From the IMG/VR virus record IMGVR_UViG_3300044695_005756, positions 1 through 64,000 of that record: a DNA stretch of 64,000 bases; one strand, given 5' to 3'. The notes below the pieces were generated by a model. That model searched no databases. It saw only the letters and a list, made by a program, of their open reading frames with translations, and was not told where the DNA came from. The DNA is from a virus. The position numbers and the translations under genes are program-made. Shown in pieces: positions 1 through 64,000 of this stretch. How positions within the stretch are numbered: position 1 is the first letter of the stretch; every line of letters starts with the position of its first letter.

Positions 1-454
1 ATGCATTGTAGATATCTCTTGGTTCGTCAAGCCTAACTATGTCAATATTTGGACACATCATTCTGTATGCATCCGTATAATCACCAACGTGTTGGTGTTG
101 CGGATGAAGTGGTCTCTCGGAGCCAATGCTTGTACGAATAATCATTCTTGGTCTGTAGTCAGACATCATCGTGATTTTATCTATGTGATTTACTAATTGA
201 TTTGTTGCACATATCAAAAAATTCCATCGCGGAAAAATACTCACTGGTATGTAACCAGAAAGAGCAAGACCTAATGTCATACCCATCTGTGTATCTTCAA
301 ACACAGGCATCTCAATCAACTTTTCTTTAGGAACATCTTTCAATGTGTTTGACATTGCTGTACCAGCATATTCAACTGCTTGACCTATAAAGACAACACG
401 TGGGTCTTTTGCAAGCATGTCCATTGATGCTTTTAATTCGTCAAAGTATTTCAA
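1..454 (-). CDS. ThDP-dependent enzyme, E1-beta/transketolase pyrimidine-binding-like subunit (runs off window start; not in ORF track)
   Basis: Manual translation from TTG at 454 (TTGA overlap with upstream stop): MKYFDELKASMDMLAKDPRVVFIGQAV...LIEMPVFEDTQMGMTLGLALSGYIPVSIFPRWNFL...NQLVNH; matches the E1-beta pattern (DPxVxxxGxxV, PxxExxxxGxxxGxAxxG). Confidence 0.8.
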   Translation of the reverse strand, partial: MKYFDELKASMDMLAKDPRVVFIGQAVEYAGTAMSNTLKDVPKEKLIEMPVFEDTQMGMTLGLALSGYIPVSIFPRWNFLICATNQLVNHIDKITMMSDYRPRMIIRTSIGSERPLHPQHQHVGDYTDAYRMMCPNIDIVRLDEPRDIYNA

Positions 455-1050
455 AACTGTACCCTCACTCCCGCACCAGCATGTGGATATTTTGTTTCAT
501 ATTGATAGTAGTAAATGTATTCATTTTCAACATTTGTATATGTTGATTCTTCTACGCCCCATGTTTTTACAGTATCAGTGCAAACAGATTTACCATTGTC
601 TTCTACGATAAACTTGATGGGTAGTTCATGTTGCATGGAGTATTTGAAATTTTCCATAAAGATGCCCGACTCTGCTGTCATATCACCGACAAAGCAATAA
701 ACCTTTGTGTCAATCTTTTTTCTCTTCATTGCCATTGCAGTGCCAACAGCAATAGGAATATTACCACCAACGATTGCTGTTGAATAGATGTTGTATTGTG
801 GATAGCAAAGTGAAATAGATTTGCCTTCTAGGATATCTTTTTCAAGCACATCTGGTGGCACACCTTTAAGTAGGCATTGATAGTGTGAACGCCATGAACA
901 AAACACCCAATCTATTGAACGAATGTTTTTGAATATTTTGATCATCTCATATTCATTACCGTAATACAGATGCACAGGCGCACGAATACGACCATTGTTG
1001 AAGTGATCTGCTATCTTATCTTCAAATGCTCTAAGTTCTTCTTTAGTCAC
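451..1050 (-). CDS. ThDP-dependent enzyme, short E1-alpha-like subunit (199 aa)
   Basis: HLYYGNE, WRSHY, IVGGNIPIAVGTAMA and ThDP motif GDMTAESG...IVEDNG; GTG start overlapping the radical SAM stop. Confidence 0.8.
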   Translation of the reverse strand: MTKEELRAFEDKIADHFNNGRIRAPVHLYYGNEYEMIKIFKNIRSIDWVFCSWRSHYQCLLKGVPPDVLEKDILEGKSISLCYPQYNIYSTAIVGGNIPIAVGTAMAMKRKKIDTKVYCFVGDMTAESGIFMENFKYSMQHELPIKFIVEDNGKSVCTDTVKTWGVEESTYTNVENEYIYYYQYETKYPHAGAGVRVQF

Positions 1051-2548
1051 CTAGTATTTTCCTTTTCAATCTAATCTTGGACATTTGCTCAATGTTCTGT
1101 CTTGATTGTAAACCAAATTTGGTTTCAACAAGATTCAAGAATGGTTCATGTGAAAAGTATTTGTGCCATGCTTCATCACGAAACTTCAATACTTCTGCAC
1201 CAGATAAATTTTTTGTTCGTAGTGGTTTACAATCGTAAGATAAAAACGCAAACTCATCAAAAGTTTGTGGTAATTCCCAACCATTGTTTACTGCTTCCAT
1301 ATACAATGGACTGCCAGGCAATGCCATTGCTGCGTAGAAGTTTGCATGTTCACAATTCAACTCTAATGCAAGGTCAAGTGTCTCTTGCATTGTTTCCATT
1401 GTATCTTCTGGAAAACCAAACATATAGTTACCAAGCACATTGATGTCAGCATCTTTAATATCTTGCACAACTTCACGAATGTCAACTTGTTTGAAACGAC
1501 CTTTGTCAATTTCTAAACGAACTTGTGGATTACCTGCTTCAATGCCTAGTGCAAGCCAATTAACACCCGCTTTCTTAAACAAATCTAGCTGATCTTTACG
1601 AACAGAATCTACACGTGCATATGCCCAAAAATTGAACTTGATACCACGATCAACAAGACCCTGTAGGATTGGCACATAATATTTTTTGTTGAGAAAGAAC
1701 ATCTCATCGGTCAAACGAACTGTGCGAACACCTCTCTCCCAAAGATACTCAAACTCTTTGAGCATCAACTCTGGTGACCAAAAACGCATACCACGTGAGT
1801 CTGCTGATACAACATTTTGTTTATACGATGTTCGGTTCACAATGTTAATCATGCAGAAGTTACAACCAAAGGAACAACCTAACGATGTGGAGATTGCAGC
1901 AAATGGTGTGCGACCTTCATCAAGAAAATTTGAATGCCAATAATGTGCGCGATACTTATTAAAATTTATTAAATCCCATGCATAACCAGGCATCACACGG
2001 TCCATGTCTTCTGTTTTTACAAGTTCTCCTGGTGCACCTGTTGCCGCAAAGCCGTGTTTTTTATAAACAAGACCGCGAACTTTATCTAAATTATCTTTGT
2101 AGTTTGTTTGAAGTAGGTCTAACAGACCATACACACCTTCATTGATAAACACAAAGTCAACATAAGGTAAACCAATCACATCATACGGCAATGCAGACGC
2201 ATGTGAGCCAATAAAAACAATCTTGATTGATGGTCGTATAAGTTTAAGTTGAGTTGCTAGTCTTGATGCACCAATCATCATTGTGGTGCCTGAGTTTGGA
2301 TTTTGTCCGTAAAGAACAAATACTGCTATGTCAGTATCGGTGCCCGAAATTCGATGTGCTGCATGTTCAAGGTCTGGCGATGGATCTGCATCGAAATCAA
2401 GAATACAAGGATCATATCCTTCTTTACGAACTGCTTGTGCAAGCAGTAACGCCCATGTTGGAGGTTCAATTGCAGAATATTTTTCTGAAAGTTCTTGATA
2501 CGCCTGTTTCGCGCTACTCGGTATAACGAATGTCACCACTTTTGACAT
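1043..2548 (-). CDS. Cobalamin-binding radical SAM enzyme
   Basis: N-terminal B12-binding-like domain (IVFIGSHAS..P, DFVFINEG), CxxxCxxC motif GCSFGCNFC, LGIEAG, GNYMFGFPEDT, LPGSPLY. Confidence 0.85.
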   Translation of the reverse strand: MSKVVTFVIPSSAKQAYQELSEKYSAIEPPTWALLLAQAVRKEGYDPCILDFDADPSPDLEHAAHRISGTDTDIAVFVLYGQNPNSGTTMMIGASRLATQLKLIRPSIKIVFIGSHASALPYDVIGLPYVDFVFINEGVYGLLDLLQTNYKDNLDKVRGLVYKKHGFAATGAPGELVKTEDMDRVMPGYAWDLINFNKYRAHYWHSNFLDEGRTPFAAISTSLGCSFGCNFCMINIVNRTSYKQNVVSADSRGMRFWSPELMLKEFEYLWERGVRTVRLTDEMFFLNKKYYVPILQGLVDRGIKFNFWAYARVDSVRKDQLDLFKKAGVNWLALGIEAGNPQVRLEIDKGRFKQVDIREVVQDIKDADINVLGNYMFGFPEDTMETMQETLDLALELNCEHANFYAAMALPGSPLYMEAVNNGWELPQTFDEFAFLSYDCKPLRTKNLSGAEVLKFRDEAWHKYFSHEPFLNLVETKFGLQSRQNIEQMSKIRLKRKILGD

Positions 2549-2562
2549 AATAAAAATTCCTG

Positions 2563-2973
2563 TTAATGTAGTTTTTTGTTCTTCACTTCTTGTATGTGTT
2601 GAACAATTTCCTCAATCATATCTTGAGGGGTTTCTTCATTCTCTTGCTCTTCTAACAAATCATCAATCATCTTATCTGAATCTGCCATTTCTTCAAGAGT
2701 TCGTTCCACAAGTTTATCATAATAGCGTATCATTGCATCTTTTGGTTCGATGACAGTTACGATATCGGAAGGATATATGAGTGCAGAATTTTCTTTAATC
2801 AACTCAACTGGCAACCATGGCATCATCATCATGATTGTTTGACCCGTAGGCATTCTTCGAAACACCACGCGCATGGGATCATTAATTTGAATTTGACCAG
2901 AATTTTCCTGCTCAAACATAGAAGCCATAATATCTTCACCAGATTGCATTCTTATAAGTTTTACGTTATGCAT
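2563..2973 (-). CDS. Sm-like fold protein conserved downstream of uvsW in T4-like phages
   Basis: VKLIRMQSGEDI...PW pattern plus acidic tail; position after uvsW. Confidence 0.55.
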   Translation of the reverse strand: MHNVKLIRMQSGEDIMASMFEQENSGQIQINDPMRVVFRRMPTGQTIMMMMPWLPVELIKENSALIYPSDIVTVIEPKDAMIRYYDKLVERTLEEMADSDKMIDDLLEEQENEETPQDMIEEIVQHIQEVKNKKLH

Positions 2974-4447
2974 TCTTGACCTCTATATTATAGAACTTGT
3001 ACTTAAACTTTTCTTCATCGTATATTCTAACACGATCTTGCAGATGTTGCAACGTGTAATTTACATGTTTACCAATACGAAAATCGTCTGCTATGTCGTA
3101 GAGAACTGCTTCCGTTTTGTTATTACCTATTCTCAAACCTCTACCAATCGATTGTAAGTTTCGTACTCTCGACTTGGACGGTGAAGCAAAAACAACATTA
3201 TGAAGATTGCGGATATTAATTCCAGTGGAAAAAGTACCGTAAGAAGCAACGATGATGGCATCATTTTGTTTTTCCGTAATAGAGCGAACTTGCTCACGGA
3301 CTTCAACATCTGTTCCACCATATACGAAAAAAACATGTCTATTGCCAGCTTTTTCTTCAATAAGTTTATGAAGTTGTTTGCCGTGTTTCTCTACAAGATT
3401 GAAGAGTATAAGTGAATTGCCTTTAAGTGACAATGCAAGATTTCGAATAAACTCATTTCTTGTGGTGCTTTTAACTATGTAGTCTATTTCAGATTGGTAA
3501 TCCCAACCACGTGATAGTTTACACACTTCTTCAGAATATTTCAATACTAAACATTTAATGCGAAAATCTGCCAGTTGTTTATCTTCAATCAATTTTGCGG
3601 TAGTAGTAGATTGATAAACAGGTCCAAATAAACCTTCCAAAACTAATTTGTGTGTTTGTGTACCATCAATTGTACCTGTGCAACCAATTCGATATGATGC
3701 ATTTCTCAAACCAGTCATGATGGTAGTCAATGACTTTGCTTTAAACTGATGCGCTTCATCACCTAATACAAAATCAAACTGTTCAAAGTATTCAGCAGGA
3801 TTCTTGTAAATAGATTGCCATGTAGTAATTGTCAAAAACTTGTCAGTATGTTTTTCTTTACCTGAATACTGACGATGGCAGTTTGTATCTGCATCATAAC
3901 CATACGATTTAAAGTCTGAATACATTTGTTCAACAAGAGATGTAGTAGGAACAATCAATAAACCTTTCTTGTAGTCTCTGTATTGTAGATACCTCAATAT
4001 AAGATATTGAATCAATGACTTACCAGAACCAGTTGGAGATAATAACAACATTCTACGATTTCTGATGGCAAATAAGAAGGACTTGTATTGATATTCCCTG
4101 ATGCCCTCTGTTATAATGCTTTTGTCTAATTGAAGTTGTTCAAGAAACTCATTTGCTTCTATTGCTGAAAAACTCTCTGTGTTGTTTATAGCAGCATCAA
4201 TCTCAAGTTTGTAGTTTCTTTCTTCGCAAAATTGTTCAATGTAAGGCACAAGTCCGTGATAAATCGTATATGTTCGTAAATCAGCAAGTCTTATTTTTCC
4301 ATCCCAAAGACGATTCTTGTACGCAGGCATAAATTGATAACCAGGCACAAAGAACGTAAAGTAGTCTGCAAGTTCTTGTGCGATACTTTTTTCACACTCA
4401 AACTTGATGAAAGCTTCATTTTGTTTATGTAAAATTAAATCAGACAC
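2966..4447 (-). CDS. uvsW: UvsW SF2 DNA helicase (likely start GTG at 4447; ORF track starts at 4471)
   Basis: WDGKIRL, Walker A SPTGSGKS, DEAH, QSIGRGLR. Confidence 0.95.
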   Translation of the reverse strand: MSDLILHKQNEAFIKFECEKSIAQELADYFTFFVPGYQFMPAYKNRLWDGKIRLADLRTYTIYHGLVPYIEQFCEERNYKLEIDAAINNTESFSAIEANEFLEQLQLDKSIITEGIREYQYKSFLFAIRNRRMLLLSPTGSGKSLIQYLILRYLQYRDYKKGLLIVPTTSLVEQMYSDFKSYGYDADTNCHRQYSGKEKHTDKFLTITTWQSIYKNPAEYFEQFDFVLGDEAHQFKAKSLTTIMTGLRNASYRIGCTGTIDGTQTHKLVLEGLFGPVYQSTTTAKLIEDKQLADFRIKCLVLKYSEEVCKLSRGWDYQSEIDYIVKSTTRNEFIRNLALSLKGNSLILFNLVEKHGKQLHKLIEEKAGNRHVFFVYGGTDVEVREQVRSITEKQNDAIIVASYGTFSTGINIRNLHNVVFASPSKSRVRNLQSIGRGLRIGNNKTEAVLYDIADDFRIGKHVNYTLQHLQDRVRIYDEEKFKYKFYNIEVKNA

Positions 4448-4874
4448 CTTGTATGAATTTTTCCCAATCAATGAACGAACGGAGTTCCCATGTTCTATTA
4501 TTTAATTCTTTCATTATCGCTTGACAAACCTCAACAATTTCTTCATGCAACAATTTTTTAGCAAGATACTTATTGATGTCTTCATCCGCTTCTAGGTATG
4601 TATTGATTTCAGATTTAAGTGTGTATGGAAATGGTTCCCAACCACGTGACTTCAATTCATCTTCATCAAGTCTACCTGTGTAATACTCCCATTTCAATTT
4701 ACGCCATTTATTATAATTGAACTCTGCTTCTTTTGCCAACAGCCGATGTGTTGAAAGAATATTCAAATATTTTGAATGTAATTTGGGAATGTCAATTAAA
4801 GCTTTACCTGGTTCTGTGCGGTCAATGTTAGAATCCGCAGTCCACATTTGTAATATTTCGTCAAGTTTACTCAT
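4440..4874 (-). CDS. uvsY: UvsY recombination mediator
   Basis: IPKLHSKYL, KWEYYTG, YLEADEDI, IDWEKF; between gp3 and uvsW. Confidence 0.9.
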   Translation of the reverse strand: MSKLDEILQMWTADSNIDRTEPGKALIDIPKLHSKYLNILSTHRLLAKEAEFNYNKWRKLKWEYYTGRLDEDELKSRGWEPFPYTLKSEINTYLEADEDINKYLAKKLLHEEIVEVCQAIMKELNNRTWELRSFIDWEKFIQGV

Positions 4875-4876
4875 TC

Positions 4877-4921
4877 TATACCTCCTATTAGGAGTATATC
4901 ACATTTAAAATAATTTTTCTA
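4877..4921 (-). promoter_or_regulatory. Putative sigma70-type extended -10 promoter for uvsY overlapping an RBS-sequestering hairpin
   Basis: Minus strand TAGAAA-17nt-TATACT with TG at -15/-14; TATACTCCT-AAT-AGGAGGTATA stem covers SD AGGAGG. Confidence 0.55.
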
Positions 4922-5444
4922 CATTATAATAGGTAAATCTGAATGTAGCGTCTGCTGTAATGATTGTTTCTGGAGTATCCGTGGATGACACGACGAAACC
5001 AGAAAGTGAAATTGGAAATAAATCTTTAAAATTGAAACGGTAATAAGGCTTGTTTGATGCTGAGAGAATTGTTACCGCGCCATCACAATATTGTGGAGAA
5101 TTTGTGGCTGCTGCTGTGGTAAATTGATTCAACTTTGCAAGATTTTGATATTCTTCAAACTCAGTTGGAAATGTTAATGCACGAAGCCAATCGTGTATCT
5201 CTAACCATGACAACATTTCCGCATCAACAATAAAAGTGACGTTCAATACGTCATAAATTGCTTTTTCTCCAGGTGCATAAAGTTCAACAAATGGATTGTT
5301 TACAGGAATTTCAGATGTTGAAATACCAGGTAAAGAAATTGTTTGGCAAAAGTATTGCAAATTCGGTGTACGAGCCAAATTCAGCGTAAACTTATTAGGC
5401 TGTAGTGAATTCGGATTTGTGGGGTTACGTTTAAGAGCAGTCAT
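4905..5444 (-). CDS. 3: Tail completion / sheath stabilizer gp3
   Basis: N.LQPNKF, YFCQ..SLPGI, PG.K..Y..L.V.F.VD, F.D.FP.SLS; follows gp23. Confidence 0.85.
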   Translation of the reverse strand: MTALKRNPTNPNSLQPNKFTLNLARTPNLQYFCQTISLPGISTSEIPVNNPFVELYAPGEKAIYDVLNVTFIVDAEMLSWLEIHDWLRALTFPTEFEEYQNLAKLNQFTTAAATNSPQYCDGAVTILSASNKPYYRFNFKDLFPISLSGFVVSSTDTPETIITADATFRFTYYNVEKLF

Positions 5445-5449
5445 ATCTC

Positions 5450-5457
5450 TATTTATA
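5450..5457 (-). promoter_or_regulatory. T4-type late promoter TATAAATA for gp3
   Basis: Perfect consensus, 5 nt before the ATG at 5444 and just after the gp23 terminator. Confidence 0.75.
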
Positions 5458-5463
5458 TGCCAT

Positions 5464-5492
5464 AAAAAAAGAGGGCTCCGAAGAGCCCTCTT
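5464..5492 (-). terminator. Rho-independent terminator after gp23 with C(UUCG)G tetraloop
   Basis: AAGAGGGCTC-TTCG-GAGCCCTC-TTTTTTT on minus strand. Confidence 0.9.
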
Positions 5493-5531
5493 GAACTACC
5501 ACTCTAACGGTGGTTTCATCTTCTAAGAAAA

Positions 5532-6875
5532 TTACATCAAGTTTGCAATACGGAAACCACGGTAGTAGTTGTTGCTCTGTGTTGTCAGAGCGCCAAGACC
5601 TTGGTTTGTACCTTCTGCGAATGGATTTGCTACCAGACCGTAACGAGTCTTGAAGCCAATCTTTGGCTGGAATGTACCAGTATCGACTGCACGAACCATC
5701 TGTAGAGGAACGTATGGGCAGTAGAACATACCTGCGTCATATGCATTCGTACCTTTGTATCCAACAACAGCAAACTCAGATGTTGAGCCTGTTGGGAAGT
5801 ATGGATCGATGTAGACTTTGATACGACCGAAGATTGTACCAGCAAAAGTATTACCAGTATCGTCAACTGTCAATGATACTTGACCTGCAAGTGCTGAGTT
5901 GTAGTCTAGAATACCAGACATCGCAAGTGCAGATGCTACGTCTGAAGAACAGATAACGATGTTACCTTTTCCACGACGAGTTGTTTTTGCAATTTGATTT
6001 GCTTCACGTTCAATTTGGAATGCAAGACCTTTGATCTTTTCAACCATCCAACGACCGTTTGAGTCTGTGTCAAGGTTGAATGCACCAGCAGTTGTTGTAC
6101 CTGCTTGGCAACCTGGCTTAGCAATCTTATAGATTGTGCGAATAACTTCGCGGTTGATTTCAGCAAGAATTTCAGCAGACAGAATGTTAGCCAGTTCTGT
6201 TTCTGCATCAAGACCATGAACTGCTTTCAAGTCTTGTGCAAGTTCCATTGAGTATTCTGCTTTTAATGCGCGTGTACGAGCTGTAACAGTAACTTTCTCA
6301 ATTGAGAATGCCATTTCTTGGAATGTGTTACCAGCAGCACCGTCACCTAATGCTTCAGCAGAACCTGTTGTCATCGCGCCTGTAGGTGCAGCGTTACCAA
6401 CGAACAGATAGTCTGTTGTGTTGCCTGCGACTGACATGCTTGATGCAACGATTGCGCCGTTTGCACCTGAGAATGCTGTGTTTGCTTCATTGTAGAATGC
6501 TTCGTTTCCGCCTTGTGAAGCGTAACGTGTACGCATTGCAAAGATCAAGCCTGTTGGGCCTGTCATTGGCTGAACGCCGCAAACATCATAAGCAATCAGG
6601 TTAGGAAGTGAACGACGAACCAAGCTGATCAGAATTGGATCAAAACCAGCAACTGGGCCAGCAGCAGCAGCACCGCCACCAAAGCCACCTGTGCCAGCAA
6701 AGTTAGTTGGTGAACCTGTTTCGTTAAGAATGCCAGCTTCTTTCATCATTTCTTGAGCTTGATTCTCAAGAATTACCGCTGTAACCGCTTTACGGTATGG
6801 ATCTGCAATTTTAGGCATGTCTGGATGATCCAGAACTGCATTCCATTTGGTTTGTAGATTTTCAGACAAATACAT
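5532..6875 (-). CDS. 23: Major capsid protein gp23
   Basis: LIAYDVCGVQPMTGPTGLIFAMR, RALKAEYSMELAQDLKAVHGLDAE, FQPKIGFKTRYG; probable maturation cut after ILNE52. Confidence 0.98.
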   Translation of the reverse strand: MYLSENLQTKWNAVLDHPDMPKIADPYRKAVTAVILENQAQEMMKEAGILNETGSPTNFAGTGGFGGGAAAAGPVAGFDPILISLVRRSLPNLIAYDVCGVQPMTGPTGLIFAMRTRYASQGGNEAFYNEANTAFSGANGAIVASSMSVAGNTTDYLFVGNAAPTGAMTTGSAEALGDGAAGNTFQEMAFSIEKVTVTARTRALKAEYSMELAQDLKAVHGLDAETELANILSAEILAEINREVIRTIYKIAKPGCQAGTTTAGAFNLDTDSNGRWMVEKIKGLAFQIEREANQIAKTTRRGKGNIVICSSDVASALAMSGILDYNSALAGQVSLTVDDTGNTFAGTIFGRIKVYIDPYFPTGSTSEFAVVGYKGTNAYDAGMFYCPYVPLQMVRAVDTGTFQPKIGFKTRYGLVANPFAEGTNQGLGALTTQSNNYYRGFRIANLM

Positions 6876-6902
6876 TATTGTATCTCCTTGTTTTGTTATT
6901 AT

Positions 6903-8009
6903 TTAAATTTTTGTTTTAGAAATTGCTTGTACAACCGAAGCGACATACGGATCAGCGATAACTTTCTTTTCGCTACCATCGTCTTCTACTTCTTCATGAA
7001 GATGTGATACATCGGCTTTCTTTAAGCCAGATGGAAAATAGTTCTCACGAATTGTCTCAAGTTTTTCTACGAATTCTTCCTCTGTGGAAAATTCTACACT
7101 CTCTGCAAGTGCTTTGATTTTTTCTACTTGAGTTGCTGTGAGCCCTTCACATACTTCATTTACAAGTTGTACTTTAATTGCTTCAGTAAGTTGTTTTTTA
7201 TACTGAATATTCGCTTCAATTTCTTCATTCAATTTAACTTCCAGTTCTTCGACTTTAGATGCAAGTTCATCTACCAGTTCTACTTTGTCTTCTGGAACAT
7301 TGATGTAATTTTCAGCAAACAGATTACGCAGACCAGCAATAAAGTCTTCTGTGATTTCTGAACGCAGACCGCTTTCGATTGCGATTTCGTTTTCATCCAT
7401 CCACTGCTCTACGACATAGTTCAAGTAATCATCTACCTTTTCGGTAAGTTCTGCTTTGATTTCTTCAACAGCTTCAGCTAACATGCCAGCATATTCAGCT
7501 TCCATTTGTTCTTGAATCTGTGCAACACGGTCAAATACACGTGCCTCAAAGATCGTAGCAGCTTTTGCTTTGAAGTCTTCAGAAATGTTTTTATCGTCAG
7601 CAAACAATGCAGCAACATCTTCTTTCATCTGTGCTTTCATTTCTTCGATTGCTGTTTCATCATCAATCATTTCTTCATCTTCACGATCTTCTTCTTCAGG
7701 CATCATGTTTGTGCCTGAACCTAGACGCATGTTTTTGTCACCAAGTTGAACATCACTTGATGCCGCTGATGGCTTCATGTTGAGAGAAGATTGATTTGAG
7801 CCTGATGTATCTTTGCCCTTACTATTCAGTTTGGCAGAGTTATCATTTGGCTTATAATTTTGTGGTGTAGGACCACCTAAATCCTCAGGTGTTCCAGGAT
7901 TGCCTGGAGGTGTATTCTGAGTTAATTTAGGCATTGGCATACCAGGAGCAGATGACTTGCTAGATGCAAGAATTTCTGCCGCTGCTTCCATGAGTTTGTT
8001 TGTTGCCAT
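6903..8009 (-). CDS. 22: Prohead core scaffold gp22
   Basis: FKAKAATIFEA, VDDYLNYVVEQWM.EN, acidic coiled coil; between gp21 and gp23. Confidence 0.92.
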   Translation of the reverse strand: MATNKLMEAAAEILASSKSSAPGMPMPKLTQNTPPGNPGTPEDLGGPTPQNYKPNDNSAKLNSKGKDTSGSNQSSLNMKPSAASSDVQLGDKNMRLGSGTNMMPEEEDREDEEMIDDETAIEEMKAQMKEDVAALFADDKNISEDFKAKAATIFEARVFDRVAQIQEQMEAEYAGMLAEAVEEIKAELTEKVDDYLNYVVEQWMDENEIAIESGLRSEITEDFIAGLRNLFAENYINVPEDKVELVDELASKVEELEVKLNEEIEANIQYKKQLTEAIKVQLVNEVCEGLTATQVEKIKALAESVEFSTEEEFVEKLETIRENYFPSGLKKADVSHLHEEVEDDGSEKKVIADPYVASVVQAISKTKI

Positions 8010-8031
8010 TGAATATCTCCTTATGATTTCT

Positions 8032-8039
8032 TATTTATA
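8032..8039 (-). promoter_or_regulatory. Late promoter TATAAATA for gp22-gp23
   Basis: Perfect consensus upstream of SD GGAG and ATG at 8009. Confidence 0.8.
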
Positions 8040-8043
8040 AATT

Positions 8044-8694
8044 TTAAAGTTTTCGTAGAAAGTTTTCGAAAAGCTGTAGTCCAACAGATTCAATTTCTCT
8101 GCGTGATGCTTTACGAATTTGCTGTTTGCTGTAATCGATGTCAGATTCAACGAACTTCCCCTCTACAAATAACCATTCTTTGTTTTCCATAATGCCCTGA
8201 ACAAAAGCGCCAGGAGCAGAAGGATCAGCAACGATATCAGCAGCGGTTGCAAGGCGCAGGTCATCTTGTACTAGATTATAACCCTCTTTTGTCATTACGA
8301 CAGAGCCCAACGCGCGGGATGAAACACCAAGACCAACACCAGACTCAATCAGATTTTTGGCAATTAAACCATATGGCGTTTCCATAATGAGTGCTTTACC
8401 GACAAATGTGTTGCCGTTTTCTACCAAACTTGTAATCTTATGTGACACACGTTCTAGATTTAATGATGGTGTGTCTGGATGTCCGAGTTCGCCAAGCGCA
8501 CGGTTTGTATCAATGTATTCTTGTTTGTATCGCGCAACTTCATTCCGAAGTGTGTCCATTTTGTACATACGATTGTTACGATTAACTGCATCGCCAACTA
8601 GAAATATGCCTTCGATGTAAAGATTCTTTTTACCATCTTCAGTTTTTTCGGTAAGATATCTTACATTTTCAATGTGTTCTTTAATGAGTTTCAT
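8044..8694 (-). CDS. 21: Prohead protease gp21
   Basis: NRNNRMY, ALGELGHP, GVSSRALGS, DIVADPSAPGAFV. Confidence 0.95.
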   Translation of the reverse strand: MKLIKEHIENVRYLTEKTEDGKKNLYIEGIFLVGDAVNRNNRMYKMDTLRNEVARYKQEYIDTNRALGELGHPDTPSLNLERVSHKITSLVENGNTFVGKALIMETPYGLIAKNLIESGVGLGVSSRALGSVVMTKEGYNLVQDDLRLATAADIVADPSAPGAFVQGIMENKEWLFVEGKFVESDIDYSKQQIRKASRREIESVGLQLFENFLRKL

Positions 8695-9056
8695 TATAGG
8701 TTTACTCCTGTATATGGATCAACATTGTATGTCGCATACTTGGCAAGATGTAAAATAATTGTGCCACCAGTATTGATTTCAATTACAATGCTTTGAGTGT
8801 TATTGTTTGCGACCGAATAACCATAAGAATCAAAGTCCATGTCACCGCCGTTTTGAAGTGCTAACAGAGGTACACCATTTCGAGTGATACGGATATTGCC
8901 GTTTGTTGACCACAAAACATGTTTGATATCGGCAGCAGTAACAGTTTCGGTCGTAGCGTTTGCTCTTAAACTATTGAGAGTGATTGTGTATGTTCCAGGA
9001 TCAACCGCACGAACGATTGACGATCCTCTTAGAGTATTGGTAATTTCAAATGGCAT
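8694..9056 (-). CDS. Hypothetical beta-rich protein in head gene cluster
   Basis: 120-aa ORF, stop/start coupled to neighbours. Confidence 0.7.
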   Translation of the reverse strand: MPFEITNTLRGSSIVRAVDPGTYTITLNSLRANATTETVTAADIKHVLWSTNGNIRITRNGVPLLALQNGGDMDFDSYGYSVANNNTQSIVIEINTGGTIILHLAKYATYNVDPYTGVNL

Positions 9057-9057
9057 T

Positions 9058-9531
9058 TTATCTTAGTCCCATAGATTTACGACGGCGCATTGACATCTTT
9101 CTTTTTAACAATGTGCGTCTGAGTTTACTTTTTCTTGTTGTTTTCCAAGATCGTTTTAACAAACGAGCCTTACGCAATCTTACTGTTGCTGGTATACGTT
9201 TAACTGTGCTGCCAGAAATGCGATAACCTTTAAGTCCAGATTTTTTTACATTTCTCTGTACTATAATTCTACCTTTTTTGTTGCGACGAATACGGCGACG
9301 AACTTTCGTAATGCGTCCCATTTTTACAAGGTTTGCATTACGTTTTTTAGCCGCTTCTTCTAATACTTCTTCGTCAACTTCAATTTCTTCAAACATCGCA
9401 TCAACGATGTGTGGCTTTGCTTCTTCCATACGAACAGAAGCAATGTCATCCAAACGCGCAAAGATAAGTTCTTTGGCTTCGTCTAATTTATTCTGTAGAA
9501 TTAAGTCTACAAAATTCATATAGTTTTCCAA
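9058..9531 (-). CDS. 68: Prohead core protein gp68-like
   Basis: Acidic N-half, very basic C-half ending KRKMSMRRRKSMGLR like T4 gp68 (..KRRKALGLS); true start may be 9519. Confidence 0.75.
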   Translation of the reverse strand: MENYMNFVDLILQNKLDEAKELIFARLDDIASVRMEEAKPHIVDAMFEEIEVDEEVLEEAAKKRNANLVKMGRITKVRRRIRRNKKGRIIVQRNVKKSGLKGYRISGSTVKRIPATVRLRKARLLKRSWKTTRKSKLRRTLLKRKMSMRRRKSMGLR

Positions 9532-10159
9532 ATGAAGTTACAGATTCAGTTAGTTGTTGCCAAAAATAATTTTTACTATTTTCTTCCAACTGATCGTATG
9601 TGTTTATAATTTGTTGTTTTGTTTCTTCATTAAGTGAAATGATGTTGCCATCGTTTAACAATAATTGTTCCGACTCAACAAGTTCACGAATATATTCTTC
9701 GGCTTGAATTGGCGCGTCAAGAGCAGGACCATAAGGAACACTAAAAACTCTTTTAAGTTTATCACTCCAATACATTGCGATTCTTGTTCCATCTGGGTAC
9801 AATCTTACCGCTTTACGTTTGATTACCAAAACGACCGGTGGATCTGGCACCAACGGATACGCTGAACCCACATTGTCTGCTCTTGCTTCTTCTAGTTCTT
9901 CACGAACTGCTTGTCTTGCTTTGCCAAAAATCTGTTTATTATTTGAAACCAAATCTACCATGCGGTTAAAAAGATTACGCATGATTTCGCGGTCAGCATT
10001 GTTGAACTGTGGTCTTTCTTCACCCATCTTATCTAAGATTTTGTGAATACGAGCCAACTGTGCTTTGTTTGCCAAACCTGCACGAACAAGAGCGTCGAAC
10101 TTTGAATAGTCCGACTTCTCTTCTTCTACGATAGATTTAAATTCAAGTAATGATTTCAT
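9488..10159 (-). CDS. Hypothetical, possible extra prohead core/internal protein
   Basis: 223 aa between gp67 and gp68, several (I/L)xE motifs. Confidence 0.6.
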   Translation of the reverse strand: MKSLLEFKSIVEEEKSDYSKFDALVRAGLANKAQLARIHKILDKMGEERPQFNNADREIMRNLFNRMVDLVSNNKQIFGKARQAVREELEEARADNVGSAYPLVPDPPVVLVIKRKAVRLYPDGTRIAMYWSDKLKRVFSVPYGPALDAPIQAEEYIRELVESEQLLLNDGNIISLNEETKQQIINTYDQLEENSKNYFWQQLTESVTSFGKLYEFCRLNSTE

Positions 10160-10359
10160 TACTGTTCTACTGTTTCTTCTTCATCGTCGGCAATTTCTTC
10201 GTGGCTTTGCTCTTGCCCGCCAAAAAGAGTAGTAGCGATTTCTTGCTTACGGCTTTGGAGCGCATCGAACGCTTTTGCGGATAAAACATTTTCTATGCCT
10301 TCTTTTGCTGCAATACTTTCTCCAGCAGCAATATCGTTAATAATATCTTGAATATTCAT
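10159..10359 (-). CDS. 67: Prohead core protein gp67-like
   Basis: Small acidic protein (IINDIAAGE..A) immediately after portal. Confidence 0.65.
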   Translation of the reverse strand: MNIQDIINDIAAGESIAAKEGIENVLSAKAFDALQSRKQEIATTLFGGQEQSHEEIADDEEETVEQ

Positions 10360-10370
10360 AATAACCTTTC

Positions 10371-12041
10371 TTATCTGCGTCTATTATTTATACTGACCAC
10401 GGATCTGTTTACCTCATCATCAAGACCAGGTGTCAATGACTCTTCTGTTTCTTCGGTATTTTCAACTGTATTGTCTTCTGGTTCTGCTTGTGGTACAGCA
10501 CCTTGTGAAGGTCCACCTAATACGGGACCTTGCATGTCATCAGGTAGTGTATCTTTTTCCTCTTGAATTTCTTTTTGCATGTCTTCAATTTCTTCATCAG
10601 TCATCATGAGAACTTTATTCATAACATAATGATTTGAGAAATAACGACCTACAAAAGGATCAACTAGGCTTACCATCTGCAATCTATTTTGAAGTAATTC
10701 AGCTTCACGCAATTCAGTAAAGTTGTTGTCTTTACGGAAGTCATAATAGATGTCTTCTTTAAACTCATCCCATTCTTCACGGGTACAAATACCTTTAAGT
10801 ACCAATTGTACTTTGAGTGCATCATCAAATATCTGTGAAAACTTATTACGAAGACGAACAACAAATTTTGCGAACTTCAATTCATCACGGGTAATTTCTT
10901 GACTTTTACCCATTCCAGCAAATCCGCCCTCTTGTGATTCTAGTCTTGAATATGGTACGTTAAGAGACTGTAAAAGTTTCTTTTGAAAATACTTAACGTC
11001 TTCTAACTCACCAAGATTCTGACCAGCTGGTAATGTGGTAATCTCTGTACCTTTACCACCTTCTCTTCGTGGTAACCAGAAGTCTTCAAGCATTGACATG
11101 TGTTTACGTTCATCACGGATCTCACCAGTGTTCGCATCGTAAACTAATTTGTTTCGATACTTGATCATGATGTCACGCAGGTATTGTTCTGCTTTACCAC
11201 GTGGTAGATTACCAACGTCAATGTAAAAAATACGGCGTTCTGGTGCGCGTGAAATTCTGTAAATAACAATCGCATCTTCAATCATACGCAACTGATTCAA
11301 TGGTTTGATTGCTTTGTGTAGATACGAAATGACAAAAGTATTTTTTGCATCCATCAGACCTGAATTAATATTAATAATCGAATCTGGTGCAATACGAATA
11401 CCTTGTCCTACATTTGATGTAAATGTTTGCGTGGTTGTTCCACGATCATTGTAGACATAGTATTCAGCAACCGATACAACAATCATTGCTCCTGTTTTCG
11501 GATCACGATCTTTTTTAATCTCACGCACCTTACGAATTTTGCGTGGATCAATGTATCTAAGTTCTTGAATACCTTCTTTGGGATTCTTATCGTTTACGAC
11601 AACATGATAAAAGATACGACCGTCAATATACCAACGCTTAAATAAATCGTCAGCAAGATTACTGAAGTTTAACATTTTTAATACATTGTCAAACTCTTCA
11701 GCAATTTTCTTTTTAATCGATTCTGGTTGTTTGAGATTGTCTAAAACGATATCGACAACTTTACCTGCTTCATCATGAGTGATAGCTTCATTAACGATTT
11801 CATCAATTGCCATTTGACACTCAGGGTGATTGGACATCTCACGATATCGAGTGATGAGTTCAATTTCATTTCGAACTGAACCTTCTAAATCGACATAGGT
11901 ACCGTAGTACGCATTTTGCGTAACGGTAACTGCACCATCATCTACGGTCGCAGAAGGCAAAGCAAAGGATGCCTGTTCGGGTTTTTCAACCTTGACGACA
12001 TCCTTTGAGCCTATTGTAAAGCCAAAAAGTTTAATTGCCAT
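10371..12041 (-). CDS. 20: Portal protein gp20
   Basis: YRISRAPERRIFYIDVGNLP, MLEDFWLPRREGGKGTEITTLP, EITRDELKF. Confidence 0.98.
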   Translation of the reverse strand: MAIKLFGFTIGSKDVVKVEKPEQASFALPSATVDDGAVTVTQNAYYGTYVDLEGSVRNEIELITRYREMSNHPECQMAIDEIVNEAITHDEAGKVVDIVLDNLKQPESIKKKIAEEFDNVLKMLNFSNLADDLFKRWYIDGRIFYHVVVNDKNPKEGIQELRYIDPRKIRKVREIKKDRDPKTGAMIVVSVAEYYVYNDRGTTTQTFTSNVGQGIRIAPDSIININSGLMDAKNTFVISYLHKAIKPLNQLRMIEDAIVIYRISRAPERRIFYIDVGNLPRGKAEQYLRDIMIKYRNKLVYDANTGEIRDERKHMSMLEDFWLPRREGGKGTEITTLPAGQNLGELEDVKYFQKKLLQSLNVPYSRLESQEGGFAGMGKSQEITRDELKFAKFVVRLRNKFSQIFDDALKVQLVLKGICTREEWDEFKEDIYYDFRKDNNFTELREAELLQNRLQMVSLVDPFVGRYFSNHYVMNKVLMMTDEEIEDMQKEIQEEKDTLPDDMQGPVLGGPSQGAVPQAEPEDNTVENTEETEESLTPGLDDEVNRSVVSINNRRR

Positions 12042-12059
12042 TAAAAATCATCCTATATT

Positions 12060-12083
12060 AAAAAGTAGGGCAAAAGCCCTACT
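12060..12083 (-). terminator. Rho-independent terminator after gp19
   Basis: AGTAGGGC-TTTT-GCCCTACT-TTTT on minus strand. Confidence 0.85.
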
Positions 12084-12084
12084 C

Positions 12085-12630
12085 TTAGAGAACACCATCT
12101 GCAACTGCTTCCCACCACTGGTAGGTAAGTGTTACAGAAAACTCTTCAATCGCATCATTTGAACCCCAATCAACATCAATCGGTGTGATGTCAGATGGGA
12201 ATAGACCAACAAATCTATATTTTTTGATTGAGTTACCTGCTTTACCAAACTGTGTAACTTCTCCATCAACCGTGTATCCTAGTGGTGTACTTGCGATTGG
12301 ATTACGAACATTGAGATTATGGCTATTGATACCATTCATCCAGCGTTCGAATGCATTGCGTACAACAAAGTCTTCATCGTTAATAATTGTTACTGTCCAG
12401 TCAGCAAAAGTACGATTACCCACAAACTTGAGTTCACGACCAAAGTATTGAACGGGTACAACACCCAGAGTTGAACCTGGTAGTTGTGCCGTCTTACACA
12501 TGAACGTCATTTTTGTTTGCGCGTTTCCTGGTAATGAGAACACAGGAAACGGCATACTTACCTCAAATAGATTTGGGCGGGCACCGTCACCTTGCAGTTG
12601 TGAGCGGAACTGATTTACATTGAATGCCAT
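12085..12630 (-). CDS. 19: Tail tube protein gp19
   Basis: GARPNLFEV, GNRTFADWTVTIINDEDF, IEEFSVTLTYQWW. Confidence 0.95.
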   Translation of the reverse strand: MAFNVNQFRSQLQGDGARPNLFEVSMPFPVFSLPGNAQTKMTFMCKTAQLPGSTLGVVPVQYFGRELKFVGNRTFADWTVTIINDEDFVVRNAFERWMNGINSHNLNVRNPIASTPLGYTVDGEVTQFGKAGNSIKKYRFVGLFPSDITPIDVDWGSNDAIEEFSVTLTYQWWEAVADGVL

Positions 12631-12656
12631 TTATTATTCTCCTGTTTCTCTTTTAT

Positions 12657-14342
12657 TTAAGCTGCCCCTACCACTTCATTGAAACTTACACCTGTACGTA
12701 CCGCTACAAAGTTAAGTTGAATGAAGTTGATGGAACGAGCAGGTTTAATGTAAATGTCACCTACAAATTCATTACGATCAATAACTTCTCCTGTGTTGTT
12801 TGTTTCATCACAGACAACACGGTAGTCTGTAATACCACGACGACCTTGAACATCACGCAGGAAAGGCTCTACGAGAGAAACGAACTGTGCGCGGGTAAAC
12901 TGATCATTAAATTCAAACAGAGAGAAACGTGCCGCGCGTGAAATTGCTTTTTCAAGCGTGATGAACAAACGACGAACATTGATACGATCAAATGCACTTG
13001 GCTTGCTCAACATTGTTTTATCACCAAACAGAACTGTACCTTCACCAGGGAAAGAAACTACTGGATTAACACCCTTTGTATATAGAGTGTCACGTTCCGT
13101 CTTAGTTGGGTTCCATGCAAGTTTAATTACATTCTTAATTACACCACGATTTAGACCACCTGGTGAGAACCATGGATCGCGTTCGTTATCTGTACGAACA
13201 CATAATCCAGCAATATCACCGTTAAGTGGAATCCAACGATATACATCATTGTATTTGTCATACTGATATTTGTATCCAGAATCGATGACTGCATAAGATG
13301 ATGAAGTCAAAGAATCTCTATAAGAAACAATGTCTGCTGCTTCATTACCTGCATTATCAACGCAGTCTGATTTTTCTGGTGAAACGAATGCTACACAATC
13401 TTTTCTTGAGCCTGCAATGTTATCAATTACATGCGCTGCAATTGTTGCATTACCTGTACCAGTTACAAGCAATGAGATATCAACAGATTCGGCGTTTGCA
13501 AATTTATCCCAACCAGAGGTAATTTGTGAATTGCCTACAGTACCGTCTGTTCCACCAGAAAGTGAGAAAGTTACGTTACCTGTTGTATTTGCAAATACGG
13601 ATGCATTTGCTGATGAACCCCATGCTGTTCCTGCACCAGTATTTTGTGTAGGATGTGCAACTGACCAAATGTATTTTGATTTAGTTTCGATTACTTTTTT
13701 GTAGTAATTTGAGTTACCTGAATCGTCTTTTGCGTCTGATGCTTTAGAAACAAAAGCAAATTTTTCTAGAACTGTGCCTTGTGAGCCTGTCCATAATCCA
13801 TCTTCATCGATAACAATAACATGTAGTTCATCAAAAGAACCATTTCTTGATGACACATATCCTGATGTTCCCGGTGCTGAAGAGAACTGTGACTTATAAG
13901 CCCATGTACCATATGATGCTGCGTCGGCTAAAGACACTCTAAGTGAATTACCTAAAGTCCCTGGCCAACGAGCAGCAAATCCGTTGTATGAATTTGCTGC
14001 ATAACCTGTATGATTTTCATCATAATCGTCTTCGCTTTTAATGACTAACGATCCGCCATTTGCAGTTGCGTTATTACCGTTTGTAGGAACAGCACGAACA
14101 ATCTTTAAGTTGTTACCGTAAGATAGGAAGTTCGCGGCAGAGAACCAATACTCATAATTTGTGCTATCTGGTTTACCGAATCTGTCCACCAGACGAACTT
14201 CATCGGAAATAGTTGTGACTACACCACATGGTCCCCAATTAAAAGGTCCTACAAATGCGCCAGCAGAAGTGACAACTGAAGGAATAACTGTAGTCAGATC
14301 GATCTCTGATACATTCACTCCAGGTGATAATTGAAATGCCAT
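12657..14342 (-). CDS. 18: Tail sheath protein gp18
   Basis: LSPGVNVSEIDLT, PWFSPGGLNRG, SAFDRINVRRLF, IYIKPARSINFI. Confidence 0.97.
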   Translation of the reverse strand: MAFQLSPGVNVSEIDLTTVIPSVVTSAGAFVGPFNWGPCGVVTTISDEVRLVDRFGKPDSTNYEYWFSAANFLSYGNNLKIVRAVPTNGNNATANGGSLVIKSEDDYDENHTGYAANSYNGFAARWPGTLGNSLRVSLADAASYGTWAYKSQFSSAPGTSGYVSSRNGSFDELHVIVIDEDGLWTGSQGTVLEKFAFVSKASDAKDDSGNSNYYKKVIETKSKYIWSVAHPTQNTGAGTAWGSSANASVFANTTGNVTFSLSGGTDGTVGNSQITSGWDKFANAESVDISLLVTGTGNATIAAHVIDNIAGSRKDCVAFVSPEKSDCVDNAGNEAADIVSYRDSLTSSSYAVIDSGYKYQYDKYNDVYRWIPLNGDIAGLCVRTDNERDPWFSPGGLNRGVIKNVIKLAWNPTKTERDTLYTKGVNPVVSFPGEGTVLFGDKTMLSKPSAFDRINVRRLFITLEKAISRAARFSLFEFNDQFTRAQFVSLVEPFLRDVQGRRGITDYRVVCDETNNTGEVIDRNEFVGDIYIKPARSINFIQLNFVAVRTGVSFNEVVGAA

Positions 14343-14386
14343 TGGATTTCTCCTTTTATTGTTGGGTCAATATTCTTTTTATTGTC

Positions 14387-14394
14387 TATTTAGT
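14387..14394 (-). promoter_or_regulatory. Late promoter variant ACTAAATA for gp18
   Basis: Intergenic gp17-gp18; the same octamer recurs at 27578-27585. Confidence 0.6.
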
Positions 14395-14397
14395 TTT

Positions 14398-16029
14398 TTA
14401 CAAATTTGATGATAAATAGCCCGCTGGAGGCTCCCACATGTCTCCGTCTTCCACTTCCAATTCTCTACGTAGCCCATCTTCAATAAAACCAAACGGCAAC
14501 ACACTTTCTTCACCTAACAAATTCTGTTCTTCTAACATGATTTTACGGATGTCTATTCTAGTTTCATCTTTAAAGAATGTTTGTGCTGTCAGCCATGCGT
14601 AAAGTACCAGACCCATGACAATATCATCATTATTACCCTCTTCAGCGGCATAAGTATCTTTTGTTCTCACAAAAGTATTCAGTTCGGCAATAGTGTCAAA
14701 GTCGTTGATGATGAGTTTATCATTTTCAATCAGCGTTTTGAGGTTGGCGCACCCGATCTTTTTGACGGATTTGGTTGTTTTTACACCAAATGCAACCGAA
14801 CGCCTGAAGCCAGCGGAAATACTTTGCCCCTTAATGTGGTGATGTTCCAGCTTGTAGATATTTTCATACTCTAAATCATAGTGTAAAATATCTACCACTT
14901 GCTGACCTACATTATTCGTTTCAATTAGCACATAAGCTTGATTGTACCGATTAGCTATGGCATATATGATTGTTGGCAAGAACAACAAAGGTAATTTGTT
15001 GTTACGATATCTTGCGACTTGTTTATAAGGAGCCTCTGTGGCATCAAGAACATTAATGGTATGATAGTCCATACCCACACCCTCAGAACAATCTACCGTT
15101 GCAATATAGATGCGCCCAGGTTTTGGATCTTCATATACAAACAAATGACCATCATCTTCAACTCTGAGTGGATCAAAGAAAGCCAACGAACGTAGTTTTG
15201 AGCCTGATATAAGTGTTGCAGAAGAGCCGATAAATTCTGTTTCAAATTCTTGTCGGAATTGTTCTTCAGAAGTATTCCGTATCGTTTCTTCTTTCCATTT
15301 TTGATCTCGTCCTGGAACTTGTGACCAATGAATCTCTAGTGTCTTGTAAAGTGAACGACCTTCGATAGCATCCATCCACATCTTGTAGAACAAATTCAAA
15401 CCATTTGGCGTCGATACAATAATTACTTTTGACGTTTTACCGGATGAGATAACAGGATATGTAGAAGTGAAGAAGTCTACTGCCATATTATGTGGTACGA
15501 ATGCAAACTCATCAAGAAAGATTAGATTGTAAGTACCACCTCGTACACCTGCTGCTGAAGTAGCGTATGCATAAATTTTTGAGCCATTTTCTAATTCGAT
15601 TGAGCGTTTATTCCAATTGATAATGCCCTGTTGAAGCCACATAGGTAGATACTCATATGCTTTTTGTATTTTGGCAAGAATATCTTGTGCAAGTTGAAGT
15701 TTGTTTGCAAGAATACCAATTACAAATTCTTCATTGAACAGAGCGGACCACAACATATATCCAACAGTTGTAGTTGTTTTACCTACCTGTCGTGGCATTT
15801 TTGCAATAACGAATCGGTTACTATGAAACTGTGTGACCATATCTTCTTGAAAGTCCCACATTTCAAATGGCACAAGACCGCGATCTACGTTGACAATTTT
15901 AACGTAGTTTCGAATAAAATATACTGGATCTTCAATGCATTTGGCAAGTTCTATGGCTTGTTCTTCAGTATAGGATATTTCAACACCGACTCGTTTAAGT
16001 CGGGCATTACCAAGATATCCGTCATCCAT
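14398..16029 (-). CDS. 17: Terminase large subunit gp17
   Basis: Walker A MPRQVGKTT, Walker B LIFLDEFAF, STPNG, nuclease DCSEGVG and NDDIVM. Confidence 0.97.
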   Translation of the reverse strand: MDDGYLGNARLKRVGVEISYTEEQAIELAKCIEDPVYFIRNYVKIVNVDRGLVPFEMWDFQEDMVTQFHSNRFVIAKMPRQVGKTTTTVGYMLWSALFNEEFVIGILANKLQLAQDILAKIQKAYEYLPMWLQQGIINWNKRSIELENGSKIYAYATSAAGVRGGTYNLIFLDEFAFVPHNMAVDFFTSTYPVISSGKTSKVIIVSTPNGLNLFYKMWMDAIEGRSLYKTLEIHWSQVPGRDQKWKEETIRNTSEEQFRQEFETEFIGSSATLISGSKLRSLAFFDPLRVEDDGHLFVYEDPKPGRIYIATVDCSEGVGMDYHTINVLDATEAPYKQVARYRNNKLPLLFLPTIIYAIANRYNQAYVLIETNNVGQQVVDILHYDLEYENIYKLEHHHIKGQSISAGFRRSVAFGVKTTKSVKKIGCANLKTLIENDKLIINDFDTIAELNTFVRTKDTYAAEEGNNDDIVMGLVLYAWLTAQTFFKDETRIDIRKIMLEEQNLLGEESVLPFGFIEDGLRRELEVEDGDMWEPPAGYLSSNL

Positions 16030-16032
16030 ATT

Positions 16033-16467
16033 TTAGCGTGTAAAACTCTTTAACATCCAACCATGTTTCTGATGAGCATCAAGAATATCTTGCAAGAAAT
16101 TACCTACTGCTGGTTCATCAGCAGCATCAGCAAGTGCGATACCCGCACGAAGTTCCATAATATATTTCTCATTATCAGATGCAAGTTCGGACATCATAAT
16201 AAGTGATGAGGGAATGGCAACGACTTCATCGATCTTTGAAAGTTCTAACATTCTTGCCAAAGTTGTTGGAGCATATGAACCTAATGCACGAATGTGTTCG
16301 GCAATTGCATCGGTTTGCTCATATACCGCTGCATAGAATGTGCCAAGAAAACCATGGTATTCTGCAAAGTTAGGTCCCTCTACGTTCCAATGGAATGAAT
16401 GTGCTTTGAAATACAAACCGAAATTTGTACCTAAGATGACTTTCATTTGTTCTATTAATTGTTCCAT
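16033..16467 (-). CDS. dps: Dps-family mini-ferritin
   Basis: HSFHWNVEGPNFAEYH, DAIAEHIRALG ferroxidase motifs, C-terminal KHGWML. Confidence 0.9.
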   Translation of the reverse strand: MEQLIEQMKVILGTNFGLYFKAHSFHWNVEGPNFAEYHGFLGTFYAAVYEQTDAIAEHIRALGSYAPTTLARMLELSKIDEVVAIPSSLIMMSELASDNEKYIMELRAGIALADAADEPAVGNFLQDILDAHQKHGWMLKSFTR

Positions 16468-16471
16468 AATT

Positions 16472-16873
16472 TTATTTATTTCCTTTAATCATTTTAAGTA
16501 ATTCATTAGTGGAACCAACAAAGACTGCTTTATCTATGTTGACTCCTTTACTAGTTTCAGACTGAGGTGCAAGCTCTTTTTTACGTTTCTGGAGTTCTAG
16601 TAAATCTTTATTCATCTCAGCTAAGTTTTTCATCATCGTAGCTAAGACTTCATATGCCCGCGGTGATTCGGATTGATTTGCAACAGACGCTAGTTCAGTA
16701 ATTGCTTTATTACCATTTGTGATTAACTCACGCATATTATCACGCGCAAACTCAGCATCAGCATCAATTTGATTCACATTATCATCAACAACCATAGGTA
16801 ATGGCTCTATGGTTTTTTCTTCAATAGGAGCAACGTCAAATATTTCAGATAGATTTTTATTTAGTTTTTTCAT
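16472..16873 (-). CDS. 16: Terminase small subunit gp16
   Basis: D.EFARDN, SESPRAYEVLA, VFVGSTNEL. Confidence 0.9.
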   Translation of the reverse strand: MKKLNKNLSEIFDVAPIEEKTIEPLPMVVDDNVNQIDADAEFARDNMRELITNGNKAITELASVANQSESPRAYEVLATMMKNLAEMNKDLLELQKRKKELAPQSETSKGVNIDKAVFVGSTNELLKMIKGNK

Positions 16874-17871
16874 AGTAATGTATCAGGCCACTCTACAACT
16901 GTTTCTGTATAACCAAAATTCGAATTCGGTAATGCTGTATTTGGATTAGGTTCAGTTACTACAGACACTAATTTTACTGGGCTTATATCCAAAGTTTCTA
17001 CTGTATATCTTGCACCAGAATAATCGCCAGTCAATACATAACCCGTTTCGATAAGTTTATTACTATCCGCAATCACTAATGTACCTACGGAAGTGTTACT
17101 AAAATATTCTACAGTACCGAAGAATCCATTTGCGGTGTCACGAAGAGTTTCGCCAGTGGTGTATACATTATTACCATTTGCATAGTCTACATAAACTTTT
17201 TGAATATCTCTAGATGCGGTATCAAGATTAATATTTGTATTTGCCGAATTAATAATTTTGCCTGTTTTAACTGGTGGCCAAATAAAGCTTTTAGCGGTAA
17301 ATGTTAAGTCCCAAACAATAATTCTAGTTGTTCCATCACCCATTCCACCCTCATATTCTACTGTAGACGCAACAGAGTTGAGTATAATAGGAACAGTATA
17401 CTTATGGTCCATTGAAGGAATAAAATCTACCACTACACTAAAATCAGGAGTAAAGAATGGTAAAATCTGTTCTAATATTTGAGTGCCGTCTTCCGTATTG
17501 CGAACAAATATAGACAAACTGAATTCAAAATTATATGGAACAGGAAGAAACTGTGTGCTTACGGTTGAATTTGTTGGACTCGAAAAGTTTTGTAGAGTAG
17601 AAATTTGTTTACGATTTGCATCATACTCCAAACTATCAAGATTGAAAGACATTCTAGGTATTACTGAGTTAACCGATTTAATCAAATTTGGATCGGATGT
17701 AATTTGTGTTAAATATCTTTCTTTAGGTCCATATGATAAAGGCACTTTAAGTTTTTCTTTTGCAACACCAGCTTGTGTGTAACGCACGATTTCAAGATCG
17801 TTAAATATGGTACCAAAAACGATAACCATCTTACGAATGGTACGATGATAAAACTGTGCGTTACCTAACAT
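16870..17871 (-). CDS. 15: Tail sheath stabilizer/terminator gp15
   Basis: FYHRTIRK..IVFGTIFN, VPLSYGPK, PRMSF, QILEQILPFFTP. Confidence 0.92.
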   Translation of the reverse strand: MLGNAQFYHRTIRKMVIVFGTIFNDLEIVRYTQAGVAKEKLKVPLSYGPKERYLTQITSDPNLIKSVNSVIPRMSFNLDSLEYDANRKQISTLQNFSSPTNSTVSTQFLPVPYNFEFSLSIFVRNTEDGTQILEQILPFFTPDFSVVVDFIPSMDHKYTVPIILNSVASTVEYEGGMGDGTTRIIVWDLTFTAKSFIWPPVKTGKIINSANTNINLDTASRDIQKVYVDYANGNNVYTTGETLRDTANGFFGTVEYFSNTSVGTLVIADSNKLIETGYVLTGDYSGARYTVETLDISPVKLVSVVTEPNPNTALPNSNFGYTETVVEWPDTLL

Positions 17872-18779
17872 TATGGTTCTCCAAACGGATTGACCTCAGT
17901 AAAGTCAATAATGTTATCGCTTGCGGCTTCAATTCTTGCATTATCAATGATATCTTCAAACGCGGTATTTTGAGTTACGGCATCAGAAGTGAGTGTGATT
18001 GTCCATTCAGCAGAACTAGTATTACCTTTTACATTTGCGGTTGCACTAAAATCTCCTTGTACACGATAAATGTCAATATGTGTATTAGGACTAAAATCAT
18101 ATACAAGGGCTTGCGCTGTTGCAGTAGCAAGTGAAGAACCTTGATATACAATTTCATCATTGATAAATTTGCCTGTGCCACCAGCACCTAACGAAATGCG
18201 CGTTCTTGGATAATAACTGCGAATTGTATTATCAATTTCAGCCACTCCTGTATCAACGATTTCGTTTGAAAAGTAATACTGCTTCATCTTTAAAGCATAA
18301 AGATAAACATTACCTCCACGCCCACGACCTAATGTATAAAACATCGCTTGATTATTTTCGGATTCAACATCAGTAATCTCAAAAAATGTCGTAGTCATAG
18401 GAACATAAATTAGATCACCAGAATTAGGTCGTATTAAACCATTAACCGTATATTTGAATCTCAATCTTGAAACAAGCATTGTCACTTCATCACGAATTTC
18501 TAAACCAAACTTTGAAATGAAATCTTGATCTCCATCGAATCCACTTACATTTTCCATATACATTTCAATGGGATGTGCAGTTCGATATTCTTTGAGAACA
18601 TCTTCACCAAACAAATAGTCCACTTCATCGCGTGTTGTACGCGGTAAATAGTAAACATCTAAACCGTAAATTTTAAGAGCTTCGATAACTAAATCTTCAA
18701 CTAATAACTGTTCTGGAGTGATTGGATTACCATCACCCAGTTTTGAAGGAAAATTATTGAAGTAGAAATTAGTTGCCAT
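17871..18779 (-). CDS. 14: Neck protein gp14
   Basis: EQLLVEDLVIE, DVYYLPR, SKFGLEIRDE, C-terminal DFTEVNPFG. Confidence 0.92.
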   Translation of the reverse strand: MATNFYFNNFPSKLGDGNPITPEQLLVEDLVIEALKIYGLDVYYLPRTTRDEVDYLFGEDVLKEYRTAHPIEMYMENVSGFDGDQDFISKFGLEIRDEVTMLVSRLRFKYTVNGLIRPNSGDLIYVPMTTTFFEITDVESENNQAMFYTLGRGRGGNVYLYALKMKQYYFSNEIVDTGVAEIDNTIRSYYPRTRISLGAGGTGKFINDEIVYQGSSLATATAQALVYDFSPNTHIDIYRVQGDFSATANVKGNTSSAEWTITLTSDAVTQNTAFEDIIDNARIEAASDNIIDFTEVNPFGEP

Positions 18780-19729
18780 TATCCAGTAAAGATTTCTGAT
18801 GGCAATGAACCCATCTGATAAATCTCTTCTTCCAATTGTTTAATTTCTTCTGTCGCTTCATCATAAATCTTTTGCCCATTGAGTGTGACACCACCAGGCA
18901 TTTGAATACCTTCAAACTTTTTGAGATTGTTGCCCCATTGTTGTTTGATTTTTGCTGTTGCTAATTGTTTGAGAAAACGATCATTCCATACATCCGTTGT
19001 ACCTTCAATTGAAATGGCTGAATTACTATGCGTCAATGTTGGTGGTCCGACTAATGTTAGACTCGTAGGAGATTCTATATTACCTACTTGTTTAGATTCA
19101 TTGCCGATTGTAATAAAATCAAACGGCACAATTTCTTGATCAAACTTTGTGCTATAGCCTATTACGGTATTTGATGAAGGATCACATGTAACTGTGCCCG
19201 TTAGTGTAACCGTTTCTGGTCGTAGTACACGATAACATTCAACGACAATCCATTCACCTGGTTCCACATCTCTTGTCCAATCGATATCAAGAAAGACTTT
19301 GTTTTGATGACGATTAAAACGAAACTGTGGTGTACCAGAAAACAACAGATTTAAAGTTCGTAAGTGCTGCATAGTAATTTCATATGACACATATGATACA
19401 GAAGTAAAGTCATACAAGTCATGCAGACGCAACTGATAACGCAAATCGAACATATTGATTGATGCATTTGAATTGTCGAATGGAAAAATACCAGTTACAA
19501 ACTGAATTGCATCTGGACAATAAATCCATTGACGGTCAATATCCGCTTGCGTGATTTGATGTTTCATATATAACTTTTCGGTACCATCATAATGATAGTC
19601 ACGCCAGAAGTTAACGGCATCATCGATTCGATCATCTACTTGATCATCATCTACGTTGATTTCAATAACTGGAAATCCAAGTCTTCGTAAGCAGTAATCT
19701 TTAAATTGTTGTCTAGTTGAGATAGTCAT
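18779..19729 (-). CDS. 13: Neck protein gp13
   Basis: YCLRRLGFPVIEINVDDDQ, QWGNNLKKF.G.QMPGGVTLNG. Confidence 0.93.
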   Translation of the reverse strand: MTISTRQQFKDYCLRRLGFPVIEINVDDDQVDDRIDDAVNFWRDYHYDGTEKLYMKHQITQADIDRQWIYCPDAIQFVTGIFPFDNSNASINMFDLRYQLRLHDLYDFTSVSYVSYEITMQHLRTLNLLFSGTPQFRFNRHQNKVFLDIDWTRDVEPGEWIVVECYRVLRPETVTLTGTVTCDPSSNTVIGYSTKFDQEIVPFDFITIGNESKQVGNIESPTSLTLVGPPTLTHSNSAISIEGTTDVWNDRFLKQLATAKIKQQWGNNLKKFEGIQMPGGVTLNGQKIYDEATEEIKQLEEEIYQMGSLPSEIFTG

Positions 19730-19747
19730 AAGTTTATATAGTTCTTG

Positions 19748-22700
19748 TTATGATACACTTCCCATAATTACACAAACAGTAGGACTTACAAACAATATTG
19801 TTGCAACGCCTCTTGTGGCAAGACTGACTGAAGATACATCCAAATTAAAACCTGCAATGTAGGCAGTAGTGATGCTGCAAGTAATAGTTACACTAGCACC
19901 TGTATTATTAAAGATTGAGATTGCATCACCAGCAGCAAAGACATTATTTGGAATTATAATAGAACCACCTGTGCCAATTTCAACAAATTCACCTACATCA
20001 GTTACCTCTAATGTGTACTGAGATGTTTTTTGTCCTACAGCAGGTATGTTTCTGAAACCCATTGTAAAACTTTGGTCTGGTATAGTGATTGTTCTGCTTG
20101 CAGTTAAAGTATCAGGAACAATAGTTGCTGAATAAGAACTTGTTCCTCCAGAACGTCCTTTGATGGTAATTGAATCTTGTGTCGTAGCATTTTCAACCAC
20201 AAGTCCATCTGTAGAACTAACCGTAACTTTAGCTGTAACTGTACCGCCATTGTTTGCGTCTAATGAATTATTCGCACGAATGAAAGCTGCGTTAGCGTGT
20301 AAGAAAGATGCATTTGTTGAGTCAAATATTGTATTCGTTCTTACTAATAAATCAATTCCCTTTGTTAAAACATACGTTGAATGTAAGTTAGCATTGAGAG
20401 TATCAATTACAAAAGAAGGATCAGTAATATCAATATTATTATTTTCTCCAACTTCAGGAGTATAACCTTTAAATAAGTACCATTCTTTTGTTACTGAATC
20501 ACGAATCAAACCTGAATGAGCATTTGTGCCATCATTATAATGACCAGCAAATCCTAAATCTTTCAAATCTGAGATATAATTTCCTGCACCAAGAACAATT
20601 ACTGTATCATTTGCAACCAACGTAGTCGCATTTACACTAAATGTTTGACCAGTAACAACTAAGTTACCCACAAACAAGTTATTGGTAACAGTCAAACTAC
20701 CAGTGATTGTACCACCATTATTTGCGTCAATTGAATTGTTTGCGCGAATAAATGCAGCGTTTGCTGTATTAAATGCTGGCTGAACTTGTGGTGCTACATT
20801 ATTAGCCGAATTGAAAGCTGCATTCGCATGATCATAAGCCGAATTTGATTGTATGAATCCAGAATTCGCATGAATAAATGCAGCGTTTGCGGTATTAAAT
20901 GCTGGCTGAACTTGTGGTGCTACATTATTAGCCGAATTGAAAGCTGCATTCGCATGATCATACGCCGAATTCGCTTGAATAAATCCAGAATTAGATTGAT
21001 TACGGGCGTATTGGTCTATTGATCCAGCCGCAATAGTGTTGGCAAAAACAAAAGCCGCATTTGCATGATCAAACGAAGCATTGGCTTGTATGAATCCAGA
21101 ATTTACATGAATGAATGCAGCGTTCGCTTGAATGAATCCAGAATTGGCGTGATCACGGGAATATTGATCTACTGATCCTGCTGAAAGTGTGTTAGCCCAA
21201 ATAAATGCGGCGTTAGCATGATCATATGCAGAATTTGTTTTTATGAATCCAGAATTCGCATGAATAAACGCAGCGTTAGCATATTCACCAGTCGAATTCT
21301 GTGACTGATATGCAGAGTTGGCATGAACAAATGCAGAATTGGCATATTGTCCAGTTGCGTTTTGGCTTTGATATGCGGCATTCGCATGATCAAAAGATGC
21401 ATTGGCTTTGATAAATGCGGAGTTGGCGTATGATGATGCAGCAGAACCACCTAAATCATCATAATTTGTGCCGTCATTTGTAAACTGCCATCTATCCAAT
21501 GTTTCATTCCATAACAGATAAACATTGGCAGAAGAACCTCTATCAACTTCTATTCCAGCATCTACGGTAGGAGCAGAAGACTGATCTATTGCCGCATTTA
21601 ATGTAATAATGTTATCAGCAATAAGAATTGTTGATGTGTTTACATATGTTGTTTGTCCAGTTACAGTCAAGTTACCTGTAATACGAACATCACCTGTAAC
21701 GGTACCACCATTGTTAGCGTCTAATGCATTGTTAGCACGAATAAATGCAGCGTTGGCATATTGACCTGTTGCATTTTGTGATTGATATGCCGAATTTGCA
21801 TGATCAAAAGATGCATTTGTTTGGATGAATCCGCTGTTCGCATGGATAAATGCACCGTTAGCTAATGTGAATGCTGCATTGGCATATTGACCTGTTGCAT
21901 TTTGACTTATGTACGCAGCATTAGCATGATCGAATCCAGAATTGGCATGAATAAATGCCGCGTTCGCATATTGACCTGTAGCATTCTGCGATTGATAAGC
22001 CGAGTTCGCATGATTGAATGCATAATTCGCATGTAAGAATGATGAATTTGCTTGAATAAATCCACTATTTGCATGATCGAAAGATGCATTTGCTTGAATA
22101 AATCCACTATTTGCATGAATGTAAGCAGCGTTAGCGGCAGCAAAAGCACCATTAGCGTTAGCAAAAGCGGCATTAGCAGCAGCAAAAGCACCATTCGCGT
22201 TGGCAAACGCAGCATTCGCGTGATCATAAGAACTGTTTGCTTGGATAAATCCACTATTTGCATGATCAAAGGATGAATTAGTTTTTATGAATCCGCTGTT
22301 CGCATGAATGAATGCGGCATTAGTATCATGGTACGCAGAGTTAGCTTGAATGAATCCAGAATTTGCGTGATCAAAAGATGCATTCGCTTGAATGAATCCA
22401 CTATTCGCATGATCGTAAGCGGCATTTGATTTTGCAAATGCACCATTAGCATTTGCGAATGCAGCATTAGCTTTGGCAAAAGCCCCGTTAGCGTTAGCAA
22501 ATGCAGCATTGGCATCATGATACGCCGAGTTTGCTTGGATAAATCCACTATTCGCATGATAGAAAGCGGAGTTCGCATAATGACCAGTTGCATTCTGACT
22601 TAGATACGCAGCATTCGCGTGATCGTATGCAGAATTTGTTTTTATGAATCCAGAGTTTGCGTGGATAAATGCCGCATTGGTATCATGATAAGCTGAATTG

Positions 22701-25700
22701 GCTTGGATGAATCCAGAATTCGCGTGATGATATGCATCATTTGCTTTTGCATAAGCGGCATTTGCGTTTGCAAAAGCATAGTTAGCATGATGAAAAGCAG
22801 AATTTGTTTGTATAAATCCACTATTTGCGTGAATGAATGCAGCGTTTGTTAAATCAAAGATTATATTTGTTCTTGGTAATAAATCAATACCTTTAATTGT
22901 AACAAAAGTCGAACGTAAATTGGCGTGAAGAGTATCGATTTCAAAAGAAGGATCATTGAGATCGACGTTATTATTTTCTCCAATTTCAGGAGTATAACCT
23001 TTGAACAGATGCCATTCTTTTGTGGTAGCATCTCGGATAAGACCCGAATGAGCATTTGTGCCATCGTTATAGTGACCAGCAAATCCTAAATCTCTAGTGT
23101 CGGCAAAATAGTTACCCTCTCCTAATACAATAACTGTATCGTTAGAGACAAGTGTTCCTGCATTGATACTAAATGTTTGACCTGTAACAAATATATTGCC
23201 TACAAATAAATTATTGGTAACAGTCAAACTACCAGTAATCGTACCACCATTATTTGCGTCAATCGAATTATTGGCTCTTAAAAATGCAGCATTCGCATAT
23301 TGACCTGTAGCATTCTGTGAGATATACGCAGCATTTGTGTGATCGTATGCACTATTTGCTTGTATGAATCCGCTGTTTGCATGATCGAATGCTGAATTAG
23401 TTTTAATGAATGCAGCATTAGCGTCATGATACGCAGAGTTAGCTTGAATAAATGCCGAGTTTGCATGATGATATCCATCATTTGCTTTTGCATAAGCGGC
23501 ATTTGCGTTTGCAAATGCATAAGAAGTGTAGACGTATAAATCTACAGTTCCATTTGAGCCAAAGAAGTAGTTTGAGAAAATGGCATTTGCACCAGTAATG
23601 CTTCCATTTCCACCAACTGTTGTAACTGATTCTGTTGTTATGTTACCAGTAACACTAAATTCACCTGCAACATTAATCGACGCTGATACATTACCACCAA
23701 CGTTGGCATCTAACGAATTGTTTGCGCGAATAAATGCAGCGTTTGCTGTATCAAATGCTGAATTCGTTTTTATGAATGCAGAGTTGGCATGATTAAATGC
23801 ATAGTTTGTATGCAAGAATGCCGAATTTGTTTTAATGAATGCGGAGTTAGCATGAATGAAAGCGGCATTTGCGTATTGACCAGTTGCATTCTGTGAGATG
23901 TACGCAGCATTAGCATGATCGTAAGACGAATTTGTTTTAATAAACGCAGAGTTTGCATGTAAGAAAGATGCATTAGCATGTAAGAATGCAGCGTTTGTAT
24001 CGTGATATGCAGAATTAGCTTGAATAAATCCAGAGTTCGCATGAATGTATGCTGCGTTAGCAGCGGCAAATGCACCGTTGGCATTTGCGAATGCTGCATT
24101 AGCTTTAGCGAAAGCACCGTTGGCATTTGCGAATGCTGCATTAGCATCATGATACGCACTATTTGCTTGAATAAATCCAGAGTTCGCATGGATGTAAGCC
24201 GCATTAGCAGCAGCAAAAGCACCATTTGCATTAGCAAAAGCAGCGTTAGCTTTAGCAAAAGCACCATTCGCATTGGCAAACGCGGCGTTGGCATCGTGGT
24301 ATGCACTATTTGCTTGGATAAATCCAGAGTTTGCGTGATGAAACGCCGCGTTTGCATCATGATACGCAGAGTTTGCTTGGATGAATCCACTATTCGCATG
24401 ATTGAACGAATAATTTGCATGTAAGAATGCAGAATTCGTTTTTATAAATGCTGAATTGGCATGAATAAATGCTGCATTGGCATCGTGATATGCGGAGTTT
24501 GCTTGAATGAATCCAGAGTTTGCATGATCAAAAGATGCATTCGCTTTGATAAATGCAGAGTTGGCATACGATGATGCTGAAGTTGCACCTAAATCATCAT
24601 AACCAATACCGTCATTCGTAAATTGCCACTTATCTAGTGTTTCATTCCACAACAGATATACATTTGCCAAAGCACCGCGATCAACTTCAACTCCTGCGTC
24701 AGAAATAGGTGTCTGTGACTGATTTACTGCTGCATTGAGTGTAATAATATTGTCGGCAATTAATACCGTAGAAGTGTTTACATATGTTGTCTGTCCAGTT
24801 ACAGTCAAGTTACCTGTAATACGAACATCACCTGTAACCGTACCACCAACATTCGCATCAAGTGCATTGTTGGCACGAATGTATGCATAATTTGCATGTA
24901 AGAATGCAGAGTTTGTTTTTATGAATGCACTATTCGCTTGAATGTATGCTGCATTAGATTTGGCAAAAGCACCATTTGCATTTGCAAATGCGGAGTTGGC
25001 TTGTCTGAATGCACCGTTGGCATATACACCAGCAGAATTCGCTGCAATAAATGCACCATTGGCGTTTGCAAAAGTTGCATTCGCTTGAATATAAGCGGAA
25101 TTTGCGTGTATGAATCCTGAATTTGCGTGTATGTAAGCTGCATTTGATTTAGCAAAAGCACCGTTAGCGTTTGCGAATGCTGCATTTGCGTGATCATAAG
25201 AAGAATTCGCATGAATAAATGCTGCGTTGGCATATTGTCCTGTTGCATTCTGTGACAAATAAGCTGCATTAGCTAAATCAAAAGCCGCATTTGTTTGAAT
25301 GAAACTTGAATTCGCATGAATAAACGCACCATTTGCTACCGTAAATGCAGCGTTCGCATATTGACCTGTTGCATTTTGGCTTAGGTATGCCGCATTAGCA
25401 AGATCAAATGCTGCGTTAGTTTGAATAAATGCGCTATTTGCTTGAATATATGCAGCATTAGCGGCGGCATATGCGCCATTCGCATTAGCAAAAGCAGCGT
25501 TTGCGTGATGAAATCCAGAATTCGCATGAATGAATGCACCATTAGCTACTGTAAATGCAGCATTTGCATAATTGCCAGTTGCGTTCTGTGATTGATACGC
25601 AGAATTTGCATGTATGAATGCTGATTGAGCGTGAGTTATTCCTGCATTAGCTTGAATAAATCCAGAATTTGCGTGGATAAATGCTGCGTTGGCATATTGA

Positions 25701-26800
25701 CCAGTTGCATTTTGTGAGATATAAGATGCGTTTGCGTGATCAAAAGATGCATTTGCTTTAATGAATGCCGAGTTGGCGTAAGAAGATGCGGAAGAACCAC
25801 CTAAATCGTCATAACCTACACCATCGTTTGTAAACTGCCATTTCTCTAGAGTTTCATTCCACAACAAGTAGACGTTAGACAAAGCGCCGCGATCAACTTC
25901 AATTCCTGCATCGGCAACTGGAATTGATGACTGATTGATTGCAGCATTTAATGTAATGATATTATCAGCAATTAATACAGTTGAAGTATTAACATATGTT
26001 GTATTACCTGTGACAGTAAGATTACCTGTAATACGAACATCACCTGTAACTGTACCGCCAACATTCGCACTCAGAGAATTGTTTGCTCTTAAAAATGCTG
26101 CATTGGCATATTCACCTGTTGCATTTTGACTTTGATATGCGGCATTTGCATGTACGAAAGCCGAGTTCGCGTATTGTCCAGTGGCATTTTGAGAAATGTA
26201 ACTAGAGTTGGCATGATTAAACGCGGCATTTGTTTTTATAAACGAACTATTTGCGTGAATAAAAGCAGCATTAGCGTCATGATACGCAGAGTTGGCTTGG
26301 TTAAATGCTGCATTAGCATATTGACCAGTTGCATTCTGTGATTGGTAAGCGGAGTTCGCATGTAAGAATGCAGCGTTTGTTTTAATAAATGCTGAGTTGG
26401 CATGAATAAAGCCAGCGTTAGCGTGAATGAATGCCGCGTTAGCTTGAGTGAATGCTGAGTTTGTATATTCACCAGTTGCATTTTGACTTAAAAATGCAGC
26501 GTTTGCTCTATCGAATGCAAGATTTACTTGTGCAAAACTAGAGTTTGCATGAATGAATGCAGCGTTAGCATATTGACCAGTCGCATTTTGTGAGATGTAA
26601 GATGCGTTCGCATGGTCAAATGCGGAATTAGTTTTAATGAACGCGGAGTTGGCATGTAAAAATGCGGCGTTCTGTGAAATGTAAGATGCGTTTGCATGAT
26701 CGAATGATGCGTTTGCTTTAATGAAAGCACCGTTTGCTTGTGCATATGCGGCTGTGACATTAGTGAGTGTGCTATTTGCCGCTTCAAACGCGCCATTCGA
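19748..26800 (-). repeat. 21-bp/7-aa coding repeat (ANxAFxH type) with 3 copies of module A and 2 of module B
   Basis: Module A (GDVRITGNLTV...DAGIEVDRG...WNET..KWQFTNDG) at ~25770-26090, ~24560-24870, ~21430-21740; module B (DLGFAGHYNDGTNAHSGLIRD) at ~22850-23280 and ~20310-20745. Confidence 0.9.
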
Positions 26801-26986
26801 ACGATCAAATGCGTAGATTGAACGTAGATACGATTCATATCCACCAATAGGTACTGCTCCTGTTCCAGCTGGAGTTCCTATGTATAACGTATTACTGCTG
26901 TATGAATAACCTGGTTCACCAACATTTAGTGAAGATGGCGCGTTTGTTACTAATGATCTTTTTATTTGAATAGGTGTATTTGCCAT
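19748..26986 (-). CDS. Giant segmented coiled-coil fibre protein (2412 aa)
   Basis: N-terminus IQIKRS..P..L..GE resembles the T4 gp37 N-terminus; long (A/T)N(A/S)(A/G/S)(F/Y)xx heptad runs interrupted by repeated beta-rich modules; C-terminal globular domain; occupies the wac position upstream of gp13. Confidence 0.8.
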   Translation of the reverse strand: MANTPIQIKRSLVTNAPSSLNVGEPGYSYSSNTLYIGTPAGTGAVPIGGYESYLRSIYAFDRSNGAFEAANSTLTNVTAAYAQANGAFIKANASFDHANASYISQNAAFLHANSAFIKTNSAFDHANASYISQNATGQYANAAFIHANSSFAQVNLAFDRANAAFLSQNATGEYTNSAFTQANAAFIHANAGFIHANSAFIKTNAAFLHANSAYQSQNATGQYANAAFNQANSAYHDANAAFIHANSSFIKTNAAFNHANSSYISQNATGQYANSAFVHANAAYQSQNATGEYANAAFLRANNSLSANVGGTVTGDVRITGNLTVTGNTTYVNTSTVLIADNIITLNAAINQSSIPVADAGIEVDRGALSNVYLLWNETLEKWQFTNDGVGYDDLGGSSASSYANSAFIKANASFDHANASYISQNATGQYANAAFIHANSGFIQANAGITHAQSAFIHANSAYQSQNATGNYANAAFTVANGAFIHANSGFHHANAAFANANGAYAAANAAYIQANSAFIQTNAAFDLANAAYLSQNATGQYANAAFTVANGAFIHANSSFIQTNAAFDLANAAYLSQNATGQYANAAFIHANSSYDHANAAFANANGAFAKSNAAYIHANSGFIHANSAYIQANATFANANGAFIAANSAGVYANGAFRQANSAFANANGAFAKSNAAYIQANSAFIKTNSAFLHANYAYIRANNALDANVGGTVTGDVRITGNLTVTGQTTYVNTSTVLIADNIITLNAAVNQSQTPISDAGVEVDRGALANVYLLWNETLDKWQFTNDGIGYDDLGATSASSYANSAFIKANASFDHANSGFIQANSAYHDANAAFIHANSAFIKTNSAFLHANYSFNHANSGFIQANSAYHDANAAFHHANSGFIQANSAYHDANAAFANANGAFAKANAAFANANGAFAAANAAYIHANSGFIQANSAYHDANAAFANANGAFAKANAAFANANGAFAAANAAYIHANSGFIQANSAYHDTNAAFLHANASFLHANSAFIKTNSSYDHANAAYISQNATGQYANAAFIHANSAFIKTNSAFLHTNYAFNHANSAFIKTNSAFDTANAAFIRANNSLDANVGGNVSASINVAGEFSVTGNITTESVTTVGGNGSITGANAIFSNYFFGSNGTVDLYVYTSYAFANANAAYAKANDGYHHANSAFIQANSAYHDANAAFIKTNSAFDHANSGFIQANSAYDHTNAAYISQNATGQYANAAFLRANNSIDANNGGTITGSLTVTNNLFVGNIFVTGQTFSINAGTLVSNDTVIVLGEGNYFADTRDLGFAGHYNDGTNAHSGLIRDATTKEWHLFKGYTPEIGENNNVDLNDPSFEIDTLHANLRSTFVTIKGIDLLPRTNIIFDLTNAAFIHANSGFIQTNSAFHHANYAFANANAAYAKANDAYHHANSGFIQANSAYHDTNAAFIHANSGFIKTNSAYDHANAAYLSQNATGHYANSAFYHANSGFIQANSAYHDANAAFANANGAFAKANAAFANANGAFAKSNAAYDHANSGFIQANASFDHANSGFIQANSAYHDTNAAFIHANSGFIKTNSSFDHANSGFIQANSSYDHANAAFANANGAFAAANAAFANANGAFAAANAAYIHANSGFIQANASFDHANSGFIQANSSFLHANYAFNHANSAYQSQNATGQYANAAFIHANSGFDHANAAYISQNATGQYANAAFTLANGAFIHANSGFIQTNASFDHANSAYQSQNATGQYANAAFIRANNALDANNGGTVTGDVRITGNLTVTGQTTYVNTSTILIADNIITLNAAIDQSSAPTVDAGIEVDRGSSANVYLLWNETLDRWQFTNDGTNYDDLGGSAASSYANSAFIKANASFDHANAAYQSQNATGQYANSAFVHANSAYQSQNSTGEYANAAFIHANSGFIKTNSAYDHANAAFIWANTLSAGSVDQYSRDHANSGFIQANAAFIHVNSGFIQANASFDHANAAFVFANTIAAGSIDQYARNQSNSGFIQANSAYDHANAAFNSANNVAPQVQPAFNTANAAFIHANSGFIQSNSAYDHANAAFNSANNVAPQVQPAFNTANAAFIRANNSIDANNGGTITGSLTVTNNLFVGNLVVTGQTFSVNATTLVANDTVIVLGAGNYISDLKDLGFAGHYNDGTNAHSGLIRDSVTKEWYLFKGYTPEVGENNNIDITDPSFVIDTLNANLHSTYVLTKGIDLLVRTNTIFDSTNASFLHANAAFIRANNSLDANNGGTVTAKVTVSSTDGLVVENATTQDSITIKGRSGGTSSYSATIVPDTLTASRTITIPDQSFTMGFRNIPAVGQKTSQYTLEVTDVGEFVEIGTGGSIIIPNNVFAAGDAISIFNNTGASVTITCSITTAYIAGFNLDVSSVSLATRGVATILFVSPTVCVIMGSVS
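20746..20971. repeat. Near-perfect tandem duplication, 126-bp period
   Basis: 20746-20845 vs 20872-20971 (encodes AYDHANAAFNSANNVAPQVQPAFNTANAAFI twice). Confidence 0.85.
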
Positions 26987-26989
26987 TTT

Positions 26990-27214
26990 TTAAAATTGAC
27001 CTCCGTCAACTTTCTCAATAACAGCCGTGGCAATTTTAAATTCGTAACGATTATTTGCGGAATTAAAAGCTAAAAATTTTCCATCTTCAACGCCGGCGGT
27101 TGAGACATCATTTATTTCAGACAACGAAATATTTGGTTTTGGACGAAAATCGGAAGCAGAAATCGTTGTGCGATTTGGTTGACGAATTGTGACTGTACCA
27201 AGATTGAGTGACAT
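26990..27214 (-). CDS. Small fibre-associated/adaptor protein
   Basis: LSEINDV...DG..L.FN...RYE and terminal VDGGQF, motifs typical of phage fibre linkers. Confidence 0.55.
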   Translation of the reverse strand: MSLNLGTVTIRQPNRTTISASDFRPKPNISLSEINDVSTAGVEDGKFLAFNSANNRYEFKIATAVIEKVDGGQF

Positions 27215-27217
27215 GAT

Positions 27218-27553
27218 TTACCTCGTTACAGAAGGCAATATGATTGCGGTTCCTTCAATCACTCTGGTTTTAGAATTATCTACAGTATTCGTAATTACCA
27301 GATCATAAACATATCTTCCAGGAGTTAATACTGCTGTATTAGCAGCAGTCATAGACAAAGTAATTTGTCCGTTGGCGTTTCCTGTTACGGTTGCCGTAAG
27401 AGTATTTGCTGATGAAGAATAATAAGATTTGCGAAGTTGAGAAGATGCAGTATAATTTGTTAGATTAACTGCATCTCCTTCTACGTCATTGACTGTGACG
27501 ATGGATGTTAAATTCGCACCCTGTTCAATAGTTAGTTCTAGATAAGCAGCCAA
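27218..27553 (-). CDS. Small Ig/BppU-like virion structural protein (TTG start)
   Basis: L.IEQGA, NLTNYTASSQLRK, ITLSM....T..L.PGRYVYD, RVIEG...I.PSVT; strong SD GAGGGG. Confidence 0.7.
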   Translation of the reverse strand: MAAYLELTIEQGANLTSIVTVNDVEGDAVNLTNYTASSQLRKSYYSSSANTLTATVTGNANGQITLSMTAANTAVLTPGRYVYDLVITNTVDNSKTRVIEGTAIILPSVTR

Positions 27554-27558
27554 GATAA

Positions 27559-27596
27559 TTTCCCCTCTTTGATGTACTATTTAGTCAAAAGGGAAA
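27559..27596 (-). promoter_or_regulatory. Hairpin sequestering the SD of the 27553 gene, with late promoter ACTAAATA at its loop
   Basis: TTTCCCTTTTGA-CTAAATAGTACA-TCAAAGAGGGGAAA on minus strand. Confidence 0.65.
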
Positions 27597-27617
27597 CTAA
27601 CCTGGCTACCTCATAAA

Positions 27618-27725
27618 CTATCCACCAATCGAAATGCTTGATGCTGGCTCACCTGATATAGAACCCTGTGCAGGAACTACTGTGACAACTGCACCAGAAA
27701 AAAACGTCATTATGATTCCGCTCAT
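27618..27725 (-). CDS. 35-aa mini-ORF (not in track)
   Basis: MSGIIMTFFSGAVVTVVPAQGSISGEPASSISIGG*; ATG directly abuts the upstream TAA with GAGG upstream; fills an otherwise empty gap. Confidence 0.5.
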   Translation of the reverse strand: MSGIIMTFFSGAVVTVVPAQGSISGEPASSISIGG

Positions 27726-27992
27726 TTAAATACCTCTTGCGAAAACTACAGTATCTTTATCAATAAAGACTGCATTGATTAAACCTCGTGGTGGAAACTC
27801 AATGAAGTTCATCTTTTTAGCAAATCCAGAACGATATGTGTTTGGAACATCACATTGAATTGTTCCAAACTTGTCGCTGTTATTAAAAAGAATAAGAACA
27901 TCACCTTCAGAAAACTCATTTTCTTCAACAAGAACCAAGTCTTGATCCACGATGTTTATCAATTTATTTACATGTTCTTTTTTCAAAATCAT
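27726..27992 (-). CDS. Stand-alone copy of the fibre C-terminal domain
   Basis: FSEGDVLILFNNSDKFGTIQCDVPNTYRSGF...RGLINAVF aligns with FAAGDAISIFNNTGASVTITCSITTAYIAGF...RGVATILF at the end of the 2412-aa fibre. Confidence 0.65.
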   Translation of the reverse strand: MILKKEHVNKLINIVDQDLVLVEENEFSEGDVLILFNNSDKFGTIQCDVPNTYRSGFAKKMNFIEFPPRGLINAVFIDKDTVVFARGI

Positions 27993-28426
27993 GATTTAGG
28001 ATACTTTTCTTTAATTGAACGAATTTTATTTGTCATGGCAGTCATATCATCACCACCTTTCCAAATCGCATCCAACTGTTCAGCTATTGGTGGATACTCA
28101 TTTTTTCGTTTTACATAATAATCAGGAATCTCAGGTCGAACAATTTCCGATTTACTTATGTCCGCAACGGTAACTTGCCGAGACATTGGATTAGTAATTT
28201 CTCTCGTCTTTGGAGACAAATTATTCCATTCAGTTTCTTTTCTATCTATCTCAGCACATATTGCAGCTTCTTTTGATTGTATGAAACTTGTCAAATCTGT
28301 ATCTAAATTTGATGGAATAAAAATAGCCCAATCATAGACTTCTCCGTTGTGTTCTACTGTAAGTTGTGCTAATAATCGATCATCGTTGGAACCAGCAGGT
28401 CCCAAGCCAGTTATCGCAACACTCAT
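27989..28426 (-). CDS. Putative tail-fibre assembly/chaperone-like protein
   Basis: C-terminal Y..KR..EYPPI.EQLD.IW......I..IKEKYPK motif common in phage fibre clusters. Confidence 0.55.
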   Translation of the reverse strand: MSVAITGLGPAGSNDDRLLAQLTVEHNGEVYDWAIFIPSNLDTDLTSFIQSKEAAICAEIDRKETEWNNLSPKTREITNPMSRQVTVADISKSEIVRPEIPDYYVKRKNEYPPIAEQLDAIWKGGDDMTAMTNKIRSIKEKYPKS

Positions 28427-29766
28427 TTAACTGCCTCCAGTCTAAAGTTTTTACCAGGATGTTTTCCTGTTTGTGGTAATATCTTAACGTCTTTAAATCC
28501 AACAGACTTACACAAGTCTGTAAGTGTTTTTGGTGTATATCCCCATAGATGTGGATACAATGCACCTCGTTCTTCTGTTTCAGCACTCTTCTCTTCGGCT
28601 GCTGCACCAAAGATACAAGTCAGAGTCATGATTCTATCTTCATCATCTTGTTGTAGAAAATCTTGACAGAGTTCCTCAATATGTGGAGTTTCAACTACTA
28701 ACTTGCCTTTAGGCTTGAGTGTTCTGTACCAATTAGAAATAATTTCTGGCGCACGATGTTGAGGCAAATGTTCAATCAAGTGACTAGCTAAAATCTCTTC
28801 AGTAACATTTTCAGGCAAGTCCATCTTCATTACATCAATAATAATATCGGCTTCTTTACTATTCTTATCAACATTTAGATAGCCTTCAAGCTTGTCGTTG
28901 CCTGAGCCCATGTTAAATCGAATAGGTTCTTTATTCTCAATCTTATGTGCAATGATAGACTTGTAAGCGGTACCATCAGGCAGTCGATTAACCCAACGCT
29001 GATCGATGAATTCTTTATCATCCATAGTCAAGCGTCTTGTTGGTTTAATATTTGTATAGTATTTTGTCAAGTCAACTGAAGGATGCGCTGTGTACATGCC
29101 ACTAGCTAAATCCATGTGCAGACATTGAACGTCAGTATTTACAAGAAGTTTTGTTCCTCTCTTGTGTAAACGATGTACAAAGAAGTTGTCTTCACCAATA
29201 AATGGAATTTCATCATTGATGTTGTTACCGATACAGCAGAATGGAAGTTCTGGATCTTCTTCTTTCATCTTTTTCAACAGATCAACTGGAATTAACATAG
29301 CATCCATACCTGTTTGCCATGCTTCAATGATTTGTCCAGGATCAACATTTGGAATTACAATCCAATCATTTTCTCTTGTCATAATCATTGCGTCGGAACA
29401 TTTAATATAGTAAACACCAGTAACGACAGCACCAGGATTCTCTTCAGCCGTTTTCATAAGTTTTTTAAATCCATCATAAGGAAGAACTGTATCTTCACCT
29501 ACAAACAAAAGATACTTTGCTCCACTTTCAAGTGTTTGTTCAATGAGATAATTTCTTGCAACATCAACTTTTTCTCCACCAATATTACAGTAGCCGTGTG
29601 AGAAACCCATCAAATCGATATGAAGTCCATCATAACCATCAAAATTTTGTGCCGCTTTTTCATTCAAATCTCTTCTTGGTTGTGCTATGACTACATAGGG
29701 CTTAATTGTTCTTGACTCACTATAAATTTCTTTCATTGTGTCAATAATTTTATCTCTGCTATACAT
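28423..29766 (-). CDS. GT-A (GT2-like) glycosyltransferase fused to class I SAM methyltransferase
   Basis: ARN..IE..L....YLLFVGEDT, GEDNFF..RL, C.H (GT-A); RFNMGSG...GYLNVD, ASHLIEH, LKPKGKL..ETP (MTase). Confidence 0.75.
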   Translation of the reverse strand: MYSRDKIIDTMKEIYSESRTIKPYVVIAQPRRDLNEKAAQNFDGYDGLHIDLMGFSHGYCNIGGEKVDVARNYLIEQTLESGAKYLLFVGEDTVLPYDGFKKLMKTAEENPGAVVTGVYYIKCSDAMIMTRENDWIVIPNVDPGQIIEAWQTGMDAMLIPVDLLKKMKEEDPELPFCCIGNNINDEIPFIGEDNFFVHRLHKRGTKLLVNTDVQCLHMDLASGMYTAHPSVDLTKYYTNIKPTRRLTMDDKEFIDQRWVNRLPDGTAYKSIIAHKIENKEPIRFNMGSGNDKLEGYLNVDKNSKEADIIIDVMKMDLPENVTEEILASHLIEHLPQHRAPEIISNWYRTLKPKGKLVVETPHIEELCQDFLQQDDEDRIMTLTCIFGAAAEEKSAETEERGALYPHLWGYTPKTLTDLCKSVGFKDVKILPQTGKHPGKNFRLEAVK

Positions 29767-29794
29767 AATTTCTCACTTTCAGTTTAAATAATTG

Positions 29795-32700
29795 TTAAAG
29801 ATTACCATTAAAATATGCTGCTGTAACAATTCCTAAAGGAACTTCCGCTCCTGTTGAAATTTTTTGTCCTACTTCTGCATTATACGGAACGAAATGAATT
29901 TCACCATTTGGCATAAGAACACCTCCTCCATGAGCTACAAATGAATTAGTATACACTAAAGAGTATGTAGACACAATACCTGAAGCGGATATTTTTTGAC
30001 CTACAATTGCGCTGCCTGGAACAAAGTGTACGTCACCATTTGGCGCAAGAACTGCACCTTCATAATTAAATTGATTACCGTATTTTACAGGCGTGGTATA
30101 TTGTTGATTTTTAACGATAAAGACTCTTCCTAAGCCATCCGAGTATTGAAATACTAAATGTCCATCCGCGTCTATTGTAGCATTTTTACCTTGAGGATTA
30201 AAAGTACCAAAAAAAGGACCTGTATTGTAATATTCAGTAAAAAATCCATTTGGAAACATTCTTGATGGAAGAGGAGCTAAATGAGGAATAAAATAAATTG
30301 ATCCATCAGGAAGTAAAACGCTTCCCCAATTCGTGCCTCCCGTGTAATTTGTGTTTATGAGTGAATATGTTGAAACTACACCTGTTCTTGATATTTTTTG
30401 TCCAACAAGGGCTTGAAATGCAGCAAAATGAATTTCGCCATTTGGAGCAAGAGTACCTCCAATATAAGCTGATGTAGTGGTATATGCTAATGCATACGTT
30501 GATACAACTCCGCTAGCGGATACTTTTTGCCCTCTTACAGCGTTATAAGGAACAAAATGAATGTCGCCGTTTGGTGCAAGAACACCACCAGAATAAAGAT
30601 TGGGATTCGCTGCTGATGTTGTGTAAACTAATGCATATGTCGATGCAACACCATCAGCAGATATTTTTTGTCCTCTGTTTGCATTATACGGAACAAAATG
30701 AAGTTCACCATTTTGTGAAAGAACTCCACCATAATATCCAAACGAAGTAGTATATGCCAATGCATACGTTGATATTATGCCATTCACGCCGTTATTATTA
30801 AACAATGAACCTCGATCAACATTTCTTTGCAGAGTTCTGTTTAAACTTATCTCAGCTTGCTCGGAAAGGTATTGTTCTATCGATGGATTAACAAGATCAG
30901 CATAATAAGTAGTCCCATTTGCAGCTGGATAAGATGCGGTAGTATCAGTAGAAACTAAAGTACCAGGTAAAGATTTTGGTAATATTGTAGCAGTTAAAGC
31001 TTTTTTCGCTTTTGTGAAAACTGTTTGTCGTGATATGAGTTCGTATTTTCCAATTCCTAACGAATAACCAACGGGAACAAGTGATTGAGGATAAATTGAA
31101 CTGGCATATGGAATAACATTTGAAGTGTCTGAAGAATCATGCGCTCGTCTTATAAGGACATTTGGTTTATTGACCAGCTTCATCCCATATCGCTGAGTAG
31201 TTTGTTGAATAAAATACACATCTCCAGATTCGGAAAGAACGCCTCCTTGATGAATACGCTGCAATATCGGATACGTTGATATTACACCAGCGGATGATAT
31301 TTTTTGACCGACTTGTGCGGAATCTGGAACAAAATGAACATCGCCTCGACTATCAAGAACACCACCACGGTATGCACCACTTCCAGAGGTAATTACTAAT
31401 GAATACGTCGATACTACACCAGCGGATGATAATTTTTGTCCTCTGTTGGCAAAATAAGGAACAAAATGAGTGTCACCATTTGGTGCAAGAACACCACCCC
31501 AATAAGACGCACCAGCGGTATACACTAATGAATATGTCGATGTAACACCATCAGCAGATATTTTTTGTCCAACTCTTGCACTATAAGGAACAAAGTGTAC
31601 GTCACCGTTTGGCGCAAGAACACCACCTTGATAAGCAGTAGCAGTTGTGTATACCAACGAATATGTTGAAACATAAATGGGCACACTTTCGTTAGTTAAT
31701 AATTTCTGGCCTCTATTTGCATTGAAAGGCACAAACTGAACATCTCCACTAACATCAAGAACACCACCAGCATATGCAGCGGCTGTTGTGTACGCTAATG
31801 AATATGTTTGTACGATTCCATCGGAAAATATTTTTTGTCCTACTCTTGCAGAATCTGGAACAAAATGAATACTGCCATTACCGTCAAGAACACCGCCATC
31901 ATATGCAGCGGTTGTTGTGTACGCTAATGAATATGTTGTAGGATATTGAGATAAAAATTTATTGAACTCTATAACTTGTCCAACTTCTGCTTCATATGGA
32001 GCAAGATAAAAGGTGTTGCCTGTACTATCCATGGCACCACCAAGGTATGGCTGATTGGAAGCTGTGTATGCTAATGCGTATGTTGATACAACACCATCAG
32101 AAGAAACTTTTTGTCCTACTTTTGCATTATAAGGTGCAAAATGTATATCTCCATTATATGCTTTTCCGCCATAAGCATATGCACTAGAAGTTGTGTATAC
32201 TAATGAATATGTAGACACGACACCAGCAGAAGAAACTTTTTGCCCTCTGTTTGCAAGGAGTGGCACAAAATGTATATCTCCGTTGTTATCAAGAACACCA
32301 CCCGAATATGCAGCAGTAGTAGTATACACCAATGAATATGTTGATACAACACCAGCAGAAGAAACTTTTTGCCCTCTGATCGCACTATAAGGAACAAAAT
32401 GAACATCGCCGTTACTATCAAGAACACCACCTCGATAAGCACCAGAAATCGTATATACCAACGAATATGTTGATATGATACCAGCGGATGATATTTTTTG
32501 TCCTCTTGTGGCAGAAAAAGGCACGAAATGAATGTCGCCATTGTTATCAAGAACACCACCATTGTATGCGGAACCAGCGGTTAATACTAATGAGTATGTC
32601 GATACGACACCAGCAGAAGAAACTTTTTGTCCAACTCTTGCACTAAAATTTACAAAATGAATATCACCATTGTTATCTAAAACGCCACCTTCATACGCAT

Positions 32701-34150
32701 TAGTAACTGTATGAACCAATGAAAATGTTGATACTACGCCAGCAGACGATATTTTTTGTCCTCTGTTAGCATCATTGGGTATAAAATACACATCACCATT
32801 ATTATCAAGAACGCCTCCAGCATATGCACCACCAGACGTTGTATATACTAATGAGTAAGTTGTAGGATAGTGTTCAAGTGTGACATCAAATTGTAACTTT
32901 TGTCCTACTCTTGCACTAAAAGGTACAAAATGTGCTTCGTTATTGTTATTTAAAACACCGCCATCATATGCAGCAGAAGCGGTAGTATATGCTAATGCAT
33001 ATGTTGACACAACTCCTGACGATGAAATTTTTTGCCCTCTAGCGGCACTAAGCGGAATAAAATGTACATCGCCATTCGGTGCAAGAATACCGCCAGCGTA
33101 TGCAGTAATAGATGTGTATACTAATGAATACGTCGATACTACACCAGCAGATGATAGTTTTTGTCCTATATCCGCATTATAAGGAACAAAATGTATATCA
33201 TCGTTATTATCTAAAATACCTCCTTTATACTTCGCAAGAGCGGTACTGTTTACTAAAGAGTATGTTGTTATAACACCAGCAGACGATATTTTTTGTCCTA
33301 TGACAGCATTAAAGGGCACAAAATGAATATCGTTATTACTATCTAAAACACCACCGTTATATGCATTAGTAGCTGTATACACCAATGAAAATGTTGACAC
33401 GACACCAGCAGACGATATTGTTAGTCCTCTATTTGCATTATAATTTACAAAATAAATGTCGTTATTATTTGCAAGAACACCACCAGAATATGCACCAGCA
33501 GTTGTATATACTAACGAATACGTTGATGGAACTTGAGGTGCGAATCCATTTGGAGTTACTTTTTGTCCTCTGTTTGAATTATATGGCACAAAATATACAT
33601 CGCCATTCGGTGCAAGAACACCACCAGAATATCCAAAATTAGACGTTGTGAATATTAATGAGTAAGTTGTTATAACACCAGCAGATGATATCATTTGTCC
33701 TCTAGTGGCATTCCGAGGCACAAAATGTATATTACCAAGAGCGTCTAGAACTGCTGCACTCCAAAAATTAGCTCCAGATACTGAATAAGGATAAGTAAAT
33801 ACTGTACCATCTGTTGTTATTCTTATTCCTCTATCACCATCTACATTTACAATATGAATTTCATTATTGCTGGTGCGAACTGCTCCCGCAAGCTCACTAA
33901 CAGAGACAGAGGCTGTGCGGAGTGCATCATTATATGAATGAAGAACTTGAGGATAATCTACAAGAGTTGCTGTACCTACTTCCCATTTATCACCATCGAC
34001 AATTGAATAGTCAAACTCATCACCCATTGAATAGGTTGCAGCAGAAATTTTTTCGACATTGGCCGAACTCAATCTTATATTGGGTTCGAACGCATCTTCA
34101 CGCTGTGAAAAAGTACCTGTTTGTGATCTATCTTTTACTTGGCGTGCCAT
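29795..34150 (-). CDS. Beta-propeller repeat virion/adhesin protein, 28 blades
   Basis: ~43-aa repeat STYSLVYTxxxAYxGGVLxxNGDVHFVPxxAxxGQKISSAGVV, 21 + 7 copies. Confidence 0.75.
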   Translation of the reverse strand: MARQVKDRSQTGTFSQREDAFEPNIRLSSANVEKISAATYSMGDEFDYSIVDGDKWEVGTATLVDYPQVLHSYNDALRTASVSVSELAGAVRTSNNEIHIVNVDGDRGIRITTDGTVFTYPYSVSGANFWSAAVLDALGNIHFVPRNATRGQMISSAGVITTYSLIFTTSNFGYSGGVLAPNGDVYFVPYNSNRGQKVTPNGFAPQVPSTYSLVYTTAGAYSGGVLANNNDIYFVNYNANRGLTISSAGVVSTFSLVYTATNAYNGGVLDSNNDIHFVPFNAVIGQKISSAGVITTYSLVNSTALAKYKGGILDNNDDIHFVPYNADIGQKLSSAGVVSTYSLVYTSITAYAGGILAPNGDVHFIPLSAARGQKISSSGVVSTYALAYTTASAAYDGGVLNNNNEAHFVPFSARVGQKLQFDVTLEHYPTTYSLVYTTSGGAYAGGVLDNNGDVYFIPNDANRGQKISSAGVVSTFSLVHTVTNAYEGGVLDNNGDIHFVNFSARVGQKVSSAGVVSTYSLVLTAGSAYNGGVLDNNGDIHFVPFSATRGQKISSAGIISTYSLVYTISGAYRGGVLDSNGDVHFVPYSAIRGQKVSSAGVVSTYSLVYTTTAAYSGGVLDNNGDIHFVPLLANRGQKVSSAGVVSTYSLVYTTSSAYAYGGKAYNGDIHFAPYNAKVGQKVSSDGVVSTYALAYTASNQPYLGGAMDSTGNTFYLAPYEAEVGQVIEFNKFLSQYPTTYSLAYTTTAAYDGGVLDGNGSIHFVPDSARVGQKIFSDGIVQTYSLAYTTAAAYAGGVLDVSGDVQFVPFNANRGQKLLTNESVPIYVSTYSLVYTTATAYQGGVLAPNGDVHFVPYSARVGQKISADGVTSTYSLVYTAGASYWGGVLAPNGDTHFVPYFANRGQKLSSAGVVSTYSLVITSGSGAYRGGVLDSRGDVHFVPDSAQVGQKISSAGVISTYPILQRIHQGGVLSESGDVYFIQQTTQRYGMKLVNKPNVLIRRAHDSSDTSNVIPYASSIYPQSLVPVGYSLGIGKYELISRQTVFTKAKKALTATILPKSLPGTLVSTDTTASYPAANGTTYYADLVNPSIEQYLSEQAEISLNRTLQRNVDRGSLFNNNGVNGIISTYALAYTTSFGYYGGVLSQNGELHFVPYNANRGQKISADGVASTYALVYTTSAANPNLYSGGVLAPNGDIHFVPYNAVRGQKVSASGVVSTYALAYTTTSAYIGGTLAPNGEIHFAAFQALVGQKISRTGVVSTYSLINTNYTGGTNWGSVLLPDGSIYFIPHLAPLPSRMFPNGFFTEYYNTGPFFGTFNPQGKNATIDADGHLVFQYSDGLGRVFIVKNQQYTTPVKYGNQFNYEGAVLAPNGDVHFVPGSAIVGQKISASGIVSTYSLVYTNSFVAHGGGVLMPNGEIHFVPYNAEVGQKISTGAEVPLGIVTAAYFNGNL

Positions 34151-34153
34151 GTC

Positions 34154-37100
34154 TTATAACTTATTGAAAAATGGACTGAGAACAATTTCTGTATCCAATG
34201 GTCGACTAAATGTGTATAGTTTGTACTGAGTTGCATCATTACGAATCGCAATTATGTTTCCATCAAAATCTAAATTTGCTCCAATACAAAGTGGTGTTCC
34301 AGAAATCAAAGGTGATGTGATTAACGATTGTATGCCAGAAGGCGTAATTTTTAAAATACCTGATGTTCCATTATAAGGAACAAAGTATATGTTTCCTGCT
34401 GGATCTAAAACACCACTTTGAAAAGCACCAGCAGTTGTGTATACTAATGAATATGTAGACACAACACCAGCAGCAGAAACTTTTTGCCCTATAGTTGCAG
34501 AATGAGGCACAAAATGCACATCGCCATTTGGTGCAAGAACACCACCAACGTAAGCATCGGCAGCAGTATATACTAAAGAGTATGTAGACACAATACCTGA
34601 AGCGGATATTTTTTGACCTACGATTGCGTTGCCTGGTACAAAATGCACATCGCCATTTGGTGCAAGAACACCACCAGCATATGTATCAGCAGCAGTATAT
34701 ACTAATGAATATGTTGATACAACACCAGCAGCAGAAACTTTTTGTCCGACTATCGCGTTGCGTGGAACAAAGTGAATATCACCATTTGATGCAAAGATGC
34801 CACCAATATATGCTAAAGATGTTGTGTAAACTAATGCATATGTCGATACAACACCAGCAGCAGATATTTTTTGCCCTACTGTTGCGTTACACGGAACGAA
34901 ATGAACATCACCATTCGATGCAAGAACACCACCAGCATATGCATAATTAGCCGTTGTGTACACCAATGCATATGTTGATACTGCACCGTATTGAGATATT
35001 TTTTGACCTCTGTTAGCACTATCTGGAACAAAATGAATATCACCATTAAGTGCAAGAACACCACCCCAGTATGCACTAGCAGTTGTGTATACTAATGAAA
35101 ATGTAGACACTACAGGATTTTTAAATGTTGTTCCTGCCGTAATACTCTTCATCCACGCTCTTTGAAGTCCTCTCCAAGAAGTCAACGTGGAATTAATTGA
35201 TGAATCATCTCCTGTTGGAACAGCGCCTTGCACAACACTTGAAGGTAACGGTATGAATACGTCTTTTATTCCTGATGAAAAATTCACTTTGTCTGGAACA
35301 TTGGCAGTTACATTAGATGATGAAATGACTAAATCTCTACTCAATGTTGAAGCAAGTCTTTGTCCAACTGTTGATCCAAAAGGAACAAAATGTAATTCAC
35401 CTTGTTTATCAATAACACCACCGTTATATGCTAAACTGCCAGTCGAAGTAAGTGGATAAGTTGATACGACACCAGCAAGAGATATTTTTTGTCCAATTCC
35501 AGAATCGTAAGGAATAAAATGAACTTCTCCATCGCGTGTTTGAATACCGCCACGATAGGCAGTACTGCCTGTATTTACCAATGAATACGTTGATACAACA
35601 CCGTATTGAGATATTTTTTGTCCGACTGTCGCACTACTTGGCACAAAATGCACATCGCCGTTTCGTGCAAGGACACCACCGTCATATGCGCCAACAGTCG
35701 TATACACAAGTGAATAAGTTGATACGACACCAGCAAGAGATATTTTTTGTCCTCTGATAGCGTTATTTGGTATAAAATGTACATCACCGTTTGGCGCAAG
35801 AACACCACCAGCGTATGCACCAGCTGCGGTAGTATATACTAATGAATATGTTGATACTACACCAGCTGATGATAATTTTTGCCCCCTATTACCGACAAAA
35901 GGAACAAAATGAACATCGCCGTTACTATCAAGAACACCACCTCGATAAGCAGTAGCAGTTGTGTATACCAACGAATATGTTGAAGAAAATATTGAGAAAA
36001 ATTTGTTAAACTCCGCTACTTGTCCTACTGTAGCAGAAGAAGGAACAAATTGTAATTTATTTTGGCCGTCTAGAACACCACCATTGTAATGTCCAGGTGA
36101 AGTTCGTACTAATGTATATGTCGATACAACGCCAGCAGATGATATTTTCTGTCCTCTTGTAACACCATTTTGCACAAAATGTACATCGCCTCGACTATCA
36201 AGGACACCACCACGATATGCACCACCTCCAGAAGTAATTACTAATGAATATGTTGATACTACACCAGCGGATGATAATTTTTGTCCTACTCTTGCTTCAT
36301 AGTTTACAAAATGTATATCACCTCGACTATCAAGAACACCGCCGGAAAAAGAGCGAACTGTGGTATACACCAATGAATATGTTGATACTACACCAGCAGA
36401 AGATACTTTTTGTCCTCTGTTTGCACTAAAAGGAATAAAATGAACGTCACCATTTCTGTCTAATACTCCACCAGAATATGCAAAAGATGCCGTATATACT
36501 AATGGGTATGTATAAGTGCCAAACTGATCCAACTTTAGTCCTACTCTTGCATTATAAGGAACAAAATAAATGTTTCCATTGCCATCATAAACACCTCCAT
36601 CATAAGCACCGCCAACAGTATATGCTAAATCATAAGTTGATGCGACACCAAGGTAATTCACTTTTTGTCCTATGTCGGCATTATAAGGAACAAAATGAGT
36701 ATCGCCTAAAAAAAGTCCATCAAATACTCCTCCAGAATATGCATTCAAAGTGGTGTACACCAAATCATAAGTTGATACAACACCAGCAGATGATATCATC
36801 TGTCCTACAGACGCATTAAAAGGAGCGAAATGAATATCCTTTCTATCATTCAAAGCACCACCTTGATACGCTAAAGACACGGTGTAAACTAAAGGATATG
36901 TGCTAGAATAAACTTCGGGCGTGATATCGAACTGTAACTTTTGTCCTATACCAACACTATAAGGAATAAAATGCATTTCACCAAGACGATTTACTACACC
37001 CTCAAAATATGCACTATCAGCGGTATGCGCCAATGAGTATGTTGATACAACGCCGTATTGAGATATTTTTTGACCGACTTCCGCACTATAAGGAACAAAA

Positions 37101-37381
37101 TGAACGTCAGCATTTCCTGAAATAGTTGGCGCAAGAACACCGCCTGCATAACCATTTCCAGTTGTGTACACTAATGAATATGTTACAGGAACTTGATACA
37201 TTGATACTGTTCCTATTCCAACCTCAAAAGCATTTCGATCTTCGATTGTGTAATAAGTTTGATTATTATGACATACGTTCGCAAATGATTGATAACCTGA
37301 AACTGCGTAATCAAGTGTTACGTTTCCTGTTCCAGTTGTATTTGTTGTGACGAACGCTCTATCTAAAGCAACAAAAGCCAT
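34154..37381 (-). CDS. Beta-propeller repeat virion/adhesin protein, 21 blades
   Basis: Same repeat, 14 + 7 copies; N-terminus DR...T.TTGTG..TL..AV.G.QSF...YYTI....EVGIGT. Confidence 0.75.
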   Translation of the reverse strand: MAFVALDRAFVTTNTTGTGNVTLDYAVSGYQSFANVCHNNQTYYTIEDRNAFEVGIGTVSMYQVPVTYSLVYTTGNGYAGGVLAPTISGNADVHFVPYSAEVGQKISQYGVVSTYSLAHTADSAYFEGVVNRLGEMHFIPYSVGIGQKLQFDITPEVYSSTYPLVYTVSLAYQGGALNDRKDIHFAPFNASVGQMISSAGVVSTYDLVYTTLNAYSGGVFDGLFLGDTHFVPYNADIGQKVNYLGVASTYDLAYTVGGAYDGGVYDGNGNIYFVPYNARVGLKLDQFGTYTYPLVYTASFAYSGGVLDRNGDVHFIPFSANRGQKVSSAGVVSTYSLVYTTVRSFSGGVLDSRGDIHFVNYEARVGQKLSSAGVVSTYSLVITSGGGAYRGGVLDSRGDVHFVQNGVTRGQKISSAGVVSTYTLVRTSPGHYNGGVLDGQNKLQFVPSSATVGQVAEFNKFFSIFSSTYSLVYTTATAYRGGVLDSNGDVHFVPFVGNRGQKLSSAGVVSTYSLVYTTAAGAYAGGVLAPNGDVHFIPNNAIRGQKISLAGVVSTYSLVYTTVGAYDGGVLARNGDVHFVPSSATVGQKISQYGVVSTYSLVNTGSTAYRGGIQTRDGEVHFIPYDSGIGQKISLAGVVSTYPLTSTGSLAYNGGVIDKQGELHFVPFGSTVGQRLASTLSRDLVISSSNVTANVPDKVNFSSGIKDVFIPLPSSVVQGAVPTGDDSSINSTLTSWRGLQRAWMKSITAGTTFKNPVVSTFSLVYTTASAYWGGVLALNGDIHFVPDSANRGQKISQYGAVSTYALVYTTANYAYAGGVLASNGDVHFVPCNATVGQKISAAGVVSTYALVYTTSLAYIGGIFASNGDIHFVPRNAIVGQKVSAAGVVSTYSLVYTAADTYAGGVLAPNGDVHFVPGNAIVGQKISASGIVSTYSLVYTAADAYVGGVLAPNGDVHFVPHSATIGQKVSAAGVVSTYSLVYTTAGAFQSGVLDPAGNIYFVPYNGTSGILKITPSGIQSLITSPLISGTPLCIGANLDFDGNIIAIRNDATQYKLYTFSRPLDTEIVLSPFFNKL

Positions 37382-37390
37382 AATTTTTCT

Positions 37391-39817
37391 TTAAAGTTTG
37401 TTTAAAAATGGACTAAGACAAGCATTTACAGGCAAAGGATTAACCGAAAGCGTTGCAATTTTTTGTCCTACTACACCAGAAAAAGGTGCGAAGTATATAT
37501 CACCGTTTGGCATAAGCGCACCACCGATATACGCACTTGCAACAACATACGGCAATGAGTATGTAGACACAACTCCAGAAGTGGATATTTTTTGACCTCT
37601 GTTGGCAGCAAATGGTATAAAATGTACATCACCGTTTGGCGCAAGAACACCACCAGCATATGCAGTAGCGACAGTATAAACAAGTGGATATGTCGATACA
37701 GCGCCATCAGCAGATATTTTTTGTCCTCTGTTTGCTGAATGAGGCACAAAATTTATGTCGCCATTAACTGCAAGAACACCACCAAGATACGCAGCAGCAA
37801 TACTGTACACTAATGAATATGTAGACACGACACCAGCGGCAGAAATTTTTTGTCCTCTGTTTGCATTAAATGGCACAAAGTGTACGTCACCGTTTGGCGC
37901 AAGAACACCACCAGCATATGCGGTAGTGGCTGTGTATATCAACGAATAAGTCGATACGACACCAGATGACGATATCATTTGTCCTCTGTTAGCTGAGTAA
38001 GGTACAAAATGTATGTCGCCGTTCGGAGAAACAACGCCTCCAACGTAAGCATCGGCAGCAGTATATACTAAGGAGTATGTTGACACAACGCCTGAAGCAT
38101 TTATTTTTTGACCTCTGTTAGCACTTCGCGGCACAAAATGTACATCACCGTTTGGTGCAAGAATACCGCCATAATACGCATTAGCGACTGTATGTAATAA
38201 AACATAAGTGGATGGAATACCCAACTTCGAAAGTTTTTGTCCTCTTACAGCGGAATGTGGCACAAAGTGTGTGTCACCATTTGGTGCAAGAATTGCTCCA
38301 GCATATCCAGAAGCAACAGTATATGGTAATGTAAATGTTGATGCGATACCAGCAGTATTCGCATTATCGTATGCATTTCCACCTAAAGCACTCTGTTCCA
38401 ATAAACCTCTAAATGGTTTCCATCCTGATAAATTAGAATCGATTTCATTATTATCAAATGTTGGTACTCCACCGACAGCAATCGAATTTGGATATACGAG
38501 TGAAATGTTTGCCGATGTAGTTAGATTGCTAGGCGATAGATAAATTGCTTGTCCGTTGTTCGATGAATCGAAAATTTTATCTCTTGTAATCGCATTTACT
38601 AAAACTCTTTGTGCTGCCGTAGCACTATGATTTGCAAATATAATTCCAATGTCATTGTTTGATGACAACGCTCCACCAAATAAACCAGCGGTTGATGTTA
38701 CTGCTAATGAATATGTGGTAAATATACCTAAACTTTGATCATATACAGTACCTACTCTTGCGCTATACGGAACAAAGTGAACATTACCATTTCTGTCCAA
38801 TACTCCGCCGGCATATGCATTTGTTGTTGTATAAGGTAATGGATATGTGGAACTTGAGACTAACGCAAGCATAACTGACGCATTATATGGAATACAATAT
38901 ACTTCACCAGGATAATTAGCAGAGAATGATCTCACTACGCCACCAATATATGCACCCGCTGTTGTGTACGGAAGACCATAAGTGGTTGCAATAAAATTGG
39001 CCATGTATTGCCCTACTTGTGCATTGAATGGAACAAAGTAGTTTCCGCCATTAACAGTATATCCACCTTGATATGCGCCTGCAGTAGTATATGCTAACGC
39101 CCAAGTTGATGCAATTGTATTAGTAGTGTCAATTGTTTGTCCTACCGCTGCGTTATACGGAACAAAATGAATATAGTAAGGATATGTGACTGTATCGACA
39201 ATTCCACCAGAATATGCACCAGCAACTGTGTATGCTAAAGAGTATGTTGACACAATACCTGCCGATGATACTTTTTGTCCTCTGTTGGCATTATAAGGAA
39301 TAAAATGTACTTCATTATCCCCACCAAGAACACCGCCCTGATATGCACCAGCAACTGTGTATGTTAATGGATATGTTGATACAACACCTGCCGATGATAC
39401 TTTTTGTCCTCTTGTGGCAGAAAAAGGCACGAAATGAATGTCGCCATTAGCGTCACGAACTGCTCCAGAATACGCTGTAGTTGCGGTTGCGGTAACGGCA
39501 AATGTTGAAACTATTGGAGATTTTCCGCGGTATGTTGCTTTTCCTATTTCCCATTCACCATTTTTAGGCTCAAGAGAATAATAAAACTCACTATTAAGAC
39601 TTCCCGAATAATCATTATCTACAAAAGCAAAATTTTTATATCCTGCAATCGTATAAGGTTTATACCCACTATAAGCTGGAATTCGTTCGTTATCGGTAAA
39701 GTTAGAAAAGTTTAAACCATCAGGATTTACTGGAGATGGTGTGTTCGCAAGAACCAGTGTTGAATTGCCACCAGAAAAAGTATTTCCACGTGTTCTACTA
39801 TTAAAAATTATCGTCAT
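37391..39817 (-). CDS. Beta-propeller repeat virion/adhesin protein, 14 blades
   Basis: Same repeat, 7 + 7 copies; ends LSPFLNKL like the paralog's LSPFFNKL. Confidence 0.75.
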   Translation of the reverse strand: MTIIFNSRTRGNTFSGGNSTLVLANTPSPVNPDGLNFSNFTDNERIPAYSGYKPYTIAGYKNFAFVDNDYSGSLNSEFYYSLEPKNGEWEIGKATYRGKSPIVSTFAVTATATTAYSGAVRDANGDIHFVPFSATRGQKVSSAGVVSTYPLTYTVAGAYQGGVLGGDNEVHFIPYNANRGQKVSSAGIVSTYSLAYTVAGAYSGGIVDTVTYPYYIHFVPYNAAVGQTIDTTNTIASTWALAYTTAGAYQGGYTVNGGNYFVPFNAQVGQYMANFIATTYGLPYTTAGAYIGGVVRSFSANYPGEVYCIPYNASVMLALVSSSTYPLPYTTTNAYAGGVLDRNGNVHFVPYSARVGTVYDQSLGIFTTYSLAVTSTAGLFGGALSSNNDIGIIFANHSATAAQRVLVNAITRDKIFDSSNNGQAIYLSPSNLTTSANISLVYPNSIAVGGVPTFDNNEIDSNLSGWKPFRGLLEQSALGGNAYDNANTAGIASTFTLPYTVASGYAGAILAPNGDTHFVPHSAVRGQKLSKLGIPSTYVLLHTVANAYYGGILAPNGDVHFVPRSANRGQKINASGVVSTYSLVYTAADAYVGGVVSPNGDIHFVPYSANRGQMISSSGVVSTYSLIYTATTAYAGGVLAPNGDVHFVPFNANRGQKISAAGVVSTYSLVYSIAAAYLGGVLAVNGDINFVPHSANRGQKISADGAVSTYPLVYTVATAYAGGVLAPNGDVHFIPFAANRGQKISTSGVVSTYSLPYVVASAYIGGALMPNGDIYFAPFSGVVGQKIATLSVNPLPVNACLSPFLNKL

Positions 39818-39826
39818 GTTATTTTA

Positions 39827-41179
39827 TCACGCTACTATTGGCTGAGTGGGTTCTACATTTCCAATTATAATACAACTTGTAGAACTAGTAAATATTACTG
39901 TTGCAATTCCTCTAGGAGAAAGAGGCGTATATGGAATATCATAATCATGTCCAGCCACAAATGCATTTGTAATGCTACATGTTATTATAACATCAGCACT
40001 TGTGTTATTGATGATTGTGATGACATCTCCATCCGCAAAAACTCCATTAGGAATAATAACTGATCCGCCTTCTTTTATACTTATATACTTTCCTATATCG
40101 GTTAAAGCTAATGTATACTCTGAAGTTTTTTGTCCATTGAATGGTATATTTCTGAAGCCTACTGTAAAATCTTCGTCTGGAAAAGTTGCTGTTCTAGATG
40201 CAGTCAAAGTTTTTGGAGTTAGTGTCATGGTATATCCACCAGGTGCTGTTGAACCTCGAAGTGATATACTGTCATACCCAACTGCTCGTTGTACTTTTAG
40301 TCCGTTTGGATGTCTTATGGTAACAGCACCCGTAACTATTCCACCATTGTTAGCGTCTAATGAGTTATTCGCACGAATAAATCCAGAATTCGCATGATTA
40401 AATGCTGCATTTGTATGAATGTAAGCAGAATTCGCTTGAATGAATCCTGAATTCGCGTGAGCAAAAGCCGCATTGATTTGATCAAAACTTGAATTTGCGT
40501 GATCAAATGAAGAGTTAGTTTTTATGAATCCGCTGTTTGCATGATTAAATGCATAATTTGCGTGTAGATATGCGCTATTTGCTTGTATAAATCCAGAGTT
40601 GGCATGAATGAATGCTGCATTTGCTTGTATGAATCCAGAATTGGCATGAATAAATGACGCATTCGTATCATGATAAGCAGAATTTGCTTGAATGAAACCT
40701 GAATTTGCGTGATCAAACGCCGCATTTGTTTTTATGAATCCACTATTTGCGTGATTAAATCCAGAATTTATGTGGATGTAAGCGGAGTTTGCTTGAATGA
40801 ATCCACTATTTGCATGACTGAATGCCGGGTTAATTCTTTCAGCAAGTTGTAAAACATTTGCGCCTTTTTGATATAGTTCATTGGCGTAAACGTAAATGCT
40901 TGAGATATTTCTACCGACTGTTAAGTCGAGCTGAATGGTTACATTGCTTTTATCAAAGTTCGTGTTTGCAATATTACCAGTATTTGCACGAAGTGTATTA
41001 ATGTTCGCGTGATTACGAACATTTAATGATGAGCCTGCTCCCTGAATAAAAATGGCAGAATTGGCAATGAAACCACCACTCGTATTACTTGTTAAGTTAT
41101 TAGCGACTTCAATTAGAGAAGAGGTCGCTGATAACCATTCAGTAAAGTTATTAGAAGTTGAAAGTTGATTTATTGCCAT
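39827..41179 (-). CDS. Short heptad-repeat fibre protein
   Basis: N-terminal NNFTEWL..T..LI.VANNL, ANSGFIQ heptads, shared C-terminal domain (GFRNIP..GQKTS.YTL). Confidence 0.75.
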   Translation of the reverse strand: MAINQLSTSNNFTEWLSATSSLIEVANNLTSNTSGGFIANSAIFIQGAGSSLNVRNHANINTLRANTGNIANTNFDKSNVTIQLDLTVGRNISSIYVYANELYQKGANVLQLAERINPAFSHANSGFIQANSAYIHINSGFNHANSGFIKTNAAFDHANSGFIQANSAYHDTNASFIHANSGFIQANAAFIHANSGFIQANSAYLHANYAFNHANSGFIKTNSSFDHANSSFDQINAAFAHANSGFIQANSAYIHTNAAFNHANSGFIRANNSLDANNGGIVTGAVTIRHPNGLKVQRAVGYDSISLRGSTAPGGYTMTLTPKTLTASRTATFPDEDFTVGFRNIPFNGQKTSEYTLALTDIGKYISIKEGGSVIIPNGVFADGDVITIINNTSADVIITCSITNAFVAGHDYDIPYTPLSPRGIATVIFTSSTSCIIIGNVEPTQPIVA

Positions 41180-41194
41180 TTTTTTATAAACTTG

Positions 41195-42541
41195 TTATGT
41201 GATACCTGATGTTATGCAATAATTGGGCTCAAGGAACATTACTGTCGCAACTCCTTTTGGCAAAATATTTGCTGATGTGATGATCGTATCTTTGCCAGCT
41301 TTATATGCAGTAACTCCATAAGTGAGACCCACATTCGCTGAAGAGTTGTTTACGATAATTACCACATCGCCGTTCGAAAACGGTTGAGTTGAGTAATTTG
41401 GAATATTTATATAAGTTTGTCCAAACCCTGGAGCATTGTCAGAAACTTCAATAAATTTACCAATTTCAGTCGGATTAATTGTAGCATTCTGATCGGCTAA
41501 TGTTCGGGATATAGGCACATTTCTGAAGCCTACTTCAAAAGTTGAATCTGGAAATTCTACGGTTTTGTCAACCGTAAGAATGCCTCCACTCGTTAAAAGA
41601 AAATCATATGAAGCAGATCCGCCTGATCTACCTTTAAGTTCTATGGAATCTTCTAATACACCGTTTTGAGATTTAACACCATCAACAGCCAGAATTGTTA
41701 CAGCACCCGTAACTGTTCCGCCATTGTTAGCGTCTAATGAATTATTAGCACGAATGAATACAGAATTCGAACGATTAAAAGTTGCATTAGCGTGATCAAA
41801 CGCTGAGTTTGTTTGAATAAATCCACTGTTCGCGTTATTAAAAGCAGGCGCCATGTGAATCAAAGCATGTTCTACTGGTACATTCGCTACATTTATTTTA
41901 ATAAACTGCGAATTCGCGTGAATAAATCCACTGTTTACATGATCGAACGCAGCATTAATTTGTATAAAATCGCTGTTCGCATGATAGAATGCAGAATTTG
42001 TTTGAATGAATCCACTATTTGCGTGATTAAATGCATAATTTGTATGCAAATAAACAGAATTCGCTTGTATGAATCCAGAGTTGGCGTGAATAAACGATAC
42101 GTTTGTTTGGTTAAATTCAGCATTTGCATGAATGAATGCTGAATTGGCGTGAATATATAATGAATTTGATTGTACGAATTGTGAATTTGCCTGATTAAAT
42201 GCTGCGTTAGGCTCAACCAATATTCCAATAACATAAAAATTTTCACTATGTCCTTCGTCGGTAGATAAATTTCTTCCTACCGTTAAATCTAATGCTATTG
42301 ATACGTTCGATCCATCAATATTGGTATTTGCAATATTACCAGTATTTGCGCGAAGTGTATTAATATTCGCTAAAGTGCGAACATTAAGAGAAGAGTTTGC
42401 ACCTTCAATAAAAATAGAACTATTCGCTAAAAATCCACCGTTAGTGTTGTCGGTAAGATTGTTAGCGACCGCAATTAAAGAAGATGTTGTCAGCAACCAC
42501 TCTTCAAAAGTGTTTGCTGACGAGACTTGATCTATTTTCAC
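41195..42541 (-). CDS. Short heptad-repeat fibre protein, tandem paralog of 39827-41179 (GTG start)
   Basis: N-terminal ~95 aa highly similar to neighbour; degenerate heptads; divergent C-terminal domain (GFRNVP). Confidence 0.75.
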   Translation of the reverse strand: MKIDQVSSANTFEEWLLTTSSLIAVANNLTDNTNGGFLANSSIFIEGANSSLNVRTLANINTLRANTGNIANTNIDGSNVSIALDLTVGRNLSTDEGHSENFYVIGILVEPNAAFNQANSQFVQSNSLYIHANSAFIHANAEFNQTNVSFIHANSGFIQANSVYLHTNYAFNHANSGFIQTNSAFYHANSDFIQINAAFDHVNSGFIHANSQFIKINVANVPVEHALIHMAPAFNNANSGFIQTNSAFDHANATFNRSNSVFIRANNSLDANNGGTVTGAVTILAVDGVKSQNGVLEDSIELKGRSGGSASYDFLLTSGGILTVDKTVEFPDSTFEVGFRNVPISRTLADQNATINPTEIGKFIEVSDNAPGFGQTYINIPNYSTQPFSNGDVVIIVNNSSANVGLTYGVTAYKAGKDTIITSANILPKGVATVMFLEPNYCITSGIT

Positions 42542-42542
42542 G

Positions 42543-42767
42543 TTATGATTTTGCTACGAGTTGTCTTAACAAGTCTTTTATTTCTGAAACATCATTCTCT
42601 AACTGATTCACTTTATTTTCTATTTTCAAATTTTTTTCATTTTCTTTTCGTTTCATTTCTACTTCGGCTTGATAAGTACGAAACTCTTCTTTATCGATGT
42701 TAATTATTGCACCACTTTCGATATCGCGGTACAAGCTTTTACGGTTTTCAATTTGAACGTATTTCAT
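42543..42767 (-). CDS. Small coiled-coil protein conserved after VrlC-like gene
   Basis: LYRD..SGAIIN.D, C-terminal LENDVSEIKDLL. Confidence 0.65.
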   Translation of the reverse strand: MKYVQIENRKSLYRDIESGAIINIDKEEFRTYQAEVEMKRKENEKNLKIENKVNQLENDVSEIKDLLRQLVAKS

Positions 42768-42772
42768 AATAT

Positions 42773-45700
42773 TTAATCTTGTTGTGTTGTAGTTTGAGCA
42801 CCCTCAGACATAGGCAATGCAATAACACGCAGTTGTGCAAACTTTGGAACATCAACAGATGTTGTTCCATACATAACCACTTTTATCGAAAATAAGATAA
42901 AATCATCTGCTATATTACCATCTTTTTTGAGATATGAAACTCTATTATCCGCAGTACCAGAACCATAACGACCAGGAGCATATACCGCTTCAAAAAAGTC
43001 AACTGGATTTTTAGAGAACAGATTTTGAGTTTCTGATAATTCAGTCATCAATTGATAGTCATTATCGTCAAAATTCGACGGATCAGTTTCAGACAATAAT
43101 TTATAATAAACAAGAATTCCTGCACCAGGTGGACGATATGCATCCATGTAAACACGGAGATCACCTGCATCAAAACCTGGCGCCAACTTAACACGTTTGG
43201 TAATATAACGAATAGCTGAATTACCTCCAACAGAAGAATCTTCACCATTGTATTCGGCTGTTGCTGTAACTGCACCTCCAGTTTCAGGCGCATTCATCGT
43301 AATTGACGGCGATAGAATATACCCTGTTCCAGGATTCGTAATTTCAATACGAATAATTTTACCACTTGCAGCTTCATAAATGCCAACGGCAGCTGCGCCT
43401 TCCCCTTGAGCACCCGCAGGAGTTGTTGAAGGATAACTGAACGTAACTGTCGCATTTCCTGTATAACCTGAGCCTCCATTTGTAATAACAAATCCTGTAT
43501 TCTGCAAAGGCATGTTGTTAATTTTGTTTTCAATTGTCAACAGATTTAAACGTGTGACATCGATCATTGGAGAAATATCAGGATTACTAGAAGATAATGA
43601 TGCAATCAACTTAAATGTATCATTACCTGATACAGTATTCAAGACTCTTCTACCGTATCCATCAACACATTCATAATCAAAATTAGGCACGATTCTCAAT
43701 GGTGGATGAGGTTCTCCTAATTCAGGTTCAGAAATAAAATCATAAGTGACAGTTGTGTTCAGAATAGCTGCATCAGTTGACATTAATTGTAAAAGATCGA
43801 ATGGAGTATTTGCTGAATATGGCGATAAATTCACATTAAAATTTGCGTATCCTTGAGCGGATGAAAACACTCTCTTTTGAATGCTGAACATAATGTCCGA
43901 AGTTTGATCCGCAGTCCATGTTGATCCGTTTTGCGACAAGAATAGAGAACCCGTATATGGTTGTTCGGATATCTTATTCTGAGTTCGAATGTCCGTTGCA
44001 CCTATTTCCGCAATATACGTTTCATATCCATTACTGTTTGAAACAAGGACAAATGAATGTTCTCCTGGTAAAAGAAGCACAGGAGTTTCAAACTTAAATT
44101 CCGTATACTTACTTGAGTCAGTCAAATCAGGAATATCGGTTATAGTAACTTTGTCCGGAGTTAATGTTTTTTCCGCAAAAGGATAAACTACAGCCGATGA
44201 TGGATAACCATTAACAACAGGTCGAAGCTGACATGTTACAGGAATGGTTGAATCTTTTGTTTTAAAACAAACTCTAACCGAATCAATAACTACACCTTGA
44301 GGATATTGATTTGGATTAATCAGGAATGTTTGTGCAAGAGGATCATAGTATCCAATAACAACATTGTTCTGTCTTGTCGAACTTGTTGCTGTTTTAACAG
44401 ATGAAGTTGTTGCAGAGAATTCTTCTGTAACTGTCGATCTTGTAACTGTAGGCACAAATACTGTAATTGTTTGTTCTTGTACAGTATTCACTCTACCTTC
44501 AGAGTAGAATTTTGTATCTCCGTTTGATCTTGAATTTTCCACGTTATTAAATTCGTCATCAATCAGACGGAAAATTTTCTCTCCTGTTCTAAAGATATCA
44601 GCAGGTATAAAGAATATTCCTGCAGTCAATCCTTCTTCAGTCGTTTCAAGTGTTCCGATTGTGTAAACTGAAGTTGTGTCTGGAGTTGTTCCCCACGAAC
44701 CAGTGATTGTAACTACACGCGTGGATGCATCATAGCCACTGATTGTGGCAACTTGTCCTTCACCTTTACCTCTTAAAATTCTAATCTGTTTTCCTACAAT
44801 ATAGCTAGATGCGGCTGAATCTGTGTTTACTGCTCCGCCTGCACTATAGGCAAGAGTGATTGTGCTTGCACCGCCACCTAACGCAACACCAACTTGATGA
44901 GTCCATTTAAGAGTTCTTTCAAGTTCTTCTGATCTATCGCCCTTTACTGCGATTCCGTGTGTTGCATATTGTGACCAAGAACCTGCTGCTGCATCTGGAT
45001 CCATATTCGCAATGAATACGTTTTTACCACCTTGCAGTATGGCACCTCCTACTCCAATTTTTTTAGAAAATTTGTAGATAGTTCCATCAGCTTCAGTAAA
45101 CGTATCTGTTCCAGCAACGGTTGTTGGTTCCAGAGCATAGAAAGTTACTGTTTCGGCATCCGAAATTGTCGTTTTATATGACAGATCATTTTGTGTCATT
45201 TCAAAACGATTTACTTTTGCGATTCTATCATTGACATTTACATTGTCGAAGAACGCATTCAGAGTCGTAAATGGTTTAAACTTTTCAGCAAGTACCAACA
45301 CTCTCTTTTCTCTCATGAACTGAACCACGCTTATATCAACCAATCTATCACCCATTGATTGAGTTAATTCTTGTGGAACAATTTGCGATAAAATACCAGT
45401 TCTTGTTGCTTCTAAAGAAGATGTTTCTAAAGTTCTTTGTGTTGTGGTTGTAATTACATCACCTGTAGCTGCTATTCCACTACCGCCAACCACACTTCTG
45501 CCACCAGTCGCTTCAAAGTTAGCTTCTAACGCGCCTGATGCCCAACCTCCATTTACATTTACAACATCTCTGGTTGTTTTAGTATCTAATACTTTGGATG
45601 TAGTTGTCCATGTAGTATCCCATGCACCCCAAGTGGTACTCTGAATTGAAGACCACGCATCCCTTGCAGCTTCACCTCCAGATAAATCGATATTCTGCGC

Positions 45701-48700
45701 TTCTAAACGAGTTTCTGATTTCCAAACATCTGAAGTTGGATCAAGCCTTACTGTTCCAAGAAAGTTTACAATATTAAACGGATTAATATTCATTGTCTTT
45801 GATGCTCGATTTTGCATGATGAAAGTAGTTTCAGTCGATGCAAGCATCAATAATGGTCCATTAATCTCAACTCCAGAATTTTCAGCTGGTGAAGACTGTA
45901 TTAATGTGGATGCAATATTATATGATCCGCGACATAAACGAGAAATTGTATCTATTGCGGCATCAAAGTCTGGTGAAATAATATCGGATACTTTTTTATT
46001 GGTAAACGAATCTACTAAAACACCATTTTTAGGTCTAGATATGCCATTTGAATCACGAACATTACGATCATTTTTACTTAAAATAGCAAGTTCCGCAAAA
46101 GACAAAGATGTATACAGTTCAAGATTTTGAATTCTCTTATCAAGTCTGCCAATATCTTGCATCGTATAACGTCTATGATTGTACGTTTGTATTAACGTAG
46201 ATGATGTGAAAGTCAAATACGCGGGGTAAGTCAGCACATATAACGTCATTGAATCCGCTGGCTCTTCAGGAACAACTGGCTTAGATGCTGGGACACCTTG
46301 TAGTACCTGAAACTCTCTACTCTTGTTTAATACAACACGATCTATTCTAGGCAAATAATATTCATAATCCATGAAGATATCTAATCCAGGTTCAGCAATT
46401 TGTGGACCAAGAACCGCTTCGTTTACACTTAAAACAAAATTATTTGCAAGATAGTCTGATGTTACGTTGGTAACAACAGCATTTGCTCCATCAACTCTAA
46501 CTGGGCGAAAATCTAAGTAGTCTCTTAGATTTCTTGATTTGCCGTCTTGTGAACGATAATTAGGAATATTTCCATAATCAAATCCTGTTCCACCATCTTC
46601 ATGTCTTCCGCCTCTTGTGTATGAGTCTACATCAAAATATCCAGAACCGTTTGACGTAAATCTATCGTAACGAATGAGAAGAGGACCACGTGGAGGATTT
46701 TGCCCCGGCTTCAACACGATTCCTGACCAGTCGTAATATGAATCTCTTTGACCTGTGTCTAAAGAATAACGAGATGTTACATTCGAATAACTTCCCGAAT
46801 TGTAGTTGGATGTTGTAATTGCTGTGCCGTTAAAATCAAAAACAGCATTAATTGCATAAACATCTGTAACATAAAGATGTTGTGGAATACCAGGTTTTCT
46901 CTGAACAAAAGATTCATCGATGATTGTTTGACAGTCGAACGGCGAAACGAATGCTGAAGTATTACCAGAGAAGATTTTATACGGTTTTCTAGCTGATGTT
47001 GGATCGACAAGAATTGTATTAGCTTTTACAAAAGTTTTTGTTTTTGACGTAGGAATAGAAGAACTTACAACCGCATAAATGTTTGCAGTCATATTTTCTC
47101 CAGCATCCACACTTATTGTTCGTGAAGATGTGTCTACAGAAAATTGCTGCGCTGGTATAGTTTTTCCTAACGCATGATGAGATCCTGAACCAGGATTAGT
47201 AACAACTATCTGATAATATCTTTGTTTAGAATCAATCGTCGTTGCATCTTGTATTGTTTCTCCGATTCCAAGTGAAAGTGGCTGCGACACACCAGAAACA
47301 AATGATACGGATTGGAAAAGTTTTCTGTACGCAAAAGAAAAATCTCTAATCGTATTGTCTGCAACAAAAGCTTCGCCTATTCTAATTAAAAGAGGCTCTT
47401 TACCTGATTCTGCAATATACGCAGGTTGAAACATTCTATTATTTTTCAACGACTCATCTGTCGTTCCAATTTGCTCAATTTTACTTAATGGAGAAATATT
47501 TGCTGAAGCAACTATAGCGCCTGATGTATTTCTAACGATCACAGATTCCGCGTGTATTAAACCGCCAATAATCTGGAATCTTACGAGTCCATTGTTCATT
47601 GCGGTAACAGTATCATCACGGAAAACTTTACCGCCAGCCGTTGTTGATTGTATGGTAACGTCTTGTGATGATGAACTCACTATAAGTTTCGTGAGGTTAT
47701 CTTCGGCTGAACCAGAACCTTGAGGAACACCATCAATTAGTTTAATGGACATTCCTTTGTATATGCTTGTATTTGATGGGAAAAGACTAGGAAGCCTAAT
47801 CGTTGTGGTTGTACAACCAGCTCTTGTGTTACCAACTAAAGGATTAGAATTTAAACTAGTTACATATAGCTTATAAATGTAATTATTACTATCAAGTGTA
47901 TTCGAAGAAACACTATAGAAACTTTGAAGTTTAATTCTACCAGTTGCTACGACCGAGTTTGAAATATTCGATCTGTTTATCGTAGCTAACGATGAAAGAA
48001 CGAGTGGAAATGATTCTCCAGAATTATAGATAGAAAATTCTACGTTGCCGTACTGATTTGTCGCAAAATTTCCAAACATACTGTTTGCAAATAAGTAATA
48101 TCCATAATCTACATCAACTCTTTTATTTGTAATTGTTTCCGTTGTTCTAGGTTTAGGAACAGTTAGTATAATTGGAGCTGATGTTTGGAATTCATATCCT
48201 TTAACGTATGCTTTTCCAGAACCTAAACTGATATTAGCAAATGCATTGTTTGCCGTACTGTCAGTCAACTCTAGATTAAAACTTTTAACGATATAATCAC
48301 CAGATTCATCTAATGTTCTTCTTGCGAATTCATCCCCAATAGCAGCATAAATTGGAGTCTGAACGATGTTTTTAGGATTACCTTCTTCCATAGTTCCCAA
48401 CTCAATGAATTGAGTAAGGTCACTACTATCGATTGGACGTGTGTTTAGTACGAGAGAAACTTTATAACGATCTGCGCCTGGTGCTTGGAAATTTGATGAA
48501 CCTTGTGCTGGATCTAATAGTGAAGTGTCTTCTGTATAATCAATTAAACTTTCACTAACTTCGAATCCAACAATTGCATTTCCTGTGCGATCATACTTAT
48601 TAACTGCAACACTTTGCGGTTGACTTTTAATGAAAAGTCCGTCATAATAAAAAACACCTTCATTTACAGAAAACGCTTGACAATTTCCTGTTACATTTGT

Positions 48701-49174
48701 TGATGCCAAATTTGCATAGAATGTCGCAACAGTAGGATCAGTATTTGATGTATAAATTGTTTCGCCATCTACGAAGCTATCTCCGTATAATTGATTGATA
48801 ATGAACGTAATCGGTTCATTTAATGTAGGTTCAGCACCGTAAGATTTTAAAACATACGCACGTTTAGTGTTCGCTGTATTGATAATTACTTGTTTATCAA
48901 AATTGGTGTATACAATATCTTTACCGAAATATGTTGAAGATACATTCAAATACGCTGTATTTTGAATTGTTATTTGTCCACCAGTAACAATGGAGCCTGT
49001 TTTGAAAATATGATCGCCAAATTTTTTGATTTGATCCTGTAAGGTGCTTTGAAGCTGCGTCAACTCACGCGCTTGAACAGCATTTCCTGGCTTAAATAAA
49101 AGACGATAATAATTTTTATTATCATTGAAATCGTCGTAATAAGGATCGGTATTAAAATTTGTAAGTAATGGCAT
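42773..49174 (-). CDS. Large VrlC/DUF4815-like baseplate/virion structural protein (2133 aa)
   Basis: PYYDDF...KNYYR.LF.PG.AVQARELTQLQS, APGADR, GKAYVKGYE, YYLPRID, YTM.DIG.L..RI.NLE, DPLAQTF, SQNGSTWT. Confidence 0.85.
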   Translation of the reverse strand: MPLLTNFNTDPYYDDFNDNKNYYRLLFKPGNAVQARELTQLQSTLQDQIKKFGDHIFKTGSIVTGGQITIQNTAYLNVSSTYFGKDIVYTNFDKQVIINTANTKRAYVLKSYGAEPTLNEPITFIINQLYGDSFVDGETIYTSNTDPTVATFYANLASTNVTGNCQAFSVNEGVFYYDGLFIKSQPQSVAVNKYDRTGNAIVGFEVSESLIDYTEDTSLLDPAQGSSNFQAPGADRYKVSLVLNTRPIDSSDLTQFIELGTMEEGNPKNIVQTPIYAAIGDEFARRTLDESGDYIVKSFNLELTDSTANNAFANISLGSGKAYVKGYEFQTSAPIILTVPKPRTTETITNKRVDVDYGYYLFANSMFGNFATNQYGNVEFSIYNSGESFPLVLSSLATINRSNISNSVVATGRIKLQSFYSVSSNTLDSNNYIYKLYVTSLNSNPLVGNTRAGCTTTTIRLPSLFPSNTSIYKGMSIKLIDGVPQGSGSAEDNLTKLIVSSSSQDVTIQSTTAGGKVFRDDTVTAMNNGLVRFQIIGGLIHAESVIVRNTSGAIVASANISPLSKIEQIGTTDESLKNNRMFQPAYIAESGKEPLLIRIGEAFVADNTIRDFSFAYRKLFQSVSFVSGVSQPLSLGIGETIQDATTIDSKQRYYQIVVTNPGSGSHHALGKTIPAQQFSVDTSSRTISVDAGENMTANIYAVVSSSIPTSKTKTFVKANTILVDPTSARKPYKIFSGNTSAFVSPFDCQTIIDESFVQRKPGIPQHLYVTDVYAINAVFDFNGTAITTSNYNSGSYSNVTSRYSLDTGQRDSYYDWSGIVLKPGQNPPRGPLLIRYDRFTSNGSGYFDVDSYTRGGRHEDGGTGFDYGNIPNYRSQDGKSRNLRDYLDFRPVRVDGANAVVTNVTSDYLANNFVLSVNEAVLGPQIAEPGLDIFMDYEYYLPRIDRVVLNKSREFQVLQGVPASKPVVPEEPADSMTLYVLTYPAYLTFTSSTLIQTYNHRRYTMQDIGRLDKRIQNLELYTSLSFAELAILSKNDRNVRDSNGISRPKNGVLVDSFTNKKVSDIISPDFDAAIDTISRLCRGSYNIASTLIQSSPAENSGVEINGPLLMLASTETTFIMQNRASKTMNINPFNIVNFLGTVRLDPTSDVWKSETRLEAQNIDLSGGEAARDAWSSIQSTTWGAWDTTWTTTSKVLDTKTTRDVVNVNGGWASGALEANFEATGGRSVVGGSGIAATGDVITTTTQRTLETSSLEATRTGILSQIVPQELTQSMGDRLVDISVVQFMREKRVLVLAEKFKPFTTLNAFFDNVNVNDRIAKVNRFEMTQNDLSYKTTISDAETVTFYALEPTTVAGTDTFTEADGTIYKFSKKIGVGGAILQGGKNVFIANMDPDAAAGSWSQYATHGIAVKGDRSEELERTLKWTHQVGVALGGGASTITLAYSAGGAVNTDSAASSYIVGKQIRILRGKGEGQVATISGYDASTRVVTITGSWGTTPDTTSVYTIGTLETTEEGLTAGIFFIPADIFRTGEKIFRLIDDEFNNVENSRSNGDTKFYSEGRVNTVQEQTITVFVPTVTRSTVTEEFSATTSSVKTATSSTRQNNVVIGYYDPLAQTFLINPNQYPQGVVIDSVRVCFKTKDSTIPVTCQLRPVVNGYPSSAVVYPFAEKTLTPDKVTITDIPDLTDSSKYTEFKFETPVLLLPGEHSFVLVSNSNGYETYIAEIGATDIRTQNKISEQPYTGSLFLSQNGSTWTADQTSDIMFSIQKRVFSSAQGYANFNVNLSPYSANTPFDLLQLMSTDAAILNTTVTYDFISEPELGEPHPPLRIVPNFDYECVDGYGRRVLNTVSGNDTFKLIASLSSSNPDISPMIDVTRLNLLTIENKINNMPLQNTGFVITNGGSGYTGNATVTFSYPSTTPAGAQGEGAAAVGIYEAASGKIIRIEITNPGTGYILSPSITMNAPETGGAVTATAEYNGEDSSVGGNSAIRYITKRVKLAPGFDAGDLRVYMDAYRPPGAGILVYYKLLSETDPSNFDDNDYQLMTELSETQNLFSKNPVDFFEAVYAPGRYGSGTADNRVSYLKKDGNIADDFILFSIKVVMYGTTSVDVPKFAQLRVIALPMSEGAQTTTQQD

Positions 49175-49184
49175 TTATTAACCT

Positions 49185-50756
49185 TTAAAATCTAACAATA
49201 AGTTTGATGTCTTCAGCTTGACCGTCTGCTCTTTGTGTCTTTACAGCATTTTCGGTATAAAGAACATCTCCAGAATATGGTTCAAAATCAGGATTTTGTA
49301 TGGAAACGACTAAACGATCCACAATACCAGAATTTGCTCCATACAAAGGAAATCCTGTTTTAAATGTTCCTACTACGTTCGTTAATCTTATTGTTGTTGT
49401 GGTTTGATCTAAAACGAATCCATAAGCGGATGTAGTTTCATAAGACACATCATTCTGAAAGCCTTGGTAAACAAATTCACCTAGTGAATATGCACCGCCA
49501 GCGGTTAGTGTTAATGATGTCGCTTGTGATATTACAGGACTTGCATTCAAAGGTGCGACAACACTTTTCTCTCCATATTTATATGGGTTCACAAATATTC
49601 CAGATTGTCTAAATGTTGTATTTGCTGGTATTTTTCCATTTTCAGTAGTATCAATTTCACCAATTCTGGATGAAATCATCACGCTGTTAGCACCTAATTC
49701 TTTAGCTGGATTTTTTGCATGTCCATTTTTCATCGCACGAATAACGCGCAAAGTTGCACCTGTACCTGTACCAAATACATAAGCATTTGCTCTAGAATAG
49801 TTTGTGCCAATCGTAGTAACAGCAACTTTTGTCAAATAACCATTTGAATTGATTGTAGGAGATGCAACTGCTCCACTTCCATTACCATCTACAAAAATTC
49901 TAGTTGTAATTGAAATTTGATTTGCTGTTGTATTGCCACCACCAGAACCAGTTGTTGCTAAAGATAATGTTATATTATTGTTTGGAGTATCGACGGTAGA
50001 GATAAATGTTTTGGGAGCAATGCCTGTGCCGGAAACAAACATGTTTGCAGCAACATTGGTTGTATTTGCCAATCTTAATATCGTGCATCCAGAAGTAAAT
50101 ATTGGAATTACTGAAACATTATTTTCATAATATCCAAGTCCCGAATTTTCGACAACGATGGTTGTCAATTCTCCTTCCACAATACCCGAACCACTTACTG
50201 AATAATCGAGTTGAGCATTGCTTGTTGGCACAGGAATCCATAAGTCTGTTAAAAATTTACTTGAAGATTTAACATTAAACATGTATTTCCAGATGTATCC
50301 ATCAGAAGTTGAAATACATCCGTTAGAAACAGAATAATCACCTGTTGGTTCTACAGTAGAATTAGCAGATGAGTTATTTGACAAACACTTATAAACACTT
50401 CTGTCCGATGTATACACATACATCGGCTTGACATTTATGGCATCATCATAAGATAATAATTTATCTAGATCAATTAAATCGTCATATTGTTTATATTTGG
50501 TGTTTGCTGTCCAATCTACTAATGGTATAACAAGTTCTAAATCATTGCCGGTAATTTTTTTTGCGGCAATCATATTTTCCCATACCAATTTATCATCTTG
50601 GATGCAATCCACGGTAACGGTAGGAACTTCTTCGTTTGCATACGCAAGAGGTCTTGCAATGTACACATAACCCACTTCGGGTTGTGGCTCATAGAAAGAC
50701 TCTTTAAACTGAACTGCCGCTATATAGGGCAACTTTTTAGATGTTACTGAAGGCAT
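49185..50756 (-). CDS. 8: Baseplate wedge subunit gp8-like
   Basis: VYKCLSN, DGYIWKYMF, GH..NP..ELGA, FRQ.GI..NP, R..GQ.EDIKLI. Confidence 0.85.
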   Translation of the reverse strand: MPSVTSKKLPYIAAVQFKESFYEPQPEVGYVYIARPLAYANEEVPTVTVDCIQDDKLVWENMIAAKKITGNDLELVIPLVDWTANTKYKQYDDLIDLDKLLSYDDAINVKPMYVYTSDRSVYKCLSNNSSANSTVEPTGDYSVSNGCISTSDGYIWKYMFNVKSSSKFLTDLWIPVPTSNAQLDYSVSGSGIVEGELTTIVVENSGLGYYENNVSVIPIFTSGCTILRLANTTNVAANMFVSGTGIAPKTFISTVDTPNNNITLSLATTGSGGGNTTANQISITTRIFVDGNGSGAVASPTINSNGYLTKVAVTTIGTNYSRANAYVFGTGTGATLRVIRAMKNGHAKNPAKELGANSVMISSRIGEIDTTENGKIPANTTFRQSGIFVNPYKYGEKSVVAPLNASPVISQATSLTLTAGGAYSLGEFVYQGFQNDVSYETTSAYGFVLDQTTTTIRLTNVVGTFKTGFPLYGANSGIVDRLVVSIQNPDFEPYSGDVLYTENAVKTQRADGQAEDIKLIVRF

Positions 50757-50768
50757 AATTATTATCTA

Positions 50769-51842
50769 TTATGGTATTGGATTGTTACTGTTCAATATGT
50801 AAACCAAATTAGCAAGTCGATCAATAGCTATTTGTATTGTTGCTGGTGGTGATGTATCCCAAATAATTGTACTTGCTGCTGTGTAATTGTACGATCCATT
50901 TGCAACATCAAACGCAGAGTTTGCGTGAGCATATCCGCTGTTCGCAAATCCTGAAGCCATATTGGCAATTTCAAATCCAGCATTTGCATGTATGAATGCA
51001 GCATTCGTGTCATGGTATCCAGAGTTTGCTTGAATGAACCCTGAATTCGCATGTAAGAATGCCGCATTAGCATCGTGATATGCAGAGTTCGCTTGAATAA
51101 ACGCCGAATTTGAATGATCGAATCCACTATTAGAATGAATAAATCCAGAGTTTGCGTGAATAAATGCGGCGTTAGCGTATTGACCCGTCGAATTCTGTGA
51201 CTGATAACCTGAATTGGCGTGATTAAAAGCCGCATTAGTTTGTATGAATCCAGAATTGGCGTGAATAAATGCGCCATTGGCCAAAGTAAATGCTGCGTTA
51301 GCGTATTGACCTGTCGCATTCTGACTTACATAAGCGGCGTTTGCATGGTTAAACGCTGAGTTCGTGTGAACGAATGCCGCATTCGCTTGAATGAATCCTG
51401 AGTTTGCGTGAATAAACGCAGCATTTGCATAACTTGACGCTGAGTTTGATACATGACTAGGTGTATTTGCCGATATTGCTGTCCCGTTTCCAGCAAGAAA
51501 CGCAGAATTGGCATGAATAAACGCTGAGTTGGCATGAACGAATCCAGAATTTGCGTGATTGAATCCAGCGTTCACACTATGATAGGACGAATTCGCTTGA
51601 ATGAATCCTGAATTAGCATGATTGAATGCCGAATTTGCCTGTGTAAATCCTGAATTGGCGTGATTAAACGCCAAATTAGCCTGTCCCTGAGTTACGTCAA
51701 GTAATGTGTCTAGGGTAAAAGCAGACATTTTTCTGGAAACTGGTGTTCCAGATTGAATGTCTGTTACCATAAAAAATGTATTTTTTGTATTGGAAGATGG
51801 AGAGGTTAACTCTGTTAATTCCGATAACTTAACTTTTGCCAT
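50769..51842 (-). CDS. Heptad-repeat fibre-like protein inserted between gp7 and gp8
   Basis: N-terminal VKLSELT anchor-like motif, ANSGFIH heptads, C-terminal W..SPP.TI..AIDRLA. Confidence 0.7.
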   Translation of the reverse strand: MAKVKLSELTELTSPSSNTKNTFFMVTDIQSGTPVSRKMSAFTLDTLLDVTQGQANLAFNHANSGFTQANSAFNHANSGFIQANSSYHSVNAGFNHANSGFVHANSAFIHANSAFLAGNGTAISANTPSHVSNSASSYANAAFIHANSGFIQANAAFVHTNSAFNHANAAYVSQNATGQYANAAFTLANGAFIHANSGFIQTNAAFNHANSGYQSQNSTGQYANAAFIHANSGFIHSNSGFDHSNSAFIQANSAYHDANAAFLHANSGFIQANSGYHDTNAAFIHANAGFEIANMASGFANSGYAHANSAFDVANGSYNYTAASTIIWDTSPPATIQIAIDRLANLVYILNSNNPIP

Positions 51843-51862
51843 TTTAAATTCCTAAGTTCTTC

Positions 51863-51870
51863 TATTTATT
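51863..51870 (-). promoter_or_regulatory. Probable late promoter AATAAATA
   Basis: Overlaps gp7 stop, upstream of SD AGGA of the 51842 gene. Confidence 0.5.
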
Positions 51871-54800
51871 CTATTATCAAATCGAATTCTTGTTCTGTCT
51901 CAATAATTTCTCCATCTTCCGCAGTCAAATAAATTTTTGGAACAGCAGAGAAAATTACCGCAGTTTGTGCGTTTGCAGTTTGACTCCATGAAACAGGATC
52001 AATCGTAATTATCGCATTAGCTCCAGCAGAATTTGGAGTTATTTTTGGAGTATAATAATATTTTCCAACACCCTGGAGAACACTATCGCTATTTACTGTC
52101 AGCTTTCGAATGGCTCCATTTCCAGAATAAACTTCAACCAATACGTTAGCTGCTGTATTCTGCTCAACAAATCCAACAGTAATTACCGCATTTGTCACCG
52201 CATTTGCTACCGCAGTTAAAGTAAATGCAGCATTTACGAAGGTATTGCTGTTTGCTGTAACAAGAAATCCTGCCGTTTGTCCTGAATTTGCTGAAGAAGA
52301 AACCGATAACTGTGCGATGTTTCTTGTATTTGCGTTATATCCAATTGAAAGAATCGCAGGAGTTGTTGGAGTTTGAATTGCACCTGTAGTCGGATCTAAA
52401 ATACCTACGATAATAATGTCTTGTCCGTTTGCATATAGACCTATATCAGTTACAACAGTTTTATTAATTCTACCTGAAGTATCAACTCCGATAAGACAGT
52501 TTGCAGGATTATTTGCAGATTCCTGATTGGTCGAAAACACTACATAGCCTGCTTCTTTACCAGAGACTGGCTGCAGATATCCTTCTCCGCCAGAAGTTAT
52601 CAGCACTTGCGTTACGGAAACTGGAGTAACATTTGGCGTAACAGTTGTTGGTGGAACAGAATATAATCCAACATCCGTTATCACAATAGAGTGCATATTA
52701 ATTACACCATTTGCTGGATATATTTCATACGTGGCGTTTGCTTTTCTTACTGGTGTTCCTCCACCAAAAACCAAATAACCATTAGCGATACATGTGCCAG
52801 CATATATGTTAGTTGCTGTATTCGATACGACTGATATGATTGATTGAGGAATTGTATTTGATACAGCAGTTGGCGCGGTAGAATATGCTCCATTATCAGT
52901 AATATCAATCTTACGAATTTTTCCTCCCATAGGCATCATCTGCACGGTAAATACTGCGTTACCTGTTTGAGGTAATGCGAATGGAGTAGTTTTATATAAT
53001 CCTCTATTTAAAACTGTGACGTTGACAATTGCACCTGTTGAATTAACAAAGACTCTTGCATTCGCACTAATATTGTCTTTGTCTGGACTTACAAAATTAA
53101 TGTAACCGTTAGCTCCATGTGCAAACGAATTTGCAGTAATGGATATTACCTGTGCAGAATTTGGATGAAAAACTTCGATGCTTGCTACCGCAGAACGACT
53201 CGGACTTCCTCCAGAGAAATTTATAATGCCATTAGAGTGTCCAAGTCCACCACTTGGCGCAGTAATTGTAAACATCACATTGGACTCTGCGTTTGTAGTT
53301 GCTGTAAACACTTCATTATTTTCATAATATCTTAAACCAGCAATGTTTGCAAATATAGGATAATCTGTTGAATATGCTCCGTTCGCTTGTACTTCAACAT
53401 TTAAAACATAACCTTCCGTATTCACATACACTCTTGCATTTGCCGCACTATATTGCGTACCAACATTGGCATTCGATACCGTGTTTGTGGTAAATGTGAT
53501 GAAGCTATTTACCGTTCTTGAATGAGCATTCACATTAACCATTCGAACTAAAGTCACTACTTTAATGTCGGAAATAACGACATTTGGACTTGAGTTTGGA
53601 ACAGCAAGCGTTGGATCAGTTTGATAAAGTCCAGAATCGATTACAACAACAGTATTAATTGAAGTATTGGGGTGAACTATAAGTTGTACATTTGCATCTC
53701 TTAATGGACTTCCACCAGAAATTTGTAACCATCCGTTTGAGTATCCTTGACCGCGATTCGTTATCGTAATTCCATTAGCATATAGAACTCTGTGTGGATT
53801 CGTATCAGGAAGCGCGATTGGTTTGTCTGAGTAAAGACCTCCGGACACGAAAGTTATATTTCTTAATGCGCCATTTGATGCGTAAACTTCAACATTTGCC
53901 ACAGATCGAATCGATTCATCTGTACCAGAAAATGCAATTGAACCATTCTCATAACCTGAACCTGGATTTGAAATAGTTAGACTTGTTACTTGACCACCGC
54001 CATTTGAGAACACCAAATAACCATTTGAATATCCTGAACCTGCGTTTGTGATTCTCAGATTTGATACGTTCGACTCGGTTACAATTTTAGTGTTGCTTAC
54101 AATGTGAGATACTTTTCGCAATTCTCCATTTGCTGCGATTGATGATCCTATTGTAAGAATACCCGCATCATATAAAACATTGAATTTTGTATTTGAACCA
54201 ACAACAATTGCACCGCCATTTGAAACATTAACTTTACCTGAAAGTGTTGTCTCTCTATTTCTTTCAACTTCAACGTCAGTTAATTCAACGATGTTTTGTT
54301 TATTGTAAAATGCATAGTTAATTAATCCTACAGGATGCAGCAGTTGTTTAAGCAGACTCTTATATTTACTGAATTCTATCTGAGAAGAGATAACATATGA
54401 ATAATCCACATAAAAATCTTCACCCTGTATTTTTCTTTCGAAGCTGGACAAAAGTGAATCTGTTGTTCTCCAGTTACCACCACTGGAAATATATGATCGT
54501 TCAATTTCAACATTTCCTGTAGCGGAACCATCTCCACCAGTTATTTCTACAGATGGAATGTATTGATATCCTGAACCTGGATCAATGACTTGTATTGAAG
54601 TGATTGCACCATTACTGGCTCCAAACCCAGCAATCGAAAGTCTTTCGTTGTCTCCTAGTATAGAATCAATCTCAATAATCGCTCCAGAACCTGTTGCAGA
54701 ATCGACTGAAATTGATGGGAAATTATTCTGAGTGTATCCATAACCACCAATTGGCCATCTGTTTTGAACTCCTATTTTTCTACCAGAAGTTGAGTATGTG

Positions 54801-56581
54801 AAAGTTCCAGAAACTGTGGCTAATGTATCATTTACAATCGCAACAATTAATTTTGGTTCATTATTAATCTCTACTGTATCACCAACAAATAACTCTTTTG
54901 TAAAAAATGTTCCTGTTCCTATAATCTCATTACAAGCCGATAAGATGGATGCTGTTCCCTGTATTCTAGCATTTGCGGAAACAATTTTTTGAATATAACC
55001 ATTCGCTGCAATTTTACCTACAGTTGCAGCGGCATGTTGACCATACGTGCCTAAAGGATTTGGTCCAAATACAATTTCATCTCCAATTTTGTAATTTAAT
55101 CCACCATCATTAATTTTATAACGATCAATTGATTTTAAACTCTTCGAAAAACGATAGGGAGCATTTGCACCATACAATGCACCCGATGCATCTAGAATAG
55201 TCGAGTCTTTTTGATTTAGTGGTAAAGTTGAAGAAAGGACTGTGACGTTTGAAATTGGTCCAACTTGAAGTGTAACGTAATTAAAAACTGTGTTGAGTGC
55301 ATTAGCAGCACTCACGTTTGATTTCAAGAAAACCGCACCAAAATTGGAACTGTTAATATAAACATTTCCACCAACATTTAAACTTAAATTCGATATGACA
55401 TCAGGAGATACTGTAAGAGTATTTCCAGCGTTTGCTCCTGATGCATCTATGGCATCAACAAAAAGTGTGAAGACGGTAAAAGCACTATTTCCAGTAACCG
55501 AAACAGGAGAAGTTGTGGTGAAGCCAGCTCCACCATGATGAATAAGAATACTATCTGCGAAACCAGAAGAAACACTTTCTACTGTTCCGATTGCGTTTGT
55601 TTTTGAATTCCCGCCATAAACATAAACGAGATCGCCAACACTATAATTATTTCCAGAATTGACTACATTGATCTTTTTTACGATTGAATATGTCGAAGCG
55701 CGAACATCAACTATTACATTATTTACTTCATCTACAATAGGTATTGATACTTCTTCACCATTTAAAAATGATCCACGTAGAGTGCTTGGATTGATGAGTA
55801 AATCAATAGGAAGACTTAATGTAAACGTGTCAGAAGATGTTCTTCTAATCGCATCTTCAATAATGGCATAAGCACCTGAAGATACTCCTACGACTTTTCT
55901 ATTACCTAAAATAACTGGATTTAGATTTTCATATCTTACTTTTACAATAGAATTGTTGGCAGGAATATTTAAAAATACTAATTGACGGTACTCTTTGTTA
56001 ATGTAATAGTCAACGTCAATTGTTTTTAAAACATCATCGACGTAAACATTTATTTCTTCAGGTTCTATTTTTCCTACTAGATAAAAAACTCTAGTCGTTC
56101 CGTCTGCAACATAACGACTGAAAACATCGTTATTGATTCTAAGTTTACTATCTACTTCCCATTTACTTGCCGATGCACGAAGAATGCTATTTCTAGGGTA
56201 AAGAACTTCAATATCTTTACCATAAATTAATTGAAACAGAAGTTTAAAAGAACTTTCGGCACCTTTGGAACGATATATGTTTGCCAAATGCTTAAACAAT
56301 AAAGCTTTATTTGACTGAACTTCAACTGGAATTAATGTTGCAAAAGTATTGTAGAAACTTCTCTCAAACTTCTCAATCGATTCATCAACATCACGAATAT
56401 CTCTCAAAGATTTTGCGGTTGAAATTAGATTATTTGAAGTGGCTGAAGTGTTTGCTTGAGTTTCCAAAAACTCATAGTATGCTTTTACAAACGCAACAAA
56501 TTTTGGATGATCATCCCTAACAAATTCTGGAATTTGCGTTTCAATAAGTACCGATGTTTTTAAATCAGAAATTGACATCAC
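51866..56581 (-). CDS. 7: Baseplate wedge initiator gp7-like, extended (1571 aa)
   Basis: Q.PEFV...HP.FV.F..AYYEFLE, Y.SKG...SF..LF, Y.DYSYVI.S, LLHPVG; many I...GSGY repeats. Confidence 0.8.
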   Translation of the reverse strand: MMSISDLKTSVLIETQIPEFVRDDHPKFVAFVKAYYEFLETQANTSATSNNLISTAKSLRDIRDVDESIEKFERSFYNTFATLIPVEVQSNKALLFKHLANIYRSKGAESSFKLLFQLIYGKDIEVLYPRNSILRASASKWEVDSKLRINNDVFSRYVADGTTRVFYLVGKIEPEEINVYVDDVLKTIDVDYYINKEYRQLVFLNIPANNSIVKVRYENLNPVILGNRKVVGVSSGAYAIIEDAIRRTSSDTFTLSLPIDLLINPSTLRGSFLNGEEVSIPIVDEVNNVIVDVRASTYSIVKKINVVNSGNNYSVGDLVYVYGGNSKTNAIGTVESVSSGFADSILIHHGGAGFTTTSPVSVTGNSAFTVFTLFVDAIDASGANAGNTLTVSPDVISNLSLNVGGNVYINSSNFGAVFLKSNVSAANALNTVFNYVTLQVGPISNVTVLSSTLPLNQKDSTILDASGALYGANAPYRFSKSLKSIDRYKINDGGLNYKIGDEIVFGPNPLGTYGQHAAATVGKIAANGYIQKIVSANARIQGTASILSACNEIIGTGTFFTKELFVGDTVEINNEPKLIVAIVNDTLATVSGTFTYSTSGRKIGVQNRWPIGGYGYTQNNFPSISVDSATGSGAIIEIDSILGDNERLSIAGFGASNGAITSIQVIDPGSGYQYIPSVEITGGDGSATGNVEIERSYISSGGNWRTTDSLLSSFERKIQGEDFYVDYSYVISSQIEFSKYKSLLKQLLHPVGLINYAFYNKQNIVELTDVEVERNRETTLSGKVNVSNGGAIVVGSNTKFNVLYDAGILTIGSSIAANGELRKVSHIVSNTKIVTESNVSNLRITNAGSGYSNGYLVFSNGGGQVTSLTISNPGSGYENGSIAFSGTDESIRSVANVEVYASNGALRNITFVSGGLYSDKPIALPDTNPHRVLYANGITITNRGQGYSNGWLQISGGSPLRDANVQLIVHPNTSINTVVVIDSGLYQTDPTLAVPNSSPNVVISDIKVVTLVRMVNVNAHSRTVNSFITFTTNTVSNANVGTQYSAANARVYVNTEGYVLNVEVQANGAYSTDYPIFANIAGLRYYENNEVFTATTNAESNVMFTITAPSGGLGHSNGIINFSGGSPSRSAVASIEVFHPNSAQVISITANSFAHGANGYINFVSPDKDNISANARVFVNSTGAIVNVTVLNRGLYKTTPFALPQTGNAVFTVQMMPMGGKIRKIDITDNGAYSTAPTAVSNTIPQSIISVVSNTATNIYAGTCIANGYLVFGGGTPVRKANATYEIYPANGVINMHSIVITDVGLYSVPPTTVTPNVTPVSVTQVLITSGGEGYLQPVSGKEAGYVVFSTNQESANNPANCLIGVDTSGRINKTVVTDIGLYANGQDIIIVGILDPTTGAIQTPTTPAILSIGYNANTRNIAQLSVSSSANSGQTAGFLVTANSNTFVNAAFTLTAVANAVTNAVITVGFVEQNTAANVLVEVYSGNGAIRKLTVNSDSVLQGVGKYYYTPKITPNSAGANAIITIDPVSWSQTANAQTAVIFSAVPKIYLTAEDGEIIETEQEFDLIIE

Positions 56582-56589
56582 TTATACTC

Positions 56590-58647
56590 TTATATTGTCT
56601 CTAAAGTTGTGCTAATTGAAGTTGGATCGGCTGCATCTAACGTGAGAATAGTATTCTTTGAAGAACTTATAATATCTTTTTCCGATTCAATCGAAACACG
56701 AATCAATCCATCGGCAGAATTAACATCTTTAATAACAATATTAGAAATCGAAACTATACCCGTTTCGTAATTAATTTCTCCAGCATTTGAATTAACCACT
56801 TGACGTTGAGCAAAAGAATCGTAATAAACAGTTCGAATTGTTCCTATTTTTCCATCAACTATTACAACTCCTGTTGCTCCTGATCCACCTCCACCAACAA
56901 TTGAAACTGTGGCACGTGTGTAGTCGATTCCTCGATTTATAATTTTTATACTCTCAATTTTTCCGTTTACAATTACCGCCGACGCATTTGCACCAACACC
57001 GTCACCAGATATTGTAATCGTTGGCTGAGTTATATATCCTGTTCCAGGATTCGTAACTTGAATTGATGAGATTCCAGAAAAAGACTGAGGAATTTCATCA
57101 AACTGAACTGAGCGATCTATACCATTAACATCTGCGACAGTAAAATACGTTGAAGTTAGTTTGTTGCCAATCGTGCCTCTACGTAAAGGCACATTAAAAT
57201 TAATTGTATATGGAGTGGAAGTTGTTAAAGTTGGAGTAAATCTTTTTTCCAAACGAACATTAACACTTGAACCAACAATCGAACTTTGATCGACTTTATC
57301 TATAGAATCTTGAACTTTAGATAAAATAAATTGTGCAGCAAATTTGTTCAAGTTAGTTGTATTATATGTTAATATGGCATTACGAACCATCGTCTTAATC
57401 TCATCTTCCGTTTTATTTGTTTTTCTTGAATAGTATCTAACGGTTGATGCCAATTTTAAGTACAAGTATTCTGGCTCACGAATAACTGCTTGGATAGCAA
57501 CAATCGCTTTAGGTCTAATGATTTCATCTATAATTTTTTGTTTTTCAGTTTCAGACAAATAATAATTTTCTTTTAGTTTTAGTGCGATATAAACAATTCC
57601 AAATTTTGGTGGAGATTCATCTTCACCACCCCATACGGAAATAGAATCTATGGGCGGATATTTCTTTGTAATATATGCTTCATAATCAGAAAAAGTTACC
57701 AAACGATTTTGAGATGTATACAAAAGAGGTGCAGCAAATTTGATGTTATCAACAGATTCTCTTTCTGCTCCACCGGAAGCTTCACTTACTGGATCGATAA
57801 TGAAGTCTGAATGAGTTTGTCCATTTGAATCAACTAATGTTTGTGTGGCAATAAAGTTATTTGCTTTGTTTGGAACTTCTCCATTTGTAACAAGATAATT
57901 CATATTTACAACAGCACCATCTGGAAGTTTTTTACCTATAATATTGTCACCAAAATAAATTGAGTATCTTTGTGCTTTATCTTCTTGCAGATAAAAAACT
58001 TTTGATTGAGTCGATGTATTACTTGAATCATCGGCTAAATTATAAATTTCAATTTCAGTATTAGATACTGAAGGTTGAACGGTTACTGAAATGGTTGTAG
58101 TGTCTACCTCTGCATCAGGCAAAACAAACACTTGTTTAGGATTAGAAGCTTGATCATGAACATACGAGTAGGTTACTAACTGTCCTTCGTGAATTGGTAT
58201 GTTAAAGAAAGAAAAATCATTATTTGCTTTAGTAACTTTTAATTCTTCCAATGTTACGAATCCATAACTCACACCGTCAATTTGTTCTGATAAAAATCTA
58301 AATCCTTTTGGAATTGTCATAGTTGATGCAACATTTGACGCCGTATTTACTGTAAAGTTAATTAATGCTCTCGGCGCTTTTCTAGAATAAGGTATATAAC
58401 CTAAAGTTTTAGCTTGTGAGATTACCGAATCGCGTAAAAGTGCTGTGTCAAGAAAAGCCTCGTTGGCAATCATGTTCAAATAATATGCTTGATAATGCGT
58501 GTTGTACGCAAGTACATCAAGCAAAATATTCAAACCAGATCCTTCAAAATTGTAGTCCGTAAATTCAGACTGCTGATTTAAAAATGTTTTTAAGTTTTCC
58601 TTGATTGAATCAAAATCAAGTTCGGTTACTCTTAGACGGTCTGCCAT
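56590..58647 (-). CDS. 6: Baseplate wedge subunit gp6
   Basis: LDFD.IK.NL, F.DYNFEGSGL..LLDVLAYNT, QNRLVT..DY, VWGGED..PP. Confidence 0.93.
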   Translation of the reverse strand: MADRLRVTELDFDSIKENLKTFLNQQSEFTDYNFEGSGLNILLDVLAYNTHYQAYYLNMIANEAFLDTALLRDSVISQAKTLGYIPYSRKAPRALINFTVNTASNVASTMTIPKGFRFLSEQIDGVSYGFVTLEELKVTKANNDFSFFNIPIHEGQLVTYSYVHDQASNPKQVFVLPDAEVDTTTISVTVQPSVSNTEIEIYNLADDSSNTSTQSKVFYLQEDKAQRYSIYFGDNIIGKKLPDGAVVNMNYLVTNGEVPNKANNFIATQTLVDSNGQTHSDFIIDPVSEASGGAERESVDNIKFAAPLLYTSQNRLVTFSDYEAYITKKYPPIDSISVWGGEDESPPKFGIVYIALKLKENYYLSETEKQKIIDEIIRPKAIVAIQAVIREPEYLYLKLASTVRYYSRKTNKTEDEIKTMVRNAILTYNTTNLNKFAAQFILSKVQDSIDKVDQSSIVGSSVNVRLEKRFTPTLTTSTPYTINFNVPLRRGTIGNKLTSTYFTVADVNGIDRSVQFDEIPQSFSGISSIQVTNPGTGYITQPTITISGDGVGANASAVIVNGKIESIKIINRGIDYTRATVSIVGGGGSGATGVVIVDGKIGTIRTVYYDSFAQRQVVNSNAGEINYETGIVSISNIVIKDVNSADGLIRVSIESEKDIISSSKNTILTLDAADPTSISTTLETI

Positions 58648-58649
58648 TT

Positions 58650-59072
58650 TTATCTAATTCTCTCTAAAAAGAAATCAATCGTAACTGGATTTGGATTGTT
58701 GATAATGAAAAAGGTTAAAGAAATACTATATCCATTATCTTCGGGATACCCTGTTGCGCTGATACTTAAAATACTTACTCTAGGTTCATAGTTTGAAATT
58801 GTGTCATTTATAGCTGTTTTAATTTGTTCTGCCACAATTGGATCAACATTTTCAAATAATAAGCTTCGTAGACCACTTCCAATTTCTGGTCTAAAAGGTT
58901 TTTCGTAATAACTTAAAGACATTAAATTTTTCACAGAATTGATTACAGCATATTCATTAATATTTTTTGTAACGTCTTTTTTAATAGGATGCATGTTAAA
59001 GTTCAAATCGAGGTCTTTGAAACCTCTCTCTGAAGAAATTCTTGGATTCGCTGTTGTGATAGTGGTAGCCAT
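58650..59072 (-). CDS. 25: Baseplate wedge subunit gp25
   Basis: FKDLDLNF, SVKNL....EKPFRPEIGS, YEPRV. Confidence 0.93.
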   Translation of the reverse strand: MATTITTANPRISSERGFKDLDLNFNMHPIKKDVTKNINEYAVINSVKNLMSLSYYEKPFRPEIGSGLRSLLFENVDPIVAEQIKTAINDTISNYEPRVSILSISATGYPEDNGYSISLTFFIINNPNPVTIDFFLERIR

Positions 59073-59083
59073 TTATTATTTAT

Positions 59084-59380
59084 TTAACCTCCAACGAAAA
59101 CATTTTCGGATCCTTGTGCTACCGCCGTACATGCAGTAACAGGATCACCGACTCTTCCTGCTTGAAGACCCTCAACGTAAACAGTTGATGAGCCTTTTGT
59201 TATTGGTGCCACGTGTACTGGACATGGAATTCCTGGCACAGGAAGTAAATGTGGTGTGTTAATATGAGATTGACATGACCATGGTCGACCATTTACAAAA
59301 ACGCTACCTGAACCTTGCGCTCTTGATGGCGGAGAGCAATGTGTTACGTCCAAATCTCCTACTCTTGTTGCTGCTGGCAT
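59084..59380 (-). CDS. 5.4: PAAR-domain spike tip protein gp5.4
   Basis: MPAATRVGD, GS..VFVNG, GRVGD, GS.NVFVG. Confidence 0.9.
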   Translation of the reverse strand: MPAATRVGDLDVTHCSPPSRAQGSGSVFVNGRPWSCQSHINTPHLLPVPGIPCPVHVAPITKGSSTVYVEGLQAGRVGDPVTACTAVAQGSENVFVGG

Positions 59381-60322
59381 TTATGAAAATACTCCTACGT
59401 TACTGCGGGGCAACTTAGTTACTTTCATGTAACTTCCAGTATTTGGAGTTATACGACCCGCACTTGTTGAAACTGATAGATAACAATTACCTGATGTAAC
59501 GGAGTTTGTTATAACAAACGCTTTAATATTAAATGCGTAGAGTGTGTTATCTGTCAAAGAAGGTGTTACTGGAAGAGTAAATGGATCAGCGGTGCCAATT
59601 ATTCTCCCTGCGGTACATGCAGCAGCGACAACGCTTGCTGCACCACCAACATATGTTGCATTTACTAATTGAGGATTTACGCCAGAGCCAGCACCCGAAC
59701 CACTTCTAAATCGTATATTAAATGTTACAGTACCAGCTGTTATTTTTTGAAAATATAACTGCCATTCGATTTCATATGCACTATTTGCAGTTAGCATTAC
59801 ACCGTTGCTGTTACCCATGAATGGCAATTCCGCTGTGCTTATGAAACCACCCGCACCAAATATAGTGTTTGATGTTAGATACCTAAATTGTGTTGCCGGA
59901 ACATAGCCTACTCCTTGAGTTCTATCAACTGTGGCATACAAAGAATTTTTATTGAATTGAATTGTTCCATTTGTACTAACCGTAGAAGGACTGCCTGACC
60001 ATGCGGTTGTAGTTAAATCTAGACCTGTTGTACTTAAATCTCGTATAACAACATTTACGGTATTTGAATCGTTAGTATATAAATTACCCGAAATCACATT
60101 TGTGGTAACAAAAATATTGCCAGCGACAACATTACCTGTGCTAACATTTACACTAACAAAAACATTACCAGCAATAACATTACCTGTGCTGACGTTTGAA
60201 TTCGATGTCACATTTGATGTGACAACATTATCCAATCTTTGCTCAAGATAAGTAAAGTTGGTATCTAAGTCTCCTAGTCCTACAGAGATGCTTTTGTCTG
60301 CAAAGGTCTTTGGTACTGTCAT
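59381..60322 (-). CDS. Hypothetical fibre-like protein
   Basis: N-terminal VP.TF...S..L..LD.NF, short NVSTGNV.AGN.FV repeats, beta-rich C-terminus. Confidence 0.55.
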   Translation of the reverse strand: MTVPKTFADKSISVGLGDLDTNFTYLEQRLDNVVTSNVTSNSNVSTGNVIAGNVFVSVNVSTGNVVAGNIFVTTNVISGNLYTNDSNTVNVVIRDLSTTGLDLTTTAWSGSPSTVSTNGTIQFNKNSLYATVDRTQGVGYVPATQFRYLTSNTIFGAGGFISTAELPFMGNSNGVMLTANSAYEIEWQLYFQKITAGTVTFNIRFRSGSGAGSGVNPQLVNATYVGGAASVVAAACTAGRIIGTADPFTLPVTPSLTDNTLYAFNIKAFVITNSVTSGNCYLSVSTSAGRITPNTGSYMKVTKLPRSNVGVFS

Positions 60323-60326
60323 TTGT

Positions 60327-60962
60327 TTATTCCGCTGTCCATTTAACTTCTTTTCCTAATGCGTTTGTCCAAATCACAGGTTTTCCATCTGCACCGCCAG
60401 AAAACACGGGAGAAAAAACGAAAGGATTTGTGTTACCATAATACGATTGTAAATAAGATGTGTGGTTTCGTATGTCATTAAGAACGATTTGATTAATAGT
60501 AAAAGTTTCGGTAAGTCCTGAAGTAATTCCAGTATATGTAACTACTATAGTAAAAGTTCGTGTTACGCTTGTTATATCTGACGGCTGATAAAGTATAATA
60601 TTTTTGTTAGGCAAAATGTTACCTAAACTTGTAACCGTGGTTTCAGTCTCAGTTTTTGTGCTGCCCTCTTTTGTAATAAATTTTGCTAAGTCAGAAAACC
60701 CTTTTTGATAAAAACCAGAAATAATGAAACTATCTGCCGTTGCTCCAGGAGTTATCTTTAAATCTGGTTCAGTATCGCCTAACAAAGTGGCACTTATTCC
60801 TGTAACTTTTTCAATTATGTAAGTTCCGCTTCCACCACCTCCAATTCCACCACCACCTGAGCCAATTACTCCTGACTGTACACCCTTTGCAGTAACAGTC
60901 AAAGTAAAATTTTTATTTCTTAGCGCATCAGGAAATCTAGGCGGAAAAATTTCAATTGCCAT
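60327..60962 (-). CDS. Hypothetical beta-rich protein with Gly linker
   Basis: 211 aa, GSGGGGIGGGGSG, C-terminal WTN..G..V.W. Confidence 0.6.
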   Translation of the reverse strand: MAIEIFPPRFPDALRNKNFTLTVTAKGVQSGVIGSGGGGIGGGGSGTYIIEKVTGISATLLGDTEPDLKITPGATADSFIISGFYQKGFSDLAKFITKEGSTKTETETTVTSLGNILPNKNIILYQPSDITSVTRTFTIVVTYTGITSGLTETFTINQIVLNDIRNHTSYLQSYYGNTNPFVFSPVFSGGADGKPVIWTNALGKEVKWTAE

Positions 60963-61170
60963 TCGTTTCTCGTTTCAGCAACTCTTGTAATCTATCCATC
61001 CACGAATCTATTTCTTCGTGTTGTTCATGTGTGTGCGGTGGCTCTGGAGTTCTTGGTAAGAACTTGATTAAATTATCAAACTTGTCTGGAATGTCTTCGT
61101 AACGTGTATAAGTCTTCAGTTCGCCATTCAACAGTATAACAAATTCATGATCCATTTTAGTTAATGTCAA
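60952..61170 (-). CDS. Small conserved protein downstream of gp5
   Basis: Y.DIP..FD.LIKF.P..P.PPHT.EQH motif; synteny. Confidence 0.6.
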   Translation of the reverse strand: MTLTKMDHEFVILLNGELKTYTRYEDIPDKFDNLIKFLPRTPEPPHTHEQHEEIDSWMDRLQELLKRETNGN

Positions 61171-62143
61171 TTCTCGGTGCAGTAAACTTCATGCTACCTC
61201 CTGATTCAATTGTACAAGAGCCACCAATCTTCGCAGAAAAACTACCGCCTGTTTGTAATGAACAACTGCTTCCAATTTTTACTGTTCCTGATCCTCCAAC
61301 ATCAGCGGAAAGATTACCGTTAACTTTTCCCGTTAAATTTCCTTTTACTGTAGCGTTTAAATTTTTTCCAACTTCTACCGTAGCATTTCCATCAATGTAA
61401 ACAGTAACATCGCCTTTAACATATACTTGTTCGTTTCCAATCACAACTTCAAATTTATTTCTTTGTATTCGTTCAGCACGATCACCTTCTGGTCCCCATT
61501 CAGTATAAGAACCTGATCGATGATAAAGATGAACTCGCTCTGCACCCTTTGTATCATCAAACTCTAGTGCATGTCCTGATTCAGATTCGTACACATTGTT
61601 GTAAGGATATTGCGCTTTATAGTATGGGTCTGGTTCTACTTTAGATTCTTTCTTTGATTTTTTATCTTGTACAATCTCTGATGGATACTTTGCATCGTTT
61701 CTGGCCAAACGTGATGTTGTCGGTTCATCTAATTTTCTTGGATAATTTTTAGCACTCTCTTTAGGCTTTACAGGCGCATTTGATAATTCGGATGATGTTC
61801 TTGGATCATTAAAGCCATCTTTTGGATTCGCATCTTTTAAAGGTATGCCAGGAAACATACCTAACATCACGGGTTCTTGCGCGTTCTCACCATCAAGAAA
61901 AAAACCAAACACCATATCTCCTTCACGAGGAGTATAAACATTCGGCATGTTTATTGGAATGCTGGGTGTTGCCCAAGGTAAAGCATCTGTTGGTAATTGC
62001 ATTTTATTTGGATTATGCCAACCTATGCAGCGCACTCTACAGCGACCAAGTTTTATAGGATCTTTACGATCTTCAACCACACCTGTCCACCAGATAAAAC
62101 CATTTTTACCTGCAAAATCTTTTTGTTCTGAAGGATTAATCAT
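61157..62143 (-). CDS. 5: Baseplate hub/central spike gp5 (no lysozyme domain)
   Basis: OB fold WW.GVVEDR.DP.KLGR.RVR, GFFLDG..AQ.P; YPYN.V.E.ESGH..EFDDT..AER; C-terminal beta-helix repeats. Confidence 0.9.
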   Translation of the reverse strand: MINPSEQKDFAGKNGFIWWTGVVEDRKDPIKLGRCRVRCIGWHNPNKMQLPTDALPWATPSIPINMPNVYTPREGDMVFGFFLDGENAQEPVMLGMFPGIPLKDANPKDGFNDPRTSSELSNAPVKPKESAKNYPRKLDEPTTSRLARNDAKYPSEIVQDKKSKKESKVEPDPYYKAQYPYNNVYESESGHALEFDDTKGAERVHLYHRSGSYTEWGPEGDRAERIQRNKFEVVIGNEQVYVKGDVTVYIDGNATVEVGKNLNATVKGNLTGKVNGNLSADVGGSGTVKIGSSCSLQTGGSFSAKIGGSCTIESGGSMKFTAPRIDIN

Positions 62144-63495
62144 TATGTCTTATATGATTCGTTATAATCACTAGCAATTTTATTTTGATCTGGATTACTA
62201 ACAAAAGCTCTTTTATCGTTTGTAGAATCTGTCGCAACTTCAATAACTGTAACATGTTTTGTTAAGCCAAGTATATGTCGTGTCCCAGTAATTACATATT
62301 TTCCACTTACTGAAGTATCTTCTTCCGATTCTTGACCCTTAGAATGTGCGCCGAATCCAGATGTTTCGAAATTCACATTCTTACCAGAAGTCAATTGAAA
62401 ATTGCCTGGCATAACTATCTTCAATCTTCTTGTCATTAAATTACCTAATATTGACCGTCTTTGTGCTATTATCTGCTCATAAGGTTCATTTTTTGATATT
62501 GACGTTGGATCATTTTCTTTCACGTAACTGCTTTTACCTCTAATCTGATTGTGAATACTCATCGCTTGTTTCGTATCATATGAAGTTTTGGTAGTGGTCA
62601 ATTTGTCTCTGTTGTGTATTTCAGTATCTAAAGGACTTTTATTTGCATGATCTACCAACTTATATACTTCGTCAAAAGAAAATTGTTGACTGCCGAAACT
62701 TCTAGTAATAGGATCGAAACCTAAGAATTTACCCGAATTAACTCCATCTTTCATTCTGTCTAAAAGATCGAACTGAGACAGAACCTCAAAACTTCTTGCT
62801 TGACTCATTTCATAAAATTCATTTCCATCATCAACATTTTTGGGAGTAAAACTGATATTAATAATAGCATTTTTAGTTAATATTGTAGACAAAGATGTAA
62901 AATTGTAACCCTCAGCATTACAGAAAAAAACGTATTCTGGTGAGTTTTTTGAACTCAATGCTCTTTTCGTACACCATTCAATAGCATCAAGAGGTGACAA
63001 ATTTGGAATCACAACTTTTCTTATTCCATAAGTTTCTTGAAAAAGACTGGTGTTCTTTTTAGGCACTTTTAAATTATTTGTCAATATTTTCTGAATAACG
63101 GAAGAATATGTTAGACCATTAAAACTTTGATTTATCTTCTGTTGCTCAGAAAAAACATACTCATCAGAGACAAAGTGAAGTATATAAGATTCGCTTGTTT
63201 GATTGATGTTTTTTCTATCAGTCTGTTTGTATATTCTATATGATTTTTTGAAAGACGCAAATCCCACATCATCACTTTTTGATATTGTCATGGCAATTAC
63301 ATCCGAGCCATCTAAAGCCAATCTTTTTGATAATTTTATAGAATCGACAATTAGTATATTACCAGAAATGACTGGTAAAAAAAGAGAATCGAAAAGATTT
63401 AGCTCTTCAAATATTTCCTCAATACCTACTTTTCCACCTTTCGTTTGCACAAAAAGCTCTTGGATTCTATACTGTGTAGGTTCAATTATTTTCAT
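62143..63495 (-). CDS. Baseplate hub protein (gp27-like position)
   Basis: SG.I.I.DS, VIPN..P..AI.W, PGNF.L..G, SGKYVI...RH; between gp53 and gp5. Confidence 0.65.
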   Translation of the reverse strand: MKIIEPTQYRIQELFVQTKGGKVGIEEIFEELNLFDSLFLPVISGNILIVDSIKLSKRLALDGSDVIAMTISKSDDVGFASFKKSYRIYKQTDRKNINQTSESYILHFVSDEYVFSEQQKINQSFNGLTYSSVIQKILTNNLKVPKKNTSLFQETYGIRKVVIPNLSPLDAIEWCTKRALSSKNSPEYVFFCNAEGYNFTSLSTILTKNAIINISFTPKNVDDGNEFYEMSQARSFEVLSQFDLLDRMKDGVNSGKFLGFDPITRSFGSQQFSFDEVYKLVDHANKSPLDTEIHNRDKLTTTKTSYDTKQAMSIHNQIRGKSSYVKENDPTSISKNEPYEQIIAQRRSILGNLMTRRLKIVMPGNFQLTSGKNVNFETSGFGAHSKGQESEEDTSVSGKYVITGTRHILGLTKHVTVIEVATDSTNDKRAFVSNPDQNKIASDYNESYKT

Positions 63496-63998
63496 GATGG
63501 ATTAATTATATCTTTAAATTCTTTCATAATCTGGGACACGAATTCGGGCTTCAATATTTTAATTTTTCTTTTACTTTCATTCAATTCTTCTTCATACTGA
63601 TAATACGTTTGCGTTTCTTTTGTGATAGTTTCAGTAATTAGATTTCCACCTGGTAATGTATATGTGGTTGTTGAAGCAACAACATTCGCATATGTGTTCG
63701 CATCTAATTGAACTTTTTCTGTAATCGTTTTGCTATCTAAGTTTTTTTTATTTTCCGCTCTGGTTGTTACTTTATAATATGCTTGAATGTTAGCAGCATT
63801 TTTTGCCCAAGCTAATCCTGCTCCAGATGTTGTGTTGTTGGCGTATTTTGGACCTGAATATTTTTTGTCTATGTATTTAATGAACGCTTCTTGACGTAAA
63901 GGCCAATCATATTGAGGATCGATTATATCATTAAACATCATAATAATCCAATGTCTTTCTGAATTATTATAAATTTTGGATGCAATAATTTCTGGCGT
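63492..63998 (-). CDS. 53: Baseplate wedge gp53 (5' part outside window)
   Basis: Frame open upstream of the track start: TPEIIASKIYNNSERHWIIMMFNDIIDPQYDWPL (LysM-like), C-terminal YE...NE.KR.IK.LKP. Confidence 0.88.
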   Translation of the reverse strand, partial: TPEIIASKIYNNSERHWIIMMFNDIIDPQYDWPLRQEAFIKYIDKKYSGPKYANNTTSGAGLAWAKNAANIQAYYKVTTRAENKKNLDSKTITEKVQLDANTYANVVASTTTYTLPGGNLITETITKETQTYYQYEEELNESKRKIKILKPEFVSQIMKEFKDIINPS

Positions 63999-64000
63999 GT

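Follow-up and report, generated by a model that had tools for sequence, protein, structure and literature searches.

Long off-phase connections in blade arrays of T4-like phage proteins and the possible nesting of seven-bladed beta-propellers

Three paralogous proteins (P0001, P0002, and P0003) encoded in the 64,000-nucleotide stretch of viral DNA analyzed here (the window; IMG/VR record IMGVR_UViG_3300044695_005756) appear to display four, three, and two seven-bladed propellers of the virginiamycin B lyase (Vgb lyase) type, respectively. The extra propellers of P0001 and P0002 may be nested within one another through a swap of D strands rather than strung in series. This reading is given not quite an even chance, and the logic of the sequences slightly favors it over consecutive rings. 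Nesting would economically explain both the arithmetic of the blades and a conserved pair of linkers (KLQFD/EFNKF), and we infer the swap topology itself. The nested topology is unproven, and it did not emerge from either of two structure predictions.

The open reading frames that a preliminary description had named for P0001 and P0002 are both present as claimed (Table 1). All three paralogs match the Pfam family PF24684 (Vgb_lyase), at 123.1, 65.9, and 82.3 bits for P0001, P0002, and P0003, respectively (gathering cut-off 50). Blades were counted with a blade HMM derived from 30 clean examples of 43 aa each. P0003 was used as the baseline for the series and has the canonical layout, in which an N-terminal domain is followed by seven blades, a non-repeat segment of ~90 aa, and another seven blades. 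P0002 has 14+7 blades: an N-terminal domain (residues 1–66), 14 contiguous blades, ~80 aa of non-repeat sequence, and a C-terminal seven-bladed propeller. P0001 has 21+7 blades (27 direct matches and one degenerate C-terminal blade read by eye), with 21 contiguous blades after the N-terminal domain, ~135 aa of non-repeat sequence, and a C-terminal seven-bladed propeller that carries an insertion.

The three genes lie in a baseplate/fiber module of a metagenome-derived T4-like myovirus and are flanked by baseplate-wedge genes and fiber-like genes. More generally, the neighboring genes form a virion structural module (baseplate wedge, tail fiber-like, sheath, portal, and major capsid genes). No PHROG of known function matched the propeller proteins themselves. 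This genomic context suggests that P0001, P0002, and P0003 are fiber or adhesin proteins of the virion. The phage proteins share the blade family and the seven-bladed ring with virginiamycin B (streptogramin B) lyase (2Z2N/2Z2O/2QC5; PF24684). However, the enzyme is a single ring rather than an array of blades, and sequence identity between the enzyme and the phage rings is only 14–18%. At this level of identity, and with blades that are near-consensus repeats, the phage rings are unlikely to have the asymmetric active site of an enzyme. The propellers probably serve to bind carbohydrates or surfaces, not as enzymes.

Table 1. Locations of the propeller genes, blade arrays, and long connections in the window.
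Feature	Location	Strand	Basis
P0001, 1451-aa protein	29795..34150	(-)	ORF call, translation, Pfam, blade HMM
P0002, 1075-aa protein	34154..37381	(-)	ORF call, translation, Pfam, blade HMM
P0003, 808-aa paralog of P0001/P0002, canonical layout	37391..39817	(-)	Pfam, blade HMM
21-blade array of P0001 (~residues 71-990)	31181..33940	(-)	blade HMM
14-blade array of P0002 (residues 67-677)	35351..37183	(-)	blade HMM
P0001 C-terminal seven-bladed propeller	29831..30769	(-)	blade HMM
P0002 C-terminal seven-bladed propeller	34202..35104	(-)	Pfam + blade HMM
Long C-to-D connection after P0001 blade 3, KVTPNG type, proline-rich	33527..33562	(-)	translation, blade HMM
Long C-to-D connection after P0001 blade 8, KLQFD type	32864..32899	(-)	translation, blade HMM
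Long C-to-D connection after P0001 blade 15, EFNKF type	31940..31975	(-)	translation, blade HMM
Long C-to-D connection after P0001 blade 17, KLLTNES type	31670..31705	(-)	translation, blade HMM
Long C-to-D connection after P0002 blade 2, KLQFD type	36905..36940	(-)	translation, blade HMM
Long C-to-D connection after P0002 blade 9, EFNKF type	35984..36019	(-)	translation, blade HMM
Proposed innermost ring of P0001 (blades 9-15), flanked by the KLQFD/EFNKF pair	31976..32860	(-)	colinear with P0002 blades 3-9
Proposed inner ring of P0002 (blades 3-9), flanked by the KLQFD/EFNKF pair	36020..36901	(-)	blade HMM, colinearity

Blades in the P0001 and P0002 arrays are usually spaced 43–45 aa apart. 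The spacing rises to 47–49 aa after blades 3, 8, 15, and 17 of P0001 and, in P0002, after blades 2 and 9; the other exception is blade 1, which has an internal insertion in each protein. All six long connections sit between strand C (GQK motif) and strand D (STYSL motif), exceed the standard connection by four residues, and have Asp or Asn at one common position. These are the six linkers of the preliminary description, recovered at the motifs it quoted with coordinates within one base, and they split the arrays as it had counted, into 2, 7, and 5 blades in P0002 and 3, 5, 7, 2, and 4 blades in P0001. The connections thus pair up in a properly nested manner, at distances of 7 and 14 blades, with flanking blades that sum to seven. 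By our own count, random placement would set a pair exactly seven apart in 6/78 cases in a 14-blade array, and four linkers would give any well-formed nest in 51/4845 cases in a 21-blade array. These counts alone do not prove nesting, because homologous linkers in duplicated rings would also lie multiples of seven apart.

The pairing of a KLQFD-type with an EFNKF-type linker around seven blades, also pointed out in the preliminary description, is present in both proteins. Between P0001 and P0002, the KLQFD-type linkers are identical at 7/12 positions and the EFNKF-type linkers likewise at 7/12, and the two types are unlike each other. The bracketed seven blades start after blade 2 in P0002 and after blade 8 in P0001, and the two arrays are colinear at this six-blade offset (mean blade identity 59.5%, compared with 47–56% at other offsets). 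The A-B-C units directly before the KLQFD and EFNKF linkers rank among the most divergent blades, as do the closing blades of canonical rings. In comparison, both proteins have a consensus-like blade 7, P0001 diverges only mildly at blade 14, and the 7/8 and 14/15 connections are of fully standard length.

Among ~270 relatives, almost every contiguous run of blades has seven, with 192 runs of exactly this number. The two rings predicted with AlphaFold2 for blades 4–17 of P0001, which are models rather than experimental structures, match the closed seven-blade ring of the Vgb_lyase type end to end. The sole other long arrays are those of P0006–P0008, metagenomic proteins of 1345–1361 aa that resemble P0001 in having 21 contiguous blades (blade identity 43–49%). 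Unlike P0001 and P0002, they have a C-terminal domain of ~460 aa and in-phase, serial 7-7-7 linkers, with the extended C-to-D connections exactly at 7/8 and 14/15. In the remaining two-ring relatives, the gap between rings is ~85 aa or more. The lengthened 7/8 and 14/15 connections of the serial arrays and the wide spacing in two-ring relatives indicate that, in this family, the chain always leaves a ring through a long C-to-D connection.

In the proposed mechanism, whole rings would have been inserted recursively between strands C and D of a blade belonging to another ring, at one level in P0002 and at two levels in P0001, with a reciprocal swap of D strands and a conserved linker pair; this scheme is judged a shade less probable than nesting itself. 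The Vgb-type sequence repeat runs from strand D through A, B, and C, and 'velcro' closure of a ring joins the first D strand to the last A-B-C unit. On reaching a long linker, the chain would depart from the host ring with an A-B-C unit still lacking its D strand. It would then form seven blades of its own, closed as a ring by pairing of their first D strand with their last A-B-C unit. The chain would come back via the partner linker to the host ring, where the next D strand would fill the interrupted blade. The resulting layouts would be 2+[7]+5 in P0002 and 3+[5+[7]+2]+4 in P0001. Each junction would be equivalent to a D-strand swap between two abutting blades, for which a few extra residues should suffice, and the linkers supply four. 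With entry and exit of the module on one blade, rings could be added without shifting the N-terminal domain, the non-repeat segment, or the C-terminal propeller. The two-stranded arm of stacked propellers envisaged in the preliminary description finds no support in anything tested. The junctions of the middle ring would be two blades apart in the nested model, and a bent chain of rings rather than a straight stack is therefore expected.

Consecutive rings (7+7 in P0002 and 7+7+7 in P0001), the arrangement of all multi-propeller proteins known to us, are a somewhat less probable explanation. The connections with four added residues would then be enlarged hairpins or loops between strands C and D that ring duplication passed on to equivalent blades, perhaps serving as contact sites for ligands or subunits. 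The linkers are alike in their added length and in the position of Asp/Asn, and QFD aligns with EFN, which is compatible with homologous loops. Duplication of whole rings would likewise place them multiples of seven apart. Furthermore, the WRAP domain of Nostoc punctiforme Npun_R6612 (PDB 2YMU) has 14 near-identical blades with uniform connections that form two seven-bladed propellers (10.1101/723619). It resembles the phage arrays in being one chain of 14 very similar blades and differs in belonging to the WD40 family and in having no off-phase linkers. By this precedent, a ring boundary does not strictly require a special linker. However, serial boundaries in P0001 and P0002 would fall at the standard tight hairpins 7/8 and 14/15, which the serial relatives always lengthen. 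The ring position of the linker pair would differ between the paralogs (2 in one, 1 in the other), although the arrays are homologous and colinear, and the KLQFD and EFNKF types are far less alike than the homogenized blades around them. In addition, a triplicated ring would need to have shed two hairpins in a way that happens to look nested, as 3/15 of the possible ways do by our own count.

Structure predictions bear on both readings. The preliminary description had expected AlphaFold models to show blades closing non-consecutively, and had regarded linear closure or rings without seven blades as contrary evidence. Neither of two AlphaFold2 models is nested, which by that reasoning speaks against nesting. 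For P0001 blades 4–17, two consecutive seven-bladed rings were predicted (mean pLDDT 80.2). Ring 1 (model residues 8–319) and ring 2 (319–625) each superpose on a whole virginiamycin B lyase (Z 32.9 over 295/295 residues and Z 32.5 over 291/293 residues, respectively; matches 2Z2O and 2Z2P, rmsd 2.2–2.4 A). Both linkers are loops within rings in this model, with pLDDT of ~74 for KLQFD and <50 for EFNKF, and pLDDT is also <50 at the standard connection that acts as the ring boundary. This prediction, with its two serial Vgb-like rings and looped linkers, favors consecutive rings. However, its phase was fixed by the chosen cut of the construct, and the rings formed (blades 4–10 and 11–17) differ from the phase of a full-length serial arrangement (1–7, 8–14, and 15–21).

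For residues 1–700 of P0002, AlphaFold2 returned a nine-blade ring plus five blades (mean pLDDT 69.7, pTM 0.53) and so missed the 7+7 arrangement, although this was available. The best structural match of this model is the designed Cake10/Cake9 (Z 29.6, 357 residues aligned, model residues 64–458). The KLQFD linker forms an extended hairpin, as consecutive rings would have it. At the EFNKF linker, pLDDT is <50, the chain is broken, and the next D strand is not formed and stays unpaired. Nesting would require blades 2 and 10 of P0002 to be neighbors and blades 3 and 9 to close on each other, contacts that appear in neither of these low-depth, mutually inconsistent models; their absence is therefore weak evidence. 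Each model is weakest at its ring junctions. The break at the P0002 EFNKF linker and the low-pLDDT standard boundary in the P0001 model were counted for nesting. Taken together, the models are not decisive, because they disagree on the EFNKF linker as a ring boundary, the 9+5 split breaks the strict seven-blade rule of the family, the construct cut set the serial phase, and the underlying alignments are shallow (just 9–10 rows, without usable covariation).

Two further arrangements are much less plausible. In one, the chain of P0001 would exit a ring only at the two proline-rich linkers, those that follow blades 3 and 17, giving 3+[7][7]+4 with two serial rings inside a split outer ring; the KLQFD and EFNKF linkers would be hairpins, and P0002 would be a plain 7+7. 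The KVTPNG-type linker has three prolines and would make a poor hairpin, and the inner part of P0001, cut at the proline-rich linkers, was modeled as 7+7. However, the boundaries chosen for that construct already impose 3+[7][7]+4, and two different roles would be given to connections of equal length and position, which makes this combination improbable. Rings of other sizes, with the EFNKF linker as the sole true boundary (e.g., 9+5 in P0002, as in the AlphaFold2 model), are the least probable of all: identical blades have been reported to form oligomeric propellers of varied blade number (10.1101/723619), but the same rule would make P0001 15+6, the P0002 model has low confidence and an unpaired D strand, and 9+5 was rejected as the likely fold in this strictly seven-bladed family.

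Searches for further off-phase arrays point to a single lineage. Among 1.84 billion representative proteins, HMMER found none save one 87%-identical orthologue fragment (L008/L135), on a contig that stops within the gene; L008 keeps the EFNKF and KLLTNES linkers of P0001. A word search of 5.8 billion proteins gave no further off-phase array. In viral contigs, DNA patterns of the EFNKF and KLQFD linkers led to no off-phase array beyond this fragment, nor did the unique segment between the P0001 propellers retrieve anything else. The same DNA patterns gave no new off-phase array among the matches listed for metagenome contigs. In these searches, the pattern of off-phase linkers appears in one lineage only and so has no comparative replication. 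Cultured phages gave no megablast match, and tblastn found only two Cylindrospermopsis phages (32–34% identity over one ring). A sequence search of the PDB matched only Vgb lyases. Position-specific blade HMMs from 190 canonical seven-blade runs gave no usable signal of ring phase in P0001, P0002, or the serial P0006–P0008; the closing blade alone was weakly recognizable (53/95 held-out cases). Similarly, blade-by-blade comparison of the P0003 N-terminal ring with the P0001 and P0002 arrays showed no orthology signal, because the blades are homogenized.

The preliminary description knew of no account of such an architecture, and literature searches for a propeller within a propeller agreed with this, giving none. 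No solved structure in which whole blades of one propeller flank another was found in the literature searched. Two kinds of known structure are partial parallels. Strand-level 'clasp' closures of tandem propellers occur in GH74 xyloglucanases, Apaf-1, and Aip1. As in the nested model, a ring is completed non-contiguously, by a strand placed after or before the second ring. However, the contribution is a single strand rather than two to five entire blades, and the nesting is not known to extend to a second level. The other parallel is domain insertion: the integrin alpha I domain sits between propeller blades 2 and 3. In the muzzle protein of crAss-like phages, the IG1 domain is inserted between the same two blades (PMC10172136). 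Both cases share with the nested model a whole domain between blades around which the ring closes, but the insert is not a propeller of the same family. We know of no recursion in domain insertions into propellers.

If the rings are serial, P0001 and P0002 would represent just an unusually long and regular family of multi-propeller fibers with conserved long hairpins, of moderate interest only. If nesting is true, it would be a topology absent from any solved structure found in the literature searched and, to our knowledge, the first case of propellers inserted blade-wise and recursively into one another. For the growth of repeat proteins, it would mean that a duplication need not be in phase with the ring to yield a product capable of folding. 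Two further implications would concern how far structure predictors can cope with repeat arrays and how branched multi-ring scaffolds might be designed. For the phage, nesting would provide a modular route to more binding rings that leaves the anchor and the distal propeller unmoved. The series of paralogs with two, three, and four rings suggests tunable multivalent recognition of hosts in an uncultured relative of marine T4-like cyanophages.

The window derives from a 94.5-kb IMG/VR virus record with an estimated completeness of about 51%. Around the propeller region, PHROG matches identify a major head protein, a portal, a sheath, a large terminase, a baseplate wedge, and tail-fibre-like genes, and the major capsid protein shares 64% identity with its counterparts in the T4-like cyanophages P-TIM40, P-RSM6, and S-H38. 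Based on these neighbors and the capsid protein identity, the sequence points to a T4-like myovirus, uncultured and akin to the marine cyanomyoviruses. Three propeller paralogs (P0001, P0002, and P0003) are encoded head to tail. In the adjacent 450-aa protein, an 11-residue repeat resembling HANSGFIQANS occurs ~15 times, alongside a C-terminal domain that is not repetitive. Pfam gives no match for this protein and PHROG just a weak one ('toxin', E 1.8e-4); it is probably a fibre shaft. At the other end of the cluster, a fusion of an N-terminal GT2-like glycosyltransferase and a C-terminal SAM methyltransferase may modify fibres.

Coordinates of the propeller genes and their neighbors in the window
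Feature	Position	Strand	Remarks
Giant structural ORF, 2412 aa	19748-26986	minus	tail-fibre PHROG matches; flanks propeller cluster
Glycosyltransferase-methyltransferase fusion	28423-29766	minus	immediately downstream of propeller genes, within structural operon
Propeller paralog P0001, 1451 aa	29795-34150	minus	
Propeller paralog P0002, 1075 aa	34154-37381	minus	
Propeller paralog P0003, 808 aa	37391-39817	minus	
Fibre-like repeat protein, 450 aa	39827-41179	minus	directly upstream of propeller genes
Giant structural ORF, 2133 aa	42773-49174	minus	phrog_358 (unknown function); flanks propeller cluster

All three paralogs match the Pfam family PF24684 (virginiamycin B lyase family, seven-bladed propellers). 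A blade HMM trained on 30 clean 43-aa blades revealed one common plan, which includes an N-terminal domain (66–105 aa), a first propeller module, a conserved non-repeat segment (80–135 aa), a C-terminal propeller of seven blades, and a short conserved tail. The first module contains 7, 14, and 21 contiguous blades in P0003, P0002, and P0001, respectively. Within each sequence repeat, the strand order is D, A, B, C. Canonical rings have neither an A-B-C unit before the first D strand nor a D strand after the last A-B-C unit, which is the usual 'velcro' closure. At the DNA level, blade families with a 129-nt period and 60–85% identity extend across all three genes (29795-39817), a pattern consistent with continuing exchange between blades.

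Blade spacing in P0001 and P0002 is 43–45 aa except for six connections of 47–49 aa, located after blades 2 and 9 of P0002 and after blades 3, 8, 15, and 17 of P0001. Spacing thus recovered the same six connections that the preliminary description had located by linker motifs, at matching coordinates: KLQFD (after blade 2 of P0002 and blade 8 of P0001), EFNKF (after blades 9 and 15, respectively), and, in P0001, KVTPNG (after blade 3) and KLLTNES (after blade 17). All six join strand C to strand D and carry Asp or Asn at one common position; compared with the standard tight hairpin, they have four additional residues and lack its conserved glycine. Between the two paralogs, 7 of 12 residues are identical in the KLQFD type and likewise in the EFNKF type, and the two types are unlike each other. 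Because of these identities and the colinearity of the two arrays at a six-blade offset, the KLQFD/EFNKF pair is older than the paralog split. As had been claimed, this pair brackets exactly seven blades in both genes. At the C-termini of P0002 and P0003 (~34154-34180 and ~37391-37417), the conserved tail of the canonical proteins closes with F-(F/L)-N-K-L, which has F-N-K in common with the E-F-N-K-F linker after the proposed inner ring. In that linker, F-N-K could be coincidental, or a vestige of the tail that an inserted C-terminal-type propeller brought along.

These linkers had been taken to indicate propellers inserted inside one another, as 2+[7]+5 in P0002 and 3+[5+[7]+2]+4 in P0001. 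We tentatively favor such nested rings without regarding them as probable, and they remain slightly ahead of consecutive rings (7+7 and 7+7+7). The two folds would differ solely in the two long connections, which would either form hairpins or swap between a pair of abutting blades. In a swap, the chain would skip one strand position, which would take about four extra residues by geometric estimate. Every standard tight hairpin would stay intact, and the KLQFD/EFNKF pair would play one role in P0001 and P0002 alike. Like closing blades, the units preceding the KLQFD and EFNKF linkers have diverged, whereas blade 7 is close to the consensus. This is a soft point for nesting, because repeats beside any interruption tend to diverge. 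The linker counts themselves do not strongly discriminate between the readings, since ring duplication, passing linkers on at equivalent blades, would likewise space them at multiples of seven.

Consecutive rings, with the long connections as hairpins, are a substantial possibility of somewhat lower likelihood. The WRAP domain of Nostoc punctiforme Npun_R6612 (PDB 2YMU) is a natural 14-blade array in which the blades are nearly identical and the connections uniform, and its solved structure shows two seven-bladed propellers (10.1101/723619); rings in series are therefore physically possible without special linkers. However, for the chain to pass from one ring to the next, this arrangement requires a fully standard hairpin at blades 7/8 (and 14/15) to open; it also leaves four to six lengthened connections without a topological role, and the ring position of the KLQFD/EFNKF pair would be 2 in one paralog and 1 in the other. 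Moreover, truly serial relatives lengthen exactly the boundary connections. In the ~270 relatives collected, a count of exactly seven blades was obtained for 192 contiguous runs. Apart from P0001 and P0002, long arrays occur only in three metagenomic 21-blade proteins (P0006–P0008; 1345–1361 aa), whose extended C-to-D linkers fall precisely at blades 7/8 and 14/15. These three have 21 blades from the very start, in phase as 7+7+7, followed by a conserved ~460-aa non-repeat domain, and thus differ from the window paralogs in the mounting of the same blades. Other two-ring relatives have ~85 aa or more between rings. Among 1.84 billion representatives, searched with long arrays expected at the top of the ranking, no further proteins with off-phase linkers were found except for one orthologue fragment 87% identical to P0001 (11401-14040 of viral contig IMGVR_UViG_3300020183_000446). 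This contig stops within the propeller gene. The fragment keeps the EFNKF and KLLxNES linkers; behind it come the same glycosyltransferase-methyltransferase gene as in the window and a 2113-aa fibre.

AlphaFold2 models, proposed earlier as a check of nested closure, gave other arrangements. For P0002 (residues 1–700, 9-row alignment; mean pLDDT 69.7, pTM 0.53), the model shows the KLQFD linker as an extended hairpin; at the EFNKF linker pLDDT is <50, and the next D strand is unformed. The designed propellers Cake10 and Cake9 are its best structural matches (Z 29.6, 357 residues aligned, model residues 64–458). Because structural alignment places blades 1–9 in one ring, this model is assigned as 9+5 blades. 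For P0001 residues 197–828 (blades 4–17, the proposed 5+[7]+2; mean pLDDT 80.2, pTM 0.55), confidence is low at one standard connection (construct residues 317–321) and at the EFNKF linker. The entire virginiamycin B lyase fits onto the model at two places, residues 8–319 (Z 32.9, 295/295 residues aligned) and 319–625 (Z 32.5), so this model is read as consecutive rings of blades 4–10 and 11–17, with both linkers as intra-ring loops. The preliminary description had named linear closure or non-seven blade numbers as contrary outcomes, and by this measure both models count against nesting. As evidence on nesting the models are weak, because they treat the EFNKF linker oppositely (one has it as a boundary, the other as a loop), the 9+5 split breaks the seven-blade rule of the family, the cut of the P0001 construct set a serial phase unlike that of a serial full-length protein, and the alignments lack covariation able to show non-local blade contacts. 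Structure predictors also favor sequence-local packing in repeat arrays. A hybrid arrangement, 3+[7][7]+4, is improbable, and rings of other sizes, represented by the 9+5 model and at odds with the seven-blade rule, are more improbable still.

Literature searches found no description of one propeller's whole blades flanking another propeller. Because insertions of other domains between propeller blades and single-strand clasps are both known, a nested architecture, if real, would be a variation on known multi-propeller and domain-insertion themes. It would be striking if true. The first propeller module has its entry and exit on one blade. A single split anchor domain might be formed by the N-terminal domain together with the non-repeat segment, an idea that fits the general insertion theme. 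Taken together, the genomic setting, the progression from 2 to 3 to 4 rings, and the lack of an asymmetry like that of enzymes suggest that these propellers act as multivalent binding modules of a fibre attached to the baseplate.

Follow-up and report, generated by a model that had tools for sequence, protein, structure and literature searches.

Several seven-bladed beta-propellers can share one polypeptide, as in Aip1, the 14-repeat WD40 protein 2ymu, and the triple propellers of DDB1/CPSF160, where the rings succeed one another along the chain. In phages, a beta-propeller can form the glycan-binding part of an attachment protein: the receptor-binding protein Gp45 of staphylococcal phage phi11 has a five-bladed propeller platform. 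A seven-bladed fold also makes up virginiamycin B (streptogramin B) lyase, Vgb (PF24684; PDB 2z2n, 2z2o, 2z2p, and 2qc5), a cytoplasmic enzyme that consists of a single domain and has one active site. Domain insertion, in turn, has been described in the ‘evolved’ Dit and Tal proteins of lactococcal and streptococcal siphophages, which carry carbohydrate-binding modules (PMC7533335, PMC10688798), and in recursive form in Si3 of the cyanobacterial RNA polymerase beta' subunit (PMC10895346, PMC13114784), with inserts described as consistently smaller than their hosts (PMC13114784).

Here, we analyzed a window of 64,000 nt (positions 1 to 64,000 of IMG/VR record IMGVR_UViG_3300044695_005756) that holds three adjacent propeller genes, P0001 to P0003 (Table 1), separated by 9 and 3 nt. 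The (−) strand of the contig also encodes T4-type capsid, portal, sheath, terminase, and baseplate-wedge proteins, and the major capsid protein shares 64% identity with those of cyanomyoviruses. The source is an uncultured marine T4-like myovirus, and the propeller genes lie in its tail-fibre region, with heptad-repeat fibre genes on their flanks. We interpret their products as three paralogous attachment (receptor-binding) proteins that would be carried on the virion, and put the probability of this explanation as a whole, including the arm architecture proposed below, at roughly 0.65.

The phage rings share the fold of Vgb and a detectable sequence relationship with it, but here the fold is a repeated module of a fibre protein, with seven near-identical blades per ring and variable loops on one face. 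As in Dit and Tal, a loop of a conserved tail-device protein appears to have received a binding module, at a site that is empty or differently filled in related phages and with a proposed role in extra host-glycan adhesion; here, however, the host is the tail-fibre N-terminal anchor of a T4-like myovirus rather than Dit, the insert exceeds its host domain 2- to 6.5-fold in size, and the inserts are whole propellers that apparently host further propellers. With Si3 the proteins would share a domain type inserted into its own copies over several levels (A1-B1-C-B2-A2), such that the appendage grows by recursion. Cryo-EM has visualized Si3, whose building blocks are small sandwich-barrel hybrid motifs, whereas the unit here is a closed ring of 300 residues and its nesting, at two levels besides that of the anchor, is deduced from sequence; the rule that inserts are smaller than hosts (PMC13114784) fails for the phage propellers. 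Phi11 Gp45 differs in fold family, blade number, phage type, and architecture, with neither domain nesting nor a paralog triplet.

Blade content and ring fold

The blade is a 43-residue repeat of the Vgb-lyase type (129 nt in the DNA), and all three proteins exceeded the Pfam cut-off for PF24684. A blade HMM retrieved 14, 20, and 27 units from P0001, P0002, and P0003. The 21st blade of P0002 (residues 1009–1060) is degenerate, yet visible in an AF2 model, and the total for P0003 is 28 because a degenerate blade in its C-terminal ring (about residues 1293–1351) and a partial first unit are counted. With these blades located, the HMM confirmed the 14, 21, and 28 blades—that is, two, three, and four propellers—reported in a first-pass annotation of this DNA, and the single C-terminal seven-blade ring that it assigned to each protein was borne out for all three. 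In the P0002 model, residues 754–1065 superpose on the seven-bladed Vgb lyase (VIA Z 35, rmsd 2.2–2.5 Å over 293–298 aligned residues), while the corresponding ring of P0001 matched Vgb chains 2qc5/2z2n by phmmer (E 1e-13). The chains end as that annotation had read them, in CLSPFLNKL, LSPFFNKL, and AAYFNGNL, and a helix lies just before the C-terminal ring of the P0002 model. Homologs keep to multiples of seven as well (7 blades in 111 proteins, 14 in six, and 20–21 in four), which is a mere property of the seven-bladed fold.

Table 1 Features of the propeller locus; ring assignments within the arms of P0002 and P0003 follow the proposed nested layout
Feature	Position	Strand	Evidence
P0001, 808 aa, paralog ‘a’, 14 blades (2 propellers)	37391..39817	(−)	Pfam PF24684, 82.3 bits
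P0001 anchor N-half, residues 1–100, diverged, longer than usual	39518..39817	(−)	HMM positions 27–72 = residues 57–109
P0001 arm, one seven-blade ring, residues 101–405	38603..39517	(−)	Units 1–7, between anchor halves
P0001 anchor C-half and helical neck, residues 406–489	38351..38602	(−)	HMM positions 65–140, 38 bits
P0001 C-terminal propeller and tail	37394..38350	(−)	Units 8–14; phmmer to Vgb lyase
P0002, 1075 aa, paralog ‘b’, 21 blades (3 propellers)	34154..37381	(−)	Pfam PF24684, 65.9 bits
P0002 anchor N-half, residues 1–63, ends in outgoing socket-hairpin strand	37193..37381	(−)	HMM positions 1–76, 61 bits
P0002 outer ring part 1, units 1–2, residues 64–151, ends at entry seam QKLQF/DITPEVY	36929..37192	(−)	+4 link after unit 2; parse rank 1/7
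P0002 inner ring and both seams, units 3–9, residues 152–465, 314 aa	35987..36928	(−)	+4 links after units 2 and 9; last unit without His
P0002 outer ring part 2, units 10–14, residues 466–678	35348..35986	(−)	AF2 model
P0002 anchor C-half and helical neck, residues 679–756, helix 734–748	35114..35347	(−)	HMM positions 64–137, 58 bits; AF2 DSSP
P0002 C-terminal seven-blade propeller and tail	34157..35113	(−)	VIA Z 35 to Vgb lyase, residues 754–1065
P0003, 1451 aa, paralog ‘c’, 28 blades (4 propellers)	29795..34150	(−)	PF24684, 123.1 bits; groups with position-c orthologs
P0003 anchor N-half, residues 1–66, strongly diverged	33953..34150	(−)	Weak HMM match 39–63; motif DGDKWEVGTATL read from sequence
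P0003 outermost ring part 1, units 1–3, residues 67–199	33554..33952	(−)	+4 link after unit 3
P0003 middle ring part 1, units 4–8, residues 200–421	32888..33553	(−)	+4 links after units 3 and 8
P0003 inner ring, seams QFDVTLEHY/EFNKFLSQ, units 9–15, residues 422–735, 314 aa	31946..32887	(−)	+4 links after units 8 and 15
P0003 middle ring part 2, units 16–17, residues 736–817	31700..31945	(−)	+4 link after unit 17; unit 17 without His
P0003 outermost ring part 2, units 18–21, residues 818–990	31181..31699	(−)	Unit 21 degenerate, blade-7-like
P0003 anchor C-half and long linker, residues 991–1123	30782..31180	(−)	Weak HMM match 1070–1122
P0003 C-terminal propeller, one degenerate blade, and tail	29798..30781	(−)	Units 22–27 and degenerate 1293–1351
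Glycosyltransferase–methyltransferase fusion, 447 aa, after triplet	28423..29766	(−)	PHROG and Pfam matches

An arm inserted into a common tail-fibre anchor

The extra blades (7 in P0001, 14 in P0002, and 21 in P0003) lie within an N-terminal anchor and divide it in two; in relatives with a single propeller, this anchor forms one unbroken segment. An anchor HMM matched residues 1–76 and 678–755 of P0002 and residues 57–109 and 409–488 of P0001; in P0003 the anchor is barely detectable (weak matches at 39–63 and 1070–1122). Single-propeller homologs align to P0002 residues 1–58 and 677–1075, and together with the split HMM matches this alignment establishes the inserted arm of one, two, or three rings that had been noted earlier as real.

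As an N-terminal domain of tail fibres, the anchor is very common. It matched 22,814 representative protein clusters, almost always within their residues 1–100; five of ten sampled anchor-bearing proteins end in a C-terminal Peptidase_S74 domain, and tblastn matches in the Methylophilales phage Venkman and the Roseobacter phage CRP-6 coincided with genes annotated as tail fibres or with a small neighbor of such a gene. The same anchor hairpin accommodates ConA/LamG-type inserts of ~210 aa, inserts of ~420 aa, or seven blades in other homologs, and word-seeded searches of a 5.8-billion-protein set returned no further protein combining the anchor with an insert of at least 14 blades.

We propose a common chassis in which an N-terminal anchor of ~140 residues, predicted to attach the protein to the tail or baseplate, leads through a short helical neck to a seven-bladed ring with the Vgb-lyase fold at the C-terminus. 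The beta-hairpin of the anchor (around ‘…WEVGIGT/TLSRD…’) serves as a socket—empty or filled by a lectin-like domain in relatives—that receives one, two, or three further propellers in P0001, P0002, and P0003, its two strands passing over into strand D at the start and strand C at the end of the inserted ring. In the AF2 model of P0002, a strand spans residues 52–65 (pLDDT 86–87 to residue 60, then falling), and the last C strand of units 10–14 (pLDDT mostly 85–91, with blocks of 74–82 from about residue 640) continues into the anchor return strand, 674–688.

Related loci keep the triplet

Of the 45 complete related loci, 41 contain exactly three anchor-propeller genes side by side, and the gene positions define orthologous groups a, b, and c. 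The glycosyltransferase–methyltransferase fusion gene always follows the triplet (syntenic and 65–84% identical in six of six related loci examined). While the three-gene set is conserved, its 2-3-4 grading is lineage-specific: related loci carry almost without exception 7/7/7 blades, and the nearest multi-ring relative (L011/L012) 14/14/7. The idea that the series of one, two, and three arm rings is a designed ruler or lattice is therefore not supported, and since homologs do not keep it, we read the grading as growth within this lineage.

Arm layout in P0002 and P0003

Six C-to-D links between blades, and no others in the two proteins, carry exactly four extra residues: those following units 2 and 9 of P0002 and units 3, 8, 15, and 17 of P0003. 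Among 152 stand-alone rings, no C-to-D link (n = 912) is extended by more than one residue. Motifs QFD.T.E.Y and EFNKF flank a 314-aa block in both proteins. The nesting points of the first-pass annotation (after blade 2, and after blades 3 and 5) coincide with these +4 links; that the chain nests there is our reading of the protein sequences. The splice seen at the anchor would then recur within the arm, placing a whole ring, flanked by two +4 C-to-D links, within the C–D hairpin of a host blade and yielding 2+[7]+5 in P0002 and 3+[5+[7]+2]+4 in P0003. We consider it probable that both arms are propellers within propellers.

Alternatively, the same proteins, in the same role, might carry plain tandem propellers (units 1–7, 8–14, and 15–21) with ordinary inter-blade joins as in Aip1 and 2ymu, the N-terminal D strand closing the last ring and the +4 loops contacting neighboring rings rather than marking chain crossings. 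We regard this as unlikely, even though a series of identical repeats can form two propellers in tandem with no dedicated linker, and 2ymu, along with DDB1, was among the Foldseek matches of the whole P0002 model. Plainly tandem homologs have long links exactly where rings meet: all unambiguous ring boundaries do so, at +8 to +14 in P0004, P0006, and P0007 and at 76–129 residues before the C-terminal rings, whereas u7/u8 and u14/u15 are perfectly canonical. P0002 and P0003 have non-canonical links only at 2|9 and 3|8|15|17, which fits an out-and-back path better than succession, and a +4 loop occurs in no single ring of the family. Seams 7 or 14 units apart would equally be expected from the same blade in successive rings, but the QFD/EFNKF pair would then fall on blade 2 in P0002 and blade 1 in P0003, and unit identity lacks an offset-7 periodicity. 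Blade-to-blade identities gave no orthology signal for either layout.

Last-blade signatures support the nested parse. A blade histidine present in 86–92% of blades 1–6 is found in 34% of blades 7; it is absent from the last blades predicted by nesting (u15, u17, and u21 of P0003, u9 of P0002), while those predicted by tandem succession, u7 and u14, retain it, contrary to the family rule. When candidate parses were ranked with blade-index profiles, the seam-derived parse came first of 7 for P0002 and third of 70 for P0003, with plain tandem fifth and 37th, respectively, and ring 9–15 of P0003 appeared in three of the four best parses. The method has moderate power: it placed the true layout first in five of seven distinct controls, misread one of known 7+7 layout as 2+[7]+5—a point in favor of the tandem alternative—and did not work for P0004 and P0007, two divergent proteins with tandem rings. 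AF2 likewise yielded no confident nested model, its pLDDT for P0002 falling below 50 exactly at units 1–2, unit 9, and both seams, and a single-sequence model of the P0003 arm reached pLDDT 55 with unrealistic strands of 14–17 residues.

Oligomeric state

As the first-pass annotation suggested, the three paralogs might co-assemble 1:1:1 via their anchors and necks into a heterotrimeric fibre head that displays nine discs at graded distances; we hold this to be doubtful. The conserved set of three genes, the ancient, position-specific nature of the groups, and a-, b-, and c-specific signatures in the aligned neck helix speak for it, as does the presence of the same anchor at the head of Peptidase_S74 fibres, a class known as trimeric. 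However, each Peptidase_S74 fibre that bears this anchor is encoded by one gene alone and would thus form homotrimers, suggesting that the anchor can homo-oligomerize, and three separate homotrimers account for the same data. Given that the grading is not conserved among related loci, staggered distances cannot be the selected feature, and a phage fibre in which three paralogs form a heterotrimer is, to our knowledge, without precedent.

Probable binding surfaces

The blade framework is nearly invariant, while the loops connecting D to A and B to C, which by propeller convention make up the top face, differ in every blade, arguing that each disc is probably a multivalent, lectin-like surface that would bind a host envelope glycan. 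If so, extra discs would bring more avidity or additional specificities. That the propellers are instead enzymes (lyase, lactonase, or depolymerase) degrading a host surface polymer beyond binding it is improbable: Pfam Vgb_lyase matches, source annotations of homologs such as ‘streptogramin lyase’ and ‘sugar lactone lactonase YvrE’, and the frequency of depolymerases among phage tail spikes point that way, but the alignment to Vgb, which gave no evidence of the lyase site in the phage rings, stops short of the part that holds the catalytic residues (leaving catalysis unsupported rather than excluded), the conserved histidine of ‘IHFVP’ in the phage blades aligns with a tryptophan in Vgb, and the blades share one motif at 55–85% mutual identity with variability in two loops alone, the pattern of multivalent lectin propellers and not of a propeller with one active site.

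Blade content and fold of the propeller proteins

The propeller proteins P0001, P0002 and P0003 (paralogues a, b and c of the window) are built from 43-residue Vgb-lyase-type blades and repeat with a DNA period of 129 nt. The first-pass annotation had counted 14, 21 and 28 blades, and our unit profile upheld this, finding 14, 20 and 27 units in addition to degenerate or partial blades: in P0002 the profile missed the 21st unit, a blade that has degenerated yet is present in the AF2 model, and the 28 of P0003 include an only partial first unit and, in the C-terminal ring, a single degenerate blade. The C-terminal tails likewise read as quoted there (LSPFLNKL, LSPFFNKL and AAYFNGNL). All three proteins exceed the Pfam gathering threshold of 50 bits for PF24684 (Vgb_lyase), scoring 82.3 (P0001), 65.9 (P0002) and 123.1 bits (P0003).

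Coordinates of the propeller genes and neighbouring features in the window
Feature	Position	Strand	Length and remarks
P0001	37391-39817	minus	808 aa
P0002	34154-37381	minus	1075 aa
P0003	29795-34150	minus	1451 aa; the three propeller genes are closely packed
Glycosyltransferase-methyltransferase (GT-MT) fusion	28423-29766	minus	447 aa
145-aa protein	27989-28426	minus	145 aa
Free-standing C-terminal domain	27726-27992	minus	88 aa
Long heptad fibre	19748-26986	minus	2412 aa
Short heptad fibre	39827-41179	minus	~450 aa
Short heptad fibre	41195-42541	minus	~450 aa

Residues 754–1065 of the P0002 AF2 model superpose on the seven-bladed virginiamycin B lyase (2z2o/2qc5; Z 35, rmsd 2.2–2.5 Å, 293–298 of 299 residues), and this C-terminal ring is predicted to be a seven-bladed propeller closed by its N-terminal strand. 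The structural match covers the C-terminal ring of P0002 alone—also the one ring listed when the model was searched with VIA and Foldseek—and the remaining rings are assigned by repeat homology.

Across 53 units from the window and 881 from homologues, the framework of the blade is nearly invariant (STY, Y.GGVL, PNGD.HF.P, GQK), and entropy is maximal in the D-to-A loop (positions 11–15 and 17) and the B-to-C loop (positions 32–34 and 36). DNA identity among units is only about 60–85%, arguing that the sameness of the blades at the protein level has been kept by selection, not by recent copying alone. Blade-to-blade orthology comparisons, made between P0002 and P0003, among the blades of either protein, and with the single-ring orthologue at position b of the related locus L012, yielded neither a colinear signal nor an offset-7 periodicity; the blades are homogenised.

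A split anchor domain with a socket for inserts

Single-propeller homologues (~460 aa) start with a contiguous domain of ~140 residues, the anchor, with the consensus 'M..V.KDRV.VT.TTTGTG..TLG....GYQ.F..IG.GNQTYY.I.DG..WEVGIGTYT.SGTTLSRD.VL.SSN...'. In the window proteins this domain is interrupted at one point, which substantiates the earlier proposal that each protein carries an inserted arm. MAFFT aligned the 460-aa homologues to residues 1–58 and 677–1075 of P0002, and the anchor profile matched the same protein in two pieces, 1–76 (61 bits) and 678–755 (58 bits). The profile also matches P0001, with a weak N-half at 57–109 and a C-half at 409–488 (38 bits), and P0003, here with weak matches alone (39–63 and 1070–1122). 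In the AF2 model of P0002, strands 52–65 and 674–688 form the hairpin that gives rise to the arm, the return strand running continuously from the arm's last C strand.

This hairpin is a general socket, and one that offers a natural site for additional receptor-binding modules: in many homologues the profile match is split at anchor positions ~60–65, and the inserts differ, being a ConA/LamG-type domain of ~210 residues, a ~420-residue insert of no known type, or one propeller. A second insertion site, near anchor HMM position ~38, holds a ~255-residue insert of unrecognised type in the common ~716-aa forms (P0014–P0125). These are the commonest long form, and the anchor thus has a second socket within one small domain.

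The anchor had no match in Pfam or the PDB, a look-up of its clusters yielded no names, and an ESM Atlas search returned weak viral or tail-fibre leads. Its tblastn hits lay, in Methylophilales phage Venkman, on a small protein encoded beside the tail-tube and tail-fibre genes and, in Roseobacter phage CRP-6, within a protein annotated as a putative tail fibre. An exhaustive profile search found it in 22,814 representative clusters, 16,227 of them at E 1e-10, nearly always at residues 1–100 of proteins 120–1281 aa long. Five of ten sampled anchor proteins end in Peptidase_S74, an intramolecular chaperone of tail fibres and spikes whose fibre class is trimeric. From the tail-fibre annotation and the genomic context, we infer that the anchor is an N-domain by which tail fibres in general dock on the virion. 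The analysis thereby defines a very widespread tail-fibre anchor (>16,000 clusters at E 1e-10) that has neither a name nor a Pfam model.

Nested or tandem rings within the arms

The C-to-D link, which joins strand C of a unit to strand D of its successor, hardly varies in length: among 912 such links of 152 stand-alone rings, 879 have the standard length, 32 are longer by one residue and one is shorter by one. In the arms, links with exactly four additional residues, which we call seams, follow units 2 and 9 in P0002 and units 3, 8, 15 and 17 in P0003, and no others. The inner seam pair encloses exactly 314 residues in either protein, and its motifs are kept between the two (entry, QKLQFD(I/V)T.E.Y; exit, GQV.EFNKF). 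Taken as points of chain exit and re-entry, the seams would give the layouts 2+[7]+5 for P0002 and 3+[5+[7]+2]+4 for P0003, in which one propeller is spliced into another; under this parse all rings have seven blades with the D strand first and the C strand last, as in the stand-alone domain.

The rival layout is a row of tandem rings in which the same blade of successive rings carries a contact loop, and such a loop would also put seams seven units apart. Two further features speak for nesting. The first is the position of the long links, which in plainly tandem homologues coincide exactly with the boundaries between rings: they follow units 7 and 14 in the metagenomic proteins P0004 and P0007, and a 1064-aa protein of L012 has an 82-residue link. 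(In P0006, of which the HMM detects only 20 units, they follow units 7 and 13.) The would-be tandem boundaries of P0002 and P0003 are canonical links. The second is the His of the 'IHFVP' motif, present in 86–92% of blades 1–6 and in 34% of blades 7 of the 152 stand-alone rings (loci L011–L084). It is missing from blades predicted by nesting to be the last of their ring (units 15, 17 and 21 of P0003, unit 9 of P0002) and retained in the last blades predicted by a tandem layout, units 7 and 14.

We also ranked every non-crossing partition into rings of seven by blade-index-specific log-odds. The seam-derived parse came first of seven for P0002 (–223.8; tandem, –294.1) and third of 70 for P0003, for which the tandem parse ranked 37th. 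In controls, the true layout was placed first in five of seven distinct 7+7 proteins and one was mis-parsed as 2+[7]+5; the method failed on the divergent tandem proteins P0004 and P0007. Whole-ring HMM scoring of the parses was dropped in favour of these log-odds, since repeats receive inflated scores when multi-domain scoring is local. Weighing these lines of evidence, we favour nesting of propellers within the arms over tandem rings, at a probability of about 0.65.

Structure prediction from a 59-row alignment gave good models of the anchor, units 10–14 and C-terminal ring of P0002; units 1–2, unit 9 and both seams had a pLDDT below 50. A single-sequence AF2 model of the P0003 arm (residues 50–1010; pLDDT 55, strands of 14–17 residues) was judged an artefact, and MAFFT alignments meant to accommodate nesting were discarded, as single rings came out across a seam (units 6–8 plus 10–13) or the paralogous arm was misaligned. 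When IMG/VR was scanned for the seam motifs, the entry motif had no match, and the exit motif matched only a close relative (L061/L088) and three unrelated loci.

A few smaller observations concern the ring ends and the tandem homologues. At the 'IHFVP' position, blade 7 has Tyr in 46% of cases against 34% for His, and this Tyr/His difference may be a usable ring-end marker in this family. Direct reading of P0004 showed no conserved His in any of its three ring-last blades. P0004, P0006 and P0007 (1345–1361 aa) carry 21 plainly tandem blades that begin at residue 6, have no anchor, and end in a different C-terminal domain of ~430 residues. The EFNKF(F/L) of the exit seam (P0002 455–463, P0003 728–736) resembles the conserved C-terminal tail (F/L)(L/F)NK(L/F) of stand-alone propellers, a likeness that hints at an inner ring that was formerly a terminal domain with a tail.

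Relation to known insertions

Both the Vgb lyase fold family and the principle of binding modules inserted in tail proteins are already known, the latter from the evolved Dit and Tal proteins of phages (PMC7533335, PMC10688798). In cyanobacterial RNA polymerase, the Si3 region is a documented case of recursive self-insertion (PMC10895346, PMC13114784). The reported trend is for inserts to be smaller than their hosts (PMC13114784); nested propellers, if real, run contrary to it. Our search of the open-access literature found no paper on propellers nested in propellers or on a heterotrimeric fibre of paralogues. Should nesting hold, a closed ring of 300 residues could be spliced repeatedly into the two-stranded hairpin of another ring with the fold kept—a compact rule for growing multivalent binding surfaces that would be of interest to protein design.

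A conserved gene triplet with lineage-specific arms

Across 74 related viral loci, anchor-propeller genes usually stand three in a row and encode one ring apiece, and exactly three propeller genes are present in 41 of the 45 complete, non-duplicate loci. Positions a, b and c fall into three orthologous groups: the tree shows five label changes, where shuffles lead one to expect 40. Group c contains P0003 and group a contains P0001; P0002 is placed with P0001, a placement that is unsure because both sit on long branches. Judged by these comparisons the triplet is ancient and conserved, and it defines a three-gene propeller set for uncultured marine T4-like phages.

As one reading of the one, two and three arm propellers, the first-pass annotation had offered a ruler-like lattice, an idea that the comparison does not support: most related loci have one ring per gene, and among relatives with enlarged forms the nearest (L011/L012) carries 14, 14 and 7 blades. 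A P0003-like protein occurs on only one other contig (L061/L088, IMGVR_UViG_3300020183_000446), where the contig edge ends it, and word-seeded searches of a set of 5.8 billion proteins found no other anchor protein with an insert of at least 14 blades. The series is instead a state that modular growth has reached in one lineage, rather than a ruler kept by all.

Conservation of the triplet would be compatible with a heterotrimer, as it would with three separate homotrimers. The fuller proposal, a 1:1:1 heterotrimeric fibre head joined through the common anchors, with arms grown by recursive splicing of propellers into C-D hairpins, strikes us as unlikely. Such a head would amount to a natural 'plug-in' scaffold open to evolution: up to 920 residues of nested rings on a socket domain of 140 residues, with nine discs in all.

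Two features of the relatives may be added. The L061/L088 open reading frame is 87% identical to residues 571–1451 of P0003 and keeps both exit seams; the same GT-MT gene comes after it, as does a fibre of 2113 aa. The 1064-aa protein of L011/L012 (5462–8656 in L012 locus coordinates) joins a heptad-fibre N-terminus of ~283 aa to two propellers and has no anchor, which argues that the propeller module is also used on a fibre chassis.

Predicted function

On a propeller oriented in the conventional way, the top face is made by the D-to-A and B-to-C loops. The C-to-D links—the sites of the seams—lie on the bottom face, so that inserted rings would leave the binding faces free. The combination of a nearly invariant framework with variable top-face loops fits multivalent, lectin-like discs rather than an enzyme with one active site. 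In a phmmer alignment that covers Vgb residues 22–248 and stops short of the catalytic residues in its last blades, Vgb has Trp at the position of the phage blade His. P0001–P0003 would accordingly act as attachment proteins, in which added discs might raise avidity or add specificities, and such propeller proteins are probably host-range determinants of abundant ocean phages.

Genomic neighbourhood

The window belongs to an IMG/VR contig of 94.5 kb with an estimated completeness of 51%, with every gene on the minus strand and a T4-like myovirus structural core (major capsid, scaffold, portal, sheath, terminase and baseplate-wedge proteins). Identity of the capsid protein to its counterparts in cyanomyoviruses, P-TIM40 and P-RSM6 among them, reaches no more than 64%. 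A family search of this half-complete contig found no psbA (PF00124) and thus gave no host clue. Megablast of the three-gene region against a phage DNA collection returned no match, and tblastn with P0001 found distant propellers only, in Cylindrospermopsis and Streptococcus phages.

In transcription order, gp6-like, gp7-like and other wedge genes are followed by a DUF4815 giant, two short heptad-repeat fibre genes, P0001–P0003 and the GT-MT fusion, then by the 2412-aa fibre, three neck-region genes, terminase and sheath. The putative neck-region genes (316, 302 and 333 aa) are kept in related loci, and related contigs show the same neighbourhood. Lying amid fibres between the baseplate-wedge and the neck and terminase genes, P0001–P0003 occupy the place of a T4-like tail-fibre or baseplate accessory module.

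The GT-MT fusion follows the triplet in all six related loci examined (L027, L024, L056, L074, L012 and L036) and is 65–84% identical across them, a conservation above that of the propellers. In five of these loci the next gene encodes the 145-aa protein, which was not found in L012. The propeller proteins may be targets of modification by the two products, or all of them may belong to a single cassette. Heptads of the 'HANSGFIQANSAF' type build the two ~450-aa fibres and the 2412-aa fibre, which also have a C-terminal domain in common that recurs as the free-standing 88-aa gene.
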